A stretch of DNA of 64,000 nucleotides from Bacteroidales bacterium (GTDB lineage: Bacteria; Bacteroidota; Bacteroidia; Bacteroidales; GCA-2748055): positions 39,253-103,252 of the forward strand of contig JARGFM010000009.1 in the NCBI GenBank assembly GCA_029210725.1. The letters are read 5' to 3'. The notes beneath the pieces are model-generated. The model did no database searches. It worked only from the letters and a program-made list of their open reading frames with translations, and had not been told where the DNA came from. Made by a program: the position numbers and the translations under genes. Positions within the stretch are counted from its first letter, which is position 1; each line of letters opens with the position of its first letter. Of the stretch, positions 1 to 64,000 are shown one piece after another.

Positions 1-275
1 CGGGCTCTCCAGAGGAACCTGCCGGTATTGAACATGGTACGGGAAGCCACACAGACTGCCCCATGCCATCCTCCCATATTATAGGCGGTGGTAAAGACGG
101 TTCCCTGTCTGGCCAGTTCATCCAGAGTGGGGGTCTGCAACTCCGGGTTTCCCAGTTCCCGGATGGTATTGTAGCTTTGATCATCGGCTAGGATAAAGAG
201 GATATTTGGCGCTTCCCTCCTGCCGCAGGAGAGAAGCAGGGCTGTTACTGTAAATCCAAGGATAAACCTAAACAT
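1..275 (-). CDS. Sulfatase (Cys-type), N-terminal fragment; gene runs off the left window edge
   Basis: Reverse translation from the ATG at 275-273 gives MFRFILGFTVTALLLSCGRREAPNILFILADDQSYNT...GAVCVASRTMFNTG. This shows a lipoprotein-type signal (LLSC), an ADDQ start and a C-x-A-S-R formylglycine signature. It is absent from the ORF track because it is truncated by the window edge. Confidence 0.8.
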   Translation of the reverse strand, partial: MFRFILGFTVTALLLSCGRREAPNILFILADDQSYNTIRELGNPELQTPTLDELARQGTVFTTAYNMGGWHGAVCVASRTMFNTGRFLWRA

Positions 276-421
276 GACTTATACTTTTTAACGGGTTTTC
301 TATCTTTAACATAAAAGCCATCACCTGCACGAAACTCAGGCTTTGGGTCGTCCGATGCAGTTTTCTGACCTGGTGAAGCATTCTCTTACTGCTAAGTTTC
401 ATTTCTGATCAGAAACAGGTT

Positions 422-1723
422 CTAGTGAGCAAAGGTCCTGGTCCTGTATCCGTAAATGGCCACTACCACAAAACAGACCAGAGGGATGATAAATGAGATA
501 TTCTCAGCCGGCATGGACATAAGGGTTCCCTGCTTGATTACAGCCCCCTGAAGAGGTGGCATCACCGACCCGCCCAGAATCGCCATGATCAGTCCCGCTG
601 CCCCGAACTTGGCATCCTCTCCCAGTCCCCTCAGGGCAATCCCGTATATGGTCGGGAACATCAAAGACATAAAGGCGGAAGTAGCCACCAGGCAGTACAT
701 TCCCATAATCCCCGTTGACAATATGACGCCTGAAACGCTCGCAAAGCCCCCAAGTGCAAAGAACATCAGCAGGCGTCCGGGTCTGACATAACGCATCAGA
801 AAGGTACTGATAAACCTGCTCACAATGAAGATAGCCATGGCCACAATGTTATACTGTTGGCTCAGTACTTCAGCCTCCTGTTCGCCCATGCCCTGGCTCA
901 TAAAATAGCGGGTGCCATAGTGCACAATAAAGGTCCAGCACATGATCTGGGCACCCACGTAGAAAAACTGCGCCACCACCCCTTCCCGGTATCGGGGAAG
1001 TGAGAATATCCTCCTTATCGTGGGCAGAAAATTAATGTTACGGTTTGAATCGGCGTTTCTTGGCATACGCACCGATGCAATGAGGATAAACATCATGATG
1101 ATCACAATCCCGATGATAATATAGGGGGAACTCAGGGTATCCAGGTCACTCATCTTCATGGCCTCAAACTCCTCCGGTCCCAGCAGGCTCCTTTGGACCG
1201 TATCTGCAGGATCGAGGCGTGCCTGGATAAAGGTCTTGGCCACAAACATGCCGGTTATGGAGCCGATGGGATTAAATGACTGTGCCAGGTTGAGCCTCTG
1301 CGTGGAGCTCTCCTCGGCACCCATGGAGAGAATGTAGGGATTGGCACTGGTCTCCAGGAAGGAAAGTCCGCAGGTAAGAATGAAATAAGCGATCAGGAAT
1401 GGAGCATAGAGCCCGATTGCACTGGCCGGGATAAAGAGCAGTGCCCCGGTGGCATACAAACCCAGGCCCACCAGGATTCCAGCCTTATAAGTAAAGCGCC
1501 TGATAAAAATTGCTGCCGGGAAAGCCATGGCAAAGTACCCCCCGTAAAAAGCCACCTGCACCAGCGAGCCCTGAACCGTATTCATCAGGAAAATCTTTGA
1601 AAAAGCTTTGACCATGGGATTGGTAATATCGTTGGCAAATCCCCAGAAGGCAAAACACGAAGTAATCAGCACAAAAGGAACCAGGTACTGTTTTTCAAGC
1701 AGCTTAAATTTTCTTTTCTCCAT
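422..1723 (-). CDS. fucP: L-fucose:H+ symporter family MFS permease
   Basis: 433 aa and strongly hydrophobic throughout. N-terminal FAFWGFANDITNPMVKAF and GGYFAMAFPAAIFIRR are typical of FucP-type sugar permeases. It lies on the same strand downstream of the mutarotase and sulfatase. Confidence 0.8.
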   Translation of the reverse strand: MEKRKFKLLEKQYLVPFVLITSCFAFWGFANDITNPMVKAFSKIFLMNTVQGSLVQVAFYGGYFAMAFPAAIFIRRFTYKAGILVGLGLYATGALLFIPASAIGLYAPFLIAYFILTCGLSFLETSANPYILSMGAEESSTQRLNLAQSFNPIGSITGMFVAKTFIQARLDPADTVQRSLLGPEEFEAMKMSDLDTLSSPYIIIGIVIIMMFILIASVRMPRNADSNRNINFLPTIRRIFSLPRYREGVVAQFFYVGAQIMCWTFIVHYGTRYFMSQGMGEQEAEVLSQQYNIVAMAIFIVSRFISTFLMRYVRPGRLLMFFALGGFASVSGVILSTGIMGMYCLVATSAFMSLMFPTIYGIALRGLGEDAKFGAAGLIMAILGGSVMPPLQGAVIKQGTLMSMPAENISFIIPLVCFVVVAIYGYRTRTFAH

Positions 1724-1783
1724 GGGTTTCAGGTATTAATTGCTTATAATCCGGCCAAAGGTCCAGTTGATGTGCATGGATCA

Positions 1784-2164
1784 TCATTGGGTACGATCCA
1801 GCTTGTAAATACGATCCATCTGCTTCCACTTTTCCCCTGCACTGGCATCGGAGGAGGTATTTTGAAACCTGGAAACAAAGGCTTCCCATTCTGACTGCCC
1901 TGGTTTAGCAGCCAGTAAATCCATATCCCGGTCATGATCAAATTCAGGGATGGTGTCCATAATCATAAACAAGCGGGTTCCTGCTATATAAATTTCCATA
2001 TCCAGGATTCCCACTTCAATCATGCCCCGGGTGATCTCCGGCCATATATTATCAGGCATATGTACTCTTTTGTATTCCGCAATCAGTTTCGGGTCATCCT
2101 CCAGGCTGAGGGTCTTGCAGAAACGCTTGTAAGAGCTGTAGACTCTATGGGTAATACAGGTCAT
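1784..2164 (-). CDS. rhaM: L-rhamnose mutarotase family (DUF718) deoxyhexose mutarotase
   Basis: The track ORF 1784..2287 overlaps the upstream sulfatase, and the internal ATG at 2164 gives 126 aa. KTLSLEDDPKLIAEYKRVHMPDNIWPEITRGMIEVGILDMEIYIAGTRLFMIMD matches the RhaM pattern as I recall it. Confidence 0.72.
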   Translation of the reverse strand: MTCITHRVYSSYKRFCKTLSLEDDPKLIAEYKRVHMPDNIWPEITRGMIEVGILDMEIYIAGTRLFMIMDTIPEFDHDRDMDLLAAKPGQSEWEAFVSRFQNTSSDASAGEKWKQMDRIYKLDRTQ

Positions 2165-2259
2165 TTGAAGGGCCGGATTTAATAGATTCGTTTGATCCCT
2201 GAAGATAATTAAAAAATGAGGTCCCCTCCCGTGCAGAAGCTTCACGAAAGTGTTTTTTT

Positions 2260-3879
2260 TTAGTCCTCCCTTGCCCTTTGCAGCCATTCGGGTTCAAAAT
2301 CCGTGTCATAGACCCAGCCGGTATTTACCTGCTCACCGGCCATGATCTTCTCATAAAGTCCGCGATCAGCCTGGGCATATGGGTAAGACATAAAGACCTC
2401 CCCATTCCCCAGGATACGCGGATCGCCTTGTGCAGTCAGTTTCGCGGTCATATCCGTACTTAACTCCTCCCGTTTGGAAGCATATGCAGGATCATTCACC
2501 AGGTTATTGAGGCAGCAGGGATCCGATTTAATATGATACAACTCTTCCGGGACACGAAGGCCGAAGTTGTGTTCCCAGTATTCCAGATTACCATATACGC
2601 GACGCTGGTTAAGGATATAGGATTTGGTGGCTCCGCCATCACAATTCAGATAGCCGGTTTCGGGATTACCCGCCGGCCAGCGATCCGGATGGTAGTTATG
2701 GAGATAGAGCCATTCCCCTTTCACTATTCCACGGACCGGATAACCCAGGTCAAAAGGCCGGCCCAGATCATGTCTTTCCTTTCCTACCAGCACAAAATCA
2801 CGCTCCTTTACGACCTGACCGCTCTTCTTCGAATAAAAGATCTCGGTCAGGCTCCTGCCCTCCATCTCCTGCATTCCAGATTGCTTCAGGTCCACCCCGG
2901 CCACCTCCAGAAAGGTGGGTGCAAAATCGATGAAGCTCACAAAATCATCCACCACCCGGCCCGGATTTTCTATTCCCCCGGGCCACATAATGGCCAGTGG
3001 CAGATGGTTGGAGTACTCATAGACCTGTCCCTTCACCCTGGGGAAAGGCATTCCATTATCGGCTGTAACCACCACCAGAGTATTTTCCAGCTCTCCTTTT
3101 TCCTCCAAAAGCTGCAGCATCTGCATCAGGTGTGAATCAAAATGTTCAATCTCAAAAGCATAATCCAACAGGTCCTGGCGAACTGTATCCACATCGGGCC
3201 AGAAGTCCGGCACCCGGTCTATCTCCTCAGTCGATTTCCCCCCTTTTTCCATTCCCGAAGCAAACTCATAGAAACGATGGGGTTCAAAACCACCGTACCA
3301 GAAGCAGAAAGGCTCTCCTTCAGTTTTCTCCTCCAGAAACTTGCTGAAATTAACGGCATAGTCGCTTGCGGCCATAAAGGGTGTGGGTGGAATTAAAGTA
3401 TGCTCGCTGTACAGGGGCCCGGTCAGTTCCCGGAATTTTCCCTCCTGGTCGATGGCCACCCCGGGTGCCCATCCCTTGCCGGTGTAGCCTACCTGATACC
3501 CATGCTTCTCCAGCACCTCCACATAGCTGCTGAACGTAGGGGGGAAATAGGGTACATGATTGGCTGCAGCCCTGAGCTGCCAGCTGTTCAATCCAGTTAG
3601 AATGCAGGAACGAGAAGGAGCGCATTTGGCATTGGGCGTATAGGCCCGGGAGAAGAGGATCCCTTCCCTGGCGATCTTATCCAGGGCCGGGGTCTTCACC
3701 CAGTCGCAGCCATAGGCCCCGAAGTGTTCCCAGGAGGCATCATCGGCGATGGCAAAGAGAATATTCGGCGGAATGATCTCAGGTATTTCTTCCTCCGCCC
3801 GGGCACAGGAGAACAGGATCCCCTGCAGGAAAGCAATCCATACCATGGCAATTTTACCGGAAACTCTGATCCTTTTCAT
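2260..3879 (-). CDS. Sulfatase (Cys-type, formylglycine-dependent)
   Basis: 539 aa with a signal peptide. It carries [12 protein letters not shown] and the [11 protein letters not shown] (C-x-P-S-R) signature, plus [15 protein letters not shown] in the C-terminal half. Confidence 0.9.
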
Positions 3880-3944
3880 AAGACTATACTTAGGTATTTT
3901 AAAAGTATAAAAATGATTAGAGAAAAAATCATTAAACTCGTAAT
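3880..3944. promoter_or_regulatory. Divergent AT-rich intergenic region between the sulfatase operon (-) and kdgK (+); presumed promoters
   Basis: 65 nt between two divergently oriented start codons, and very AT-rich (tattttaaaagtataaaaatgattagag). No consensus element was assigned with confidence. Confidence 0.35.
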
Positions 3945-4979
3945 ATGAAAAAAGTGATCACTTTTGGAGAGGTGATGCTGCGACTGGCAGCTCCCGGTAA
4001 GGAACGTTTTCTGCAGTCGCCCGTTCTGAGCGCCACCTTTGGAGGCGGGGAGGCCAATGTGGCTGTCTCCCTGGCCAACTATAACATCCCGGTCAGTTTC
4101 GTAACCAGGCTTCCGGAAAACGATCTGGGCATCGCCTGTGTAAAAGAGCTCCGGGGCCTGGGCGTGGAAACCGGGAATATTGTCTGGGGAGGCGAGCGCA
4201 TGGGTATCTATTATCTGGAGACGGGTGCTGTAAATCGAGCCAGCAAAGTGATTTATGACCGCAGCCATTCGGCTCTCTCACAAATCAAACCCGGAATGAT
4301 CGACTGGGAGCAGGTGTTTAAGGATGCCGGCTGGTTTCACTGGACCGGAATTACCCCGGCTGTTTCTGAATCTGCTGCAGAGGTCTGCCGGGAAGCGATG
4401 GATGCCGCTACCCGGGCAGGTCTTTTCATTTCCACCGATCTGAACTACCGTAAGAACCTGTGGAAGTGGGGGAAAACGGCCAGGGAAGTTATGCCCGGAC
4501 TGGTGCAGGGCTGTGACCTTATCCTGGGTAATGAAGAGGATGCTGCCATGGCCCTGGATATTCACCCCCGCGGTGTGGATGTAAGCAGCGGAGCCGTAGA
4601 TGCTGATGCCTATCTCGCTGTTTCGGGACAGATCATGAAATTGGCTCCCCGTTGCAAAAAGGTGATCACCACCCTGCGCGGATCTATCAGTGCCAGTCAC
4701 AACACCTGGTCGGGAGTGCTATATGATGGAAGCACCCTGTACAAAGCACCAGAATATAACATCACCCATATGGTAGACCGGGTAGGCGGGGGTGACTCCT
4801 TTATGGGGGGATTGATCTACGGTCTGCTCAGCTACGCGGATGATCTGCAAAAAGCACTGAATTTTGCGGTGGCAGCCTCCTGCCTGAAGCACACCATTTA
4901 TGGCGACTATAACCGGGTTACGGTGGACGAGGTGAAAAAACTGATGAGCGGGGATGCATCGGGCCGGGTTAGCCGGTAA
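3945..4979 (+). CDS. kdgK: 2-dehydro-3-deoxygluconokinase (PfkB family sugar kinase)
   Basis: 344 aa. N-terminal [11 protein letters not shown]...[13 protein letters not shown] and C-terminal [17 protein letters not shown] (PfkB signature) are typical of KdgK. Confidence 0.8.
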
Positions 4980-5083
4980 CAGCAGCACGGGATATTTTTC
5001 CGGATCGCTTTCCACAGGCCCGCTTACTTCGCAGAGGGTGGACAGCAGGTCCCGGAAAGCGAATGAGGTCCGCTGTTCCTGCC

Positions 5084-7177
5084 CTACTGGTTTTCTTCAA
5101 GGATAAGCACATCCCAGGGCGCCAGAGTCAGGGCATCCCCTTTTTTCACCGCTTTCCCGCTGATCAGTTCCTGACCGGACAGGTGCGGATAAATAAAGTC
5201 CAGGGGAGCGGATGAGTAATTGTAATAGAAATGCACCGCTTTCCCATCCCCGTTTATTCCCGTTTTGGCAATCAGCGGCCAGGAGAAACGCGTATCCGGA
5301 TTCTCGACCCCGGCCCTTTCAAGGGCCTCCCTGATGATCTTGGCCTGAATCTGATCCGAAAACAGGGATCCTTCATAGAGCAGGGTCCCCTTCCCGTATT
5401 CATTCAAAGTCACTGCCGGATATTCCGAAAAATAGGGATGATCGTAACAGGCCAGAACCTGTGCCGTTTCAGGGATCAGGTATTCCATCCAGTCCGTGGC
5501 GAAATTCTCTTCCACCTGAAAGGGATTATCCTTCAAAGGAAGAGCCGTGATATTGGAGAATTCCTGGTAATAGAATCCACAGGCTTCCCGCAGGGGCCCC
5601 GGGGCCAAAACGGGGCGGACCATGGAATTCTCATCACAGAATCCGCTTTTGAACTGCATGATTACATGACCGCCGTTCTTTATATAAGCGCTTATCTGAC
5701 CCAGAACTTCGTCAGAGGCCACATATAAAGAGGGGATGATGACCAGCTTGTATGCATCCGGCGTCATGTCCTCCGGGAAAATAAAGTCAACACCGGTATT
5801 ATTCTGGTACAATACCTTATGAAACTGGCCCACCAGCTGGTTCCGGTAAGCGTTGTTGATGGATTCACTCCAGTCGGGACCCGAACCGTTGAAAGGCATA
5901 AAATTCAGGGCATCGTTGGAATCATGACTGAACAGGATAGCCACCTCGTTTTTCTTCTTCAGATTCACCAGTTTCTTTCCGAACTTTTGCAACTCATGGG
6001 CAGTTTTACTTACCTCGGCATAGGCCCTGTTAGGCTGAAGATCATGGGAAAGAACTCCTTTCCAGAAGGTCTCCTGTCCATAATGGATGGAATGCCAGTG
6101 CCAGTATTCCACCATATTGGCTCCGGAACCGATATGGGCATAAACATTCTGCCGCAACTGTCCCGGGTAAGGTGGCTGCTGCATTTTGGAATTCCAGCCG
6201 ATGGTCTGGGCATTGGTTTCGGTGACCAGGTAATTGCTTCCCTTCACCGACCTGAAATAATCTCCGGCAAATGCAATTTCATTGCCAGTCAGATCGTCCT
6301 GCTGGCCATGATAAATATTTACGGCCATCACATCCATTTTTAAAGCACTTGCAATCTGGTCGATATTCTGGACCGAAGGCATAAAGCAGTGCATGATAAA
6401 CTGATCGTCGCGCTTGTACTCCGCCACGATCTCCGCTTGCCATGTGAGGAAATCGGCCACAGCCTTCCGGTTAAACCGTGCCCATTCCAGCTTATACCCC
6501 GTATTGGTGACGCCGTCCCGCGGAGGCAGCTCCTCCCAGCCATCAATGGTCATTCCCCAGTAGTTCAGTCCCCAGAGCTTGTTGAGATTCTCCGTGGTTT
6601 TGTATTTCTTTTTCAGGTGATTCACAAAGCCTACATAGAAGTTATAATCATTGACTCCCCGGGCTTCTGTTTCATTATCCACCTGGTACCCGATAATACC
6701 GGGATGAGAGGCGTAATGCTCCATCATCTTCCGGATAATCCGTTCCGAATAGAACAGGTAGGCGGGATTTGTAATATCCATATTTTGCCGGATCCCATAA
6801 TAGGCTTTACCTCCATCCCGGTGTTCCCGGAGAACCTCCGGATGCCTGTGCCATAACCAGGCCGGGACAGAGTAGGTAGGTGTCCCCAGAATCACCTGGA
6901 TACCAGCTTCATAAAACTTATCAATAATCCGGTCCATCCAGGAAAATTCAAACTCCCCCTCCCTGGGTTCAAACAGACTCCAGGTCGATTCCCCGACTCT
7001 GACAACGGAGATTCCTGCTTCTTTCATCATCCTTACATCCTCATCAAGCCTTTCATAGGGCATGTATTCATGATAATAGGCTGCTCCGTAGAGGATATTT
7101 TTCTGTTGAACGCCCTGTGCATTCAGGAAAAAGGGAAGAACAGCAAGCAATAAAGACAGGTAAGGTAACTTTTTCAT
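5084..7177 (-). CDS. Glycoside hydrolase family 42 beta-galactosidase, secreted
   Basis: 697 aa with a signal peptide ending LNAQG. GAAYYHEYMP, GISVVRVGESTWSLFEPREGEFEFSWMD and YQVDNETE are GH42-type motifs. Confidence 0.8.
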   Translation of the reverse strand: MKKLPYLSLLLAVLPFFLNAQGVQQKNILYGAAYYHEYMPYERLDEDVRMMKEAGISVVRVGESTWSLFEPREGEFEFSWMDRIIDKFYEAGIQVILGTPTYSVPAWLWHRHPEVLREHRDGGKAYYGIRQNMDITNPAYLFYSERIIRKMMEHYASHPGIIGYQVDNETEARGVNDYNFYVGFVNHLKKKYKTTENLNKLWGLNYWGMTIDGWEELPPRDGVTNTGYKLEWARFNRKAVADFLTWQAEIVAEYKRDDQFIMHCFMPSVQNIDQIASALKMDVMAVNIYHGQQDDLTGNEIAFAGDYFRSVKGSNYLVTETNAQTIGWNSKMQQPPYPGQLRQNVYAHIGSGANMVEYWHWHSIHYGQETFWKGVLSHDLQPNRAYAEVSKTAHELQKFGKKLVNLKKKNEVAILFSHDSNDALNFMPFNGSGPDWSESINNAYRNQLVGQFHKVLYQNNTGVDFIFPEDMTPDAYKLVIIPSLYVASDEVLGQISAYIKNGGHVIMQFKSGFCDENSMVRPVLAPGPLREACGFYYQEFSNITALPLKDNPFQVEENFATDWMEYLIPETAQVLACYDHPYFSEYPAVTLNEYGKGTLLYEGSLFSDQIQAKIIREALERAGVENPDTRFSWPLIAKTGINGDGKAVHFYYNYSSAPLDFIYPHLSGQELISGKAVKKGDALTLAPWDVLILEENQ

Positions 7178-7197
7178 AAGCTCTGAGTTTGCATGGA

Positions 7198-9138
7198 TTA
7201 GTTGATATGATGAAACCAGACATTCATTTTCCCCACCTCCCGGTTTGCCCAGGCATAATAAGGAACCAGTCTGAGCCCTTCTCCCTCAAGCATGTTTACC
7301 CCACCCAGAAGCCGTGGGGCAAAGCGGGGTTCAAAACGTGCATCTGAAGGTATCCCGGCCTCCAGGACATCCGCCTCATTATCTATCTCTTCTGCACAGT
7401 ATACCAGGGGGCCGCACTGAACGGCAAGGAGTCCGGTTTTTTCAATCACCTTCTCATGGGCCACTATAATCCGGTCCTCCATGGGCAGTTCCAGGCTTAT
7501 TTGGTCTCCCCGCCTCCACCTGCCCTGCAGTACCACATAACCCTTCTCGGTTTTAATCTCCACGCTTTTACCATTGACTCTTAATTCAGCCCGGGACTCC
7601 TGCCTGTCTGCAAAGCGGAACAGGTCCGATGGAACAGCTGTGTTCATCGCCCAGCCGGGAATCCGGATATGAAGGTCAGCCCGCACCTCCTTCTCATTGG
7701 TAAATTCCAGCTGAATATGGCCTTCCCATGGATAGGAAGAACGTTGTGAAAGGCTTAGTTCTCCTCCGGGAGTCTCCAGGGACACATCACTGTTCATAAA
7801 GAGATTCACATAAATATCATCTCCCCTGCCTGCGTATGCGTATCCGGCTACCGAAGGAACAAAGCGGGAGAGATTTGAGGGACAGCAGGAGCAGGAAAAC
7901 CAGGGGGAACGGCCATTAACTCCCTGGTTAAATGTGGACTCGCCGTCATGCCGAAGGGTATTTGGATAGAAAAACAGCCGGCCATCCAGGGAAAGCCCCG
8001 AGATGACCCCGTTATAGAGGGTGCGCTCCAGCACATCGATGTACCTGGAATCGCCATGAAGCAGAAACATCCGGTGGTTCCAGTAGACATTGGCTATAGC
8101 CGCACAGGTCTCATTATAGGGATCATTAGGGAGCTCGTAGTTTTCGCCGTAGGCTTCCCCCCGGCGGCTGGCCCCTACTCCTCCGGTAATGGAGAGCTTT
8201 TTTTCCACCACATTGTCCCACAACTTCCCGATTGCCTCCAGGTAGGCGCTGTCTCCGGTCAGTGCAGCCACATCAGCCATGGCACTGTACATGTAATTGG
8301 CCCGAACCGCATGCCCGACTGCCTCATCCTGCTCCGTTACCGGCAGATGAGCCTGCGAATAGGAGCCATCGAGAACATCTCCGCGAATATCCAGCAGGTG
8401 TTTGGCCAGTTGCAGGTAGCGCTTTTCCCCGGTAGCCCGGTACAGCCTGGCCAGTCCTATTTCGATCTCCTGGTGGCCGGGCACAAAGTCATTTCCAAGG
8501 ATGATGCAAACCTCATAAACCAGGTCGGCGTTTTTCAGTGCCACATCCAGAAAGGCCCTGCTTCCGGTGGCCAGGTAATGAGCAACTGCTGCTTCATACA
8601 TATGTCCCGCGTTATAAAACTCGTGACTGCTGTTTGAAGTTTCCAGCCACCTCCCCTGATCACTGTAGGTACAGCAATAAAACTCATTATACTCATTGGC
8701 TTTGAGGGTCCAGGCGGTATACAGGTAGCCATCCTCCTCCTGCGCCCCGGAAACATAGTACACCAGGCTATCCAGGTAGGCGGCCAGCTCAGGATCCTCT
8801 TCGATCATCAAAGCATAGGCAGCCCCTTCCATAATCTTATAAAGATCCGAATCATTAAACCCGTATTTTCCCCGAAATTTACCCTCCCTGAGCCCCCCGG
8901 CGAAGATGAAATTATCGATCCTCCCCGTCTCCTCACATTTCTGAAAAGCAAAGGGGATGGTGGTTTTTTGCACGGTTTCCACCCACTTCTTCCAGAATCC
9001 CTCCTGTAACTTTACCCGGGTAAAATCTACCGGGGATATGGGATAATCCCTGCTTTTTTCGGCCGGTGAAGGCTTACAGCCACTCATCAGGATCGCGCAA
9101 AACAGAAAAAGCGCTAAGATTGTCGAATGATATTTCAT
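7198..9138 (-). CDS. Glycoside hydrolase family 127 (DUF1680, beta-L-arabinofuranosidase-like) lipoprotein
   Basis: 646 aa with a lipobox (LMSGC). NETCAAI and the cysteine cluster FSCSCCPSNLSRF correspond to the Zn/Cys catalytic site of HypBA1-like GH127 enzymes. Confidence 0.8.
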   Translation of the reverse strand: MKYHSTILALFLFCAILMSGCKPSPAEKSRDYPISPVDFTRVKLQEGFWKKWVETVQKTTIPFAFQKCEETGRIDNFIFAGGLREGKFRGKYGFNDSDLYKIMEGAAYALMIEEDPELAAYLDSLVYYVSGAQEEDGYLYTAWTLKANEYNEFYCCTYSDQGRWLETSNSSHEFYNAGHMYEAAVAHYLATGSRAFLDVALKNADLVYEVCIILGNDFVPGHQEIEIGLARLYRATGEKRYLQLAKHLLDIRGDVLDGSYSQAHLPVTEQDEAVGHAVRANYMYSAMADVAALTGDSAYLEAIGKLWDNVVEKKLSITGGVGASRRGEAYGENYELPNDPYNETCAAIANVYWNHRMFLLHGDSRYIDVLERTLYNGVISGLSLDGRLFFYPNTLRHDGESTFNQGVNGRSPWFSCSCCPSNLSRFVPSVAGYAYAGRGDDIYVNLFMNSDVSLETPGGELSLSQRSSYPWEGHIQLEFTNEKEVRADLHIRIPGWAMNTAVPSDLFRFADRQESRAELRVNGKSVEIKTEKGYVVLQGRWRRGDQISLELPMEDRIIVAHEKVIEKTGLLAVQCGPLVYCAEEIDNEADVLEAGIPSDARFEPRFAPRLLGGVNMLEGEGLRLVPYYAWANREVGKMNVWFHHIN

Positions 9139-9316
9139 GGATATAGCCTTGATATGCTTTCAGGAATCGCATATAATTTACCAATAAAAACCAGCAAATC
9201 AATTCTGGAACAAATTAAATCCCCGGTTTTTCAATTTACGGAAAACCAGCATTGACAACTTTTACAGGGGTGATAGTAAGGATAATTGTGTTATAGGAGT
9301 GAATTGAAAGCAGAGA

Positions 9317-10516
9317 TCAGACAGTAAAAACCCCCTCGATCTCAACCAGCAGGTTCTCCCGGCAGACATCCGATTCCAGGAAAAGTGAAGATTTATAGTT
9401 TAGTTCTTCATCGCAGACCTTTTGTACAGCAGGGATATCCTTCCTGTACTTAACATAAACCCGCAGATGAGAGAAGCGGATTTTTTCCACTTCAAAGTCC
9501 AGGCCCAGCTTATCCTGGTTCTCTTTGGAAAAAAGCTTTTTTATATTATCAATGGTAGTCAGGGTCTGCTTCTCCACATCCCCTGTATGCACCGTCTCCT
9601 CCCCCAGAATGGAGGCAGTTCCCGAGACATAAACATAGTTCCTGGATCCAATGGTGACCAGCTTGGCCCGCTCGAACTTTGGAGTGCATTTTTGCCTGGA
9701 ATTTCCTTCCAGTACCAGTTCCGAATACTTATGTGCATCAATCTGCCCGGGATTTGCAATGGGTTTTACAGCGATGATATCCGAGTCTGAAAGTGCTATA
9801 AAACCAATAATCACTCCTCCGGTATCCTGACCGATGCCTGTGGCTGCAGGATATCCCTGTTCAAACTGAACCCGGTCGTAATACCTGGCTCTGACATCAT
9901 TAAAATCCTGGTAATTCTGTGATGCGTTCTCCCCTGCCTCCACATGGGCTATGTTCTCAATATAGTTCCATTGCCGGATAATGTTCCGAATGGACAAGCC
10001 TTCCAGCTCCAGAATGGCAGTGGCTGTTTCAAAAGCACTTTCTGAAGCTTCATGTATGCTGTCTTCCGCCCTTCCCATTAATCCCCCGCCATGTATACAC
10101 TTGTATCCCTGAAATTCAATGACGGTATAGTCAACTCCCCGTAAGGACTTGTAGCTGACCTTTTTGTTTTCGACAGCTTTGGTACAGATCAGTTCAAGTA
10201 CCACATCCATCTCGCCTGCAGGCGATTGGGCCACAATGCTGGTAGCCGGCAAACTAGTTCCACACTGCCTCGATAACTGGTCCCGTATAATGGCTGAACG
10301 CTCTTCATACTGGTCTCTGGTTTTGGCTGAGATAAAAAAAGTCTGCTGGGTGACCAGATAATGAAGATCCTCTTCCTGATGCAGGAATTCCTGAAGCTGC
10401 TCGATGCAACTGCTTACCTGATGAGTGAAACCGGCCCCTGTTGCAGGGACTATATGATCAAAATTAAAACCGTTAAGAGTGTTAGAGCCACTCGTCATAA
10501 TTATCTGTTCCACCAT
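9317..10516 (-). CDS. FkbO/Hyg5/XanB2-like chorismatase homolog (RidA/YjgF-fold)
   Basis: 399 aa. The C-terminal YVYVSGTASILGEETVHTGDVEKQTLTTIDNIKKLF matches the RidA-like SGTASI...GD...Q motif that I associate with the chorismatase family. The length is right for a two-lobed chorismatase. No alignment was run. Confidence 0.45.
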   Translation of the reverse strand: MVEQIIMTSGSNTLNGFNFDHIVPATGAGFTHQVSSCIEQLQEFLHQEEDLHYLVTQQTFFISAKTRDQYEERSAIIRDQLSRQCGTSLPATSIVAQSPAGEMDVVLELICTKAVENKKVSYKSLRGVDYTVIEFQGYKCIHGGGLMGRAEDSIHEASESAFETATAILELEGLSIRNIIRQWNYIENIAHVEAGENASQNYQDFNDVRARYYDRVQFEQGYPAATGIGQDTGGVIIGFIALSDSDIIAVKPIANPGQIDAHKYSELVLEGNSRQKCTPKFERAKLVTIGSRNYVYVSGTASILGEETVHTGDVEKQTLTTIDNIKKLFSKENQDKLGLDFEVEKIRFSHLRVYVKYRKDIPAVQKVCDEELNYKSSLFLESDVCRENLLVEIEGVFTV

Positions 10517-10599
10517 GCTTAGCTTGCTCCGGGATACTATTGGTCCACAAATATAGAGATTTTCGGGAAGTGCAAATCTTAAGAAATGTTAAAGAATGA

Positions 10600-11979
10600 C
10601 TAAAGCTCCAGGATCTTGATGTTCTTAAAACTTACCTCGTCTCCATGATCCTGGAGCAGGATATGTCCGCTCCCGGTCTCTCCGAATGCGGGCCAGTCAG
10701 CGTACTTGCTGGAGGCCACCAGCGCTTTCCACATCTGGGTCCCCCGCTCATACTCCACCACCTTGATCCCATTCAGGAAGTGTGCCACTCTGGCACCTTT
10801 TACCTCGATCCGGGCCCGGTTCCAGCTCCCGACCCCGTTAAAGCGCTTGGGGGTGTTGTCCTGCCCGTAAAGCAGTGCATCGGCCTTAATCAGGTCATAC
10901 AGGGAGGCAAGAGTCCGGTTTCCTGCAATACCCATTTTTGCATCGGGATGGTTCTTGTCATCCAGGATCTGGTATTCACATCCTATGGCCGAGCCGGCCC
11001 CGGTATTCAGATCGGGATCCACAAAGTATTTTATCCCGCTGTTGGCCCCCTCTGTGATCCTGAAGTCCACCTCCAGAATAAAATCCCTGTACTTCTTTAG
11101 GGTGACAATATCGCCGCCATTAGCCGATTCGCCCCCCCCGCTCTTTTGAACAGTCAGAAGACCATGCTCCAGACTCCATCCTTTTTCAGGAAAGCCATCC
11201 AGCCTGGCTCCTCTCCACCCCTGGCTGCTCTCCCCGTCCCACAGGAGTTTCCATCCTGCCTCCTGCTGACGGGGTGTAAGAAGATTGTCCAGGTAACTGA
11301 CTTCCGGGGATAACTCCACACCGGTAAGCATATGCTTTCCTGGTTCCTCTGTCAGTATCCGGATATTCCTCCAGCGGATCTCCTTACCTTCCAGACTCGA
11401 ATCATTTCCGATCCCATGCACCTGCAGGCCAATAATTCCTTCGCTGCGGGCATCATCCACCAGATTCGCAAAATTGACTCCGTTGATATAGGTCCGTATG
11501 GTGCTGCCTGCAGCTTCCACCCGGATCTTGTTCCATTCGCCGCGTTTGTTCGCTTCAGTCGCAGACATGCGGTACGACATGGGATAGAGCCAGCCCCTGG
11601 AAGCCTCCTCATAGATACCTCCTGCCCAGGGCCTGTTGTCGTGATCATCACACTCCACCTGGTAGCCATTGACCCTTTTCGAACCATCGGGCAGTTGGGC
11701 CACACTACGGAACTGCACCCCCGAATTGAGCCCGCGATCCATTTTCATTTCATACTCCAGGATAAAATCCCCGTATCGCTTTTTGGTAGCCAGAAAGGTA
11801 TTGGGTGTTCCTGTTTTTGACACCCCGATGATCTCTCCGTTCTCCACCCGGTACTCGGCCGATCCATCGAGCTTTTCCCAGCCTTTCAGGTTCTTCCCGT
11901 TAAACAGATTTTCCCATTCCTGGGCCTGCAGGTTGAGCGCTGCAGCCATTATTGCTGCTATCAGTATTCTACGTTTCAT
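10600..11979 (-). CDS. Secreted protein with two tandem DUF1080 (3-keto-disaccharide hydrolase-like) domains
   Basis: 459 aa with a signal peptide. Two copies of the DUF1080 pattern are present. The first is [16 protein letters not shown]...NSGVQFRS...[11 protein letters not shown]. The second is [15 protein letters not shown]...NSGIKYF...EYQILDD...[11 protein letters not shown]. Confidence 0.78.
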
Positions 11980-12014
11980 CTTGTTGATCTTATATCCCCA
12001 AAGACCCGGAGCTA

Positions 12015-13505
12015 CTATTCATAGGTCAACATGGGATTGGTGTAATAAATTTTTTGCCGGAACTCAAAATCATAGAGCGTTATCTCCCTCAGGCGGTAAT
12101 AGGACTCCCAGTAGTTTTCAATGGAACGGATATAATCTCTCTTGGCCCCCTCCCTTTCCTGCAAGGAAATATTCAGATCGGTGATACTGATCTCCCCGTT
12201 CTGGAACTTCTTCAAAGCAATTTCATAACCCTCCTCGGCCACCATATCGGCCGCCTCGGCAGTGGCAATTTGTGATTTGATCAGGTTAAACTGTTCCACC
12301 TGCACGACCACTCCCCGCTGAAAATCCTGCTTGTCCTGGTCCACATCATAGAGCACCAGCTCACGTTGTGACTCGGCCAGCTTCACTTTGGACTCGGATC
12401 GCCCCCAATCCATAATTGGCAAACTCAGCGAAAGAGCAATATTCTGCTGCTGCTCCGGATTCTCATAAATACCCCCGAATCTGTCCGCGCTGTTCGACAC
12501 CCCGTAACTCATATTCAGAGTGGCACCGACCCCGGCTTCGCGTTTGGCCCTGGTCAGTTCCTGGTCTGCCTGGATAAGCCTTCTCTGAAACTGCGGGGAC
12601 TCCTTCCTGTTTTCCATCGATTTTTTTAAGGCAACATCCGGGTCCACCTCCCACAGGAACATATCCAGGGGAATAATCAACTCTATCACCTTGCTCTGAT
12701 CCAGCCCGATATATTTCTTTAATTCGTAATCGGCATTTTTTAAATTGATCCGCGCATTATTCAGGGCTTTCTGAGCATTAAACACGGAGAGCTGAATCCT
12801 GGAGAAATCATTCTCAGAAATGCTACCCAGCTCCTTCTTCACTTTTGCTATCTTCAGGTTATCCTGACTGTTTGCCAGGTTGCTTTCGGCCAGGGAATAG
12901 TCGGTCTGTATCTTGAGATAGTTAAAAAAACGGGAGGTGGCATTGTAGGAGATCTCCTCGATGCTTTCAATAAACTGTTTTTGTGCCTCCTCATAAATCA
13001 GGGGTTCTATTTTACGCGACCACTTCATCCAGTTGTAGGCAAACAGGGGCTGCGTGATACCCACGCTTACCGGGACCCCTGAGAAGCCAACCGTGCTGTT
13101 ATTAAAATCCTGCAGCCGGACAATTCCCGATGCGGCATAAACGTAAGCTCCAAGCTGGGGAATCGGCTGACTGATAGCCAGTTGCGCAGAGGTCTCCAAC
13201 TGTGTAACCTGGTTGAAAATAACACTTCCATCGGGCTGAATAATGGGTTTTGTCTGGTTTTCAAAATCAGGCAGATTGCCCGAAAGTGTGAGTTGAGGAC
13301 GAAATCGTGTCTGGTGGTTCTTCCAGCGCCAATAGTAATTTACATCGCGGTTCTGTACATACTTTACCGAAGAGGACTGGGATATGGCCATATCCACCAC
13401 ATTACGAAGACTGAGGGAAACGTGTTCGGCATCCTGCGCAATGGTCCGCATGGATGCACAAAACAATAGAAAAACCGTTGATCCGAGAATATAGTTTCCT
13501 TTCAT
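12015..13505 (-). CDS. TolC-family outer membrane efflux protein
   Basis: 496 aa with a signal peptide and the two-repeat, coiled-coil-rich organisation of OEP-family proteins. Its start overlaps the stop of the upstream adaptor by 1 nt (TAATG at 13505). Confidence 0.8.
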
Positions 13506-14719
13506 TACCTGACCTCCAGTGTTTCCATGTCCTTCAGGGAGGAAAAATCAGAAAGAACCACCCGCTCACCTTCAGAAAGCCCATCGAGAACCTCCACATA
13601 CTCCTCGGTCCGGAGTCCGGTCCTGATCATACGTTCAACCACATTCCCATTCTGCAACACATACACCTGCTGCTCCTCCCCCCGGCTCAGGGCCGGACCG
13701 TTATGGATCCTTAATACGCTATCGCGTTCTGCAATAACAACTTCCAGACTCACATTCAGATTTGGCCGCAATTTATAATGATTGCTTTCCCTCAGGTTCA
13801 CGTCAAATTCAATCATCCGGTCCCGGATCACCGGATTGACGGTCCCCACCACTCCCGTCAGTTTTTCATTATCCAGTTCCACATAAACCCTGGTGCCTGT
13901 TTTTATTTGTTCAGAATAGTCATCATCCACTTTACCCTGAATCTTGAAATTGGTCAGGTCCGACATTTCAACCAGCAGCCTGTCTTTATCGACCTTTTCG
14001 CCAACCTTACCCCTTACCGAAAGAATGATCCCGGCGGAAGGGGCCCGGATAATCATCTTGCTCAGTTCCCCTTCTTTTACAGCCAGCTCCTTCTCCTGCA
14101 TTTCGATCTGCAGTCTTAATCCCTCCTCATCGGCTTCCAACTGCTGAAGCTTGATGGAGTTCTTCTCCTGAAGCATCACCAGGTCCTGTTCGGCCAGTTC
14201 CAGTTCCTGCTTTGTCTGTTCAAATTTCGCCGGGGAGATTCCTCCAACCTCCAGAAGCTGTTCCTGATCGGCCAGCTCAGATTTCAGGGAGGCGATCCTG
14301 AGTTTCTTCACCTGCACATTATAATCCAGATCCACCCTGGTGCTCCGGGCATTCAGCCGGTTTTTCCTCAAAGAGTTTTGCTTCACCTCGAGCTGGTCCT
14401 GGATATTCTCAACCTGAGACTGTATCGGTGAAGGATCCAGGATAATGATAGGTTCACCTTCGTTCACATGGTTACCTACTTCCTTAAGGATCTCCTTAAT
14501 AATGCTGGAGGCGGGACTCAGGATAATGACCTCGCTATGAGGTTCCACCACGCCTTCTCCCGGAAAAGACCGCACCACCTTGCCGACCTCCACGGTACTG
14601 ATTTGAACATCTTGCTTCACAGAAGAATCCCTGTTAAAAGGAAGAAACACCAAAACGACAATAGCAGCCATCAGGATCAATGGTACACTTATATATATTC
14701 CATTTCGAACTCCTGACAT
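13505..14719 (-). CDS. Efflux periplasmic adaptor (membrane fusion protein, MacA/HlyD_D23-like)
   Basis: 404 aa with an N-terminal TM anchor. It has a lipoyl-like segment (GNHVNEGEPIIILD), a long coiled coil (QEQLLEVGGISPAKFEQTKQELELAEQDLVMLQ) and a C-terminal beta-barrel. Confidence 0.8.
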   Translation of the reverse strand: MSGVRNGIYISVPLILMAAIVVLVFLPFNRDSSVKQDVQISTVEVGKVVRSFPGEGVVEPHSEVIILSPASSIIKEILKEVGNHVNEGEPIIILDPSPIQSQVENIQDQLEVKQNSLRKNRLNARSTRVDLDYNVQVKKLRIASLKSELADQEQLLEVGGISPAKFEQTKQELELAEQDLVMLQEKNSIKLQQLEADEEGLRLQIEMQEKELAVKEGELSKMIIRAPSAGIILSVRGKVGEKVDKDRLLVEMSDLTNFKIQGKVDDDYSEQIKTGTRVYVELDNEKLTGVVGTVNPVIRDRMIEFDVNLRESNHYKLRPNLNVSLEVVIAERDSVLRIHNGPALSRGEEQQVYVLQNGNVVERMIRTGLRTEEYVEVLDGLSEGERVVLSDFSSLKDMETLEVR

Positions 14720-14881
14720 GGTGGGGTATAATTAAGAGCTTGTTAAAATGAGGACGCAAGTTATAAAACATCTGCTAAAATTTACAGCTTCTTCACCAAT
14801 TACTGTTTTCTCTACTGTTCTAAAAGAAGATAAGCAGACAGGCCAGCTGTAAGGGCAGGGCCAGAAGACTGTTTCGTGAAA

Positions 14882-16192
14882 TCACATTTCAGCCTGTTTT
14901 GAAAGGGCCGACCTCAGAGGGTTCAATACCCGCTCAAGCAGCCTTTTTTTATCGGTCAGGATCTCTGCATCTCCCTGCATATTCTGACTGAAAAGAATCT
15001 CGTAATCGTAATATGAACGAAGCCCGTCGGGCAGTTCCACCTCGACCGTGTAAAAATCATCATCTGAAACCCCGGAAATATTGCTCACAAAGCCTTTGAC
15101 CATGCCATATTCCAGGTGCGGGAAATTATCAAACTGAATGTTGACCTGGTTTCCCACATTTACCTTTCCTGCTCCCTCCAGGGGAAGGCTGATCTTGCCG
15201 ATCATCGAGCCTGATTCGGCCGGTATGATGGTTAGTACCTTCTCACCCTGCCTGACATTCTGATTTTCACTCCAGAAGCGGGTAAATGTAACCGTTCCGT
15301 CCACCGGGGCCACCAGGAGATAAGTCTGCTCCCAGGAGGTGATAGCAGCCTTCAGATTGCTGTATGCCTCCCCCAGTGCCGAGATCATTCCGGAACGCTC
15401 CTCCTGCTGCTTCAGCTCCAGGTCCACAATCTGGTTCTCGGTCCTGGAAATACTGATATTATTTTCGGCCATCAGGCTGATAATCTCCTGACGCTTATTT
15501 CGTTCATTAAGCATCTCCGAGCGCGACTCTTCGAGTTCCGAGGCAGAGATGACCCCCTCCTCGAACAAAGAAGCGTCCCTGTTGAACTGTCGCAGGGCCA
15601 GTTCATAGGCCTGCTCCTGGATCGCGATTCTCTCCGACAGGCTCCGGGTGTATTCCCGCTGCTTCTCAAGCTCGGTACGGGCGGTCTCCACCTTTCTCTG
15701 ATGATAATCAATCCTTCTGAACTCCATATAATCGCGGTAAACCTTCAGAAACATGGAATAATGCGTCTGAATGGTACCCAGCTTCACATTTTTCATCTCG
15801 GTCAGATCTTCGGTGATCGCTTCGATGGCTATGGTATCAAGAAATAACAGGCTGTTCTTCAGCTGAACCACATCGTCATAAACGGCGGGATTTTCAATCA
15901 TAGCCAACACCGTTCCATTTTTAACCAACTGGTTGTTAACGACATACAATCCAACTATCTTTCCGCTGCTTCTGGCCTTCAGGTCGGCCGGGGGATTCAC
16001 GGAAGTAACCACAATCCTGGCCTTTTTAATATCGGGATACCTGAAAATCCAGCTTCCCAGGAGCAGAAGCACCAGGAGAAAAACGAAGAGGATCATCCCG
16101 TTCCTGGTAATCCATCCGGGAACCCTTCCCAGCATATCTTCCACCTCATTGGAATGAAGTTCGACTTGACGGACTGATCCCTTTTTAGCCAT
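14882..16192 (-). CDS. HlyD-family secretion adaptor (type usually paired with peptidase-domain ABC exporters)
   Basis: 436 aa with a single N-terminal TM helix (ILFVFLLVLLLLGSWIF). It has a lipoyl-like hairpin (VKNGTVLAMIENP), an extended coiled coil and a C-terminal barrel. Confidence 0.8.
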   Translation of the reverse strand: MAKKGSVRQVELHSNEVEDMLGRVPGWITRNGMILFVFLLVLLLLGSWIFRYPDIKKARIVVTSVNPPADLKARSSGKIVGLYVVNNQLVKNGTVLAMIENPAVYDDVVQLKNSLLFLDTIAIEAITEDLTEMKNVKLGTIQTHYSMFLKVYRDYMEFRRIDYHQRKVETARTELEKQREYTRSLSERIAIQEQAYELALRQFNRDASLFEEGVISASELEESRSEMLNERNKRQEIISLMAENNISISRTENQIVDLELKQQEERSGMISALGEAYSNLKAAITSWEQTYLLVAPVDGTVTFTRFWSENQNVRQGEKVLTIIPAESGSMIGKISLPLEGAGKVNVGNQVNIQFDNFPHLEYGMVKGFVSNISGVSDDDFYTVEVELPDGLRSYYDYEILFSQNMQGDAEILTDKKRLLERVLNPLRSALSKQAEM

Positions 16193-16284
16193 GATTACGT
16201 AAATTGATCGGGGCTAATATAGCAAAAATGGAGATTATATTCCTGAAAGAATCAATTGATTATATTTGCGCAAACCTTAAGATA

Positions 16285-17946
16285 ATGAACGTGAGAAACG
16301 GAACAGGGCTCCTCCTGTTGTGCTGTATTTACCTCTTTACTCCGCTTTCCTGTGATACCCCGTCCTACTGCTTTACAGAGGTATCCTCCGAAGCCGGTGT
16401 TGATTTTATGTACAACTTCGGCGACTATAGCTATGAAAACATCCTGGAGAGCAGTGGTTCGGGAGTGACCGTTTTTGACTATGACGGAGACGGCTGGATG
16501 GACCTGTATATGATGAACGGAACCTGGCTGGAAGGAATCTCGGATGAGGAGGGTAGAATCTTTGAAAACACCCCTAACCGGCTCTACCACAACCAGGGGG
16601 ACGGTACCTTTAAAGAGGTTTCGGAAAAAGCAGGTCTGGATAACCGTCAATGGAGCATGGCGGCAGGACCGGTCGATATAGACCAGGACGGGGACCAGGA
16701 CCTCTACCTGCTTAACTACGGTCCCAATGTATTCTACCGGAACAACGGGGACGGCACCTTCTCCGATATCACTGATAAACTTCGACTGGCCGGACCCGAC
16801 AGCCTGAACGGTTTTCCTAAATGGAGCGTGGGCGTTTCATTCTGGGACTATAACCTGGATGGCAGGCTGGATGCTTTTGTAGGCAATTTCCTGGCCTTTG
16901 ATCCCGGATATGTCTCCCCGGTCACACCGGAATTGATGCCACATCCTTCGGAATATAAGGGACAGGCCTCCCTGATGTACCGGCAGCAGGAAGACGGCAG
17001 CTTTCTGGAAGTTACCGAAGAGCTGGGACTTCTTTATCCCGAATCGATGTGCATGGGCCTGACCGTTTATGATTATGACCGGGATGGTGATCTGGATATG
17101 TTCCAGGGCAACGACCACCAGGCAAACTTTATGTTTCGCAACGACGGGGGCTCTTTCAGTGAAGTGGGAGTGGAGATTGGTGTGGCCGTAAACAGTCACG
17201 GACAAACAACGGGTTCCATGCACGGGGCCATCGGGGATGTGGACGGTGACGGACTCATCGATCTGCTGGTGCCCGACCTGCGCTACGGTGCCTTGTACCG
17301 CAATCTGGGGAACGGAACCTTCGGGGACATTACCGGGCAGAGTGGTATCGCAGGCGCCTTTGCAGGGAAGGGACAATGGGCTTCGGCTCTCTTTGACTAT
17401 GATAACGACGGCGATCTGGATCTCTTTTCTGCCAATGGCAACGGCGAAGAGCTGATCCTGCAGTATCCCCTTCTGATGGAGAATGACGGGGAGGGACGTT
17501 TTACCGATGTGGGTATGAAACTCAGCCCCTACTTCAAAGAGAAACGCTCCGGACGGGCTGCGGCCATCTGGGATTATGATAATGATGGTGATCTGGATAT
17601 TATTGTGTCGCATGTGGACCTGAAAGCCAATGCGGTTTTGCTCCGAAACGACTGCAATAACGCAAACCACTGGATCGGGCTTACCCTGGAGGGGGAACAT
17701 GGGGCCGCGGCGGCCATAGGTGCCACCTTGGTGGTCCACCGGGAAGAGAAGAAGTCCGTCCATATTAACCAGTGGACCACCACCTACCTCTCCAGCAGCG
17801 ATCCCAGGCTCCATATCGGCCTGGGCAAGAATCCAAAGATTGACAGCCTGGAAATCAACTGGTCCGATGGAACCCGGGAGATCTTCCCGGGACCCGCACC
17901 GGACAGTTATTACACCCTCCGGCAGGGATACGGGATTGTTGAATGA
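16285..17946 (+). CDS. CRTAC1-family protein (FG-GAP/VCBS repeats + ASPIC/UnbV C-terminal domain), lipoprotein
   Basis: I take the start at ATG 16285, because the track ORF begins at an upstream TTG. The lipobox is LFTPLSC. Repeated Ca-binding loops are DYDGDGWMDLY, DIDQDGDQDLY, DYDRDGDLDMF, DVDGDGLIDLL, DYDNDGDLDLF and DYDNDGDLDII. The C-terminus is NHWIGLTLEG...YLSSSDPRLHIGLG...INWSDG. Confidence 0.8.
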   Translation: MNVRNGTGLLLLCCIYLFTPLSCDTPSYCFTEVSSEAGVDFMYNFGDYSYENILESSGSGVTVFDYDGDGWMDLYMMNGTWLEGISDEEGRIFENTPNRLYHNQGDGTFKEVSEKAGLDNRQWSMAAGPVDIDQDGDQDLYLLNYGPNVFYRNNGDGTFSDITDKLRLAGPDSLNGFPKWSVGVSFWDYNLDGRLDAFVGNFLAFDPGYVSPVTPELMPHPSEYKGQASLMYRQQEDGSFLEVTEELGLLYPESMCMGLTVYDYDRDGDLDMFQGNDHQANFMFRNDGGSFSEVGVEIGVAVNSHGQTTGSMHGAIGDVDGDGLIDLLVPDLRYGALYRNLGNGTFGDITGQSGIAGAFAGKGQWASALFDYDNDGDLDLFSANGNGEELILQYPLLMENDGEGRFTDVGMKLSPYFKEKRSGRAAAIWDYDNDGDLDIIVSHVDLKANAVLLRNDCNNANHWIGLTLEGEHGAAAAIGATLVVHREEKKSVHINQWTTTYLSSSDPRLHIGLGKNPKIDSLEINWSDGTREIFPGPAPDSYYTLRQGYGIVE

Positions 17947-18053
17947 TTTTACACAGTGTTAAAATAGGTTAAAAGGCCCCATGTTTTTCAATATCCGGGC
18001 CCTATTTAGAATACTTCTTTACTATATTTAAGCCCGAAACCTAAACTATATCT

Positions 18054-19715
18054 ATGAAACTTGCACCATGGACCCTCGTGTCAGCTTTCATCCTATTTAT
18101 GGCAGGATGCCAGTCGCCCGGCAAAAAGATCAGGGAGTCTGAACAAATCAGGGCCACTGTTCCCGAGGACAACGGGGATTTTATCCAGAAGATCTCTCCC
18201 GACAACGGAATCAATTTCAAGCACAGCATTGGCGACCATCATATGGACAACCTGGTGGAAACCGTCGGTGGGGGTGCCGTGTTCCTCGATTACGATAAAG
18301 ACGGTTTCCTGGATCTCTACATGAGCAATGGCTCTTATACCGAGGGGCTTAGCGAAGGAGAACATGATGGAAAAGTACATACCAACCAACTGTTCAGAAA
18401 TAAGGGAGACGGTACTTTCGAGGATGTAACCAAAAAAGCCGGTGTGGGAGATACGGGTTATGGCATGGGCATGACCGTGGGGGATATCAACAACGACGGT
18501 TATCCCGAAATCTATATCACCAACTTCGGTCCCAATGTGCTCTACCTGAACAATGGGAACGGAACCTTCACGGATATCAGTGAAAAAGCGGGTGTGGCTG
18601 GTAACGAGTGCAGTGTGGGTGCTGTTTGGCTGGACTATGATAACGACGGACTGCTGGACCTCTATGTGGGCAACTACATTAAATACGACCCGGATTACGG
18701 TTACTTTTACGAACCGGACGGATTTCCAGGTCCCATGGCCTATGACGGCCAGATCGATGCGCTGTATCATAATCTGGGCGGCAATACATTTGAAAATGTA
18801 ACCGAAGACATGGGGATCGCCAATCCGGATGGCCGGGCCATGGGGGTGGGTGCAGCCGATTTCGACGGAGATGGCTGGGTCGATATCTTCGTCGCAAATG
18901 ACCATATGGTCAATAATATCTACCATAACCTGGAAGGCAAAGGCTTTGTGGATCAAGGAACCCAGACAGGGATGGCCTTTAACCAGGCCGGGGAGGCCAC
19001 CATCTCCATGTCCGTGGACTTTGCCGACTATAATGGCGACGGCCTGATCGATGTCTTTATGTCGGACGATACCTATTGCTCTCTTTACCAGAATCAGGGC
19101 GGAGGTGTTTTCAGGGATATGGCCTACCCTTCGGGCATCTCCATGGCCGCAGCCCAGCATGTGGGCTGGTCTTCTTCCTTTATTGATTATGACAACGATG
19201 GAAGGGTGGATCTGTTTAAGGCCAATGGTGAGCTGAAGCACCTCTACGGGCAGGAGGATCAGATATTCAAAAATATGGACGGGGAAAAGTTTGTGGATAT
19301 CTCCGTGGAACTGGGAGCCTACTTCCAGGAAGAGAACGTGGGGCGGGGCGCCTGCTTTGGCGATTACGACAACGATGGGGATCTGGATGGCTACGTGGTC
19401 AACCTGGACAATTATGGCTCATTCCTGCGCAACAACCGTGGTAATGAGAACAACTGGATCACCTTTGAGCTGATTGGCACCCTGAGCAATCGGGATGCCA
19501 TTGGTGCCCTGGTGAAAATTTCAGCAGGCGACAGGGAACAGGTAGGGGTCAGAAGAAGTACCACCGGTTACCTTTCTCAGAACGATCACCGGTTGCATTT
19601 TGGACTGGGCGATGCCGAAACTGTTGATTTTGTAGAGGTCAAATGGCCCTCCGGTAAAGTACAACGGATTGAAAATCCGGAAATCAACCAGATCCTTAGC
19701 ATCACAGAAGAATGA
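18054..19715 (+). CDS. CRTAC1-family protein (FG-GAP/VCBS + ASPIC/UnbV), lipoprotein; tandem paralog of 16285..17946
   Basis: 553 aa with lipobox FMAGC and the same repeat series (DYDKDGFLDLY, DINNDGYPEIY, DYDNDGLLDLY, DFDGDGWVDIF, DYNGDGLIDVF, DYDNDGRVDLF, DYDNDGDLDGY). The C-terminus is NNWITFELIG...YLSQNDHRLHFGLG...VKWPSG. Confidence 0.8.
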   Translation: MKLAPWTLVSAFILFMAGCQSPGKKIRESEQIRATVPEDNGDFIQKISPDNGINFKHSIGDHHMDNLVETVGGGAVFLDYDKDGFLDLYMSNGSYTEGLSEGEHDGKVHTNQLFRNKGDGTFEDVTKKAGVGDTGYGMGMTVGDINNDGYPEIYITNFGPNVLYLNNGNGTFTDISEKAGVAGNECSVGAVWLDYDNDGLLDLYVGNYIKYDPDYGYFYEPDGFPGPMAYDGQIDALYHNLGGNTFENVTEDMGIANPDGRAMGVGAADFDGDGWVDIFVANDHMVNNIYHNLEGKGFVDQGTQTGMAFNQAGEATISMSVDFADYNGDGLIDVFMSDDTYCSLYQNQGGGVFRDMAYPSGISMAAAQHVGWSSSFIDYDNDGRVDLFKANGELKHLYGQEDQIFKNMDGEKFVDISVELGAYFQEENVGRGACFGDYDNDGDLDGYVVNLDNYGSFLRNNRGNENNWITFELIGTLSNRDAIGALVKISAGDREQVGVRRSTTGYLSQNDHRLHFGLGDAETVDFVEVKWPSGKVQRIENPEINQILSITEE

Positions 19716-21091
19716 ACAAACGAATGAACAGAAGCGGCAAATGGCTGAGAATTTTCAGGCTGGCTGTTTACGCCGGTCTGGCCGGTTTGGCCGGTTTCTC
19801 CTGCAGTGGCAATAAGTTTGAGGAAAAAGTTATCGCGGTGGAACTGGATGGCCTGCCCGGAACCCTGGAAGGGGCACAGCTGGTGCTTCTGGATCCCGCA
19901 GACAAGGAGAAGGACTCCAGGGCCCTGCTGAGTGATTTTGAAAGCAGCGCCTCGCCCTCCCTCTCCCACGAGGGACGCTACCTTTATTTCCAGGGACGGA
20001 AGAAAGAAGGCGATCCCTGGCAGATCTGGGTTTTGGACCTTAAAAAAGGAAAGGTAAGCCGCGTAAGCAATCTGCCTGAGAACTGCACTCATCCGGCCTC
20101 TCTGCCCGACGGCAGCGTGGTTTTCAGCCGGGAAGGCGAAGTCCGGGGTAAAAAGGTCCGGAACCTCTGGAAGTGTATGATGGATGGTTGCTGCCTGACA
20201 CAACTCACCCACCATCCGGCAGAAAACATCTATTCCAGTGTACTCCGGGAAGGCCGCATCCTGTACTCCAGCCGGCAGGTATACCCGGAAAACCGGGAAG
20301 CACAGCTCTTGATCATGCGCCCCGACGGAACCAAGTCAGAACTTTACAGCCCCGGCTGCTGCGGCTTGCTTCCCGTGAGCGGGGGACTGGAATCAGCGGA
20401 TGGCTATATTTATTTTATCAGTTCGGACGAACAGGTGAGCAGGGTGCTGCACCGCCGTCCGCTGCACAGCTTTGAGAACCTGTCCGGAGAGCTGGGTGGA
20501 AGTTTTGCCTCGGTCACCCCGATGGCTGACAGCTCCTGCCTGGTCAGCTATCTGCCGGTTGACGGCGACCGTTACGGCCTGTACCAGTTCGATCCCCGCC
20601 GTCCGGGAAAACCCGAAGCCCTTTTCCTTGGAGATAAACATCTGGTGGATCCGCTGGTAGTTTCCAGGGTGGAACCCCGTCCGAAGATCCTGCCCAGCCC
20701 GGTGGATCCTGCAAATCCCACCGCCATTTTGATGACCCAGAATATCAACCACAGCATGCTGCCGGTAAATGAAGGGATCACCGGAGACAGTCTGGCCGAC
20801 CGCATCCGTATTTCAACCCTGGAGGGTGAGCTGGCCGTGGTGGAGGCCAGGGACGATGGATCGGTCTACCTGAAACTGGATGCGGATACTCCCTTTTACA
20901 TGGAAACCCTGAACAACCAGGGAGAGATCGTGCGGGGACCCTCCGACTGGATATATCTGCGACCCAATGAGCGCAGGGCCTGTACAGGCTGCCATGTGGA
21001 CCCGGAACTGGCCCCCCGGAACTACCAGCCTCACGCGATCAAAGAAGACCCGGTGATACTGGCAAGCCAACAAAAAGAAGCAAGGCAATAA
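19712..21091 (+). CDS. TolB/PD40-like beta-propeller lipoprotein with C-terminal CXXCH heme-c motif (HzsA-related-like)
   Basis: 459 aa with a signal/lipobox (LAGFSCSG). PD40-like segments are SLSHEGRYLYFQG, ASLPDGSVVFS and IMRPDGTKSELY. The C-terminal DGSVYLKLDADTPFYMETLNNQGEIVRGPSDWIYLRPNERRACTGCH contains CTGCH at 20981..20995. The start overlaps the previous stop (ATGA, 19712..19715). Confidence 0.55.
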   Translation: MNKRMNRSGKWLRIFRLAVYAGLAGLAGFSCSGNKFEEKVIAVELDGLPGTLEGAQLVLLDPADKEKDSRALLSDFESSASPSLSHEGRYLYFQGRKKEGDPWQIWVLDLKKGKVSRVSNLPENCTHPASLPDGSVVFSREGEVRGKKVRNLWKCMMDGCCLTQLTHHPAENIYSSVLREGRILYSSRQVYPENREAQLLIMRPDGTKSELYSPGCCGLLPVSGGLESADGYIYFISSDEQVSRVLHRRPLHSFENLSGELGGSFASVTPMADSSCLVSYLPVDGDRYGLYQFDPRRPGKPEALFLGDKHLVDPLVVSRVEPRPKILPSPVDPANPTAILMTQNINHSMLPVNEGITGDSLADRIRISTLEGELAVVEARDDGSVYLKLDADTPFYMETLNNQGEIVRGPSDWIYLRPNERRACTGCHVDPELAPRNYQPHAIKEDPVILASQQKEARQ

Positions 21092-21106
21092 GAGAGGAGG
21101 CAGAAA

Positions 21107-23149
21107 ATGATACGAATAAAAGGCATATTGATTAGCGGAGCGATTGTACTGGTCCTTGCAGCGGTTCTTATTTTTGGAGGACGATGGGCCCGCGGACACG
21201 TGAATTATATAACGGCCACAGACGATCATCCCAGGACCTGCTGGAGCTGTCACATCTACACCCAGAAGGACAATTTCATCGCCAAACTGATAAACGAAAC
21301 CTACGTATCCCCCTATAAGCTGGACATCTCTCAGGATGGCAGCACCCTTTATGTGGTGGGACAGGAATCCAACGAAGTGATCGTGGTAGATACGGAAGAG
21401 GGAAAGGTCCTGGAAAAGATTCCCGTGGGACTGCGCCCCCACACAGTGACCCTGAGTCCCGACGGACAAAGTGCCTATGTAAGCAACCAGTGGGCCGATA
21501 ATATTTACCGCATCGATCTGGAAAGCCTGCGCGTGGTCGATACCCTGCTGAGCGGAGGCGGACCCGCGGGTTTGGTGATCAGTCCGGATGGAAAGCACCT
21601 CTGGTGCGTGAATTCCTATTCCAATGATATTTCGGTCTTTGACCTGGCTGATATGCAGGAGCGAAGGCGCCTGAAAGCCGGGAACAATCCTGTCTCGGCT
21701 GCCATGACGCCCGACGGCAGCGAGGTCTACGTGAGCAGCCGCCGCAGTGTGGATGTCCCCCATATGACCCATCCCCTGACCGAATTAACCGTGACCAGCA
21801 CCAAATACCAGCGGGTGAGCGACCGCAAAATGTTCCAGGATGCCTATATCATGGAAACGGTGGATGTAAGCCCGTCGGGCGACCTGGTATTGGCCACCCT
21901 GATCCGTCCGAAGAACCTTATTCCCACTATACAGATCGAGAGGGGCTGGATGATGACCCAGGGACTGGGCATTATCGAAAGGGAAAGCGGACGTATGGTC
22001 CAGCTGCTTCTCGACGAACCCAATGCCTTTTATGCCGATCCCTTCGGACTGGTAATCACTCCGGACGGGAAAAGAGCCTTTGTATCGCACGGGGCGGTAA
22101 ACAAGGTAACTGCCATCGACCTGGAAAAACTGCGCCAGGTACTTGCCGAAGTCCCGGACGAAGAACTGGAGGACTATGCCAATCACCTGGGATTAAGCAG
22201 CCGCTATGTCATCGGCCGCATTCCCACCGGGGCCAACCCGAAAGGGATGGTGCTGTCGCCCGACGGCCGCCTGCTTTACGTAGCCGAACGCCTGAACGAC
22301 CGGATTGCAGTGATCAATACGGAAAGTCTGGAAACGGTTGGAACCATCGGGCTGGAAGGGCCCCGGAGGCGAACCGTGGCCCGACACGGACGGCAGGTCC
22401 TGAACAATGCCAGTGGAACTTTCCAGAACCAGTATGCCTGCTATACCTGTCACCCTGATGCCCACGAGGACGGACTGGTCTACAATATGGCGGGGACGGA
22501 CATGGGACGAAACCTGGCTAATGTGCAAACCCTGAGGGATATAGGAGATATCCCTCCCTATAAGTGGAACGGAAAGAACCAGACTATCTACAAGCAGGAC
22601 GGCATGCGCTTCTCCACCATCCTGACCCGGAACGAGGCCTTTAGCTACAAAGAGCTGGATGCCCTGGTGGCCTATATCGTAACCGGAATTCCGAATCCGC
22701 CCAATCTCAGATATAATCCCACAGGGGAACTGACAGCCAAACAACAACGGGGCAAGGAGATCTTTTACCGGACCCACGATAACTTTGGCAACGAAATACC
22801 TGAAAAGAACCGCTGTCACACCTGTCACCCGCCTCCCTACTTCACCAATTTGGAGATGACCGATGTAGGGACCCTGGCCAACTCGGACGATCCCATGAAA
22901 TTTGACGTCCCCCAGCTAAACAATGTCTATGAATCGGCCCCCTACCTGCACGACGGGAAGGCCCCAACCCTGGAGGAGATCTGGACCAAATTCAATGACC
23001 ACGACGAGCACGGAGTGGCCAATGATATGTTTAAAGATCAGTTAAACGACCTGGTCGAGTACCTGAAGTCGCTCGGGGATGCGAAAAACTATATGGAGGA
23101 AGCCAAAATCTATGAAGCCTCTGTGTCAAAAAAAAATAAGCAAGAATGA
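21107..23149 (+). CDS. Membrane-anchored tri-heme protein: N-terminal CXXCH + YVTN-type beta-propeller + di-heme cytochrome c peroxidase (CCP/MauG)-like domain
   Basis: 680 aa with an N-terminal TM helix. The three CXXCH motifs are CWSCH (21239..21253), CYTCH (22439..22453) and CHTCH (22814..22828). YVTN-like blades are LYVVGQESNEVIVVD, LSPDGQSAYVSNQWADNIYRID, ISPDGKHLWCVNSYSNDISVFD and LSPDGRLLYVAERLNDRIAVIN. The CCP-like tail is DVPQLNNVYESAPYLHDGKAPTLEEIW. Confidence 0.7.
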   Translation: MIRIKGILISGAIVLVLAAVLIFGGRWARGHVNYITATDDHPRTCWSCHIYTQKDNFIAKLINETYVSPYKLDISQDGSTLYVVGQESNEVIVVDTEEGKVLEKIPVGLRPHTVTLSPDGQSAYVSNQWADNIYRIDLESLRVVDTLLSGGGPAGLVISPDGKHLWCVNSYSNDISVFDLADMQERRRLKAGNNPVSAAMTPDGSEVYVSSRRSVDVPHMTHPLTELTVTSTKYQRVSDRKMFQDAYIMETVDVSPSGDLVLATLIRPKNLIPTIQIERGWMMTQGLGIIERESGRMVQLLLDEPNAFYADPFGLVITPDGKRAFVSHGAVNKVTAIDLEKLRQVLAEVPDEELEDYANHLGLSSRYVIGRIPTGANPKGMVLSPDGRLLYVAERLNDRIAVINTESLETVGTIGLEGPRRRTVARHGRQVLNNASGTFQNQYACYTCHPDAHEDGLVYNMAGTDMGRNLANVQTLRDIGDIPPYKWNGKNQTIYKQDGMRFSTILTRNEAFSYKELDALVAYIVTGIPNPPNLRYNPTGELTAKQQRGKEIFYRTHDNFGNEIPEKNRCHTCHPPPYFTNLEMTDVGTLANSDDPMKFDVPQLNNVYESAPYLHDGKAPTLEEIWTKFNDHDEHGVANDMFKDQLNDLVEYLKSLGDAKNYMEEAKIYEASVSKKNKQE

Positions 23150-24219
23150 AAAAAGCACTGTTCATTGCCGGTCTATGTATGGTAGTCCCGGTCTTACTGA
23201 TGGCCGCGGAGCCGGAAGAAAAAAACAGTACCCTGCCGGAATTCGGCAACTGGGAAACCTTTACAACTAAAAATGGTCTGCCTGCCAACAAGGTCTATTG
23301 TGTGAGAGCCGACGGCGACCGGGTATGGATCGGTACCAGCCACGGACTGGTTCTTTATGAGAATGACGAATTTAAAACCTTTACCGAGGAGGACGGACTG
23401 GCCCACCCCGGTGTGCTTGCCATTGATGTGAGCGAGCTTACCGGCGATGTCTGGATCGGAACGCTGGGAGGATTGAACCGTTATTCGGGCGGGCAATTTG
23501 AGACTTTCACCCAGTTTAACAGCGGACTGGCCAATGATGTGATCTATTCGGTGATTTGCGATGGCAAGGATGTCTGGTGTGCCACCGGTGGCGGAGCAGG
23601 ACATTACGACACCTACCAGGAAGAATGGGCCATTTACACGGAACGTAATGCTCCCATGCACGAACCATGGACCTACAGTGTCTGTGCCGGGGATAACAAG
23701 GTCTGGATTGCTGCCTGGGGCGGTGGAGTGATCGAATGGCAAAAAGAAAACCAGACTTTCCGGGACTATGTGGACCCGGATGGCGAAATGGAAATCGACC
23801 TCTTCCCCGACGACGGGGTGGTTCACGATATTACCACCGCGGTATCCTTTGACAACGGCATCCTCTGGGTAGCCACCTACTTTGGAATGAGCCGTTACGA
23901 CGGGACCCACTGGAAAGGCTATTTTGATCATGACAGCGGACTGGCCAGCAACTTTATCAACTTTCTCAGAGCAGTCGATGATGTGGTCTACCTTTGTACG
24001 GACAAAGGACTCAGCAGCTTTAACAGTGAAGAGTGGGTCAGCTACCAGAAAACAGATCAGGGAGGAAGACGGCTCTACTGGAAGGATGGCAACGCCTCCA
24101 CCAAAGAGGATCCCACCGGGATCGCCCACAGTTTTACCATCGGGATGGATATCCAGGGGGATGACACCATCTGGGTGGCCACCTCCTACGGTCTGAGCCG
24201 CGGTCACAGAATCAATTAA
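23146..24219 (+). CDS. Secreted two-component-regulator-propeller (Reg_prop) repeat protein without kinase or DNA-binding domains
   Basis: 357 aa with a signal peptide. Repeats are NGLPANKVYCVRADGDRVWIGTSHGLVLY, DGLAHPGVLAID...DVWIGTLGGLNRY, SGLANDVIYSVICDGKDVWCATGGG and SGLASNFINFL. The start overlaps the previous stop (ATGA, 23146..23149). Confidence 0.7.
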   Translation: MKKALFIAGLCMVVPVLLMAAEPEEKNSTLPEFGNWETFTTKNGLPANKVYCVRADGDRVWIGTSHGLVLYENDEFKTFTEEDGLAHPGVLAIDVSELTGDVWIGTLGGLNRYSGGQFETFTQFNSGLANDVIYSVICDGKDVWCATGGGAGHYDTYQEEWAIYTERNAPMHEPWTYSVCAGDNKVWIAAWGGGVIEWQKENQTFRDYVDPDGEMEIDLFPDDGVVHDITTAVSFDNGILWVATYFGMSRYDGTHWKGYFDHDSGLASNFINFLRAVDDVVYLCTDKGLSSFNSEEWVSYQKTDQGGRRLYWKDGNASTKEDPTGIAHSFTIGMDIQGDDTIWVATSYGLSRGHRIN

Positions 24220-24221
24220 GC

Positions 24222-25553
24222 ATGAACGGAATCTCAATGGATCGAATCATGAAACATAGCAAACATATAGCAAGGACAATTCTCCTGGGCCTAACAGGGC
24301 TGTTAGTACTCTCTTCGCCCCCGGATCTGAATGCGCAGAGGTACCAGGAGAAGGATGATAACTATGGGAAGACACCCAGTGAAATGCTTCCTTACGGAAA
24401 CTACCAGGATGCCTATATCTACCATTTTCATGAGCCTCAACCCTTCCTGGGAGCCGGACGTGAAAAGAAGGAACCCACCGGGCTTTCAGAAGTACGGATC
24501 GGTGTGCTGGCTCCGCTGTCCGGCGATGTATTGTCCCCGCAGGGAAACCAGTTGCTTCAGGGAGCCATGCTGGCAGCCGAAGAGGCCAGTAAGCGAGGGG
24601 GCTATAAGGGACTTCCCTTCAAGGTCATGCCGCACAACGATGTGGGACTCTGGGGGGCAGCAGCCAACGAGGTGGTTAAAATGCATGACGAAGGCGCCTG
24701 GGCTGTTCTGGGCACCATCGATGATGTGAACTCCCACGTGGCCATCCGGGTCGCCCTGAAACTCGAGATACCGGTCGTCAATTGCGGGGACCCCGATCCC
24801 ACCTTCACCGAAACAGCCATCCCCTGGGTTATCCGGGTCATCGGCGATGACCGCCAGAGCAGTTACGCCCTGGTGGATTATATCCACCGCAAGATGGAAC
24901 ATAAGCGGGTAGCCGTGTTACGTGCCAACAACCGCTACGGGAGGGTGGGCATCATGGAATTCCGGGACGCCGCCCTGAGAATTGGCTATCCCCTGGTTCT
25001 GGAGGTCCGTTACGATGAGGGCGAAACCACCTTTGACGCACAGATCGAACGGATGAAGAACTCGAATCCCGATGCCATCTTACTCTGGGGGAATGCTAAT
25101 TCCATGGCGATGATCGTGAACCAGATCAGGGAGATGGGTATGGAACAACCCATCTATGCCTCGGACCGCTCAGTCAATCCGGATTTCCTGGAAATTGCCG
25201 GGGAAAATGCCGAGGGCATCATCACCACCTGCCAGTACAATCCCAAAGCGGACTCCCCTCAATTGAAAGCCTTTCAGGAAAATTATAAAAAACGCTTTGG
25301 AATGGAGCCGGATGTTTTTGCAGCACATGCTTATGACGGGATGAACCTGATTATTAAATCCATCGAGAAGGTAGGACTCAACAAGGCACTGATCCGGGAT
25401 AAACTTACCGATCTGAAAACCTTCCAGGGTTACGAAGGAATTACAGGTCCGATCATCCTGGACGGTTCATGGAATGATATCGGGTCTATCTTTCTGGCAG
25501 AGATCAAAGAAGGGGACTACCATTTCTCCCCGGCATCCTGGGAATGGAAATAG
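24222..25553 (+). CDS. Type I periplasmic solute-binding protein (LivK/Peripla_BP_6 family), exported
   Basis: 443 aa, with an alternative start at ATG 24249. The signal ends LNAQ. VRIGVLAPLSGDVLSPQGNQLLQGAMLAAEEASKRGGYKGLPFKV...AVLGTIDD is the typical branched-chain amino acid/amide-binding fold signature. It starts 2 nt after the previous stop. Confidence 0.75.
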   Translation: MNGISMDRIMKHSKHIARTILLGLTGLLVLSSPPDLNAQRYQEKDDNYGKTPSEMLPYGNYQDAYIYHFHEPQPFLGAGREKKEPTGLSEVRIGVLAPLSGDVLSPQGNQLLQGAMLAAEEASKRGGYKGLPFKVMPHNDVGLWGAAANEVVKMHDEGAWAVLGTIDDVNSHVAIRVALKLEIPVVNCGDPDPTFTETAIPWVIRVIGDDRQSSYALVDYIHRKMEHKRVAVLRANNRYGRVGIMEFRDAALRIGYPLVLEVRYDEGETTFDAQIERMKNSNPDAILLWGNANSMAMIVNQIREMGMEQPIYASDRSVNPDFLEIAGENAEGIITTCQYNPKADSPQLKAFQENYKKRFGMEPDVFAAHAYDGMNLIIKSIEKVGLNKALIRDKLTDLKTFQGYEGITGPIILDGSWNDIGSIFLAEIKEGDYHFSPASWEWK

Positions 25554-25589
25554 TACCTTAAGAAACCTTAAACCAACAAGGAGGAAGAG

Positions 25590-26456
25590 ATGCAAACAGA
25601 TACGTGTAGTATTGAAACCACCCTCAAAAGTGATGATCCCGACCTGGTCAGCAGAAGCGCCAGACCGGAGGGCACTATTGTTAATGTCAACGGCATCCGG
25701 ATCGGTGGCAAGGAGATTGTCATCATGGCCGGCCCCTGTGCCGTTGAGAGCGAGGTGCAATTAAGTGAAACAGCAAAAAGTGTCCGAAGCCTGGGAGCTT
25801 CCATCCTGAGAGGCGGGGCTTTTAAGCCGCGGACCTCCCCTTACAGTTTTCAGGGCCTGGGCATAGAGGGACTGGAGATGCTGGAAAGAGCCCGGGGTTT
25901 GACCGGTTTATCTGTGGTCTCTGAGGTCATGGATACCCGGCAGGTAGAGACCGTGGCCAGGTATGCCGATATGCTGCAGATCGGTTCCAGGAACATGCAG
26001 AACTTCCCCCTGCTGAAAGAGGCAGGGAAAACCTCCAAACCCATCCTTTTGAAGCGGGGGATGATGGCCACCATCGATGAATACCTGTATGCGGCCGAAT
26101 ACCTGCTTTCACAGGGAAATACCCAGGTGGTACTGTGCGAAAGAGGCATCCGGACCTTTGAATCATCCACCCGCTACACCCTGGATCTTAATGCCATTCC
26201 GGTACTGAAACAACGCACTCATTTACCCGTGATTGTGGATCCAAGTCATGGCACAGGGATACGATCCCTGGTGCCTACCATGGCCAGGGCCTCTATTGCC
26301 GCAGGGGCGGACGGATTATTAATGGAGGTACACTACCGGCCCGAAGAAGCCCTTTGTGATGGTTCACAATCCCTTTATCCCGAGGAGTTCGGGAGGATGA
26401 TGGGAGATCTCCGGAAAGTGGCAGAGGCCATAGGCCGCTCCATTCACGTGCTCTAA
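25590..26456 (+). CDS. 3-deoxy-7-phosphoheptulonate (DAHP) synthase, type I-beta
   Basis: 288 aa. [45 protein letters not shown] and VIVDPSH are DAHPS I-beta hallmarks. KPRTSP, as opposed to the KDO8PS variant, supports the DAHPS call. Confidence 0.85.
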
Positions 26457-26468
26457 ACCGGCCAGGTT

Positions 26469-27557
26469 TTGACCCGGCTTTCACGATACCTGTTTCTGGC
26501 GATCGTGGCCCTTCCTTTTGACGGGGCCGCTCAGGATCAGCAGCGAGTTCCCGGGGAGCATCTGACCCCTTCAGGCAAGATAGGCATCGGACTGCTCCTC
26601 CCCGATCCCAGCTATTGGAAAGTAGCTGAGGCAGCAGAACTGGCCATTCTGGAAGCCAATGATGCAGGCGGCTATAAGCAGCACGATTTTGAACTGATCA
26701 TCCGCACTGCAGAAGGGTTCTGGGGCGCAGGTTCCAAAGAATCGGTCAGTTTGGTTTATGAGGACCGTGTCCGGGCTATCATCGGGTCACTGGACGGCCG
26801 GAACGGACATCTGGCCGAACAGGTGGCCACCAAGTCGCACCTCACTTACATGGAGACCTTCGCCACCGAGCCCACCCTTTCTCAGGCCTTTGTTCCCTGG
26901 TTCATGCGGGTGGTGCCCAATGATGACCAGCAGGCGGCTGTCATCCTGGACCAGATACAAAAAGAAGGCGGAGGAAAAACCGGCATCCTCTCGGTAGAGA
27001 GCTACGACACCCGTTATGCCATTAAAAGTCTTACCAAAGCGGTAACTCAGAAAACCGGAATGGCACCAGTGCTAATCCCCCTGGATACCAGCCATACCAG
27101 GCAGCAGAGAGTTTTCGGTCAGATCATAAGCAATGAACTGGATCACTTAATTATTCCCTACTACGCAGCTAACATGAGTGATCTGATTCAAAGCCTTGGA
27201 ACGCAGAAACCAGGCCTGAAAATCTATGGCACCCTCCACTTTAAGATGGGAATGGAGAGCCGGGAATCGGGCTCTGAAGCTTTCGAAGGAATTTACCTGA
27301 TTGGTCTGCATGCTGCCAGGGAAAGCAAGTTTCCGGACTGCCGCTCTGCCTATTTGTACGATGCTGTAAACCTGGTTATCAATGCAATTCAGCATGTCGG
27401 AACAGACAGGACATCCATCACAAATTACCTGAGCGAATCGACCTTTTACAAAGGGCTAAGCGGCACTATCTCCTTTGACGAACTGGGAAACAGGAAAAGT
27501 GTTCCTTCCCTGCTGCGTATTGAAAACGGGAGCCTGCATGTATTAAATCACCCCTGA
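26469..27557 (+). CDS. Type I periplasmic solute-binding protein (LivK/Peripla_BP_6 family), exported; TTG start
   Basis: 362 aa. The TTG at 26469 is followed directly by a signal peptide (LFLAIVALPFDGAAQ), and there is no in-frame ATG for about 120 codons. IGIGLLLPD...AELAILEANDAGGYKQHDFELI...AIIGSLDG follows the same fold pattern as 24222..25553. Confidence 0.7.
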   Translation: MTRLSRYLFLAIVALPFDGAAQDQQRVPGEHLTPSGKIGIGLLLPDPSYWKVAEAAELAILEANDAGGYKQHDFELIIRTAEGFWGAGSKESVSLVYEDRVRAIIGSLDGRNGHLAEQVATKSHLTYMETFATEPTLSQAFVPWFMRVVPNDDQQAAVILDQIQKEGGGKTGILSVESYDTRYAIKSLTKAVTQKTGMAPVLIPLDTSHTRQQRVFGQIISNELDHLIIPYYAANMSDLIQSLGTQKPGLKIYGTLHFKMGMESRESGSEAFEGIYLIGLHAARESKFPDCRSAYLYDAVNLVINAIQHVGTDRTSITNYLSESTFYKGLSGTISFDELGNRKSVPSLLRIENGSLHVLNHP

Positions 27558-27562
27558 AACAC

Positions 27563-29059
27563 TTAGCTGGAAGGGGTATTAAAGGAGAGGGAGTTTACAT
27601 AAATATCCTGGAAATCCTTCTCAGACTCCAGGTTCACATGGCTGCTAAGGCCCAGAATCTTTTCAGTCAGCTCCATCGGGGAAAAGAGAAACATCTTGGC
27701 TCCCATCAAAGCGGAGTTTCCCAGTTTTCGAAAACGATCCGGAGGAAAATCCATCATTCCTGTCCGAAGCATCTTCTCCAGATTAATATAGGTACCAAAA
27801 GCCCCGGATATGTAAATACGGGAGATCTCCTCTGCACTGATTCCAAGCTTTCGCAGCAGAATAGTCAGACCGGCCGCGATGGCTGCCTTGGCCAGCAGGA
27901 ACTCCTGGATATCCCTGGCTGTAAGGCTGACCCCCTCCGTAAGAGCTATCTCCCCATCACCTGAGAGGATCTCCCCAAAAACTCCCAGCATACCCCTGTC
28001 CAGGAGCGTGGCCACCGCATCGATCAGGCCGCTTCCGCAGATTCCTGAAGCCGGAACATTCCCGATCACCCGGCAACTTAATCCCTCCCCGCTGTCCGTG
28101 ACCGACGAAATAGCCCCGGTAGTGGCCAGCATCCCCCTGGATATCCTGGCACCTTCAAAAGCAGGTCCTGCTGCGGTGGAGGCACATAACAAGCGCTCTC
28201 TGTTCCCAACGACAATCTCCCCGTTGGTTCCCAGGTCCACCAGTACCGAATACTCCTTTCTGCGCCACAGGTCCGTGGCATGTATTCCCGCCAGGATATC
28301 ACTTCCCACAAAGCTCCCGATGGAAGGGAAGAAGCTGATCCGGTCACAGTTTAAATCCCAGTCCAGCCCGGAGGCGCTGAATTCCCTGATTCCCAGGTCG
28401 GGCGAATCAAAGGGATAATAAGCCAGCGGCCTGATATCGGCGCCGGAAAACAGATGCTGCATCACCGTGTTCCCCACCATCACGATCCTCTCGATCCTGG
28501 TCTTTCTTCCTCCGGTCAGCTTCAGTAACATGGCTCCGATCTCCTCCCGGATCAAGCGGCTTAGCCGGGGCCCGTTCCCGGCAAGTGCCGATTCAAGCCT
28601 GGTGATCAGATCGCTTCCCCATCTGCGCTGGGGGTTCAGGGCTGTTTCAACAGCAAGCACCTTTGAGCTAGAGAGGTCCACCAGCTGCGCCACCAGGGTG
28701 GTGGTTCCCAGATCCACTGCCACTCCATAACCGGAAAGGGGCACAAACGAGAAGGAACTTTCATCGGCCTGGATCATCGTTTCGAACTGTCCCACTTCCA
28801 GCACCAGATCCTCCTCAGCCCTGCTCATGCAAGCCAGTCTCCACTCCGGGGAAAGTCCCAGTTCTTTAAGTTTTCTCTGATGCTCCGGAATGGTTTGGAT
28901 TAGGCCCCCGGCTACCTTCACTTTACACTTGCCACATCTTCCCTTCCCCCCGCAGGGAAATTCAACACCGAATTCGTGCAGAGCATCGATTAAGGAAGCT
29001 CCCCTGGTGACTGTCAGTTCTTTGCCAGGAGGAAGTAGTGTGATCCGGACGGTTTCCAA
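27563..29059 (-). CDS. Corrinoid reductive activase (RACo/AcsV-like: N-terminal 2Fe-2S ferredoxin + ASKHA ATPase, DUF4445)
   Basis: 498 aa. The N-terminus FPCGGKGRCGKCKVKV...RLACMS is a plant-type 2Fe-2S motif. It is followed by ASKHA-like phosphate loops (YGVAVDLGTTT, VLVDLGTNGE) and ICGSGLID. Confidence 0.8.
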   Translation of the reverse strand: METVRITLLPPGKELTVTRGASLIDALHEFGVEFPCGGKGRCGKCKVKVAGGLIQTIPEHQRKLKELGLSPEWRLACMSRAEEDLVLEVGQFETMIQADESSFSFVPLSGYGVAVDLGTTTLVAQLVDLSSSKVLAVETALNPQRRWGSDLITRLESALAGNGPRLSRLIREEIGAMLLKLTGGRKTRIERIVMVGNTVMQHLFSGADIRPLAYYPFDSPDLGIREFSASGLDWDLNCDRISFFPSIGSFVGSDILAGIHATDLWRRKEYSVLVDLGTNGEIVVGNRERLLCASTAAGPAFEGARISRGMLATTGAISSVTDSGEGLSCRVIGNVPASGICGSGLIDAVATLLDRGMLGVFGEILSGDGEIALTEGVSLTARDIQEFLLAKAAIAAGLTILLRKLGISAEEISRIYISGAFGTYINLEKMLRTGMMDFPPDRFRKLGNSALMGAKMFLFSPMELTEKILGLSSHVNLESEKDFQDIYVNSLSFNTPSS

Positions 29060-29062
29060 AAG

Positions 29063-29731
29063 CTAAACGGCAAGTTCTTTTAAGTATTCCACGGCACCGC
29101 GGGGATCGGGGGAATAGAAATCAGCTCCGATCTGGATTCTGAACTCGTCTGTCAGAGGAGCTCCGCCCACCAGGATCCTGGTACCGGGATGAGTCCCTTT
29201 GATCTTCCTTACAATCTCCTCCATATTGGCCATGGTAGTGGTAAGCAGAGCGGACAGGCCGACCACCGCCCCCGGATTCTCCGAAACTGCCTGTGTAAAG
29301 GTATCTTCATTCACATCCACGCCCAGGTCAATGATGCTCCATCCCCCGCCTTCCACCATCATAGCCACCAGATTCTTTCCAATATCGTGCAGGTCACCCT
29401 TCACGGTACCGATGATAAAGGTTCCTTTGGTTTTCACATCACCACTCTGAAAGAAGGGCTTCAGGTGCTTCATGGCAGCCCCCATGGCTTTGGCGGACAT
29501 TAACATCTGGGGGACAAATATCTTGTTCTCTGAAAACTTTTGTCCGATGCGGTCCATGGCCGGGACCAGCGCCACGGTAAGAATATCTGAGGGAGATACT
29601 CCACTGGCCAGAGCCTCGAAGGCAATTTCATCCGCTCCGTCCAGTCCCTTCATCTGCGGGGGATAGGGGGAGTTTTTGTCCACTTTTCCAGCTTCCACTG
29701 CTTCACCAAGTTTTACTAATAAGGAATCCAT
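29063..29731 (-). CDS. Cobalamin-binding corrinoid protein (methyltransferase cognate, MtbC/MttC-like)
   Basis: 222 aa with an N-terminal B12-binding cap helix bundle. The Rossmann domain carries the DxHxxG motif (VKGDLHDIGKNLV) and GLSALLTTT. Its stop lies 3 nt before the activase start. Confidence 0.85.
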   Translation of the reverse strand: MDSLLVKLGEAVEAGKVDKNSPYPPQMKGLDGADEIAFEALASGVSPSDILTVALVPAMDRIGQKFSENKIFVPQMLMSAKAMGAAMKHLKPFFQSGDVKTKGTFIIGTVKGDLHDIGKNLVAMMVEGGGWSIIDLGVDVNEDTFTQAVSENPGAVVGLSALLTTTMANMEEIVRKIKGTHPGTRILVGGAPLTDEFRIQIGADFYSPDPRGAVEYLKELAV

Positions 29732-29863
29732 AAATAGTGAGGTTTTAGAATGTAATGTCAGGCTTTGCTGAAGGTAAAAATAGTGATTATGAAACAGTAA
29801 TTTGATATTACCCGTATAGTTTGTTCAGAATAGTTTTATCTTCAGAATTCAAAGTCCTCCAAC
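29732..29863. promoter_or_regulatory. Divergent control region between the corrinoid-protein/activase operon (-) and the fhs operon (+), with short direct repeats
   Basis: 132 nt between divergent starts. AAATAGTGA occurs at 29732..29740 and 29778..29786, and TTCAGAAT at 29824..29831 and 29841..29848. I recognised no cobalamin-riboswitch core. Confidence 0.4.
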
Positions 29864-31531
29864 ATGAATGATCTTGACATAGCCAAAAAAGTAAAGCTAC
29901 TGCATATCTCAGCCATCGCAGGCAAGCTGGGTATTCACGAAGATCTGATAGAGATGTTCGGTAAGTATAAAGCCAAGCTGCCCCTGCATCTCATTGATGA
30001 AAAGCGGGTTAAACAGAGCAAGCTGATCCTGGTATCCGCCACCTCTCCCACTCCTGCGGGAGAGGGCAAAACTACGGTATCCATAGGCCTCTCAGAGGGG
30101 CTTAACCGCCTGGGGAAGAAAAGCACGGTGGTTCTCAGGGAGCCTTCCCTGGGGCCCATCTTCGGGATCAAGGGAGGGGCCACCGGCGGAGGATACTCCC
30201 AGGTACTGCCCATGGAGGATATCAATCTTCATTTCACGGGCGACTTTGCCGCTATCGAAAAGGCGCATAACCTGCTCTCCGCGGTGATCGATAACAATAT
30301 TCAAAGCAGGACCAACGGACTGGGACTCGATCCGAGAACCATCTCCTGGAAAAGGGTGATTGATATGAATGACCGGTCGTTGCGCCGGATCATCGTGGGG
30401 CTTGGAGGCACCACCTCAGGCGTTCCGAGGGAAACCGGCTTCGATATTACAGCAGCCTCGGAGATCATGGCCATCCTTTGCCTGGCGGCCGATATTCACG
30501 ATCTGAAAATCAGGCTGGGCAATATTTTTGTAGGATATACGCATCAGAAAGAGCCCATATATGCCCGGGATCTGAAAGCGGAAGGGGCCATGGCTGCCCT
30601 GCTGAAAGATGCCATTATGCCCAATCTGGTACAAACCATTGAAGGAAATCCGGCCATTATTCACGGAGGGCCCTTTGCCAATATCGCCCAGGGGACCAAC
30701 TCAGTGATAGCCACCAAGATGGGAATGACCCTTTCGGAGTATACCGTCACGGAAGCGGGCTTTGGCTTTGACCTGGGAGCTGAGAAATTCTTCGATATCA
30801 AATGTCAGAGTGCGGGCCTTTCACCGAAGGTGGTGGTCCTGACCACCACCATCCGGGCCCTGAAATACCATGGCGGTGCCGAATTGATGAAACTGAAGGA
30901 TCCGGATCCTGAAGCCCTGAGAAAGGGACTGCCCAACCTGGAAAAACACCTGGAAAACATCAGGCAGTTTAAGGTGACTCCCGTGATAGCCCTGAACCGC
31001 TTTACCTCCGATACCAAAGAGGAGATCGACATGGTGCTTGAAAAAGCCAGATCACTGGGCGTCGACTGCGCCGTGGCAGATCTTTGGGCCAAAGGAGGCG
31101 AAGGGGCCCTGGATCTGGCAGAAAAGGTGATGGCCCTTGCCGAGTCCGACCCTCCGGTGTTTGAGCCCCTGTATGACTGGAACTGGGATGTAAAAAGAAA
31201 GATAGAAACTCTGGCCACCAGGATATATGGTGCCGAACATGTGGATTACTCGCCCCAGGCCAGGCAGGATTTGAAAAAGATTTCCGAACTGGGTCTGGAA
31301 CAACTGCCGGTCTGTATTGCCAAGACTCAAAAATCCCTCTCCGACAATCCCGCCCTGCTGGGCCGGCCCAAAGACTTTATCATCACTGTACGCGAGATTG
31401 AGATTGCATCGGGAGCAGGATTCCTGATCCCCATTACCGGAAACATCATGAGGATGCCTGGCCTGCCGGCCCATCCGGCATCAGAAAATATCAGCATCGA
31501 TAATGACGGGAATATTACAGGACTCATGTAA
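29864..31531 (+). CDS. fhs: Formate--tetrahydrofolate ligase
   Basis: 555 aa with end-to-end resemblance to Fhs. Motifs include DIAKKVKLLHISAIA, TPTPAGEGKTT, GIKGGATGGGYSQV and PVCIAKTQKSLSDNP. Confidence 0.95.
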   Translation: MNDLDIAKKVKLLHISAIAGKLGIHEDLIEMFGKYKAKLPLHLIDEKRVKQSKLILVSATSPTPAGEGKTTVSIGLSEGLNRLGKKSTVVLREPSLGPIFGIKGGATGGGYSQVLPMEDINLHFTGDFAAIEKAHNLLSAVIDNNIQSRTNGLGLDPRTISWKRVIDMNDRSLRRIIVGLGGTTSGVPRETGFDITAASEIMAILCLAADIHDLKIRLGNIFVGYTHQKEPIYARDLKAEGAMAALLKDAIMPNLVQTIEGNPAIIHGGPFANIAQGTNSVIATKMGMTLSEYTVTEAGFGFDLGAEKFFDIKCQSAGLSPKVVVLTTTIRALKYHGGAELMKLKDPDPEALRKGLPNLEKHLENIRQFKVTPVIALNRFTSDTKEEIDMVLEKARSLGVDCAVADLWAKGGEGALDLAEKVMALAESDPPVFEPLYDWNWDVKRKIETLATRIYGAEHVDYSPQARQDLKKISELGLEQLPVCIAKTQKSLSDNPALLGRPKDFIITVREIEIASGAGFLIPITGNIMRMPGLPAHPASENISIDNDGNITGLM

Positions 31532-31586
31532 GCCGGACAGGTCAGAAATATTATGTTCATAAGTGTATCACTTTCCATTCGTTCAT

Positions 31587-32441
31587 ATGCAAACCATACT
31601 CAGAGGCAAGACAAAAGAGGTGATCATCGACACCGAAGGACCGGTAGTCGTCATTGGCGAAAGCATCAATCCCACCCGCCGCAAGAAACTGGCGGAGACC
31701 CTGCGAAACCATGATTTTGAATTCGTCCTGCAACTCGCAAAATCGCAGATAGAAAGCGGCGCAGAGGTCCTGGATGTAAATGTGGGCTTTCCCGGGGTGG
31801 ACGATGAAAGCATGCTGCCAGAAACTGTGAGGGCCATTCAGGAGAGCTTTGACATCCCCCTCTGCCTGGACTCCCCCAATCCCAAAGCCATCGAGGCAGC
31901 ATTAAAGGCGGCCGAAGGCAAAGCTTTGATTAACTCGGTGAATGGAGAAGAAAAGTCCCTGCAGGCCATCCTTCCCCAGGCCAGAGAGTACGGAGCAGCA
32001 GTGATCGGGCTGGTGATGGATGAGGAAGGGATCACACAGGATCCGGAACTCAGATTTCAGATTGCAGAAAAGATTCTTAACCGGGCCGTCCGGACAGGGA
32101 TTCCAGCGGAGGATGTGATCATTGATCCCCTGGCCATGGCGGTCAGCGCCGATCACGATGCATGTATGGTCACCCTGCAAACCATCAAACTGGTTCACGA
32201 CCGACTTGGTCTCAATATCACACAGGGAGCCAGCAACATCTCTTTCGGACTGCCTAACAGGGAAGAACTGAACAAGGCTCATTTGGCCATTTCCATCTGG
32301 AACGGTCTCAGTTGTCCCATCGCCAACCCTGACAAAATCACGACCTTTGTCAGGGCCCTGGACCTGGTCAGGGCCAGGGATGAATTCGCTATGCGGTTTA
32401 CAGAATTCTTCTTTAGTCAGGAGGCTTTGAAAAACAGTTGA
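31587..32441 (+). CDS. Methyltetrahydrofolate:corrinoid methyltransferase (pterin-binding TIM barrel, AcsE/MetH-pterin-domain-like)
   Basis: I take the start at ATG 31587, because the track ORF starts at GTG 31563. VVVIGESINPTRRKKL, GAEVLDVNVG, LCLDSPNP, LINSVNGE and NISFGLPNR are typical of the Pterin_bind domain. Confidence 0.8.
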   Translation: MQTILRGKTKEVIIDTEGPVVVIGESINPTRRKKLAETLRNHDFEFVLQLAKSQIESGAEVLDVNVGFPGVDDESMLPETVRAIQESFDIPLCLDSPNPKAIEAALKAAEGKALINSVNGEEKSLQAILPQAREYGAAVIGLVMDEEGITQDPELRFQIAEKILNRAVRTGIPAEDVIIDPLAMAVSADHDACMVTLQTIKLVHDRLGLNITQGASNISFGLPNREELNKAHLAISIWNGLSCPIANPDKITTFVRALDLVRARDEFAMRFTEFFFSQEALKNS

Positions 32442-32465
32442 TCAAACAACTTAAACTCAGAAGCA

Positions 32466-33920
32466 ATGGCCGTATTTACCCCAGGCAGAAGATGGCAGGC
32501 TCCCTTCCTGCCTTCTAAGAAAGAGCCCTTTGGCAAAAGAGTTCTGAGAAAGGTGGAGCGGATGGTGAAGGGCCCCCTCTTCGGCTGCCGGATGTGTGGG
32601 AACTGCCTGCTTCAGGAAACCGCCTTTATCTGCCCCATGGAGTGTCCCAAAGGCATGCGTAACGGGCCCTGTGGAGGATCAACACCGGAAAAGTGCTATG
32701 TGGATGAGACCCGGCCCTGCATCTGGTATAAAATCTATGAACGCTCCTTTAAGATGGGCAGGGAGAAGAGGCTGCTCGAAGTATTGCCGCCCCTGGATTG
32801 GGACAAGGCAGGGACCGAAACCTGGGGAGATGTAATCCGTTCGATCCGTCATTTCGGTTCCGGCAGCTTTATTAAAGCAGGTCTCTCCCGGAACAAGGAG
32901 AAAAAACGGGAATCCTGGGAAGCGGTGTTTCAAGCGGTCCGGCAGCCCTCCTGGTGGAAAGGCGACCCGGAATATCATCCCCCTCTGAAAAAAGAGCCCG
33001 TCTCCCCCTTGGAGAGTGCCCTGAAGGCAGGGAAATTTGTTATTACTGCCGAGGTATCCCCGCCTTTGAGTGCAGCCACCGGAAAGCTGAAGCGCGACAT
33101 TGCCCTGGTCGGGGATCTGGTCACAGCCATTAACTTTACCGACAGTGCCTCGGCTTATCCGCGCATGTCGAGCATGGCCTGCTGCAAGATCGCCGCTGAT
33201 ATGGGTGCAGATCCGGTGCTTCAGATCGCAGCCAGGGACAAAACCCGCAGCGGATTGCAATCCGATATCATGGGAGCCAATGTCATGGGGGTACATAATG
33301 TACTGTGCATTTCAGGCGACCATGCCCGCACAGGCCCCACACCCACCAGCTCTACCAATATCCTGGATATGGATGCGGTGCAGATGCTCTGGATACTGAG
33401 ACGAATGAGAGATGAAGGCATCTATCTGGATGGACGGAAGATGAATTCGGCTCCCCGCTTGTTCCTGGGAGCCGCTGCTTCTCCTTTTGCTTCTGAACCC
33501 CGTTTTCAGGCCCTCCGAGAAGAAAAGAAGATCAATGCCGGGGCACAGTTTTTCCAGACCAACCTGATCTTCGACGCGCAGGCACTGGATCCGTGGCTGG
33601 AAGCACTGGATAAAAGAGGGGTGCCTGATAAGGTCTTCATCCTCGCCGGAGTTACTCCCATACGAAGCAGGCGGATGGCCCTGCACCTGCATCACCACAT
33701 TCCGGGAGTCCGGATTCCCAAAAACATCCTGGACCGCTTCGAAGAGGCTAAAGAAGATAATTATGAAGAACTTGGAGTGGAGATTGCCCTGGATATCATG
33801 GAAAAGATCCGGGGTAAACAAGGCATCAGGGGCTTCCACCTGATGTCGGTAGGCTGGGAAGCCATCGTGCCCCGCCTTATCAGGGATGCCGGACTGCAAA
33901 GCTCCTTGAGAGCAGTTTAA
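32466..33920 (+). CDS. metF: MetV-MetF fusion: MTHFR_C zinc-ribbon-like domain + methylenetetrahydrofolate reductase
   Basis: 484 aa. The N-terminal Cys-rich FGCRMCGNCLLQETAFICPMECPKGMRNGPCGG is a MetV-type domain. It is followed by FVITAEVSPP, INFTDSA, LQIAARDK, NVLCISGD and FFQTNLIFD, which are MetF TIM-barrel motifs. Confidence 0.8.
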   Translation: MAVFTPGRRWQAPFLPSKKEPFGKRVLRKVERMVKGPLFGCRMCGNCLLQETAFICPMECPKGMRNGPCGGSTPEKCYVDETRPCIWYKIYERSFKMGREKRLLEVLPPLDWDKAGTETWGDVIRSIRHFGSGSFIKAGLSRNKEKKRESWEAVFQAVRQPSWWKGDPEYHPPLKKEPVSPLESALKAGKFVITAEVSPPLSAATGKLKRDIALVGDLVTAINFTDSASAYPRMSSMACCKIAADMGADPVLQIAARDKTRSGLQSDIMGANVMGVHNVLCISGDHARTGPTPTSSTNILDMDAVQMLWILRRMRDEGIYLDGRKMNSAPRLFLGAAASPFASEPRFQALREEKKINAGAQFFQTNLIFDAQALDPWLEALDKRGVPDKVFILAGVTPIRSRRMALHLHHHIPGVRIPKNILDRFEEAKEDNYEELGVEIALDIMEKIRGKQGIRGFHLMSVGWEAIVPRLIRDAGLQSSLRAV

Positions 33921-34092
33921 CTCCAGGATCCTCGCTGCGTTTTCCGGGCGATCCGTTTCCCGGTAACCAGTCCAGGGACTCCTTCCGGGCAGGACAGGAA
34001 TCACCGCAATTCAGACTTACTCCGTGATTAAGCCAATAATAACAGGGGGACAATTCGTAGCTATTCCTTAGCAGGAAGCCATGAAACAAACA

Positions 34093-36090
<1,998 letters not shown>

Positions 36091-36366
36091 TTATGTGATA
36101 AAAATGATAGTCATCGAACCACCATTTAAACTACCGTTATTTTTATGTGATTATGTACCCTTCGTTCAAGCGTTCAGAGCTTGCCGTCCCATTTGAATTC
36201 CCAATCCCGATGAATATTTCTATGTACTTGATTTTCAATTGTTTGAAAAACAACTTTCCCCTTTTCAATAATTCATGTAAAAATAGCAAAAAAAATCCAT
36301 TCTGCAAGTACGGAAAGTATTGAAAACCAGTGAAGTTATTAACATTGGATGGTTGAAATTCCGGAC

Positions 36367-37074
36367 TTAATTCTTAGTCCCGAAATCAAGTTTGTGATTG
36401 ACCTCCCGGAGCACTCTGTTTGCCAGTCGCTTTTCGTTCCGTTCCAGAAATGAACTAACTGCATCCCGGTCCCGTTTGGAAAGTTCCCTGAGCACCCAGG
36501 AGAGAGCCTTCTGGATCATGTCGTGGTGATCATCCACAACTCTTTCGCAAACCGAGATGGTCCGCGGGGTATCGCCTTTGCCACCGCGGGATTTCAGATT
36601 CAGGGGCACCGAGGAAACAACAGCCATCCTTCGCTCCCAGAAATTCTTTGATTCAAGTAATGCCTCAATGTGATGATCCTGAACCACTCCTCTTCCCCAA
36701 AGCACCCCAAATATCCCCACCGTATAGTGATCTACCGAAGCCCAGTTATCCAGGTTTCTTCCAAGTGCCTCCAGGTCCTGATACTCCAGGGCATCCAATA
36801 AGCTCTTGTCCCTTCCATGCGTCTCAAAGGCAAGAACCTGACACTCAAAAACTCCAGTGGCCACCAGGGATTTGCAGAAAGCAATCCACTCTTCGGCACA
36901 CCAGCTGGAATATTTCCTCCTGATCTCTTTCAGTACCTGCCTGATTTCCGGACTGGTAACACCCAATACCTTTTGTGCGGTGGGAAAATAACTTTTTGAT
37001 TTTTCTCTCCGTTCGGCACTTCCCAGATCTGTTAGTGCCTCAAGGACCTCTTTGATTATAGCTTCTGTTTCCAT
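36367..37074 (-). CDS. DNA alkylation repair protein family (AlkD/AlkC-type HEAT-like-repeat DNA glycosylase homolog)
   Basis: 235 aa. DNWASVDH, NFWERRMAVV and MIQKALSWVLRELSKRDRDAVSSFL align by eye with B. cereus AlkD (WWDSVD, NIWLQRAAIL, FIQKAIGWVLREYAKTNPD). Its start lies only 8 nt after the DUF4276 stop. Confidence 0.78.
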   Translation of the reverse strand: METEAIIKEVLEALTDLGSAERREKSKSYFPTAQKVLGVTSPEIRQVLKEIRRKYSSWCAEEWIAFCKSLVATGVFECQVLAFETHGRDKSLLDALEYQDLEALGRNLDNWASVDHYTVGIFGVLWGRGVVQDHHIEALLESKNFWERRMAVVSSVPLNLKSRGGKGDTPRTISVCERVVDDHHDMIQKALSWVLRELSKRDRDAVSSFLERNEKRLANRVLREVNHKLDFGTKN

Positions 37075-37082
37075 AAATTTAA

Positions 37083-37796
37083 TTACAGACTCTCCTGGAA
37101 GAACGCTGAAAGGCCATCCACAAAAGTCCCCAGGCTGGGCATCTTTTCCGCCAGGGCATGGTTGAAATGGTTAAAATCAAGTTTTTGGACCACCGCGCTG
37201 AGCCTGTCCCGTTTTTTGGTGTAATCGTGACCCACCAGCTGGTAGGCGGCTTTCATATCTGCAGCCGGCCGGTCGCGGTCCTCCATGTTTTCTGTACGTG
37301 GATTAAATCCCAGCCGTTTCTCAATAAACTGGGGTGTCAGTTTGGGTGAAACCTTTTTCAGATGTTTGTATTCTCCCAGGAACCAGGCCTCGGTCTCCAT
37401 CACTGCCAGATAAATCCTGGTGGCTGCTCCCTTCTGTGGTAATTTATAATTGAGCCCCCTCCGCAGTCTGCCTACCTCCTCCCGCTTGAAATTGGGATAT
37501 ACATCTCTCAGTCCCATAACCATGGTATACCCGCTGGAGACCAGTTTATCGCGGTGCGCCATCAGGTAGCCTTTCACATTGCTTTCACCTCCACAATCGT
37601 AAATCATGATATAATAGTCCGTATACCTCTCCACATGGGCGGCCCGCATCACCGTGAAAGACATTCTGACATTGTGCCCGCCGGTGATCTTTACGGTTTG
37701 AATGGCGATCCTGTTCTGTCCGAGTACTGTCTGAAGCATATGCCTGACCAGGATCTGTTCGGTAAGCCCCTCTACAAAAATGGCCAGTTTTCTCAT
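37083..37796 (-). CDS. DUF4276-family protein (TOPRIM-like, putative nuclease partner of the upstream ATPase)
   Basis: 237 aa. The N-terminal MRKLAIFVEGLTEQ (acidic VEG.TE motif), YDCGGES and AVMETEAWFLG fit my recollection of DUF4276. It overlaps the ATPase gene by 4 nt. Confidence 0.65.
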   Translation of the reverse strand: MRKLAIFVEGLTEQILVRHMLQTVLGQNRIAIQTVKITGGHNVRMSFTVMRAAHVERYTDYYIMIYDCGGESNVKGYLMAHRDKLVSSGYTMVMGLRDVYPNFKREEVGRLRRGLNYKLPQKGAATRIYLAVMETEAWFLGEYKHLKKVSPKLTPQFIEKRLGFNPRTENMEDRDRPAADMKAAYQLVGHDYTKKRDRLSAVVQKLDFNHFNHALAEKMPSLGTFVDGLSAFFQESL

Positions 37797-38959
37797 GCTC
37801 CCTGATCTTCATCCTCATCCTCGTCGCTGAATCCGGAGCGGAAGAACTCACTGGCATAAAAATCAAAATTGTTCAGCCCGGTAAATTTAAACTCCTCGAA
37901 GATCTCCTTTGAATTTTCGTAGTTAAAGAGGCTGATCTTATGCCCTTCCCGCATAATCACTGCCCAGTTTTCAATATCTACCGCATTCATTATAAAGGAG
38001 TCATTGGTGGACATGATCAGCTGAATTTCAGCTTCTGCTGCCTTGGAGATCAGGACCTGTACCAGTTGCTTGGCCCTGGAGAAATCGAGCCCTTCTCCGA
38101 TGTCATCGATAATCACGAAACCTTTATGCTTGCAGAGTATGTAGTAATTCACCTGCACCAGTACGGAGAATGCCCGGAACATCCCCTGGGACATATCGCG
38201 CTGGGTCACCTGTTTTTCCAGTCCCGTCTCTGTCGTGTAAACCGCAAAACGGTCCTGGCTGCCACCGCTGAAACGCTCCGAAAAACGGATGACCCCGAAA
38301 TCATGCAGGTCATATCCGATCTGCTTCATATCCTTCAGGACCAGTTGGTGGAACTCAGGAAACTCCTCCTCAGCCACCGAAATGGCTGGAACCAGCGAAT
38401 TTGCTGTATCGGTCCAGTCTACTTCTCTGGATTCGAAGGAAGATTTCAGGGCATATCGTGATTTCCCTAAATCGCTGCTGAAATTAAACCTTCGGAGGCT
38501 GATGGCCCAGCTGTGGATCATCTCAATAAAGGGGTGCTGCAGCCGGTCGCGCTTGGCATAACAGGCCAGCTGATCGTGCGGAATCGCGAAATCCAGGAAC
38601 ATGGAATCCGGAGTAGCCACATACTTAACGATTCCGGTACCGCCCTCCTTTCGCTCCAGCACCATCTCCTCTCCCACATAGAGGCGCTCCAGGTGTATGG
38701 TGTCCAGATCATACTCCAGTTCATATTTCATTTCATTTTCGCTGTTCCTGAACAATAACTCGTAACTCACCGGTCCGGTGGCCGTGGTCCCCTTGCCCAT
38801 AAGCATACTCACCAGATCTGATATAGCATTCAGAGTACGGGTTTTTCCGCTGGAATTTTTTCCCACGACCAGGTTGGTCAGGCCGAGGCTCACCTGATCA
38901 ATGAGCCATTCGATGTTCTGACCGGCATTTTCACGAAAAGTAAAACTTTTAAGATACAT
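37793..38959 (-). CDS. ABC/SMC-type AAA ATPase (AAA_21/AAA_15-like)
   Basis: Walker A is GKNSSGKT (38840..38863), with a signature-like SQGM and Walker B FVIIDDIGEGLD. The tail is acidic (SDEDEDEDQGA). I prefer the start at ATG 38959, because the alternative upstream ATG at 39025 would overlap the preceding gene by 11 nt. Confidence 0.75.
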   Translation of the reverse strand: MYLKSFTFRENAGQNIEWLIDQVSLGLTNLVVGKNSSGKTRTLNAISDLVSMLMGKGTTATGPVSYELLFRNSENEMKYELEYDLDTIHLERLYVGEEMVLERKEGGTGIVKYVATPDSMFLDFAIPHDQLACYAKRDRLQHPFIEMIHSWAISLRRFNFSSDLGKSRYALKSSFESREVDWTDTANSLVPAISVAEEEFPEFHQLVLKDMKQIGYDLHDFGVIRFSERFSGGSQDRFAVYTTETGLEKQVTQRDMSQGMFRAFSVLVQVNYYILCKHKGFVIIDDIGEGLDFSRAKQLVQVLISKAAEAEIQLIMSTNDSFIMNAVDIENWAVIMREGHKISLFNYENSKEIFEEFKFTGLNNFDFYASEFFRSGFSDEDEDEDQGA

Positions 38960-39014
38960 GCTGAGAAGCTGTTGGTACTTATAAAAACTGAAAGGTTCCG
39001 CATACCCTTTGTTC

Positions 39015-40682
39015 CTATAGGGCATATTTAAATCCCACCATTAGCCCGAAACGATAGGCCGGATATTGATGGTAGAGATAGTAGGGCTGGGCTGCCAGAT
39101 TGTTCAGGCGGGTCCAGAAAGAAAGCAGCTTGCTGTACCGGTACTCCAGGCCCAGATTGGCATCCACAGCCAGAGGAAGAGTTTGTTGGAGGAGGGGATC
39201 ATAATCTTCGTAATACCTGGAACCAATGGTATAAATCCCGGCATTGACGATGATTTTATCCCTCATGTTATATCTCGCCTGGAAAGAGATATCAAACTGC
39301 GGCTTGTTCCAGGGATGCTCCTCCCTCACCATGGTTATATAGCTGTAATAGTTCCCCTTCAGGAAAAACTTCCAGGAATCGCCGGGCCGGAAGGTAAGCT
39401 CCCCGTGCAGTTTGCCCAGGGTCACATCGTCATAAACCACGATAAACTGGTTCATCAGCGGATCGCTGAGGTCGTTCACATAAAAATAAGCATCCTCAAT
39501 AATGGAATAACTGGCCTTCAGGTTGTAGGCCACAGCCTTTGAAAAACGACCTTTCAGTCCGAAATATCCAATTAGCTTATGATTGACAGGCCGGACCCCC
39601 AGGGAGGGTTCAATGTATGGATTCTCCTCCACGATCTGCCGGTAGGAGTTGGATTCCAGATAGCCATCCACTCCGAAATAGGGGACAATCACCTCCTTGA
39701 CCATATGGAAGCGGAAAGAGGCCCTTGGGTAAAGGTGCGGGGTGAACTGCTCCCTGTTCACCTCCCCGTAGACATTGATCCCGGCCGTGAAACGCCACTG
39801 AGCCGTTCCTTTGGCAATGGAGGGGTTCAGCCAGAATAAGGTTTGAGAGCCCACCGTAGTGTCCCAGTCGGGATAGTGACCCAGAAATTCCCCACCCAGT
39901 TCAGCAGCCATATCGACCACTCTGAGTTTCTTGTCAAAATCAAAGGTGAGCCTGGCCCCATGTTCCACCTGGTTAAACTCATGGGTGAAATAGGCATACT
40001 CCAATGCGGTTTTATAGTTCAGATGAAAGGAGTCTGCATGCATGGAATGAAGTCCGATAGCCGCCCCGGCTGTGAAATAGGGGTGCAGGGTTTGCTCCCG
40101 GGTCAGCAAGGTATCCAGAACCGGATCGACTCCATAGTGCACATAAGACTTGTAGCTGGCTCCAACACTATAATCAAATACCGAATTTTTCATAAAACGA
40201 CTGCCGTACAATTCGATTTCATTATCGTTAAAACCGGCCGGAACCCTCTGGTCGTTTTCCAGTTTGAGCTTCCCGTTCATGGAGTGGTGTTTCAGGTAAA
40301 GTCCTAAAGTACCGTTCCGGGATCTCAGCTGGTTGATGTTCAGTTCGGCAAGTGGAGTCAGGTAATTTCCGAAACCCATGGTCAACTGGCTCTTGTAAAG
40401 CCTCTCCAGCGGCATTTTCACCATCCTGGCTGCAACGATTGGTTCTACCCTGAACTGACTCTCATAGCGTTTGGGATGAAGCTGGTAGTTGATTACCGGG
40501 ATTTCAAATTCGATTTCCTCCTCCATACCCGGAAGCAACTCGATCTTTTTGGCACCCGACAGAGTGGGCGAATAGGGCTTTACCACCCTTACCTCCTGCT
40601 GCTGTCCGATTAAAGCCAGAGGCAGCAGCAGCAATAAGATAGCTGTCAGTAATCTTTGGGAGTATATCCTGAACTGTTTCAT
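39015..40682 (-). CDS. Predicted outer-membrane beta-barrel protein (conserved hypothetical, porin-like)
   Basis: 555 aa with a signal peptide (LLLLLPLALIGQQ). It shows alternating-hydrophobicity strands and many aromatic girdle residues, and ends in an aromatic-rich ...FGLMVGFKYAL typical of a barrel terminal strand. Confidence 0.5.
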   Translation of the reverse strand: MKQFRIYSQRLLTAILLLLLPLALIGQQQEVRVVKPYSPTLSGAKKIELLPGMEEEIEFEIPVINYQLHPKRYESQFRVEPIVAARMVKMPLERLYKSQLTMGFGNYLTPLAELNINQLRSRNGTLGLYLKHHSMNGKLKLENDQRVPAGFNDNEIELYGSRFMKNSVFDYSVGASYKSYVHYGVDPVLDTLLTREQTLHPYFTAGAAIGLHSMHADSFHLNYKTALEYAYFTHEFNQVEHGARLTFDFDKKLRVVDMAAELGGEFLGHYPDWDTTVGSQTLFWLNPSIAKGTAQWRFTAGINVYGEVNREQFTPHLYPRASFRFHMVKEVIVPYFGVDGYLESNSYRQIVEENPYIEPSLGVRPVNHKLIGYFGLKGRFSKAVAYNLKASYSIIEDAYFYVNDLSDPLMNQFIVVYDDVTLGKLHGELTFRPGDSWKFFLKGNYYSYITMVREEHPWNKPQFDISFQARYNMRDKIIVNAGIYTIGSRYYEDYDPLLQQTLPLAVDANLGLEYRYSKLLSFWTRLNNLAAQPYYLYHQYPAYRFGLMVGFKYAL

Positions 40683-40697
40683 TTCCGTGCTTTCATT

Positions 40698-43600
40698 TTA
40701 ATTGGGTTCGGGAGCAATATCACTTTCCGCCTGTTCTGTAAGCGCTGCCTTTCGCTGTTTGGCATTGGCAATGATGCCATCATCTGTCACCGTATAATAA
40801 TCGATCAGGCTCTGAAGGGAGTTAATGGCCGAAAACTCATCGCCTTTCTCAATGTAGATATCCGAGAGTGTCAGGAAGGCCATTCCCATCCAGTACTGGT
40901 GAGGGGTATTCATTTCAATAAACTCATAAGCCATCTCTTCGGCACGGTCCATCTCACCTTTGCCAAAAAGGATCTCGATCATCAGATACTTTGACTCGGC
41001 ACCCTCTTTACTGTTTACCTCATGAGCCACCTTCCCGTAGAAATCATAGGCAAAATCAACTTCGTTCAAGTAGTGAAAGGATTTGGCAATCTTAAAATTG
41101 GCTTCCCTGATATACTCCTCCTGAACCTTGTCCAGCTGAAGTACCTGGCGGGCTGCTTCAATGGTATTGCTATACTCCTGCAACTCAAAATAACAGCGCA
41201 TCAGTCCCACCTGGGCATCGAAAATATTCTGTTTCTGCTCGGCCGTTTCCAGCAGTGCCCTGTAATAGTCAGCCGCCCTGTTATAATCCTTTTCCCGGAA
41301 ACTGATTTTGGAAGCAGCTTCAAGCGCCGGAACCGTGAACATATTCCGGGCCTGCCCGATGATGTAATCGAGCGATTCCAGTGCTTCGTCATTTTGCTGC
41401 AGTTTAAGCTGGCAGTCGGCTTTGTAGTAGTGTGCATTTAACAGGAACCTGCCCCGGGGAAAGGCGTCCAGGTAATCGGTAAAGGCCCGGACCGTCCCCT
41501 CACAGTCGTCACGCATATACACCATCTCGGCGGCAGTATAGGAAAGCGAATCCTGTTCACTTAAGGTAATATCCCGGCCCAGTCCGTTTACAAAAGCCAG
41601 GTACCCGTCGACATTATCGTTTCGTACATAGATGTTTTTAATGCTGGTCAGGGCATTCTCTGCTTCAGCAGTGCCCGGGTAGTTGGTGGCCACCTGCTCA
41701 TAATAGCCGAGTGCTTCACTGTACTCCCCGGCATTGTAATGAATCAGGCCCAGCTGGTTCAGGGCATTGTTGGTGTAGCTGGAGTTTGAGTGCTCATTCA
41801 CCAGGCGCTCGTAATAACTCCGGGCCTGCTGTGGCAGGTTCAGAACTACATAGCTCCTTCCTATTTCGAACAGGGCATCATCCACAAAAGCAGATTTAGG
41901 CTGCTCTGCAATGATCTGGTTCAGTACATTGATCTTCTCCCGGGTCCGGTCGAGCAGTCCAAGGGTAAAGCCTTTCTGGAACATGGCATAATCCACATCA
42001 GCCAGCCCGGACGCTATCCCCCTGTCATAATACTCAATAGCCTGCGGGTATTGCTTCTGTACATAATAGCAATCGGCCATCCGGTTAGAGGCATCTGAAA
42101 CGCTGGCCCTGTTCTCCCCTCCGGACAAGCGAAGGAATTTCCCAAACCAGCTGAGCGATTCAGCATAGGATTTTTCATCGAAATGAAGATAACCCAGGCT
42201 ATAGTGACAAAGCGAATACTCCTTTTGCTGATCAGCGCGCCCGTCTTTCAGAAATTCATCATAATACATCCGGGCGGTAAGCCTATCGCCGGTCCGGTAA
42301 GCTGCTTCCCCCAGCCAGAAATAGGTCCGGGCGGCAATCACGGGATCATAAGCCGCATATTGCAGGGAAACCTCCAGGGCATCCACTGCTTCAGTGAACC
42401 TCAGATTCTTATAGAGTTCAAGTCCGCGGTAAAATGCCACCTTCTGATAGGCCCGTTCGATATTTGCATCCTTACGGCGGATCTTCTCCAGAGAGTTCAT
42501 GGCCATGGAGTAATTCCTGGTGGCCAGGTAGGCGGTCACCAGATAGTTATTGGCCTCATCGGTATTCTCTGCGGCCGGATAGGTCCGAATATAAAGCTCC
42601 AGGGCCCGGATTGCTTCATTGAAGGGATTGTAGGAAAGTTCAAAAGTGACCTTGGCAAAATTAAACAGGGCGTCCTGCTGTATGTTCGGGTCAAAATTCA
42701 TATTGGCTGCTTTGGAAAAAGCGATCCGGGCCTTATTCTTATCACCCGTCTTCAGATAACAGTCGCCCAGGTGATACAGCGCACTCTGGGCAATCTCCGT
42801 ATTGCGGTAAGAAATCTCTTCAAAAAGGGACAGCGCATTCTCATATTCCTGATTGTTGTAATAGGCGAAGGCCAGCTGGTAACGGTCGTGAATGCTGTAA
42901 GATGTCGAATTGGACCGGTAGGTCTCCAGATAAGGGATGGCCGACTGGTAGTCATTCAGCATAAAGTGCGATTCCCCGATGATCTTGGCCACCTCACCCA
43001 GTCTTCGCTCTGAAACCGAATCCATGAACGGAGGAGCGTAATCAATAAGCTCTTCATATTTCTTCTGCATAAAAAGGATCTGCGAGATATAATAGGGAGC
43101 GATGGCACTAAACAGCGGATCTTCGTCAATATCCCTGAATCCCTTCAGTGCAGTTTCATAGTTTCCATCCACATAGTGTATATGGGAATAGTAATAGGTG
43201 GCCGGTCCCGTAAAAGGGCTGTCCCAGTCCAGGATCTCATAGAAGTTGACTCTTGCATTCTCAAAATCGTTTCTTTTATAGTAACTATAGCCCTTCTTGA
43301 AGTAGTATTCCGGTAATTTCTCCTTTCCAATCCGGTAGCGGTCCACCCGGTTATACCAGGAAATACTCCTGGCCCAGTTGTTCTTGTCATAAAAGAAATC
43401 GGCCAGGCGAAAGGCGGCTTCATCCACATAAGGACTGCCCGGAAATTCAGACACAAAGGAATGAACCAGGAACTCTGCGTCATCATTTCTCAGTTCCACA
43501 GCCGACATGGCCAGGTAAAAGGAAGCTTCGGCCCGTATTTCGGACCTGGAGCCGGGATTCTCCTTCAGAAATTTTCCAAACACTCTGCGGGCCGCACCAT

Positions 43601-43739
43601 ATTTTTGATTCTCATACAACTCCAGCCCCTCCATGTATTCCTGGTCACCATAGTCATACACGGCACTTTTCTGAGCATAGACCAGGACTGTTGCCAGCAG
43701 GAATATGATGGATATGCTTCTCTTTTTCGAATGGATCAT
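40698..43739 (-). CDS. Large tetratricopeptide-repeat (TPR) protein, exported
   Basis: 1013 aa with a signal peptide (LLATVLVYAQ). TPR-like helical pairs rich in Y/A/L recur along the whole length (for example YEEALSLFE and YxxAxxYY patterns). Confidence 0.8.
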   Translation of the reverse strand: MIHSKKRSISIIFLLATVLVYAQKSAVYDYGDQEYMEGLELYENQKYGAARRVFGKFLKENPGSRSEIRAEASFYLAMSAVELRNDDAEFLVHSFVSEFPGSPYVDEAAFRLADFFYDKNNWARSISWYNRVDRYRIGKEKLPEYYFKKGYSYYKRNDFENARVNFYEILDWDSPFTGPATYYYSHIHYVDGNYETALKGFRDIDEDPLFSAIAPYYISQILFMQKKYEELIDYAPPFMDSVSERRLGEVAKIIGESHFMLNDYQSAIPYLETYRSNSTSYSIHDRYQLAFAYYNNQEYENALSLFEEISYRNTEIAQSALYHLGDCYLKTGDKNKARIAFSKAANMNFDPNIQQDALFNFAKVTFELSYNPFNEAIRALELYIRTYPAAENTDEANNYLVTAYLATRNYSMAMNSLEKIRRKDANIERAYQKVAFYRGLELYKNLRFTEAVDALEVSLQYAAYDPVIAARTYFWLGEAAYRTGDRLTARMYYDEFLKDGRADQQKEYSLCHYSLGYLHFDEKSYAESLSWFGKFLRLSGGENRASVSDASNRMADCYYVQKQYPQAIEYYDRGIASGLADVDYAMFQKGFTLGLLDRTREKINVLNQIIAEQPKSAFVDDALFEIGRSYVVLNLPQQARSYYERLVNEHSNSSYTNNALNQLGLIHYNAGEYSEALGYYEQVATNYPGTAEAENALTSIKNIYVRNDNVDGYLAFVNGLGRDITLSEQDSLSYTAAEMVYMRDDCEGTVRAFTDYLDAFPRGRFLLNAHYYKADCQLKLQQNDEALESLDYIIGQARNMFTVPALEAASKISFREKDYNRAADYYRALLETAEQKQNIFDAQVGLMRCYFELQEYSNTIEAARQVLQLDKVQEEYIREANFKIAKSFHYLNEVDFAYDFYGKVAHEVNSKEGAESKYLMIEILFGKGEMDRAEEMAYEFIEMNTPHQYWMGMAFLTLSDIYIEKGDEFSAINSLQSLIDYYTVTDDGIIANAKQRKAALTEQAESDIAPEPN

Positions 43740-43873
43740 AAGGATGAGATTAACTAGATAAAAGTACGAATATTAAAGCCTGCTCATTTGGCGCCTCTTC
43801 TTTTTAATTAACAGTCAGATGTTAATTTTTAGTATGATTTTAATTCTTAATTTAGCCATATAATTCAGATACT

Positions 43874-44587
43874 ATGGCGCTGGACAATGTCATCTCCTTT
43901 GAAAATGCGGTTATTGCAGTCAACGAACATATGGTTCTGGAGCAGGTAAATCTTTCTGTTGAAAAGGGTGAATTCGTCTATGTGATCGGCAGGGTCGGAA
44001 GCGGAAAGACCAGTCTGATCAAGACCATCAACGCCGAGTTACCCCTGAAAGAGGGTACCGGAACGGTATCCGGATTCAGCCTGGCGGACCTGAAACGTAA
44101 AGAGATTCCCATGCTCCGGAGAAAGCTCGGAATTGTCTTCCAGGACTTCAAGCTCCTGAACGACCGGAATGTGGACAGCAATCTGGAGTTTGCACTGAAA
44201 GCCACAGGCTGGAAAAACAAAGCAGAAATAAACGACCGCATTGCGGAGGTCCTGGAAAAAGTGGATCTGGGTTATAAAGGCTACAAAATGCCACATCAGC
44301 TTTCCGGGGGTGAACAGCAGCGTGTGGTCATTGCAAGGGCACTGTTGAACGATCCGGAAATTATCCTGGCCGATGAGCCTACCGGCAACCTGGATCCGGC
44401 CACCTCCGATGATATCATGAATATCCTGGCAGAGATCTCGGGAAACGGCAGGGCTGTGGTCATGGCGACCCATAACTACAACCTGATCAAACGCTTTCCT
44501 TCAAGAACCCTGAGATGTGAGGATGGACGGCTGTTAAGCGCCAATCTTTCAGAAGCAGATTTTGACAGGCTGATCCAGAATGTCTAA
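43874..44587 (+). CDS. ftsE: FtsE-like ABC transporter ATP-binding protein
   Basis: 237 aa. Walker A is GRVGSGKTS. IPMLRRKLGIVFQDFKLLNDRNV, LSGGEQQRVVIARALLNDPEIILADEPTGNLD and ATH are present. The pattern fits FtsE better than generic ABC ATPases. No ftsX is adjacent. Confidence 0.7.
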   Translation: MALDNVISFENAVIAVNEHMVLEQVNLSVEKGEFVYVIGRVGSGKTSLIKTINAELPLKEGTGTVSGFSLADLKRKEIPMLRRKLGIVFQDFKLLNDRNVDSNLEFALKATGWKNKAEINDRIAEVLEKVDLGYKGYKMPHQLSGGEQQRVVIARALLNDPEIILADEPTGNLDPATSDDIMNILAEISGNGRAVVMATHNYNLIKRFPSRTLRCEDGRLLSANLSEADFDRLIQNV

Positions 44588-44596
44588 AAGCCTGGT

Positions 44597-45685
44597 ATGG
44601 ATCTGAGAATCTATACACTGGAGGAGCTTAAGCCTTATCTTTACACCCTCTATTCTAATCCGGAATCCCTCGTACCTGTCAGTCCGCTCCGTCTGGAGTC
44701 TTACCTCAGGAATCCCAGGGCGGATTTTTCCGACCCTGTTCTGTTTGAAATGCGTCAGCGGGGCGAAGTCGTGGCATACCGCACTCTTTTGCCGGATTAT
44801 TTATATGATCGTGAGGGTCAGTCTCAGCGATTCGCCTGGCTGAGCGGGAACTGGGTGCATCCCGGTTTCAGGCGCCGCGGGATCTCCACCCGGCTGCTAG
44901 AAACAGCCGAGGAGCAGTGGCAGGGGCGGCTGATGTATACCAACTTTGCACCGGAATCCAGGGCCGTCTATGACCGCAGCGGCCGCTTCGGTCTTATCTC
45001 AATAAGAGATGGCTTTCGATTCCACCTGAGATCGGCCACCGAAGATTTACTGGCGCCACGTATGGGATACGAAAAGTTGTTCAGAACCACCGATCTGCTG
45101 ATAAACCGGTTTCGGGAATTTGGCCTGCAGAGATTCAGGTTCCCCGGCACGAATACCTGCCAGGTGAAGCAGGTCAATGGCTTTATTGCCCAGTTATCGG
45201 AGCTGGTAAGCAAACAGCAGCGTGATACTTTGTTCCGGAGGGACCGGGAAATTTTTCAGTGGGCCCTGGAATATCCATGGCTTACAGAGCAGGGCTGCGA
45301 TCCCATCAACTATCACTTTTCCTACCGGGCCAGCCGTTTCGAAAACATCATTTATCACCTGATTCACTCCGATGGGAAAAGTCATGGAATCATCTGGCTC
45401 CTGATCCACAATAATGCACTGTCTGTCCCCTATCTGTTCGCCACAGAGAAAGGGCTGCAAAACTGCATGGCCGAAGTCATTGTCAGGACCATGATTGACA
45501 AGGGGTGCACCCACAGCACTATCCGCAATGCAGAGTTAAGAGAAAAGATGCTGGCATTTAAAAAGATCTTTCTCTCTGTAAGAAAGATGCCCCAGCTGAT
45601 CTTTGCCCATCATAAGCTGACCGGCCTGATCCCTGAAAATCCAGTAATTCATGATGGAGACGGGGATGTGATGTTCACCGGCTGA
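44597..45685 (+). CDS. GNAT-family acyl/acetyltransferase-like protein
   Basis: 362 aa. The segment WLSGNWVHPGFRRRGISTRLLETAEEQW resembles GNAT motif A (R-x-x-G-x-S/A). The remainder was not recognised. Confidence 0.5.
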   Translation: MDLRIYTLEELKPYLYTLYSNPESLVPVSPLRLESYLRNPRADFSDPVLFEMRQRGEVVAYRTLLPDYLYDREGQSQRFAWLSGNWVHPGFRRRGISTRLLETAEEQWQGRLMYTNFAPESRAVYDRSGRFGLISIRDGFRFHLRSATEDLLAPRMGYEKLFRTTDLLINRFREFGLQRFRFPGTNTCQVKQVNGFIAQLSELVSKQQRDTLFRRDREIFQWALEYPWLTEQGCDPINYHFSYRASRFENIIYHLIHSDGKSHGIIWLLIHNNALSVPYLFATEKGLQNCMAEVIVRTMIDKGCTHSTIRNAELREKMLAFKKIFLSVRKMPQLIFAHHKLTGLIPENPVIHDGDGDVMFTG

Positions 45686-46684
45686 TCAGTATCTGAGGCG
45701 GTCCAGTCCGGCCACTTTCTTGAAGAGGAATGAGAGATATTCTGTTTTCAGGGCTTCGAATGCATCAGCTTCAAATTGTTCCATGGGAATGCGCTGGATA
45801 AAGGCCGGATGACCGGTCCGCTTCAATCCGGCACTACCCATCAAGGTCGTGGCCAGCCCCTCTTCCAGAAGCGATTCAATCACCTGTTTCGGAACGCCGT
45901 CGCTGGTAAAGGGAAAGGAGAAATAGGAGGTGGATATCCCAAAGCGCTGTTGCAGGTCCCTTATGCTGGTAAGGACCTGCCGGATCATCTCATCTGCTTC
46001 CAACAGGGTAAAATCCATATGATCGGCCGAATGAGCTCCTATATCGAAGCCCCACCGAAGCAGCTCCCTGATCTCTTCACTGTCCATATAGACTGCTCTG
46101 GAGCGCAGGTAGGCAGAGAAATCCAGTTCCGCCTCCCTGGCAAGAGCATCGAGCAATGCCCGCTGATCGAAGGCGATCATTCGAATAGAGGTTTCAAGCT
46201 GCTCCTCCGGGATCTTCAGAAAAGCGGCCATCTGCTCCCTTGCACGGCAATCCTCTTTTGAACGATGCAGCAGGAGGCTCGCTTTGTACCGGTAAAAGAG
46301 GGCCCTGTTATCAATGAACCTGTTATTCAGAAAAAACAGGGCGGGTATCCCTCTCTTCTTCAAAAGGGGGGCTATATACTGATAACATCCCGAAAGGCCA
46401 TCGTCAAAGGAAAGGACCATGCGGCGCCTGCCTCTCGTATCTTTTCTGTTTTCCAGGCAGGAAGCCAGACTGACAGGTTCGAAGCAGCTCAGCAATTGTT
46501 CCAGATCTCTTTCAAACTCCTCCGGCTTCCTCACCCGGTACAGGTGACTGATGTGGGGCAGGGGTTCCGGGGAAACCGTATGATAGAAGGGAAAAATATC
46601 AGCCTCTCCCGAAAGCCCGATCAGACGTTCCAGTTTCCATGGACGGGCCAGGGCGGTAATTGTTTTTCGGATTCTTTCTTTCAT
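45686..46684 (-). CDS. Polysaccharide deacetylase (NodB homology domain) family protein
   Basis: 332 aa. MVLSFDDGLSGCYQYIAPLLKKRGIPALFFL (the DD metal/catalytic motif) and IGAHSADH are NodB-type motifs. Confidence 0.72.
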   Translation of the reverse strand: MKERIRKTITALARPWKLERLIGLSGEADIFPFYHTVSPEPLPHISHLYRVRKPEEFERDLEQLLSCFEPVSLASCLENRKDTRGRRRMVLSFDDGLSGCYQYIAPLLKKRGIPALFFLNNRFIDNRALFYRYKASLLLHRSKEDCRAREQMAAFLKIPEEQLETSIRMIAFDQRALLDALAREAELDFSAYLRSRAVYMDSEEIRELLRWGFDIGAHSADHMDFTLLEADEMIRQVLTSIRDLQQRFGISTSYFSFPFTSDGVPKQVIESLLEEGLATTLMGSAGLKRTGHPAFIQRIPMEQFEADAFEALKTEYLSFLFKKVAGLDRLRY

Positions 46685-46685
46685 G

Positions 46686-47594
46686 CTATCTCAGCCTGGT
46701 GAGTGTGGCGGGCAATCGGCTGAAGCTCACTCCCTGGTATATTTCAGCTTGTGCCCCAAATCCTGCGAAAAAACGCGCTACTGATGGAATATTTGAACCT
46801 TCAAAATCCAGGATCAATCCGCTTCCGGCATGATCTCTGATAAAGGCATCCACAATCCTGAACATCCCTCTCTGCTCCTTACCTTCCTGGCTGGAGGCTG
46901 AAAGCAGGTAGATGGCCCTGGTTCTGCTGAAGGCAAAAAATGCCGCAGAAGTGATCTCCCTTTCCCTGCGTACTGCATAGATCTTTCCGGCACCCCTTTG
47001 CAGGATGGTCTCGAACAGATCAAGCATCCAGCGGTAATCCTCCCGGGAGCGACGGATCACATCATTCTCCATTTTCAGCCTGACCAACTCCTCAACCGGC
47101 AGGCTTCTCTCAATAACTTCGGAAAGCTCCGTGGATTTTTTTATATTTCTGCCGGCATTGCTTGAGTACCCCCTGGCAAGAGTATCATAATCCTTAAAGA
47201 GGGTCATGATATAATTAGATTTATCATCCACCGTAAACGGAGCCTCCTCTCCGACCAGGTTTCTGGTATTCAAATTCATCCCGGCGAAGCGGAACTTTTT
47301 ATACAGGATGTGCAGCATCTTCCGGATCAGTTCAGGCTCCACATACTCCCTGCTGAAGACTCCAAGCTGCTGGGTGTAAAAAGGCTGGTATATATATTTC
47401 ATTCCCGCCTTTTTTTTCCATACGACCGGCATCACAAAGCGGTAATCCTCCGCCACCAGGGCCGACCAGTTTTCTGCAACGGCATCCAGGTACCAGGAAT
47501 ACGGATAAAGGGTCTCGGCCGTGGATCCGGCTATCAGGTGATCCCATTTCTCGACCTGAATCTCTTTTCTCTTTATAAAACTGATCTTCAACAC
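46686..47594 (-). CDS. FemAB-like / GNAT-fold (Acetyltransf_6-like) protein, function unknown
   Basis: 302 aa. The call rests on overall resemblance only (the N-terminal KWDHLI...YPYSWYLDA pattern and a C-terminal GNAT-like core with LLSASSQEGKEQRGM). This is weak evidence. Its stop is 1 nt from the deacetylase start. Confidence 0.4.
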   Translation of the reverse strand: MLKISFIKRKEIQVEKWDHLIAGSTAETLYPYSWYLDAVAENWSALVAEDYRFVMPVVWKKKAGMKYIYQPFYTQQLGVFSREYVEPELIRKMLHILYKKFRFAGMNLNTRNLVGEEAPFTVDDKSNYIMTLFKDYDTLARGYSSNAGRNIKKSTELSEVIERSLPVEELVRLKMENDVIRRSREDYRWMLDLFETILQRGAGKIYAVRREREITSAAFFAFSRTRAIYLLSASSQEGKEQRGMFRIVDAFIRDHAGSGLILDFEGSNIPSVARFFAGFGAQAEIYQGVSFSRLPATLTRLR

Positions 47595-47649
47595 CCTGGG
47601 TATTTATTTACTTCAAATGAATTGGGAACTGTATAAATTCTTACTGCCA

Positions 47650-50166
47650 CTAAACTTCAAGTCTGACCACGGTGATTCCCGCCCCTCCCTGGTCCACATG
47701 GGCATCCCCGTACCACTCCACCAGGTCCACCGTATGAAGGTATTCCCTGATCAGCTGCCGAAGGACTCCATTTCCCTTTCCATGCAGGATTCTCAACTCC
47801 CGGGCGTTGACCATAATAGCCTCATCGATAAAATATACCACCAGTTCCATGGCTTCATCGGCCCGCTTGCCCCTCAGGTCCATATCGGGACGAAAGCGGA
47901 CCCTTCTGCTGCTTACGTTCCATTCACCCAGGTTTACCTTCGACTGGACTTTTTTCCTGAGTTGCCTGGCCTCCTCAGAAAGAATCTTCTCCAGCTGTCC
48001 CAGTTTGGTATTTGTTTTCAGCATCCCAAATGCCACGACGCAATTTTTGCCTTTGATCTCCAGCACCTCTCCTGCAGCATCATGTCCCCCGATACGGACC
48101 ATATCCCCTACCCGGATCCCGGGATCTTCCTTCACCTCTTTCTGAACCAGGGTCTTTCCGGAGCGCTGACGAAGATCGGGCCGGCTGGTCTCCAGCTCAC
48201 TTCCCTTCCGGCGGATCTCCTGAAGTTGTTTCTCTACCTTCCTCTCTTCCTTCCCCTTCTCCATCTCCATCTGCTCCCTGAATTCCGCAAGCTCCTTCCG
48301 CACCTCCCGGGTCCGCTCTTTCTCCGCTTTTGCCTCCTTAATTTCCCGGATGGTCTGTTCAATTTTCTTATTGGCACCGGTCAGCATGGCATCCGCTTTT
48401 TCCCTGGCCTCTTTAACAATGGCCTTGCGCTGCTTTTCACTTTCCTGGAGCTGCTTCTCATAACGCTCCATCAGATCCTCCAGTTTGCGCTCCGACTGCC
48501 TGATCTTCTGCCGCTTTCCTTCCCAGTACTTCTTATCCCGGAGGATCTCCCTCAGGTGTTTGTCAAAATCGATATGATCCTGACCCACCTTTTCAGAAGC
48601 TTTACCGAGAACCTCTTCGGGCAAGCCGATTTTCCTGGCGATCTCAAAGGCAAAAGAACTGCCCGGCTTACCAACCTGCAGTTGATACAGGGGCTGCATC
48701 TTCTGGTTATCGAACAACATGGCTCCGTTCACAAGGCCCTCCGAAGAGGTTGCAAAATGCTTCAGGTTGGTATAGTGGGTGGTGATAATTCCGCTGGTCC
48801 CGGACCGGTTCATCTGCTCCAGGATTGCTTCTGCGATAGCTCCTCCCAGCATGGGCTCGGTACCTGTCCCAAACTCATCAATCAACACCAGGGTGTCTGC
48901 AGCGGCATGCCTGAGGAAGAATTTCATATTAAGCAAATGGGAGCTGTAGGTGCTCAAATCGTTGTCGATGGATTGCTCATCGCCGATATCGATAAAGATC
49001 CCTGCGAAAAGTCCAAAAACAGAGGTCTCTGAACAAGGTACCAGCATGCCGCACTGCAACATATATTGCAGGAGTCCGATGGTTTTCAGGCAAACCGATT
49101 TTCCTCCGGCATTGGGACCGGAGATCAGGAGAATGCGGTTATTACCGGAAAGGTGGAAGGAAAGGGGCACCACCTCTTTCTGTTCAGCTTTGTACGAAAG
49201 GTACAGGAGGGGATGTAGGGCCTGCTTCCAGTCGAAGATCTGCTCCTGCTCCACCCGGGGCCTGATCGCCCCCAGCCGGGTGGCGAACAGGGCACGTGCC
49301 CGGATAAAATCAATGCGGCCCAGGAACTCCTGGGAAGAGAGCAAATCCGGGATATAGGGCCGTATGTCCGCGGTAAACTCCTGCAGGATATGGATAATCT
49401 CCCTGCGTTCGGCATACTCCAGTTCCCTGATCTCATTAGAGAGTTCCACCACCTCGGCAGGTTCAATGAATACCGTTCTGCCGGAAGCAGATTCATCATG
49501 GATCATTCCTCCGAGTTTCCTCTTATTTCCCGCCATGACAGGAATTACCGGGCGACCGTTTCGGTAAGTGGGGGCTGCATCGGCATCCACCCATCCCTCG
49601 CGCTGTGCACGGCTCATTACCTGATTCAGCTTTTTTGAAACAGCTCCCTGCTTCTCCTGCTGGCTCCTGCGGATATGCTGCAGGGCCGGCGAGGCATTAT
49701 CACGGATATTTCCATGCTTGTTCAGGATCTTATGAATCCTGTCTCCCACAAAAGGAAAAACCTTTACAGGCCTGCACAATTCTGTAAGCACCGGGTATCT
49801 CTCCTCTTCGTCCGTTTTAAAGAAGTTTAAGATGGCACGAACCGAGTCCAGGCATTTTTGCAGGCTGCTTACCTCTTCGCTCATCAGGTAGGCACCTTCC
49901 ACCTCCGCTTTTTTAAGGGCCTCCCGGTTATCCGTGAAATTCTGGACAGGAAACTCATCTTCCTGCGTTTGGATCTCCATGAACTCTTCCACCAGTTTTA
50001 GCTCATGGATAATAGCCGGATGATCGCTCATAAAGGCCATTTCATCCACCCGTTCCCTTCCGGGATCAAAGAGACAGTGGGACTTGACCAGTTCACGAAT
50101 CCGGTCAAAACCAATTTTTGATTCAAAGTGTTCAGGATAGATCAAAGCGGTTTTTTTGCCTTTCAA
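47650..50166 (-). CDS. mutS2: Endonuclease MutS2 (MutS domain V ATPase + C-terminal Smr)
   Basis: 838 aa. IYPEHFESKIGFDRIRE is the typical MutS2 N-terminus. Walker A is GPNAGGKS, with DEFGTGTEP, a KOW-like region and an Smr domain (LDLRGKRADEA...ILHGKGNGVLR). The start is non-ATG, either TTG at 50166 or TTG at 50145 (which gives MIYPEHF). Confidence 0.9.
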   Translation of the reverse strand: MKGKKTALIYPEHFESKIGFDRIRELVKSHCLFDPGRERVDEMAFMSDHPAIIHELKLVEEFMEIQTQEDEFPVQNFTDNREALKKAEVEGAYLMSEEVSSLQKCLDSVRAILNFFKTDEEERYPVLTELCRPVKVFPFVGDRIHKILNKHGNIRDNASPALQHIRRSQQEKQGAVSKKLNQVMSRAQREGWVDADAAPTYRNGRPVIPVMAGNKRKLGGMIHDESASGRTVFIEPAEVVELSNEIRELEYAERREIIHILQEFTADIRPYIPDLLSSQEFLGRIDFIRARALFATRLGAIRPRVEQEQIFDWKQALHPLLYLSYKAEQKEVVPLSFHLSGNNRILLISGPNAGGKSVCLKTIGLLQYMLQCGMLVPCSETSVFGLFAGIFIDIGDEQSIDNDLSTYSSHLLNMKFFLRHAAADTLVLIDEFGTGTEPMLGGAIAEAILEQMNRSGTSGIITTHYTNLKHFATSSEGLVNGAMLFDNQKMQPLYQLQVGKPGSSFAFEIARKIGLPEEVLGKASEKVGQDHIDFDKHLREILRDKKYWEGKRQKIRQSERKLEDLMERYEKQLQESEKQRKAIVKEAREKADAMLTGANKKIEQTIREIKEAKAEKERTREVRKELAEFREQMEMEKGKEERKVEKQLQEIRRKGSELETSRPDLRQRSGKTLVQKEVKEDPGIRVGDMVRIGGHDAAGEVLEIKGKNCVVAFGMLKTNTKLGQLEKILSEEARQLRKKVQSKVNLGEWNVSSRRVRFRPDMDLRGKRADEAMELVVYFIDEAIMVNARELRILHGKGNGVLRQLIREYLHTVDLVEWYGDAHVDQGGAGITVVRLEV

Positions 50167-50240
50167 AAGTAATAAAAAAGGGCGCTTCTCTCTGAAAAAA
50201 AAGTTAGCTTTATCTGCTCAACAACAAAACGCTTGATACC

Positions 50241-51407
50241 ATGCAAAACAGAAAAATCAGGATGGGAATGGTCGGCGGAGGAACCGATGCATTTATCGGA
50301 GCGATTCACCGCCTGGCTGCTTTAATGGATAATCAGATTGAATTGGTTTGCGGCTGCTTCAGTGTGGACCCCAAGATCTCAAAGGAGTCGGGCAAATCCT
50401 ATTACCTTCCTGAAGAAAGAGTCTATGAAAGCTACCAGGAGATGTTTGAACAGGAAGCCAGGCTCCCCGAAGGCGAGCGAATGGACTTTGTCAGCATCGT
50501 GACCCCCAACTTTGTCCATTTCGACCCGGCCATGATGGCCCTGGAAAACGGATTTCACGTGGTCATGGACAAACCCATCACCTTCACCCTGGATGAAGCG
50601 CTTGAACTTAAGAAGAAAATTGAAGAAACCGGATTAAGCTTTGCCCTGACACATACCTATTCGGGTTACCCTGCAGTAAAACATGCCAGAAAGATGGTGG
50701 CTGACGGGGAACTGGGCAAAATCCGGAAAATATTCGTGGAATATCCACAGGGCTGGCTTTCCTCCAAACTGGAAGACACTGGCAACCCTCAGGCCAGCTG
50801 GCGCACCGACCCAAAGCGCTCTGGGAAGGCCGGGTGCATGGGGGATATCGGAACCCATGCCCACCATTTGGCAGAGTATATCAGCGGATTAAAAGTGACC
50901 GAGCTTTGTGCGGAACTGAATGTGTTTGTTCCCGACCGGCTGCTGGATGATGATGGGGCTGCCCTTCTGCGTTTCGATAATGGTGCCAGAGGCATCTTAA
51001 TGGCTACGCAGGTGGCAGCCGGGGAGGAAAATGACATAAAGATCAGGATGTACGGGGATAAGGGCGGTCTGGAATGGGAGCAAATGGAACCCAATTCCCT
51101 GATCGTGAAGTGGAAGGAGGCTCCCATGCAGGTATTGCGTGTGGGAACCAGCCTGAATAGTGATATAGCGGCCCATAATACGCGCACTCCGGGCGGACAT
51201 CCGGAGGGTTACTTGGAAGCTTTTGCCAATATTTACCGTAATTTCAGCTTGACGGTCAGGGCCAGGGCCAATGGGCAGGAGCCAAGTGCCGAAATGCTGG
51301 ATTTTCCAGGAGTGGAGGACGGCATTCGTGGCATGCAATTCATCGATACGGTGGTGCGTGCAGGTTACAATGACCAGGAAAAATGGGTAAAATTCGGGGA
51401 AGCATAG
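50241..51407 (+). CDS. Gfo/Idh/MocA-family NAD(P)-dependent oxidoreductase
   Basis: 388 aa. It has an N-terminal Rossmann IRMGMVGGGTDAFIG, VSIVTPNFVHF and MDKPIT (an EKP-like motif). Confidence 0.85.
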   Translation: MQNRKIRMGMVGGGTDAFIGAIHRLAALMDNQIELVCGCFSVDPKISKESGKSYYLPEERVYESYQEMFEQEARLPEGERMDFVSIVTPNFVHFDPAMMALENGFHVVMDKPITFTLDEALELKKKIEETGLSFALTHTYSGYPAVKHARKMVADGELGKIRKIFVEYPQGWLSSKLEDTGNPQASWRTDPKRSGKAGCMGDIGTHAHHLAEYISGLKVTELCAELNVFVPDRLLDDDGAALLRFDNGARGILMATQVAAGEENDIKIRMYGDKGGLEWEQMEPNSLIVKWKEAPMQVLRVGTSLNSDIAAHNTRTPGGHPEGYLEAFANIYRNFSLTVRARANGQEPSAEMLDFPGVEDGIRGMQFIDTVVRAGYNDQEKWVKFGEA

Positions 51408-51434
51408 ATCTTTTCCTAAATCTCTAAAGGGCCA

Positions 51435-52100
51435 ATGGAATACGGTTTCATCTTTGATATGGATGGCGTGGTGATTGACAGCAATCCATACCATAAGATT
51501 GCATGGGAAAAATTCCTGAGCGGACAGGGGATTCCTTACGATGATCAACTCTTTGATAATGTCCTTTCCGGGAGAACCGGTCCCACTTCTCTCCGGATGC
51601 TTTTCGGGAAGGATCTGAGTCAGGAAAAGCTGGACCTCTTTCTGGAAGAAGTGGACAGCAATTACCAGAATATCCTCCATCGGACAGAGGATGTAAAACC
51701 CATCGCCGGATTAAACAGCTTCCTGGATCAAATCACAAGAAACGGTTACAGGATTGCCCTGGCCACTTCCGCACCGGTGCTGAACATTAAACTGGGCCTT
51801 CAGAAACTGAAGCTGGAAAACATCTTTGAACACATTGTCGGCAAAGTGGATGTAACTCACGGAAAACCCCACCCCGAAGTCTATCTGAAAACACTGGAGC
51901 TCCTGGACATACCGGCCGAAAACTGTCTGGTATTTGAAGATTCCCGGGCCGGCATCCAGTCGGCCCTTCATGCCGGAATACGGGTGGTGGGTATTGCATC
52001 CGGACATACGAAGAAAGATTTGCTGGAAGAGGGCGTCAGCCTGGCACTGGATGATTTCAGAGGGCTGGAACTGGAGACGGTTCTTGCGCTCTTCCAATAA
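51435..52100 (+). CDS. HAD-superfamily hydrolase (beta-phosphoglucomutase-like subfamily IA)
   Basis: 221 aa. Motif I is FIFDMDGVVIDS, motif II is LATSA, and motifs III/IV are KPHPEVY and VFEDSRAGIQSA. Confidence 0.8.
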   Translation: MEYGFIFDMDGVVIDSNPYHKIAWEKFLSGQGIPYDDQLFDNVLSGRTGPTSLRMLFGKDLSQEKLDLFLEEVDSNYQNILHRTEDVKPIAGLNSFLDQITRNGYRIALATSAPVLNIKLGLQKLKLENIFEHIVGKVDVTHGKPHPEVYLKTLELLDIPAENCLVFEDSRAGIQSALHAGIRVVGIASGHTKKDLLEEGVSLALDDFRGLELETVLALFQ

Positions 52101-52146
52101 ACAGACCAGACATTTGACGAAAAATCACATCAAAAACGTTTACCAA

Positions 52147-54558
52147 ATGAAACGCACAGCCTTATTTCTGTTTTTTACCCTCATTCTCTCCCCGGTTCTT
52201 CTGGCCCAGTTAAACCTGGCGTATCAGAAACCCTCCAAAGAGATCCTGGAACTTGTCGATGTCCCGCTTGCACCATCGGTCCTGCTGGACGACAAGCAGG
52301 AAAACATGATACTCCTCTACCGGGATGCTTATGAATCCATCGAGGAACTTTCCAGGCAGGAGTTGCGTCTCGGGGGACTGCGGATCGATCCCTTAACCAA
52401 TATCGGGAGCCGCACCACCTATGTGAATAATCTCAAGATCAAAAAACTGACTGAAAATGAGGCGGCAGTGGTCCAGGTACAGGGACTGCCCGGTACCCCA
52501 AAACTGACCAGCCTGAGCTGGTCGCCCGATCAGAAGAAACTGGCCTTTACCCATACCGCTGCCACCGGGGTGGAACTCTGGGTACTGGACATTGACTCGG
52601 CAAAAGCAAGGCGCCTTACCGGGGCAGGGATCAATGCCAACATGGGCGTTGTGCTTAACTGGTTCGAAGACAGCGAGTCCATTCTGGTCAAGATGATCTC
52701 CTCAGACAGAAAAGCACTGATTGATGCGGTGAATGCTGTTCCGCAGGGCCCTACCATCTCGGTGGCCGATGGAAAAAGAGCCCAGAACCGGACCTACCAG
52801 GACCTTTTGCAGAACAAGAACGATGAACACAACTTCGAACAGCTGGCCCTAAGCGAACTCCATAAGGTCTCCCTGGACGGAAGGAGTGAAAAGTGGTTGG
52901 AGAGTGCCATGTACAGCAGTATCAGTTTTTCGCCGGATGGCAGCTATGTGCTGGTCACCACGGTTGAAAAGCCCTTCTCCTACCTGGTTCCCTATTACCG
53001 TTTTCCATCCACAAGCACGGTATATTCGAGTGATGCAGTAAAAGTGGAAACGGTCCTGGAGTCTCCCCTGATCGAGGAACTTCCACAGGGTTTTATGGCA
53101 GTTCAAAAAGGGAGAAGAGACCTGGAATGGCGAGGCGACCGGCCGGCCACCCTGGTATTTGCAGTGGCCCTGGATGGAGGTGATCCTGAAAACGAGGTGG
53201 ATTTCAGGGATGAAGTGTTCCAGCTGGAAGCCCCCTTTAACGGCACACCGGTCCCGCTCCTGAAAACCATCAACCGCTTCACGGGCATTCAATGGGGTAA
53301 TGAAAAGGTGGCCGTGGCCAGTGACCGTTGGTGGAACACCAGGAACAGCAAGAGCTATTTGTTCAACCCCTCCGACGCCAGCAGTGCACCGCTTGTCCTT
53401 TTCGACCGGAATTACCAGGACCGGTATAATGATCCGGGTCGGTTTGTAAGCGAAAGGAATGAATATGGGAGCAGGGTACTGAGCATAAAAAAGAACCATC
53501 TTTACCTCCTTGGCAGCGGTTATTCAGAAGAGGGCCAGTTTCCTTTCCTGGACCAGATGAATCTGAAAACCAAAACAATTAATCGGATTTACCAATCGAC
53601 ATATACCGACAGGCTGGAAAACCTGAGCCGGTTTGATATAGATAAAAACAGGCTCCTGGTCCGCATCGAATCACCCACGGATTATCCAAACTACTATTTC
53701 AGAAATTTAAAAAACAACACATTGCAGCAGATAACGGCCTTTGAAAACCCCTTCAAAAGCCTGCAGAATGTTCATAAAGAGGTGATCACTTACCAGCGTG
53801 ACGATGGTCTGGAACTCTCCGGCACCCTCTACCTGCCTGTGGGGTATGACAGGGAGAAAAAAGAGAAAGCTCCGATGATTCTCTGGGCCTACCCCAGGGA
53901 GTACAAGGACAAGTCCAGTGCTGCACAAACCACCGCCAATCCCAACCGTTTCACCTCACCCAACTATGGTTCTCCCATCTACTGGGTAACCAAGGGTTAT
54001 GTGGTTCTGGACGGGGCTGCCTTCCCCATTGTGGGTGAAGGAGATGAAGAACCCAATGATTCATTCCGCAAGCAGTTAGTGGCCAACGCCCTGGCAGCCA
54101 TTGATGCCGTAGATCAACTGGGCTATATTGACCGTAACAAGGTGGCCGTAGGCGGACACAGCTACGGAGCCTTCATGGTAGCTAACCTGCTCTCACACAG
54201 CGATTTGTTTGCTGCGGGGATTGCCAGAAGCGGAGCCTACAACCGGACCCTCACCCCCTTTGGCTTCCAGAGCGAAGAGAGATCCTACTGGGAAGCTCCT
54301 GAGGTCTATTACCGCATGTCTCCCTTCATGCATGCCGATAAGATGAAGACCCCCCTTCTGCTGATCCATGGTGAGGCAGACAACAATTCGGGCACCTACC
54401 CCCTTCAGAGCACCCGCTATTTCAATGCCCTGAAAGGACTTGGAGCAAGCGTCCGGCTGGTGATGCTGCCCAAAGAGAGCCATGGTTACCGGGCCAGGGA
54501 AAGCATCCTGCACATGTTATGGGAACAGGACCAGTGGCTGGAGAAGTATGTGAAATAG
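52147..54558 (+). CDS. S9-family serine peptidase (prolyl oligopeptidase / DPP-like; beta-propeller + alpha/beta hydrolase)
   Basis: I take the start at ATG 52147 (MKRTALFLFFTLILSPVLLAQ signal), because the upstream part of track ORF 51934.. overlaps the HAD gene. The nucleophile motif is GGHSYGAFM, with LLLIHGEADNN and a terminal catalytic His region (ESHGY). Confidence 0.85.
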   Translation: MKRTALFLFFTLILSPVLLAQLNLAYQKPSKEILELVDVPLAPSVLLDDKQENMILLYRDAYESIEELSRQELRLGGLRIDPLTNIGSRTTYVNNLKIKKLTENEAAVVQVQGLPGTPKLTSLSWSPDQKKLAFTHTAATGVELWVLDIDSAKARRLTGAGINANMGVVLNWFEDSESILVKMISSDRKALIDAVNAVPQGPTISVADGKRAQNRTYQDLLQNKNDEHNFEQLALSELHKVSLDGRSEKWLESAMYSSISFSPDGSYVLVTTVEKPFSYLVPYYRFPSTSTVYSSDAVKVETVLESPLIEELPQGFMAVQKGRRDLEWRGDRPATLVFAVALDGGDPENEVDFRDEVFQLEAPFNGTPVPLLKTINRFTGIQWGNEKVAVASDRWWNTRNSKSYLFNPSDASSAPLVLFDRNYQDRYNDPGRFVSERNEYGSRVLSIKKNHLYLLGSGYSEEGQFPFLDQMNLKTKTINRIYQSTYTDRLENLSRFDIDKNRLLVRIESPTDYPNYYFRNLKNNTLQQITAFENPFKSLQNVHKEVITYQRDDGLELSGTLYLPVGYDREKKEKAPMILWAYPREYKDKSSAAQTTANPNRFTSPNYGSPIYWVTKGYVVLDGAAFPIVGEGDEEPNDSFRKQLVANALAAIDAVDQLGYIDRNKVAVGGHSYGAFMVANLLSHSDLFAAGIARSGAYNRTLTPFGFQSEERSYWEAPEVYYRMSPFMHADKMKTPLLLIHGEADNNSGTYPLQSTRYFNALKGLGASVRLVMLPKESHGYRARESILHMLWEQDQWLEKYVK

Positions 54559-54570
54559 CATGCAAAGCTT

Positions 54571-55164
54571 GTGTCACAAATGAGAAAGGGCTTCAGATAC
54601 ATCCTGTTCGCGACCATGGGGACCGTTCTTACGGCTTGTCCTCCTCCCTGTGACTACCATCTGATCGACTTTGGCAGTTTGAGCGAGGAGGCAATCAGCA
54701 GTTCGCCCTATATAGACGGCCAGACATACAGCTTCCTTCACTCAGAGGGATATAAGATATCCTTTTATGCCAGCAGATCCAGGGAGAAACAATCAGATTA
54801 TTATGATGAATGCACCGAAGTACGCAGGGAGTCGGACCTTAGCACACTCACCCCGGATTATCCCATTTTTCCCTGTAATATAGGAATCCACAAAACAGAT
54901 ACTGCCCGGTATGAGTGCCTGATTTGGGCCGGAGGTTCATCTTTCTGGCTTCCATGCACCATGGAGATCGACCTTGGCCACAGCTACTTCGATTCCATAC
55001 AGATTGGCCAGAACTGGTACAGGGAAGTTTATAAAATGGGGAACAACTGGAGGGATGGAATCCCGGAGGGACAAATCCTGGCCGACAGTATATTTTACAA
55101 TACAGCCTTCGGTATCCTGAAAATAGAGATGAGCAACGGGGAATTCTATGAGATTAGCGATTAA
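54571..55164 (+). CDS. Hypothetical lipoprotein
   Basis: 197 aa from a GTG start, with an alternative ATG at 54580. The lipobox is VLTAC. I recognised no family. The C-terminal pattern is shared with the next ORF. Confidence 0.4.
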   Translation: MSQMRKGFRYILFATMGTVLTACPPPCDYHLIDFGSLSEEAISSSPYIDGQTYSFLHSEGYKISFYASRSREKQSDYYDECTEVRRESDLSTLTPDYPIFPCNIGIHKTDTARYECLIWAGGSSFWLPCTMEIDLGHSYFDSIQIGQNWYREVYKMGNNWRDGIPEGQILADSIFYNTAFGILKIEMSNGEFYEISD

Positions 55165-55174
55165 GCCAGTATAT

Positions 55175-55840
55175 ATGGCCATGGGCTTCTTCCTCCTTTC
55201 CTGCGGAGGTGAAGGTGAACACCCCCTGAAGGAAGAATACTATTACCTGGAAGAGGCCCATAAAGAATGGCTTGCTCCCGACACCATAGGAGAGGTGTTC
55301 ATTATGAGAGACTATAACGGAATCTCATCGAGCATGAGTATGACCGGGAACAATGAAACGATGGGGAAAAGCTGGAGCACGTTTTTAGGAATCAATACCC
55401 GCACCTGCTATACAGAAGAGTGTTTCCAGTCATTCAAATCAGGTTTTGGCATGCTTCTCGGAATCTCCATGAGGGCTAACAGTCCACCACACGGGGATCA
55501 GATCAGCATTTCGCTGGGACAGGTGGGATTTTCGTATGACTTTGATTTTGAAACCATAAGCAGCCTGGACACTCCCTTCGGTTACAAGAACCTTCTGATG
55601 ACCGACAAGGGCTACGAGATTCACGAGGACGGAGAGATCATGTCCTCTGTGGAGTTTCTTGATTCACTGCTTACCTCCTACGGTACTTACCAGGAGGTTT
55701 TACATTTCATCTTTAACGATTTTAATCCTTACTGGACTGATTTCACGGTAAGGGAAATATACCTGGCCAAAGAAGTGGGCCTGGTTAAATATGTTCTGGC
55801 ATCCGGAGTTTCAAACGAACGATTCCATCCACAGAACTGA
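55175..55840 (+). CDS. Hypothetical lipoprotein (distant paralog of 54571..55164)
   Basis: The ATG at 55175 gives MAMGFFLLSCGG (lipobox), whereas the track start at 55148 would overlap the previous gene. The C-terminal Y.EV....I.....Y....G..K pattern resembles the upstream ORF. Confidence 0.4.
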   Translation: MAMGFFLLSCGGEGEHPLKEEYYYLEEAHKEWLAPDTIGEVFIMRDYNGISSSMSMTGNNETMGKSWSTFLGINTRTCYTEECFQSFKSGFGMLLGISMRANSPPHGDQISISLGQVGFSYDFDFETISSLDTPFGYKNLLMTDKGYEIHEDGEIMSSVEFLDSLLTSYGTYQEVLHFIFNDFNPYWTDFTVREIYLAKEVGLVKYVLASGVSNERFHPQN

Positions 55841-55851
55841 GCCCTTTGCCC

Positions 55852-56634
55852 TTATTCTGTTTCAAGAATCCACAACAGGCCACCCCTCAGATGCTCCACG
55901 AACAGCGGATCCTCGTAGAATTGTGAATCGTGTCCCAGGGCGGTGTACCATTGCCGTCCTCCTTCAAATTCGTGGCACCAGCACAGGGGAAAAAGATGTC
56001 CGAAGGTCTCACCGGGATATTTTTTCTTCTCCATGTCCTCGATGGTGTTCAGATCGACGTTCAACAGCACATGGATATCCGGATTCAACTGGTAAGAGTA
56101 ATAACATTCATCCCTGACGGTCCACCGGGCAGGCAGGTGCCGGGTGGACGGATGGGTGGAATCGCACACCAGCACATCAAATTCCTGGTAAGGCGGATGC
56201 CGAAGAAACTTGCCGCCCACCAGGGCCCAGTACCAGGGCCAGTCCCGCTCTGTGGCATTAGCGGAGTGGATGGCTGCAAACCCTCCCCCCCGGCGGATAA
56301 ATTCCTGAAAAGCCTTTCGCTGTTCATCTGTATCAAAACCTTCGTTATTGGAATTGGAAAACACCAGGGCATCGAAGCGCTTCAGGTTTTCCCCGGTAAA
56401 AACCGAGGGCTGGTCAGACCACTCCGTAAGGATGCCCTCCCTGGCACAGATATTCTCCAGGGCTGCCACGCTGGCAGCAATGTTCTCATGCACATAGCCT
56501 TCTCCGTTTTTCGTGTAGATCAAGATACGTTTCTCCTCTTCCTGGCCTGCAGCCTTCCATTGAAAAAATCCAAAAGCAAGCAGGAGAATTACAGCCGGCT
56601 TCTTCATATTTTGTTTTTTGTATTTGTAGCTCAA
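55852..56634 (-). CDS. ThuA-domain (trehalose utilisation-like, class I glutamine amidotransferase-like fold) protein, exported
   Basis: 260 aa with a signal peptide. ILIYTKNGEGYVHENI, FDALVFSNSNNE, GGGFAAIHSA and WALVGGKFLRHP are typical ThuA motifs. Confidence 0.8.
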   Translation of the reverse strand: MSYKYKKQNMKKPAVILLLAFGFFQWKAAGQEEEKRILIYTKNGEGYVHENIAASVAALENICAREGILTEWSDQPSVFTGENLKRFDALVFSNSNNEGFDTDEQRKAFQEFIRRGGGFAAIHSANATERDWPWYWALVGGKFLRHPPYQEFDVLVCDSTHPSTRHLPARWTVRDECYYSYQLNPDIHVLLNVDLNTIEDMEKKKYPGETFGHLFPLCWCHEFEGGRQWYTALGHDSQFYEDPLFVEHLRGGLLWILETE

Positions 56635-56655
56635 TTAAATGTTTTAATTTGAAAT

Positions 56656-57567
56656 ATGAAAAGAATCGAAGGATATTTGGCTGCACCATTTACCCCCATG
56701 CACGAAAACGGGGAAGTGAATCTGGATCTGATTCCTGAATATGCCGCTTATTTAATCCGGAACGGACTGGATGGTGCCTTTATCTGCGGAAGCACAGGTG
56801 AAGGGGCCCTGCTCACCAGAGAGGAGCGCCAGGCTGTTGCAGAAAAATGGATCGCCGGAAGCGAAGGGAAGCTGAAGATTGTTGTACACACAGGAGGCAT
56901 CTCCTTAAAGGACCAGATGGTTCTGGCGGTTCATGCCGAAAGGTCCGGGGCCTTTGCCATCGCCGCCATGGCCCCTGCATTTCTTCCCCCCGGACGAAAT
57001 GAAGAGTTGCTCGCCTACTGCAAATCTGTTGCAGGTGCTGCTCCCTCACTCCCTTTCTATTACTACCATATCCCACCATTGAACCGGGTTCAGCTGCCGG
57101 TATCCGCACTTCTAAGTTCAGCTGCGAAAGAGATTCCCAGCTTTGCCGGGGTTAAATTCTCCTCCGGTGACCTGGATGAATTTGAGCGTTGTATGCAGCT
57201 GTCTGAAGGGAGATTTGAAATGCTCTGGGGAAGGGATGATATGTTCCTGGATGGCCTGGACTATGGAATCAAATCAGGGGTGGGAGGAACCTACAATCAC
57301 TGCTTCAGCCTGTACAGGAAGATGGCAGTGGCCTATGCCGGAAAAGAGATGAAGCGCTGCCGGCAACTTCAGGATCAGGCGAATCAGTTCTGCGGGATTC
57401 TGGACAAATATCGCAGGAATATTATCGCAGGAAAAAGCATTATGAGCTATCTGGGCCTGGACTGCGGACCCAACCGGCTTCCGCTGCAGACCATCTCCGA
57501 TCCGGAAAAGAAAACCATCCGGGAGGAACTGGACCGGATCGGTTTTTTTGAATATTGTAACAAATAA
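56656..57567 (+). CDS. DHDPS/N-acetylneuraminate lyase family class I aldolase
   Basis: 303 aa. AAPFTPM, ICGSTGEGALLTREER and FAGVKFSSGD (the Schiff-base Lys) are NanA-like more than DapA-like, but the substrate is unproven. Confidence 0.78.
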   Translation: MKRIEGYLAAPFTPMHENGEVNLDLIPEYAAYLIRNGLDGAFICGSTGEGALLTREERQAVAEKWIAGSEGKLKIVVHTGGISLKDQMVLAVHAERSGAFAIAAMAPAFLPPGRNEELLAYCKSVAGAAPSLPFYYYHIPPLNRVQLPVSALLSSAAKEIPSFAGVKFSSGDLDEFERCMQLSEGRFEMLWGRDDMFLDGLDYGIKSGVGGTYNHCFSLYRKMAVAYAGKEMKRCRQLQDQANQFCGILDKYRRNIIAGKSIMSYLGLDCGPNRLPLQTISDPEKKTIREELDRIGFFEYCNK

Positions 57568-57586
57568 ACTAAGAGCTCCTCATTTC

Positions 57587-59059
57587 TTAATCCGTAGAAT
57601 CACCTTCCGTCAGTCCGGGTGCCAAATAGACCTCCATATTCGATATGGCGGGACAGGCTCTGGAATCCAGGATATTGAAGCGCAGTTTATCGCTGCTCAC
57701 ATCATCAAAACGTAAAATCCGTTTGGACCCGATGGTGGTCTGAAGGTCGATCTCCTCCCAGGCGCCATCTTTCCAGGCCTCTATGGAGAACTTTTTCACT
57801 CTTTGACCCAGAGGAATATACTCCTGTACCAGAAAACGGTTAAAGGTCGTTTCCTTACCAAAGTCGATGATCAGCGAGGCAGCAAGCGTATCGTCATCCG
57901 TGGCCCAGTAGCTCTCCGGGTCCCCATCGACGATTTTTGCAGCACTGAATTTCCTGGAATCAGCTCTGACCTGGCTGGCAGTCACTCTCTGATCCCTGGC
58001 CAGATCGGTCTCCAGATCCTTCCGGATCACCTCCACCATCTTTTTCAGCTGCTCCACATCCTTCTCATGGATCAGTCCCCTCCTGTCGACCGGGAAATTC
58101 AGAAGAAACGAGGAGTTCCTTCCAATGGAGTGGTAGTAAATATCCACCAGTTGACTAAGCGTTTTTACCTTATCGTCCTCCGATGAATGATAGTACCATC
58201 CGGGCCTGATCGATACATCCACTTCGGCAGGCACCCAGTGGGTCCCGTCCTCATGACCGCTGGTCAGATCTCTGTAATTGGGCGATCCGGGATAGAACTC
58301 ATCCCTGCGAAGGAAACACCAGTTGGTTTCACCGGCCCATCCCTCTTCATTTCCCACCCAGCGGACATCCGGACCAGCATCACTGAACATCACGGCAAGG
58401 GGCTGCAGATCCCTGACGATCTGACGGGTATTGGGCCAGTCGTAATAGGTCTCCCGGTCGACCCGCCTCTCCTCGTTGGCCCCGCCGTAATAGCCGGTAC
58501 CCCCGTTGGCCCCGTCAAACCACACTTCAAAAACCTCCCCGTAGTTGCTCATCAGCTCGGTCAGCTGATTCCGGAAATAGCTGAGATAAGCCTCTGTGCC
58601 ATAGTCTGCATGATTCCGGTCCCAGGGGGAGAGGTACAATCCCAGCTTCAATCCGTACTCCCGGCAGGCATCGGCCAGTTCCCTGACCACATCGCCCTTC
58701 CCGTCTTTCCAGGGAGAGTTCCTGACCGAATGCTCCGTGTACTCCGAAGGCCATAAGCAAAAACCATCGTGGTGCTTGGCGGTTAATATGATCCCCTCCA
58801 TCCCTGCCTCCTTGCAAACCCGGGCCCACTGCCTGCAGTCCAGCTCTGAGGGATTAAATAACTCCGGTGATTCTCCCCCGGTCCCCCACTCCATATCCGT
58901 GAAGGTATTCATATTAAAATGCACAAAGGCATAGAATTCAAGCTGATGCCAGAGGAGCTGGCGCTCTGAAGGCACCGGCCCCAGGGCTGCAGGAGGAGGG
59001 GGCTGATGACATGAAACCAAGAGGGTCAGAGCCAGAAGAGCAGGTATGAAGTATTTCAT
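57587..59059 (-). CDS. GH29 alpha-L-fucosidase with C-terminal F5/8 type C (discoidin) domain
   Basis: 490 aa with a lipobox (LLVSC). YAFVHFNMNTFTDMEWG, ILTAKHHDGFCLWPS, YLSPWDRN and WFDGANG are GH29 motifs. The C-terminal AAKIVDGDPESYWATDD is discoidin-like. Confidence 0.85.
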   Translation of the reverse strand: MKYFIPALLALTLLVSCHQPPPPAALGPVPSERQLLWHQLEFYAFVHFNMNTFTDMEWGTGGESPELFNPSELDCRQWARVCKEAGMEGIILTAKHHDGFCLWPSEYTEHSVRNSPWKDGKGDVVRELADACREYGLKLGLYLSPWDRNHADYGTEAYLSYFRNQLTELMSNYGEVFEVWFDGANGGTGYYGGANEERRVDRETYYDWPNTRQIVRDLQPLAVMFSDAGPDVRWVGNEEGWAGETNWCFLRRDEFYPGSPNYRDLTSGHEDGTHWVPAEVDVSIRPGWYYHSSEDDKVKTLSQLVDIYYHSIGRNSSFLLNFPVDRRGLIHEKDVEQLKKMVEVIRKDLETDLARDQRVTASQVRADSRKFSAAKIVDGDPESYWATDDDTLAASLIIDFGKETTFNRFLVQEYIPLGQRVKKFSIEAWKDGAWEEIDLQTTIGSKRILRFDDVSSDKLRFNILDSRACPAISNMEVYLAPGLTEGDSTD

Positions 59060-59117
59060 GGTGGAAGCTTAATGATGGTCTTTACCAATGTTGCCTGTGG
59101 CTAAGGACAAAGAACTC

Positions 59118-59480
59118 CTATTTTTTCTTGGCGGTGATTGGTATGCTTCCCTCGCTGTAGGCAGCTGTTCCTTCCATGGAATCTTTCTCTACAGTTAACT
59201 TGATCTCCACAGTCTCCATTTCCACAAAAATATTAAATGAAAGAACGTTGTTTTCATAGACCACATTCCCGGCCTCCGATTCAAATTCGCCAAGCACCAT
59301 CTTCACGGTGTAGTCTTTAGCCTCTTTGCTTATCACAATATCTCCTGAACTGTATTCATAGGGCGCCTGAGGGGCTTCATAGGCCCAGGTTCCGGCAGGG
59401 TCCATCTTTTTCTGGGCTGAAACGGTGGTGGCAAAGGTTGCAAGCAGCATCAAAATCATTAAGAATCTTACTGTTTTCAT
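59118..59480 (-). CDS. Small secreted hypothetical protein
   Basis: 120 aa with a clean signal peptide (LMILMLLATFATTVSAQ). It has beta-rich composition, and I recognised no family. Confidence 0.5.
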   Translation of the reverse strand: MKTVRFLMILMLLATFATTVSAQKKMDPAGTWAYEAPQAPYEYSSGDIVISKEAKDYTVKMVLGEFESEAGNVVYENNVLSFNIFVEMETVEIKLTVEKDSMEGTAAYSEGSIPITAKKK

Positions 59481-59600
59481 GGTGAAATTGTTAAGTGTTT
59501 GAAATTAAATACGGGGTCATTTGGTAAGCTAAGACAAGTTACAAGAAAATACATTTCTTCCATCGTTTCTGCATCCGGATTTTCCGTAAATTAGAATCGT

Positions 59601-60299
59601 ATGGAAGATAACCAGGAGCTGAAACGGATCAGACAAAAGATCATCGAAGGCGGAATCAGGCTGCTGAAAGAGGGCCTGGTGACGCGAACCTGGGGAAATA
59701 TTAGCATCAGGGTGGATAAGAACCGTATGCTGATTACTCCCAGCGGACGTACTTATGAAGATCTGCAGCCGGAAGATATTGTCCTGGTGGATTACCTCAG
59801 CTGCAGGCATGAAGGAAAAATCAGGCCCTCCTCTGAAAAGGAGCTTCACTGCGAAATATACCGAAGCAGGAAAAATATCCATGCAGTCATTCACACCCAC
59901 CAGATGAATGCCTCTACGGTGGCTGCAGCCCGCCGGGAGCTTCCCCCGGTTCTGGATGATATGGCTCAGATTATCGGACCCTCGGTCAGGGTAACGGAAT
60001 ATGCACTCTCCTCCACAAAAAAAATTGCGAAAAGGACGGTCAGGGCCCTGAAAGGAAGAAATGCCGCACTGATGGCCAATCACGGGGCCGTTTGTGTGGG
60101 GCGCAACCTGGAGGAAGCCTTTGTGGTATGCCAGGTCCTGGAGAAAGCCTGCAAGACCTTTATTGAAGCTGAATTTTTGGGAGGCGCAAAAAGCATCAGC
60201 AAATTTGATGCCCGGCTGATGCATCAGAAATACCTGAGGAAATATTCCATAGAAGCGGATAAAAACAGAATGGGTCCATCGGGAAATAACCGTGGGTAG
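59601..60299 (+). CDS. Class II aldolase/adducin-family protein (L-fuculose-phosphate aldolase-like)
   Basis: 232 aa. WGNISIRV, MLITPSG, SSEKELHCEIY, AVIHTHQ and LMANHGAVCVG (Zn-ligand His motifs) are present. The antisense 231-aa ORF is rejected. Confidence 0.8.
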   Translation: MEDNQELKRIRQKIIEGGIRLLKEGLVTRTWGNISIRVDKNRMLITPSGRTYEDLQPEDIVLVDYLSCRHEGKIRPSSEKELHCEIYRSRKNIHAVIHTHQMNASTVAAARRELPPVLDDMAQIIGPSVRVTEYALSSTKKIAKRTVRALKGRNAALMANHGAVCVGRNLEEAFVVCQVLEKACKTFIEAEFLGGAKSISKFDARLMHQKYLRKYSIEADKNRMGPSGNNRG

Positions 60300-60430
60300 T
60301 GATCTTGCCGGACCCGGAGCTTACATTCATCCTTCAAAACGGCCATTTCGTGGAAAGCAGTTGCCAGGAACCTGCTCCAATAAAAAATTTCATGTAAAGA
60401 AATTTGACATTCACGGAACATTGATTACAT

Positions 60431-60802
60431 TTGGTCACACAGCCTGATGATACCATGGTAAAAAGATGCACAGCTCACCACATGGGTATAGGAAGAATAA
60501 TCACAGAAGAGGGTGAATTTCTTATCCAGGTGCTTTTTACAATCGCTGTTATTTCTGCAGGTATATTCCTGCAGCTGAACTTTTTACAGTGGACCATTGT
60601 TACCCTGCTCTCCACTGTTTTTCTGTTTACCGGGTTTTACAGAAATGCCGTCTTCCTGGCAGCCAGGTATGACGACTCCATTTCAGCGGATCAGGCTGTG
60701 CGGATCAAAGCCTTGAGTAATGTGGTACTGGCCTTTATTACCGGCTTCTCTTTTTTCACCTATCTCCTGATCTTTATGCCAAAGATCAATCAGATCCTAT
60801 AG
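60431..60802 (+). CDS. Small three-helix membrane protein, DgkA (diacylglycerol kinase)-like topology with degenerate catalytic motif
   Basis: 123 aa from TTG, with an alternative ATG at 60455. The helix pattern and the C-terminal RIKALSNVVLAFITGFSFFTYLLIFMPKI resemble bacterial DgkA. The expected E..NTAIE..VD segment reads GFYRNAVFLAARYDD. Confidence 0.35.
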   Translation: MVTQPDDTMVKRCTAHHMGIGRIITEEGEFLIQVLFTIAVISAGIFLQLNFLQWTIVTLLSTVFLFTGFYRNAVFLAARYDDSISADQAVRIKALSNVVLAFITGFSFFTYLLIFMPKINQIL

Positions 60803-62638
60803 CATGGACCCTGCCACCTCCACGGCCAGATGGTATCGTCCGAAAGGGGCACTTACCTGGATCCCCTGAACAAAAGCGGAAACCCGTTCAACCATACCCC
60901 GGGCAATCTCGATTCCGGCTTTCAGCTGGTCCTCCTTGTTATCGTAACTGGCAATACGAGAGATCAGCTCGTCCGGCACATAAACACCCGGCACCTCGTT
61001 CTTCATAAATTCAGCATTACGCAGACTAACCAGCGGCCAGATCCCGGCCACCAGGGAAAGACTCCCCAGATTCGCTTTCTCCAGGAATCTCTCCAGCGAA
61101 TCCACATCAAAAACCGGCTGGGTTATCACATACTCGGCACCTGCCTCCTTCTTCAGCTGCAGTCGATGTATTTCATTCTCCGGATTCACGCTGTTGGGAT
61201 CCACTCCCACCCCGGTAAAAAATGAAGTGGGATCTCCGATTCTTTTCTCCCCCACATCCATCCCGTGATTCAGATTATTGATCAGGTGCACCAGTCCGAT
61301 GGAATCAATATCAAAAACAGCCGTGGCCTGGGGGTAGTCCCCGATCATGGGCGGATCGCCCGTGATTGCCAGGATATTCCGTATGCCCATGGCCGTGGCT
61401 CCCAGCAGGTCCGACTGCATACCCAGCAGGTTACGGTCCCTGCAGGTATAGTGAAGGACCGTTTCAATGTCGACCTGGTTCTGCAGCAAGACTGCCAGTG
61501 CCAGTCCGGTCATACGTGCCGTGGCCCGCGGACCATCGGGAATATTTATGGCATCCACCCTGTGCTCCCTGAGCAGCCTGGCTCCTTCCAGGGGTTTGGT
61601 GATATCGGTGCTGCGCGGGGGCACCATCTCCACCAGGACCACCTGACGGCCTGAGCTTATCTTCGCTGCCAGTTTCGACTTCTCAGCCAAAGGTACCGGG
61701 TCGGGCAAGGGTTCCTCGCTTACCGGCTTCAACCCGATGTTTATGGAATGCTGGATCCGGGTCTGCTTCATGGCCAGTGCATTGGCCATTTTCGCTATAT
61801 GCTCGGGAGTGGTGCCGCAGCATCCCCCCAGCATCCTGACCCCTTTTTCAATAAAACGTTTTGTATAGACCGAGAAATACTCCGGGGTGCTCATATAAAT
61901 CATCCGGCCATCGGTGAACTGTGGCCGTCCTGCATTAGGCATCAGGCTAAGAGCTTTATCCGTCAGACGTCCCATCTGCTCCGCGAAATCCAGCATGGGT
62001 TTGGGTCCCACCGTGCAGTTCAGTCCGATCACAGTGGCCTCACTCCTGTCAAGCACTGTAGTGACATCTTCCAGATCCACCCCATAACGAGTTAAGCCGT
62101 CTTCCCCCACGGTCATCATGGCCACCACCGGCAGTTCTGAGACACTCACGATGGCCTTTATAGCCTGCTCCATCTCCCTGATATCCTGGAAGGTCTCCAG
62201 GATAAAGAGGTCAACACCCGCATGGTTCAGAATGTCGGCCTGCCGGGCATAAGCCTTGAAAACCTCTTCCAGCGAGGTCTCTCCCCAGGGTTCAATCTCC
62301 AGACCCGAAGGTCCCATGGAACCGGCCACATAAACCTCCCCGCCGGCTGCCTTCCTGGCCAGCTCAACCCCTTTCCGGTTGATCTCTTCCATTTGATCCA
62401 GGAGGTTGTGCGATTTTAACTTGAAACTGTTGGCTCCATATGTATTGGTCTCAATCACCGTAGCTCCCGCCCTTACATATTCCTCATGAATGGAAAAGAT
62501 CAGTTCGGGCCTGGAAAGATTCAGCTCGTCGTAACACTTATCTATAAAGACCCCCTTTTCGTAGATCAGGGAGCCCATGGCGCCATCCAGTAAGACCAGA
62601 TTGTCCTTCAGAAACTCCTTAAATGAAATCATGTGCAA
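60797..62638 (-). CDS. Bifunctional homocysteine S-methyltransferase / methylenetetrahydrofolate reductase (YitJ-type)
   Basis: 613 aa. The N-terminal Hcy-binding barrel has LLDGAMGS, IETNTYGAN, IGLNC and GGCCGTTPEHI. The C-terminal MetF domain has VVLVEMVPPRS, INIPDGP, LHYTCRDRN, ILAITGDPP and YVITQPVFD. Confidence 0.85.
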   Translation of the reverse strand: MHMISFKEFLKDNLVLLDGAMGSLIYEKGVFIDKCYDELNLSRPELIFSIHEEYVRAGATVIETNTYGANSFKLKSHNLLDQMEEINRKGVELARKAAGGEVYVAGSMGPSGLEIEPWGETSLEEVFKAYARQADILNHAGVDLFILETFQDIREMEQAIKAIVSVSELPVVAMMTVGEDGLTRYGVDLEDVTTVLDRSEATVIGLNCTVGPKPMLDFAEQMGRLTDKALSLMPNAGRPQFTDGRMIYMSTPEYFSVYTKRFIEKGVRMLGGCCGTTPEHIAKMANALAMKQTRIQHSINIGLKPVSEEPLPDPVPLAEKSKLAAKISSGRQVVLVEMVPPRSTDITKPLEGARLLREHRVDAINIPDGPRATARMTGLALAVLLQNQVDIETVLHYTCRDRNLLGMQSDLLGATAMGIRNILAITGDPPMIGDYPQATAVFDIDSIGLVHLINNLNHGMDVGEKRIGDPTSFFTGVGVDPNSVNPENEIHRLQLKKEAGAEYVITQPVFDVDSLERFLEKANLGSLSLVAGIWPLVSLRNAEFMKNEVPGVYVPDELISRIASYDNKEDQLKAGIEIARGMVERVSAFVQGIQVSAPFGRYHLAVEVAGSML

Positions 62639-62668
62639 ATGTACAGTTTTTTACAGCTTTACCAGTCT

Positions 62669-64000
62669 TCAAGGCAAAGCCGGCCTGGAGTGAATATACC
62701 CGAGCCGCCGCTGCACCTGCTGGTCCTGCAGAACAAGCGGGGAAAGCTTTCCCTCGTCCAGCTCAAAATGGCAGGCATAAGGACCATCCCTCAGCAGCAC
62801 CAGCGAGTTAAGAATCAAAAGAGCCTCCACCCCGTCGCAGCATCCGTAAAGTGCATCCAGGATCACAGGGACCGGATCGCCCAGTCCGGTCAAACCCAGA
62901 AACTCAGCCGCCCGGGTACGTACCAGAAGATCAGCGTCTTTGCACAGAATCCCGGCCCGATCCCTGAATTCCCCTGCTTCTGAACCAAAAGCACTGCATA
63001 CGATCAGTCCCCAGTACTTCGTAAAGGGATCCTCTGAGTCCAGAGCCTTTATAATTCCGCTTCGTGCCTCTTCATAGGGCAGCAGTTCCAGGTTGGCAAT
63101 ATCGATCAGATGACCGATATCGGCTTTATGCTGCTCTCCAAATAAAACAGGATTCCCGAAGGCATGCTTGCGGAGATAATTCTCCGGGTAGAAACTCAGA
63201 TCGGGCATTCCCTTCTCCCACCCGGCCAGCAGCGCTCTCATTTCCGAGAGCTGATCCGAAAAGGCCGGATCCCCGGCCAGGTTCCGGGTTTCAAAAGGAT
63301 CCTTCGCCAGATCGTACAGGGCTTCCGGTTCTCTGGGTTCGAAGAAAGCAGCCTGGGCCGGGTTAAGTTCACCGGCCCGGTACATGTCGCGCCACTGTTC
63401 ATAAGCCAGGCAGAGATAGCGGTAATTGTTCTGCAATCCATCCACATTAAAGGGTTGATAACTCCGCATATATTTCAGATCTCCACGCCTGACGGTGCGA
63501 ACCAGATCATACTTCTCATCGAAGCGGTCGGCATATCCATAGGTGATTTCCCTGCTGCCAGACTCTTCCGCTGAAACCCCCTCACCCAGGAAGGGAACCC
63601 CATCCATTGCTCCGGGAATCTCAATCCCGGCCAGCTTCAGGAGGGTGGGCCCAAGATCGATAAAGCTCACAAAACCATCCGAAGCCTCTCCCCGCTTCAG
63701 ATCTGTCAGGTGCCTGAATTTCTTCGGGATCCTGACCACCAGGGGAACATGCAGTCCGGTCTCATAAAGATAACCCTTGCTGCCCGGCAACACACCCCCG
63801 TGATCCCCGAAATAAAAGACAAAGGTACTCTCCAGCAGATCCTCCTCTTCCAGCTTCCGGATCACCCCCCCGACTATGTTATCCACCCCCAGGATCTTAT
63901 CGCGGTAATACGCAGAGGTAAAGCGGAATAGATCGGTGTCGGGATGATTGGGAAAAAGCTGTATGCTGTCGGGATGACAAAGCGGGTGGTACGACTCCAT
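62669..64000 (-). CDS. Sulfatase, C-terminal portion with an extra helical-repeat tail; N-terminus lies beyond the right window edge
   Basis: The frame is open to the window end. TFVFYFGDHGGVLPGSKGYLYETGLHVP is the conserved sulfatase C-terminal Lys/His region. About 130 aa of helical repeat sequence follow (DSEDPFTKYWGLIV...RTRAAEFLG), which looks HEAT-like. Confidence 0.8.
   Translation of the reverse strand: MESYHPLCHPDSIQLFPNHPDTDLFRFTSAYYRDKILGVDNIVGGVIRKLEEEDLLESTFVFYFGDHGGVLPGSKGYLYETGLHVPLVVRIPKKFRHLTDLKRGEASDGFVSFIDLGPTLLKLAGIEIPGAMDGVPFLGEGVSAEESGSREITYGYADRFDEKYDLVRTVRRGDLKYMRSYQPFNVDGLQNNYRYLCLAYEQWRDMYRAGELNPAQAAFFEPREPEALYDLAKDPFETRNLAGDPAFSDQLSEMRALLAGWEKGMPDLSFYPENYLRKHAFGNPVLFGEQHKADIGHLIDIANLELLPYEEARSGIIKALDSEDPFTKYWGLIVCSAFGSEAGEFRDRAGILCKDADLLVRTRAAEFLGLTGLGDPVPVILDALYGCCDGVEALLILNSLVLLRDGPYACHFELDEGKLSPLVLQDQQVQRRLGYIHSRPALP

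Follow-up and report, generated by a model that had tools for sequence, protein, structure and literature searches.

Genes 1 and 2 of the analysed stretch are true but distant homologs of the hydrazine synthase (HZS) subunits HzsA, HzsB and HzsC. They are very probably the alpha-like and the fused beta-gamma-like members of clade III, which was described in Bacteroidota by Hägglund et al. 2025 (Genome Biol Evol, PMC12758564) with Lutibacter citreus and Maribacter luteus as representatives. The pair most likely encodes a membrane-tethered periplasmic tetraheme oxidoreductase. The explanation as a whole, in which a clade III member that is not a hydrazine synthase works as modelled below, was given a slightly better than even chance. 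The original prediction had placed an alpha plus (beta+gamma) domain set outside anammox bacteria and homology to all three subunits bore this out, while its view that the resemblance was only architectural did not hold, as HzsA, HzsB and HzsC were the best solved-structure matches by sequence.

Homology of genes 1 and 2 to hydrazine synthase subunits

Both open reading frames were confirmed at the positions given in Table 1, with lengths of 459 aa for gene 1 (NCBI MDF1574860.1, annotated 'hypothetical protein') and 680 aa for gene 2. The lipoprotein-type signal AGFSC, whose Cys31 is invariant in 36 homologs, and a Pfam PD40 match showed gene 1 to be the exported PD40-type propeller that had been predicted. 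The HZS_alpha profile (PF18582) scored 47.2 bits against the Pfam gathering score of 26.6, and the top NCBIfam match was hydrazine_alpha. The best solved structure by sequence was HzsA (5c2v_A, E 1.3e-15). The same chain gave the best fold match with a TMq of 0.72, compared to only 0.48 for TolB, at about 18% identity in the fold alignment; for related short alpha-like proteins the identity to Kuenenia HzsA is 21-29%. The CTGCH stretch in which gene 1 was said to end is present, but the protein continues for 31 aa beyond it, and the motif is followed by VDPE where HzsA has xGSY. Gene 1 has this single c-type heme site, and the heme alphaII domain is absent. The alignment to HzsA revealed a two-residue gap at alphaSer590/Tyr591, in accordance with Fig. 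S7A of PMC12758564, and the absence of alphaCys303. Since the Tyr591 position is deleted and this Zn ligand is missing, the alpha-like heme appears from the sequence to be canonically His-ligated. The CXXCH motif is wholly missing from some alpha-like relatives, hence the alpha heme may be dispensable.

The anchor, propeller and di-heme architecture predicted for gene 2 was found in full, with CXXCH motifs at aa 45-49 (CWSCH), 445-449 (CYTCH) and 570-574 (CHTCH); SAPYLHDGKAPTLEE is present besides these. None of the three motifs varies among 36 homologs, which are 68-87% identical. The top NCBIfam matches were hydrazine_BC, hydrazine_beta and hydrazine_gamma. The N-terminal helix/CWSCH segment has no counterpart in anammox HzsB and HzsBC; within it His31 and His41 are invariant, and its heme segment matched no Pfam family and no known quinol-oxidising family.

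The propeller was aligned by phmmer over aa 67-405 to 5c2v_B 13-349 (E 1.9e-46, 162 bits to HzsB, about 28% identity), and the same chain was its best fold match in Foldseek (TMt 0.89, rmsd 2.4 Å). For both genes the hydrazine synthase chains ranked above generic TolB and lactonase propellers, by a wide margin in the fold comparisons. The blade-6 loop is disordered in the monomer model (pLDDT <50), as would be expected of a loop packing between subunits; its conserved Glu278 aligns with the Glu of the HzsB loop (CEAENG). The di-heme domain was also modelled poorly (pLDDT <50). Its best solved-structure match by sequence was HzsC (5c2v_C, E 3e-17), with 80.9 bits compared to at most 30 for MbnH-like, CCP and MauG chains. 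In the alignment to HzsC, Trp487 sits at the gammaHis144 position, where according to PMC12758564 CCP and MauG carry their catalytic Trp, and the gammaCys165/Asp168 segment is deleted.

Table 1. Positions of the gene pair, its domains and the neighbouring genes in the window
Feature	Position	Strand	Remarks
CRTAC1-like FG-GAP/ASPIC-UnbV lipoprotein 1	16204..17946	+	Pfam FG-GAP_3 161 bits, UnbV_ASPIC 60 bits
CRTAC1-like FG-GAP/ASPIC-UnbV lipoprotein 2	18054..19715	+	Pfam FG-GAP_3 164 bits, UnbV_ASPIC 81.5 bits
Gene 1, short HzsA-like subunit	19712..21091	+	Lipoprotein; six-bladed PD40 propeller and HZS_alpha middle domain
CTGCH heme-binding motif, gene 1	20981..20995	+	aa 424-428; counterpart of heme alphaI of HzsA
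Gene 2, fused HzsB-like and HzsC-like subunit	21107..23149	+	Extra N-terminal membrane anchor and heme motif
N-terminal hydrophobic helix and membrane-proximal CWSCH, gene 2	21122..21253	+	Helix aa 6-24; CWSCH aa 45-49
Seven-bladed YVTN propeller, gene 2	21299..22336	+	Homologous end to end to HzsB
Blade-6 insertion loop RPKNLIPTIQIERGWMMT, gene 2	21905-21958	+	Loop alignment with HzsB
HzsC-like, CCP/MauG-related di-heme domain, gene 2	22358..23086	+	
CYTCH, di-heme domain	22439-22453	+	
Trp487, di-heme domain	22565-22567	+	
CHTCH, di-heme domain	22814-22828	+	
PYLHDG, di-heme domain	22940-22957	+	
Secreted stand-alone Reg_prop beta-propeller	23146..24219	+	Pfam Reg_prop; PDB 4a2l, E 2e-29
Secreted LIVBP-type periplasmic binding protein 1	24222..25553	+	Peripla_BP_6 168.6 bits; PDB 3td9, E 1.9e-30; conserved synteny
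Cytoplasmic type I-beta DAHP synthase	25590..26456	+	NF006421, 446 bits against cut-off 335
Secreted LIVBP-type periplasmic binding protein 2	26469..27557	+	ANF_receptor and Peripla_BP_6; conserved synteny

The pair was compared with anammox HzsABC of Kuenenia stuttgartiensis (PDB 5C2V; Dietl et al. 2015) to the extent that the enzyme is described through PMC12607021. Common to both are the PD40 propeller with a heme middle domain, the seven-bladed YVTN propeller with a blade-6 loop, the CCP-like di-heme domain, a total of four hemes and export of the proteins; the fusion of beta and gamma is shared with Scalindua hydrazine synthase. Of the Kuenenia features described there, the present pair is missing the heme alphaII domain, the Tyr591 position, the Zn ligand Cys303, the third Cys link (gammaCys165) and the proton donor gammaAsp168. 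It also differs in having the alpha gene first, Trp in place of gammaHis144, and the added N-terminal membrane anchor and heme.

Conserved gene block and published relatives

Genes 1 and 2 are separated by 15 nt, as had been noted, and the gap holds the Shine-Dalgarno-like stretch GAGAGGAGG. The comparison set comprised 42 Bacteroidota loci with a gene 1 homolog, and wherever the contig runs on (41 loci) a gene 2 homolog stands downstream of it, even at about 30-35% alpha identity; the co-occurrence of the pair was thereby established. In relatives the two genes lie within about 25 nt or overlap. Mean identity across related loci is 72% for the beta-gamma-like and 54% for the alpha-like protein. 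Intact copies at the 42 loci carry one CXXCH in the alpha-like protein, as predicted for gene 1, and three in the beta-gamma-like protein at unchanged positions, giving four conserved c-type heme motifs. Because these motifs are kept, the pair is conserved gene content and a chance motif match is excluded.

Tightly packed around the pair on the same strand are genes for CRTAC1-like lipoproteins, two periplasmic binding proteins, a sensor-like propeller and a DAHP synthase, which together with it form one block. CRTAC1-like lipoprotein 1 (lipobox PLSC) was called from TTG 16204, its likely true start being Met28 at 16285, and its gene is kept upstream of the pair in related loci. The stop of CRTAC1-like lipoprotein 2 (lipobox MAGC; best PDB match human CRTAC1, 9etn, E 2e-22) overlaps the start of gene 1 by 4 nt, and its homologs stand directly 5' of the alpha-like gene in related loci at 60-92% identity. 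The Reg_prop gene likewise has a 4-nt overlap, its start lying on the stop of gene 2; its product, which has no kinase domain, is likened to the periplasmic sensor domain of Bacteroides hybrid two-component systems. It is directly downstream in related loci, including one with a different alpha/FG-GAP/beta-gamma order. The DAHP synthase gene is embedded between the binding-protein genes, the same place as in related loci, and binding protein 2 closes the block, the next gene being convergent. A Rid-family protein gene belongs to the conserved module in other subclades, and the binding proteins, the Rid-family protein and DAHP synthase are linked in loci with two gene orders. A simple peroxidase or N-oxide reductase role leaves these conserved partners unexplained.

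The published clade III loci (PMC12758564) show the same succession of FG-GAP/CRTAC1, alpha-like, fused beta-gamma-like and two substrate-binding-protein genes. There, too, the alpha-like protein is without heme alphaII and without the last ~100 aa at its C-terminus, the beta-gamma-like protein carries one extra heme motif and no more, and the alphaSer590/Tyr591 two-residue gap, the gammaHis144 to Trp replacement and the absence of gammaCys165 recur. The motif WIYLRPNERRxCxGCH is nearly identical to that of the L. citreus and M. luteus proteins. This agreement with clade III assigns the pair and the genes around it to an already described cluster type. The present copy differs in coming from an uncultured Bacteroidales MAG whereas the representatives are Flavobacteriaceae isolates, and in its conserved, aligned Glu278, the loop Glu being stated in PMC12758564 as not conserved in homologs.

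Phycisphaerae UBA1845 MAGs, which have been discussed as possible novel anammox bacteria, likewise carry an hzsA-like gene immediately 5' of a fused hzsBC-like gene, with comparable similarity to the Kuenenia subunits (89-163 bits) (Dalcin Martins et al. 2023, PMC10732223). They belong to another phylum and possess hao, nxr and other anammox-associated genes, in contrast to the window (the whole 64 kb stretch of DNA analysed), in which none of the genes hao, hdh, nir, nor and nxr was found, in accordance with the prediction. In that work, too, HZS-like enzymes were proposed to form a wider family that acts on other substrates.

Working model and competing explanations

In the working model, for which the complex and electron path were rated at about even probability, the lipid-anchored alpha-like and membrane-anchored beta-gamma-like subunits would assemble at the periplasmic side of the inner membrane into a complex resembling HZS. 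Electrons, supplied by the menaquinol pool or by some partner in the membrane, would enter at the extra N-terminal heme beside the membrane helix and pass through the gammaII-like heme and the peroxidase-type Trp487 to the gammaI-like heme, where a small oxidant (H2O2, or an N-oxide such as NO or NH2OH) may be reduced. Retention of an inter-subunit channel and a second heme site is suggested by the blade-6 loop of HzsB type and by the alpha-like heme. The conserved N-terminal helix and CXXCH with their invariant His residues were counted as bearing on this path and complex, as were Trp487 and the disordered blade-6 loop. In the tri-heme membrane-anchored quinol peroxidases E. coli YhjA and Aggregatibacter QPO, an N-terminal membrane helix and third heme precede the di-heme unit, which may serve as an architectural analogy for gene 2. 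That the pair acts as a reductive enzyme on peroxide or N-oxide was proposed only tentatively.

An unlikely alternative is that the di-heme domain acts as in MauG/MbnH: driven by peroxide or O2, it would oxidise an aromatic or amino substrate, either protein-bound or small, with long-range hole hopping through Trp487. The substrate might be a residue within one of the partners, CRTAC1-like or alpha-like, or else a ligand brought by the two binding proteins or the sensor-like propeller. The Trp in place of gammaHis144, as in CCP and MauG, weak matches to MbnH-family and MauG-like models and the MbnH-like 'Di-heme enzyme' 6e1c, the CRTAC1-like genetic link across clades I-III (PMC12758564), and the linkage of binding proteins, Rid-family protein and DAHP synthase under two gene orders are consistent with this chemistry. 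However, the domain is far nearer to HzsC than to MauG (14 bits), a permanent membrane-proximal heme suits steady electron flux over a one-off maturation step, and no candidate cofactor-bearing substrate protein was identified. In a general comparison with bacterial di-heme CCP and MauG/MbnH (PF03150), gene 2 shares two CXXCH motifs about 125 residues apart, a Trp between the hemes and, beyond the second heme, a PY(x)HDG motif. It differs in its marginal Pfam score (26.1-29.3 against 25.6), in the 350-aa HzsB-like propeller that separates the N-terminal heme from the di-heme unit, and in its obligate alpha-like partner gene.

It is improbable that the cluster is a non-enzymatic periplasmic module for heme-based sensing or electron relay, in which the two binding proteins, the Reg_prop propeller and the hemes report redox or ligand status. 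The likeness of the Reg_prop protein to a hybrid two-component sensor domain, the absence of transporter genes adjoining the binding-protein genes (ORF map, Pfam search) and the heme-less alpha-like variants would fit such a module. Against it, Pfam and NCBIfam searches found no kinase, receiver or DNA-binding output domain in the block, and the strong conservation of the beta-gamma-like protein with its invariant HzsC-like heme domain looks enzymatic.

A cryptic functional hydrazine synthase with anammox-type chemistry was considered highly improbable. The three subunit homologs and their adjacency are genuine, but the NCBIfam scores fell far short of their cut-offs (62.8 where 800 is required, 215 where 1250 is), and hydrazine synthase identity was rejected on the residues needed for hydrazine formation that are missing from genes 1 and 2: alphaSer590/Tyr591, alphaCys303, the heme alphaII domain, the gammaCys165/Asp168 segment and gammaHis144. 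The negative outcome for hao, hdh, nir, nor and nxr in the window weighs against it as well. PMC12758564 concludes likewise for all non-anammox clades. An ordinary TolB-like propeller beside a lactonase propeller/cytochrome c peroxidase fusion, with incidental adjacency and HZS resemblance, could draw on weak TolB and lactonase matches but is just as implausible, being refuted by the higher HZS scores over TolB, lactonase and CCP in all sequence and fold comparisons and by the strict pairing at 41 loci.

The preferred reading remains the membrane-tethered tetraheme oxidoreductase. No experiments on any member of this family were found in the searched literature. The carriers span cultured Flavobacteriaceae (L. 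citreus, M. luteus) and the Bacteroidales MAG studied here, so no single respiratory lifestyle indicates the substrate. The arrangement of alpha-like and fused beta-gamma-like genes is already published and hence not new in this genome. The sensor-like propeller, DAHP synthase and, in other subclades, Rid-family genes are unmentioned in the main text of PMC12758564 and are possibly new as parts of the module.

Homology of the gene pair to hydrazine synthase

The relatedness of both encoded proteins to hydrazine synthase (HZS), the anammox enzyme built from the subunits HzsA (alpha), HzsB (beta) and HzsC (gamma), is real homology. The ORF check found the two genes where the original prediction had placed them, on the same strand and separated by 15 nt. 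Gene 1, which encodes the alpha-like protein, starts with a lipoprotein-type signal (AGFSC), with Cys31 invariant among 36 homologs. As predicted, it carries one CXXCH and not two; this motif is CTGCH at aa 424-428, after which 31 residues remain before the C-terminal end. The layout of gene 2, which encodes the fused beta-gamma-like protein, was also borne out by the sequence: a hydrophobic helix as membrane anchor (aa 6-24), CWSCH (aa 45-49), a YVTN-type propeller and a C-terminal domain with CYTCH (aa 445-449), CHTCH (aa 570-574) and SAPYLHDGKAPTLEE. All three CXXCH motifs of gene 2 were invariant in the 36 homologs and their positions were kept in every intact copy among 42 related loci. 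The N-terminal heme segment gave no family match even at E ≤ 10, NapC/NrfH-like and other families being sought.

Coordinates of the gene pair and of the other features discussed (window positions, except for the anammox locus L043)
Feature	Position	Strand	Details
Gene 1, alpha-like	19712..21091	+	459 aa
Gene 2, beta-gamma-like	21107..23149	+	680 aa
Blade-6 loop of gene 2	21905..21958		aa 267-284
Conserved module tail	23146..27557		also in related public loci L029, L031, L034-L037, L039, L044, L046, L047, L049, L050 and in the P0417 locus
FkbO/Hyg5-like chorismatase	9317..10516	-	~9 kb upstream of the cluster
Corrinoid/folate C1 group	27563..33920		adjoins the cluster
DUF4276 protein and AAA_21 ATPase	37083..39025	-	4-nt overlap
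hzsA of L043 (public assembly)	8001..10435		frameshift-split, 444-aa and 324-aa products

The resemblance to HZS had been proposed at the level of architecture only; this restriction did not hold, as sequence, profile and fold matches all show homology. The Pfam profile PF18582 (HZS_alpha) matched gene 1 at aa 374-428 with 47.2 bits, above its gathering score of 26.6, and the top NCBIfam model for this protein was hydrazine_alpha. For gene 2 the models hydrazine_BC (215 bits), hydrazine_beta (189) and hydrazine_gamma (79) stood ahead of or among the other propeller and peroxidase models. Among all PDB sequences, the best matches of the pair were the three chains of 5C2V, the HZS structure of Kuenenia stuttgartiensis: HzsA for gene 1 (E 1.3e-15, in three stretches including the CXXCH), and for gene 2 both HzsB (E 1.9e-46, covering HzsB over its full length) and HzsC (E 3e-17). 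Profile searches made these matches stronger. The comparison of predicted structures is in accordance with the sequence results, HzsA being the best fold match of the AlphaFold model of gene 1 (pLDDT 81.9; TMq 0.72 vs 0.48 for TolB) and HzsB that of the well-predicted propeller of gene 2 (TMt 0.89, rmsd 2.4 Å, 28% identity).

The di-heme domain of gene 2 was poorly modelled (pLDDT below 50) and was compared by profile, where HzsC scored 80.9 bits, an MbnH-like enzyme 30, CCP 25 and MauG 14. The gathering threshold of the CCP_MauG family PF03150 (25.6 bits) was passed marginally, by the whole protein with 26.1 and by the isolated domain with 29.3, HzsC being by far the better match. Like CCP and MauG, this domain has two CXXCH motifs with a Trp (Trp487) between them. 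Further marks of the family are the axial ligand of the second heme (Met in CCP, Tyr in MauG) and a Ca2+ site, beside peroxidase or MauG activity. The Gln and Glu of the CCP/MauG distal pocket were tried against Q497 and E510 of gene 2, but HMMER aligned CCP and MauG along the second-heme half only. A reading of the pair as generic TolB, lactonase and CCP proteins was rejected, since the HZS subunits were ahead in every comparison; the TolB model TIGR02800 gave 23.3 bits on gene 1 vs an equivalog cut-off of 343, and the fold match to TolB was weaker than that to HzsA.

Residues that set the pair apart from hydrazine synthase

The gene pair is not a hydrazine synthase. Gene 1 scored 62.8 bits against NF052339 (alpha; equivalog cut-off 800) and gene 2 scored 215.1 bits against NF052342 (beta-gamma fusion; cut-off 1250). 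The residues were compared with a real anammox hzsB-hzsC-hzsA locus, L043, on which the gamma numbering was also checked. The heme motif of gene 1 continues as CTGCH-VDPE, whereas anammox HzsA reads CSGCH-DGSY; gene 1 and all its short relatives show CxGCH-xD/N-PE, in which the two positions of Ser590/Tyr591 are gapped. In HzsA, Tyr591 is the proximal ligand of heme alphaI and His587 of the CXXCH binds zinc (PMC12607021). In bona fide HZS this zinc is bound by His587 together with Cys303 of the alpha subunit, whereas the Cys303 region is gapped here; this and the Ser590/Tyr591 gap match the published findings (PMC12758564). The alpha subunit of bona fide HZS also has a C-terminal cytochrome c domain with the bis-His heme alphaII; this domain is absent from gene 1, as the protein stops so soon after its sole CXXCH.

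The gamma-like part also showed losses. Cys165 of gamma forms the third covalent link to heme gammaI, and Asp168 is the proton donor near the iron (PMC12607021); where HzsC carries both residues, in the segment LDRVCGRD, gene 2 and its relatives have a gap of five residues. The position of gammaHis144 (PPFRHEG) is occupied by Trp487 (PPYKWNG), which was invariant in the 36 homologs. Neither hdh, hao-type or other anammox genes nor further signs of N-oxide or anammox metabolism were found in the 64-kb window, which upholds the earlier statement that its remaining content points to no anammox metabolism. In gene content the window is a chromosome segment of saccharolytic Bacteroidales type, carrying gyrB, mutS2, a sulfatase, glycoside hydrolases and a corrinoid/folate C1 cluster. 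The residue checks, the NCBIfam cut-offs and this gene content led to the rejection of cryptic anammox.

One element of HzsB, the blade-6 insertion loop (beta245-260), was retained in gene 2 (PKNLIPTIQIERGWMM vs PKNWLPVCEAENGEVF). Its Glu278 aligned with the second Glu of HzsB CEAENG in both phmmer and MAFFT, making it a candidate equivalent of betaGlu253. This residue was conserved across clade-III-type sequences; the loop Glu of HzsB has been described as not conserved in the homologs (PMC12758564).

A protein search with stitched Kuenenia HzsA fragments returned HzsA fragments and no full-length sequence, and one of these led to L043. The hzsA of this locus is split by frameshifts, so its N- and C-terminal parts were used separately in the alignments. 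This split probably explains why only fragments were recovered.

Probable membership in clade III and the conserved neighbourhood

Co-located alpha and fused beta-gamma homologs of HZS have been divided into clades I-IV by Hägglund et al. 2025 (PMC12758564). Clade III has two Bacteroidota as representatives, Lutibacter citreus and Maribacter luteus. Here the fused beta-gamma-like gene directly follows the alpha-like gene, whose product has retained the heme alphaI motif but neither heme alphaII nor the ~100 C-terminal residues; the beta-gamma-like protein has two canonical heme motifs and exactly one extra. An FG-GAP/CRTAC1 gene stands upstream and two ABC-type substrate-binding-protein genes stand downstream (PMC12758564). 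The window locus matches this clade in gene order, alpha truncation, the one extra heme motif and the neighbours on both sides. The clade III alignment of Fig. S7A of that study (...WIYLRPNERRGCVGCHENK..GLVPDN) also matches gene 1 (...WIYLRPNERRACTGCHVDPELAPRN), and the putative grouping with clade III sequences rests on the shared heme alphaI motif and the common origin in Bacteroidota. The same study reports the same residue losses and concludes that the homologs cannot make hydrazine. Earlier, Dalcin Martins et al. 2023 (PMC10732223) found an hzsA-like and a fused hzsBC-like gene side by side in Phycisphaerae, and suggested that HZS-like proteins form a wider family. A search of the literature for functional studies of bacterial HZS-like, CRTAC1-family or UnbV proteins gave nothing beyond these two papers. 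The pair is a further member of a published kind and its novelty is low; the observation behind the original prediction is confirmed and its interpretation supported.

The distribution of gene 1 was analysed with HMMER on ~15 billion public proteins clustered at 50% identity, with a single representative taken from each cluster. At E ≤ 1e-3 this gave 2289 representatives, of which 729 also passed E ≤ 1e-10; the short form (440-490 aa) made up the majority of the best 150 of the 2289. Three homologous alpha-like proteins, P0303, P0319 and P0342, read GFTGWD in place of GCxGCH and are heme-less variants of the short subunit. A gene 1 homolog was present in 42 Bacteroidota MAG loci (one genome per species), collected with patterns specific to the Bacteroidota clade and so bearing on the distribution within this phylum. 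Wherever the contig continued (41 of 41 loci), a gene 2 homolog followed, so the co-occurrence of the pair was upheld; the seeming exceptions in a simple ORF count were frameshifted assemblies. Mean identity to the window copy was 54% for the alpha-like and 72% for the beta-gamma-like protein, the former evolving faster. The two identities were correlated across loci (r = 0.89), which mostly reflects shared phylogeny and was not counted as evidence of interaction.

The pair lies in a tight same-strand block with gaps of -4, 15, -4, 2, 36 and 12 nt. The block begins with two CRTAC1-like lipoproteins, for which human CRTAC1 was the best PDB match, followed by the alpha-like lipoprotein and the anchored beta-gamma-like protein. 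Next comes a secreted Reg_prop propeller, similar to the sensor domain found in hybrid two-component systems (HTCS) of Bacteroides, and the block ends with a secreted LIVBP-type periplasmic binding protein (PBP), a cytoplasmic DAHP synthase (above its NCBIfam cut-off) and a second PBP. The PDB matches of both PBPs were generic Leu/Ile/Val-binding proteins, giving no ligand clue. The tail of Reg_prop, PBP, DAHP synthase and PBP was kept in all sufficiently long loci. Subclades more divergent than that of the window add a 190-aa Rid-family protein without signal peptide; its copies share 82-86% identity, although the alpha-like proteins of the same loci reach only ~35% to the window copy. At the P0417 locus, ordered alpha, FG-GAP, beta-gamma, the pair is followed by Reg_prop, Rid, DAHP synthase, PBP and PBP; the presence of the accessory set behind a differently ordered pair is better explained by a functional link than by inheritance of the gene order. 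The Reg_prop, DAHP synthase and Rid-family genes extend the module past the main text of PMC12758564. In another locus, L048 (clade-II-type, GC 59%), the beta-gamma-like protein carries two hemes only.

Other genes of the window were also recorded. The chorismatase scored 162 bits against TIGR04444 (cut-off 325), and both of its YjgF-like halves had a weak match (E about 1e-6) in the Rid-family protein of the other subclades. The C1 group comprises a RACo-type corrinoid activator with a 2Fe-2S domain, a B12-binding corrinoid protein, a formate-tetrahydrofolate ligase, a pterin-binding methyltransferase and an MTHFR-like protein, a gene content hinting that this Bacteroidales MAG has a methyl-transfer (demethylation-type) metabolism. 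The DUF4276 protein and its AAA_21 (AbiEii-like) ATPase partner may be a defence or toxin-antitoxin-type pair.

Possible function and significance

The lipid-anchored alpha-like and helix-anchored beta-gamma-like subunits probably form an HZS-like complex with four hemes at the periplasmic face of the inner membrane. The beta-gamma proteins carry eight extra N-terminal hemes in clade I and one in clade III (PMC12758564). These additions suggest that electrons have to be fed to the beta-gamma unit, and the position of the single heme beside a membrane helix makes the quinol pool or a membrane partner the likely donor. YhjA and QPO are tri-heme quinol peroxidases, and by analogy the N-terminal heme of gene 2 may be arranged as an electron donor in a similar manner. 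Trp487, at the position found in CCP and MauG, suggests peroxidase-type transfer between the hemes. Electron supply and Trp487 together favour a reductive reaction at the gammaI-like heme on a small molecule, perhaps peroxide or an N-oxide; the alpha-like heme would be a second site with canonical ligation. As the chief alternative, the domain may oxidise a protein or metabolite in the manner of MauG/MbnH, which would explain the PBPs, the Rid-family protein and the DAHP synthase better than the favoured small-molecule reduction.

A wider proposal takes in the CRTAC1-like lipoproteins, the HTCS-sensor-like propeller, the Rid-family protein, the two LIVBP-type PBPs and the dedicated DAHP synthase. 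Here the pair would be the catalytic core of a larger module, its HZS-like complex making an undescribed heme-dependent change to an amino-acid- or shikimate-derived compound, or to a small N species and an amine; we regard this proposal as improbable.

Hydrazine synthase was long considered an enzyme without relatives. Its non-anammox homologs are the only handle on HZS evolution and form a large family of putative periplasmic heme enzymes, of which the window supplies a well-assembled example with a full operon from an uncultured Bacteroidales MAG. Its residues confirm the published view that the homologs are not hydrazine synthases; therefore, matches to HZS_alpha or hzs HMMs in Bacteroidota metagenomes must not be counted as anammox potential. 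The practical gain is that the extended conserved module, together with the cultured carriers Lutibacter citreus and Maribacter luteus, opens the function to experiment. If the larger-module proposal were true, the reaction of the pair would stand for the chemistry that preceded anammox and gave rise to hydrazine synthesis.

Follow-up and report, generated by a model that had tools for sequence, protein, structure and literature searches.

The five genes at positions 27563-33920 of the window, as the whole 64-kb stretch of DNA that was analysed is called here, are a conserved Bacteroidales module tying a B12 methyl-carrier protein to folate C1 metabolism and formate. With moderate confidence, this module is taken to be the acceptor side of a demethylase of modular design, in which methyl groups would pass to the corrinoid protein, then to tetrahydrofolate (THF) and on to formate with formation of ATP, the genes of the substrate methyltransferases (MT-I) being unlinked.

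Gene content of the module

The following features were assigned in the module:

27563-29059, minus strand: RACo/RamA-type ATP-dependent reductive activase of the corrinoid protein (RACo), 498 aa; Fer2, Raco_middle and RACo_C_ter (Pfam, E 4e-63)
29063-29731, minus strand: corrinoid (cobamide-binding) methyl-carrier protein (CoP), 222 aa, cap and Rossmann B12 domains; PF02607 (B12-binding_2) and PF02310 (B12-binding)
29732-29863: divergent intergenic region between the two operons, 132 bp
29864-31531, plus strand: formate-tetrahydrofolate ligase (Fhs), 555 aa; PF01268, E 1e-253; PRK13505, 843 bits (cut-off 652)
31587-32441, plus strand: methyl-THF:corrinoid-protein methyltransferase (MeTr), AcsE/MT-II type pterin-binding TIM barrel; PF00809 (Pterin_bind); PRK07535, 263.5 bits (cut-off 259)
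32466-33920, plus strand: MetV-MetF fusion (MetVF), 484 aa, Cys-rich MetV part and methylene-THF reductase barrel; PF12225 and PF02219

RACo and CoP are encoded on the minus strand, and Fhs, MeTr and MetVF diverge from them on the plus strand. The preliminary description had placed the five genes in the same way, and the domain matches and motifs agree with it. All five genes are intact and under purifying selection when compared with 34 orthologous loci (dN/dS 0.05-0.15); the values were 0.15 for RACo (against 37 orthologues), 0.06 for CoP, 0.05 for Fhs and 0.07 for MetVF.

RACo comprises an N-terminal 2Fe-2S ferredoxin domain (motif Cys36/42/45/77) followed by an ASKHA ATPase. Its best solved relative is 3ZYY (PDB, E 6e-70), and the AcsV and RamA models match it with scores under their cut-offs. 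The RACo start lies 3 nt downstream of the CoP stop. CoP, which is 100% identical to a protein of an NCBI Bacteroidales MAG, carries the motifs D113-x-H-x-x-G, S160-x-L and G189-G. Its top PDB match was 1Y80, a Moorella corrinoid protein (E 1.5e-48, 168 bits), and methylotrophic corrinoid proteins (1Y80; MtgC/MtbC models) resemble it more closely than MetH does (96 bits). The MeTr ORF spans 31563-32441 with a GTG at 31563, and orthologues align from the ATG at 31587 (tblastn). The best PDB match of MeTr was AcsE (2YCI and 1F6Y, 136 and 130 bits), ahead of the MT-II of a D. hafniense O-demethylase (4O0Q, 125 bits) and T. maritima MetH (122 bits). In the MetV part of the fusion, 8 Cys are found within residues 41-85. 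Because the genes located 3' of MetVF differ among relatives, the end of the operon was placed at this gene.

The five genes constitute a self-contained, chemically reversible route between the methylated corrinoid protein and formate. Judging by homology, motifs and conservation, RACo holds CoP at Co(I) at the expense of ATP, MeTr exchanges the methyl group between CoP and THF, MetVF converts methyl-THF and methylene-THF into each other, and Fhs does the same with formyl-THF and formate plus ATP. The FolD step would be supplied from elsewhere in the genome. As part of a demethylase, the module would serve as MT-II plus C1 disposal: MT-I enzymes encoded elsewhere would deliver methyl groups to CoP, and these would be oxidised to formate with a gain of one ATP and reducing equivalents. 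Oxidation of methyl-THF would require a suitable electron acceptor, and by sequence the route could run either way; both points weigh against the demethylase.

Pfam scans of all 48 window ORFs of at least 90 aa and six-frame tblastn covered the whole 64-kb window and detected no MttB, MtaB, URO-D, FolD, FNT, AraC or CODH/ACS, as had been reported initially for MT-I, FolD and CODH/ACS.

Distribution and regulation of the module

Among GTDB species representatives, 229 have relatives of CoP. Of the 80 best loci, 34, from as many other Bacteroidales species, show the five-gene architecture with the same divergent arrangement (type A). The original remark that the gene set was unusual for Bacteroidota was therefore overstated and, for environmental Bacteroidales, wrong. 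The core reading of the preliminary description, namely a corrinoid protein with its activase, a methyl-THF methyltransferase and methyl-branch enzymes without MT-I in cis, holds for the window and for most type-A loci: within a 10-kb radius, 32 of the 35 had no MT-I, or 33 of 36 when locus L167 is included. FolD lies within the cluster in 4 of the 35 loci. A FocA-like formate channel (280 bits vs 98 for NirC) belongs to the operon in 16 of them, and formate would leave the cell through it in these relatives.

The 150 bp upstream of the CoP gene were aligned for more than 40 loci. A conserved CTATTTTTAC box upstream of this gene is kept in the window (29774-29783, minus strand), and the AraC gene and upstream AAAATAGCATCATAAAnnGTGAA box of most relatives have been lost from its intergenic region. 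An Rfam search of this region gave no match, sigma-70 and terminator scans of it performed no better than shuffles, and neither a SAM nor a B12 riboswitch was detected in any part of the window. Of the 35 type-A loci, 31 have an AraC regulator, which shares 53-56% identity with the AraC heading MtaB (methanol) clusters. This regulator and the methylotrophic-type corrinoid protein lend the module a catabolic flavour. Against a demethylase counts that the lineage of the window has lost the AraC gene, the formate channel and the operator-like box, and that MT-I is missing from the window and from the surroundings of most type-A modules.

The recurrent divergent arrangement speaks for a functional link among the genes of the module, and so do sister architectures, where the CoP gene heads an operon that also holds MeTr and MetVF; the order in type-C loci is CoP-MeTr-MetVF-Met_synt_B12-like domain. 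Some sister loci pair the same CoP family with MtaB (methanol), and others with an uncharacterised URO-D-thioredoxin fusion and CobW, often together with a stand-alone homocysteine methyltransferase. Over about 165 loci of the CoP family, a homocysteine methyltransferase (PF02574) was located within 10 kb in 0/49 MeTr loci vs 42/81 URO-D-thioredoxin loci (Fisher p = 1e-11), counts that overstate independence because the compared loci are phylogenetically related. Since MeTr and the homocysteine methyltransferase each combine with URO-D-thioredoxin and never with each other, they appear to act as alternative acceptors.

Candidate methyl-donor enzymes

The MT-I missing from the module is probably encoded elsewhere, in sugar-degradation loci. 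The most likely candidates belong to the URO-D superfamily and are encoded, in related Bacteroidales, within fucosidase/sulfatase/deoxy-sugar loci: a URO-D-thioredoxin fusion of 540 aa accompanied by a CobW-type GTPase, and a divergent URO-D of 414-467 aa. The URO-D-thioredoxin/CobW pair lies within 7 kb of the module in three type-A loci. Two of these, L019 and L029, have the order CoP-RACo-URO-D-Trx-CobW; in L167, whose CoP is 82.7% identical to that of the window, FolD-AraC|CoP-RACo adjoins both a fucosidase-SSF-URO-D(467) operon and URO-D-Trx-CobW. In the L024 genome, the pair is 33 kb off on the same contig.

For the genome of the window itself, the presence of an MT-I is predicted from synteny at the left end:

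1-3879, minus strand: synteny block of sulfatase (2260-3879), rhaM (1784-2287), MFS (422-1723) and the 5' end of a sulfatase (1-275), collinear with locus L168

Three collinear blocks of 76-82% identity were found by blastn, and the MFS proteins are 92.8% identical. In L168, the last sulfatase is directly followed by the URO-D-thioredoxin fusion and CobW; synteny thus predicts this candidate about 1.3 kb to the left of the window. Together with the pairing of the CoP family with MtaB or URO-D-thioredoxin and CobW elsewhere, these loci make an unrecognised or distant MT-I the best supported of the three alternatives offered in the preliminary description.

Close orthologues of URO-D-thioredoxin (at least 72% identity) occur in about 19 clusters vs more than 120 type-A CoP clusters, and none was found on Mb-scale type-A contigs; the fusion is therefore not a universal donor. 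Among characterised proteins it is closest to thiol methyltransferases (MtaA, 4AY7), and so only cluster logic speaks for its role on the donor side. Methylated sugars and methyl compounds of sulfur or selenium come into question as the methyl donor.

Alternative explanations

The main rival of a demethylase is a disassembled methionine synthase, which is rather unlikely. Formate would be taken up and reduced via Fhs, FolD and MetVF to methyl-THF, and MeTr would pass the methyl group through CoP to a separate homocysteine-binding domain, giving methionine. MeTr would then correspond to the pterin domain of MetH and CoP to its B12 domain, and RACo would replace the reactivation domain. One feature of the window bears on this alternative:

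60797-62638, minus strand: homocysteine S-methyltransferase and MTHFR fusion (YitJ-like), 613 aa, outside the module; PF02574 and PF02219; PRK08645, 735 bits (cut-off 453)

This protein contains the only homocysteine-binding domain of the window, so that all four MetH functions are present there as separate proteins, and it could be the methyl acceptor. A split MetH with a RamA-like reactivase has been demonstrated by genetics in Phaeobacter and Desulfovibrio (10.1101/192971). The type-C loci and the frequent proximity of homocysteine methyltransferases to the CoP family in URO-D-thioredoxin loci also favour methionine synthesis, as do the strong sequence conservation, which suits a housekeeping role, and the fact that no MT-I would be required, in line with 33/36 loci. 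However, neighbourhoods do not bear out this part of the earlier description, for PF02574 was absent within 10 kb of all 49 MeTr loci. The YitJ-like protein is 27 kb off and shares only 34-37% identity with the homocysteine methyltransferases adjoining this CoP family elsewhere, and the second MTHFR that it contains would be redundant; two MTHFRs fit a MetVF dedicated to catabolism. It would be odd to find an AraC activator, a formate channel and Fhs serving the small flux to methionine, and the missing riboswitches and the greater closeness of CoP to methylotrophic proteins than to MetH likewise argue against this route.

Somewhat less probable still is a dual-purpose hub, in which demethylation via several unlinked MT-I and methionine synthesis via a separate homocysteine methyltransferase would both rely on a single corrinoid protein and on a methyl-THF methyltransferase working in either direction. 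The precedent is MtgBCDE of Ruegeria, where both functions require MtgC and MtgD and the genome encodes several MT-I paralogues at other places (PMC12478193). The mixing of the Bacteroidota CoP family with MtaB, URO-D proteins, MeTr and homocysteine methyltransferases and the homocysteine-binding domain in the window are consistent with such a hub. However, none of the loci contains an MttB-family protein, MeTr and homocysteine methyltransferase never cluster together, and the hub overlaps the demethylase and methionine-synthase explanations without being distinct from either.

It had also been proposed that the module cooperates with the exported binding-protein operon next to it, which would import or sense the methyl donor:

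24222-27557: two Peripla_BP_6/ANF_receptor proteins flanking DAHP synthase

This is very improbable. The operon directly adjoins RACo and the same neighbours occur in 16/35 type-A loci, but it is convergent to the module and therefore not co-transcribed with it. In the other 19 loci, efflux, sulfatase or other genes take its place; a sulfatase is often inserted between operon and module, transporter membrane or ATPase components are not adjacent, and the pattern follows the GyrB-side synteny within a sub-lineage. The adjacency is only lineage synteny.

A residual or partial Wood-Ljungdahl methyl branch feeding a CODH/ACS or its corrinoid iron-sulfur protein encoded elsewhere is hardly credible: Fhs, AcsE-like MeTr, MetVF and RACo each belong to a family associated with the Wood-Ljungdahl pathway, but CoP is a small, MtaC/MtgC-like, His-on DxHxxG protein and not a two-subunit CFeSP, CODH/ACS domains are absent from the window, and the sole CdhD match is a weak TIM-barrel similarity of MeTr.

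Comparison with known systems

Among known systems, the module read as part of a demethylase can be compared with the three-component corrinoid systems of acetogens and Desulfitobacterium, such as methanol MtaB/MtaC/MT-II and the aryl O-demethylases OdmABCD and MtvABC with their RACE/RACo activase. Common to both are a small His-on corrinoid protein with 1Y80 as best solved relative, an ATP-dependent 2Fe-2S/ASKHA activase, a pterin-binding methyl-THF methyltransferase (4O0Q and 1F6Y were among the best matches) and further oxidation via MetF(V), FolD and Fhs. However, the characterised systems normally have MT-I, the corrinoid protein and MT-II in one cluster (PMC10418091), whereas the module cluster lacks MT-I; in its place, the Bacteroidales clusters contain the C1 enzymes Fhs and MetVF, a formate channel and an AraC regulator. 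The organism itself, a Bacteroidales with no CODH/ACS in view, is non-acetogenic, and the end product would be formate rather than acetate.

With MtgBCDE of Ruegeria pomeroyi and Phaeobacter (PMC12478193) and with split MetH (10.1101/192971), the module shares several features: the corrinoid protein stands alone and acts as hub; the bidirectional methyl-THF methyltransferase and the PF02574 homocysteine methyltransferase are proteins in their own right; the reactivase is of the RamA/DUF4445 type; and MT-I genes are scattered, here by prediction, elsewhere in the genome. Those hosts are aerobic Alphaproteobacteria with MttB-family MT-I, whereas MtaB and URO-D proteins are the donors seen among Bacteroidales relatives. 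Here, Fhs and MetVF share an operon with the THF methyltransferase, which is never clustered with the homocysteine methyltransferase.

Clusters of URO-D-thioredoxin, CoP and homocysteine methyltransferase come closest to the described type 1 mlp clusters, in which an MtaA-like URO-D, a corrinoid protein and a RACE activase occur without H4folate methyltransferase and for which salvage of methyl-sulfur or methyl-selenium into methionine was proposed (Kountz and Balskus preprint, PMC10418091). Type 1 mlp clusters are found mainly in Firmicutes and Methanococcales, and Bacteroidetes are nowhere mentioned in that text (PMC10418091). They differ from the Bacteroidales URO-D-thioredoxin clusters in lacking the thioredoxin fusion, CobW and the PF02574 partner. 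The module of the window is their opposite, with H4folate methyltransferase present and URO-D absent.

Demethylating activity within Bacteroidota polysaccharide loci has a counterpart in aerobic marine Flavobacteriia, which demethylate 6-O-methyl-D-galactose oxidatively by cytochrome P450. That system is encoded inside algal-polysaccharide utilisation loci, depends on O2 and releases formaldehyde. For the Bacteroidales system, a sugar substrate is suggested by gene context only. Unlike the P450 system, it would work anaerobically with a corrinoid, and the methyl group would be retained as methyl-THF.

Composition and integrity of the corrinoid module

Domain matches, conserved motifs and dN/dS ratios of 0.05-0.15 confirmed that the five genes named in the preliminary description of window positions 27563-33920 are real and intact:

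27563-29059, minus strand: activase of the corrinoid protein (RACo), with Fer2, Raco_middle and RACo_C_ter domains and a four-Cys 2Fe-2S motif
29063-29731, minus strand: corrinoid protein (CoP), with PF02607 cap and PF02310 B12 domains and the motifs D113xHxxG, S160xL and G189G
29864-31531, plus strand: Fhs (E 1e-253)
Probable ATG start at 31587, plus strand: AcsE-like methyl-THF:corrinoid methyltransferase (MeTr), with a PF00809 pterin-binding domain and a PRK07535 score of 263.5 bits, above the NCBI cut-off of 259
32466-33920, plus strand: MetV-MetF fusion (MetVF), assigned from Pfam domains

The dN/dS ratios were determined for all five genes against 34 orthologous loci (GyrB, 0.03), and it may therefore be concluded that these genes are not decaying. 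The CoP gene precedes the RACo gene with three bases between them, and the divergent gap between the CoP and Fhs genes is 132 bp. MeTr probably starts at ATG 31587 rather than at GTG 31563. No additional operon genes were found 3' of MetVF, where relatives carry variable unrelated genes. In the comparison with solved structures, RACo was closest to the Carboxydothermus activase 3ZYY (E 6e-70) and CoP to Moorella 1Y80. The best matches of MeTr were equally near AcsE, the methyl-corrinoid:THF methyltransferase (MT-II) of the Desulfitobacterium O-demethylase and the pterin domain of MetH. Against NCBIfam models, CoP scored only 95-101 bits for MtaC (cut-offs 420-450) and 183 for MtgC_2 (cut-off 370).

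Thus, the CoP motif, the ATP-dependent reductive activase and the MT-II of a three-component demethylase were all present. No substrate-specific donor-side methyltransferase (MT-I) is encoded with them in the window, and 33 of 36 loci with the window's architecture (type A) likewise had none within 10 kb.

Other genes of the window

The window was surveyed with Pfam on every non-overlapping ORF of 90 aa or more (48 in total) and by six-frame tblastn with reference proteins. The list of missing genes in the preliminary description held for the 64 kb: MttB, MtaB, URO-D, FolD and CODH/ACS were absent, as were a formate channel and AraC, and six-frame tblastn detected no MT-I relic. Rfam at the gathering threshold gave no matches in 64 kb; therefore, the window contains no B12 or SAM riboswitch. 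A scan for sigma-70 promoters and terminators, which does not cover Bacteroidota promoters, gave results at the level of shuffled sequences.

A gene that the preliminary description did not mention, together with two further groups, was located as follows:

60797-62638, minus strand: fusion of homocysteine S-methyltransferase and MTHFR (YitJ-like), 613 aa, PRK08645 735 bits
19712-27557, plus strand: gene string encoding an HZS-alpha-like/PD40 protein, a 680-aa beta-propeller protein with cytochrome-c/MauG-like C-terminal matches, a Reg_prop protein, and two exported Peripla_BP_6/ANF_receptor proteins with a DAHP synthase between them
37083-39025, minus strand: pair encoding an AAA_21 ATPase (AbiLi/AriA-like, PADLOC E 1e-20) and a DUF4276/OLD-TOPRIM protein (HEC-01B-like)

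The YitJ-like fusion lies isolated between a sulfatase gene and small ORFs, with neither a pterin/B12 part of MetH nor a riboswitch adjoining it. The string at 19712-27557 is an odd combination that was kept in about 15 relatives. The pair at 37083-39025 is a candidate anti-phage defence system; its neighbours are a gene for DNA alkylation repair and a 555-aa ORF lacking annotation. The other genes of the window form the set of a sulfated-glycan degrader, namely sulfatases, GH127, GH42, fucosidase, rhaM, sugar kinases and an aldolase.

Distribution and architectures of related loci

Relatives were sought in one genome per GTDB species; the best 80 loci were kept, their ORFs were clustered and annotated, and neighbourhoods were counted in these related MAGs. 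A MAG listed at NCBI as "Bacteroidales bacterium" encodes a protein 100% identical to the window's CoP, and more than 120 cluster representatives were 83-89% identical to this CoP. CoP relatives occurred in 229 species, all of them Bacteroidota among the 80 loci kept, and 35 loci had the type A architecture, so the earlier impression that this gene set is unusual for Bacteroidota was not borne out. Since architectures are shared across relatives, the module is a conserved trait of environmental Bacteroidales and not a quirk of one contig.

Table. Architectures of CoP loci (arrowheads, direction; brackets, optional genes; CoP identities are to the CoP of the window)
Type A: 35 loci including the window; CoP identity about 80-89%; MetVF<MeTr<Fhs(<FocA-like channel)(<FolD)<AraC, then CoP>RACo
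Type B: 26 loci (Prolixibacteraceae, Tangfeifania, Mariniphaga); CoP identity 67-70%; AraC, then CoP(>URO-D)>MtaB>CobW>RACo
Type C: 7 loci; CoP identity 65-68%; CoP>MeTr>MetVF>Met_synt_B12-like domain
Type D: 4 loci (L041, L066-L068; L041 without AraC); CoP identity 65-70%; AraC, then CoP>MeTr>MetVF>Fhs

AraC was found in 31/35 type A loci, the channel in 16/35 and FolD in 4/35. In one long-read MAG (L020, 4010-10669), a type A CoP with 84% identity lies isolated amid short ORFs, without its usual partners apart from a truncated MetF fragment; either this copy of the module has decayed or the assembly is frameshift-ridden.

Type B is a methanol-type system. MtaB (PF12176) was beside CoP in none of the 35 type A loci and was present in the 26 sister loci, whose CoP is 67-70% identical. 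All 120 matches listed for MtaB were Prolixibacteraceae-type and at least 83% identical. Complete clusters of MtaB (PF12176, E 1e-155), CoP, CobW and RACo with AraC were observed in the type B loci among L039-L080 (for example, L062, 10001-13500) in Prolixibacteraceae, Tangfeifania, Mariniphaga, Paludibacter and Lentimicrobiaceae; no methyl acceptor enzyme was near in most of these loci. These clusters imply methanol-derived methyl transfer in fermentative Bacteroidales.

The AraC of type A belongs to the same family as the AraC at MtaB clusters (53-56% identity). Alignment of upstream regions, including those of L002-L045, revealed a AAAATAGCATCATAAAnnGTGAA box upstream of the CoP gene that was kept across types A and B and is followed, some 35 bp downstream, by a CTATTTTTAC box. 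The window, which like L008, L013 and L036 lacks AraC and channel genes, retains only the CTATTTTTAC box (29774-29783), within the gap at 29732-29863. The AAAATAGCATCATAAAnnGTGAA box was degenerate in the window and in L008, both devoid of an AraC gene. The AAAATAGCATCATAAAnnGTGAA box is a likely AraC operator, and we infer from these upstream regions that AraC regulation was lost in the window's lineage.

A candidate donor-side enzyme

In two type A loci (L019 and L029), RACo is directly followed by a gene for a 540-aa protein with a URO-D domain and two thioredoxin-like domains (URO-D-Trx) and then by a gene for a CobW-type GTPase. From Bacteroidales to Cyclobacteriaceae, the large URO-D-Trx family has a mean column identity of 76% and a CxxC that never varies; its alignment gave at least 574 matches in a metagenome scan. 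Among solved structures, the fusion is nearest to the thiol methyltransferase MtaA; of the Zn-site residues, both Cys are kept and the His has been exchanged for another residue.

Among 85 URO-D-Trx loci, 54 had an adjoining CoP-family gene, 56 had CobW, 42 had a stand-alone PF02574 homocysteine methyltransferase (HcyMT), 21 had AraC and 17 had a Met_synt_B12-like domain; MeTr was found in none of them. The commonest order was AraC, then CoP>URO-D-Trx>HcyMT>CobW. In such a cluster, homocysteine would serve as the acceptor and an enzyme for the donor side is still required, a role that by elimination would fall to URO-D-Trx. On contigs of Mb scale carrying type A modules, no URO-D-Trx was found; it shared a contig with a type A module in one case, in the genome of L024, where 33 kb separate the URO-D-Trx/CobW pair from the module on a contig of 214,183 bp.

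The CoP>URO-D-Trx>HcyMT>CobW(>Met_synt_B12-like) cluster, in which AraC is optional, was observed in L084 (9258-14198), L096-L166 (for example, L118, L133 and L152) and L019 (7030-9700), and is widespread, its hosts extending from Bacteroidales as far as aerobic members of the Cyclobacteriaceae. It has the appearance of a methionine synthase that depends on B12 but not on folate. Recurrent neighbours of URO-D-Trx clusters (sdh genes, a GntP permease, PfkB) gave no firm clue to the substrate.

Association with loci for glycan degradation

Some corrinoid genes were embedded in glycan loci. In L170/L171 and L083, a same-strand array comprises rhaM, a 414-aa URO-D, fucosidase, sulfatase, a DHDPS-type aldolase, an SSF transporter, URO-D-Trx, CobW, CoP and RACo. 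In L167, a type A module whose CoP is 82.7% identical to that of the window adjoins a URO-D(467 aa)-SSF-fucosidase operon and URO-D-Trx-CobW. The order in L168/L169 is sulfatase, rhaM, a lactonase-like amidohydrolase, MFS, AKR, ADH, fucosidase, sulfatase, URO-D-Trx, CobW and PfkB.

The combination of a divergent 414-467-aa URO-D, an alpha-L-fucosidase and a transporter with corrinoid genes in L170 (1693-21623), L083 and L167 (3425-12558) suggests corrinoid-dependent processing of something freed from sulfated fucosides. The divergent URO-D has no close solved relative.

The first 5 kb of the window was collinear with L168 (76-82% nucleotide identity), and its left-edge sulfatase is the orthologue of the one immediately before URO-D-Trx-CobW in L168 and L169. 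Therefore, this synteny predicts that the "missing" MT-I may sit about 1.3 kb beyond the window.

A GH10 xylanase, a CE15 glucuronyl esterase, GH3 and GFO/IDH/MocA recur beside CoP-MeTr-MetVF loci of types A and C (L044, L078, L079, L017, L052 and L075). Methylated uronic acids, with 4-O-methyl-glucuronate as the methyl source, are conceivable from these neighbours, which come from too few independent genomes to carry weight.

Direction of methyl transfer and alternative explanations

The sequence itself cannot fix the direction of methyl transfer; on gene context, it leans to oxidation, for the following reasons. HcyMT was within 10 kb of MeTr in 0/49 loci, compared with 42/81 URO-D-Trx loci (p = 1e-11, a value that overstates independence since the loci are related). 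MeTr and HcyMT are thus mutually exclusive neighbours, each pairing with URO-D-Trx, as expected of alternative acceptors. The FocA-like channel and FolD join many of the operons, which suits stoichiometric formate export better than a trickle to methionine. The AraC family is common to MtaB clusters, CoP is closer to methylotrophic corrinoid proteins than to MetH, and a second MTHFR is available in the window for anabolism. When methyl-THF is converted to formate, one ATP is gained at Fhs, and four reducing equivalents are set free, which Bacteroidales could hand to fumarate or protons.

We put forward, as a possible and rather doubtful explanation, a novel corrinoid-dependent demethylation in anaerobic Bacteroidales of methylated sugars or methyl-S/Se compounds from sulfated fucose-rich glycans. 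Two enzymes would act as MT-I, URO-D-Trx with its CobW metallochaperone and the divergent 414-467-aa URO-D, and the genes for both lie within fucosidase-sulfatase-transporter operons. They would share the module of the window as a back end that passes the methyl group to THF and on to excreted formate with a gain of ATP. Any sugar substrate is presumptive, and a possible link of the module to fucose and sulfated-glycan loci could be the part that is really new.

A disassembled methionine synthase, in which the functions of MetH are separate proteins, is a serious alternative. Every MetH function is present in the window as a separate protein: MeTr, CoP and RACo provide the pterin-binding, B12-binding and reactivation parts of a split MetH, and a PF02574-MTHFR fusion lies 27 kb from the module. 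RamA-like reactivases serve MetH in other bacteria and are able to replace its reactivation domain (10.1101/192971). Type C looks MetH-like, and the lack of a nearby MT-I would also be accounted for. However, HcyMT was never linked to MeTr (no PF02574 within 10 kb in the 49 loci), the PF02574 domain of the window is only 34-37% identical to corrinoid-linked HcyMTs, riboswitches are absent, and the regulator and channel fit poorly.

A dual hub of the Ruegeria style, serving both demethylation and methionine synthesis, is compatible with everything seen. A remnant of the Wood-Ljungdahl pathway is unlikely and was rejected: Fhs and MetVF of its methyl branch are in the window, and FolD, absent there, is clustered in 4/35 relatives, but CoP is not a CFeSP, and no domains of CODH/ACS or of the two-subunit corrinoid iron-sulfur protein were found in the window, where the sole CdhD match was the weak similarity of MeTr. 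The suggested cooperation with the adjoining binding-protein operon was also rejected, as this operon is convergent and occurs in 16/35 type A loci, with other genes elsewhere; its adjacency was taken as lineage synteny.

Relation to known systems and significance

Corrinoid methyl-transfer systems are classically associated with methanogens and acetogens, and with a few reducers of organohalides or sulfate; Bacteroidales are known as glycan fermenters. The module works like the MT-II, corrinoid protein and activase part of acetogen and Desulfitobacterium demethylases, here joined to the methyl branch; lacking an accompanying MT-I, it does not amount to a full three-component system. In organisation, it most resembles the MtgBCDE hub of marine Alphaproteobacteria (PMC12478193). 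The closest account of URO-D partners is that of the "mlp" clusters, which contain neither the thioredoxin fusion nor CobW or HcyMT and were not reported from Bacteroidota (Kountz and Balskus, PMC10418091). Full-text searches of the literature turned up no account of the module, of a part played by MtaB in the physiology of Bacteroidales, or of fucoidan loci with corrinoid enzymes.

If the methionine synthase explanation is true, Bacteroidota would possess a fully disassembled enzyme, which bears on the prediction of auxotrophy in MAGs. As a demethylase, the module would give a phylum that is central to B12 ecology a further B12-dependent trait. In sediments and soils, dozens of Bacteroidales species carrying it could draw methyl groups from methanol, from methylated sugars or from methyl-sulfur compounds, the formate released could serve syntrophic partners, and the assignment of methyl-group and formate fluxes in anoxic sediments would change. 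The clusters in fucosidase/sulfatase operons are a concrete candidate for the anaerobic handling of methylated sugars. If true, the proposed demethylation would parallel, in anaerobes, the P450-based demethylation of sugars and would be a new means of energy gain in the phylum.
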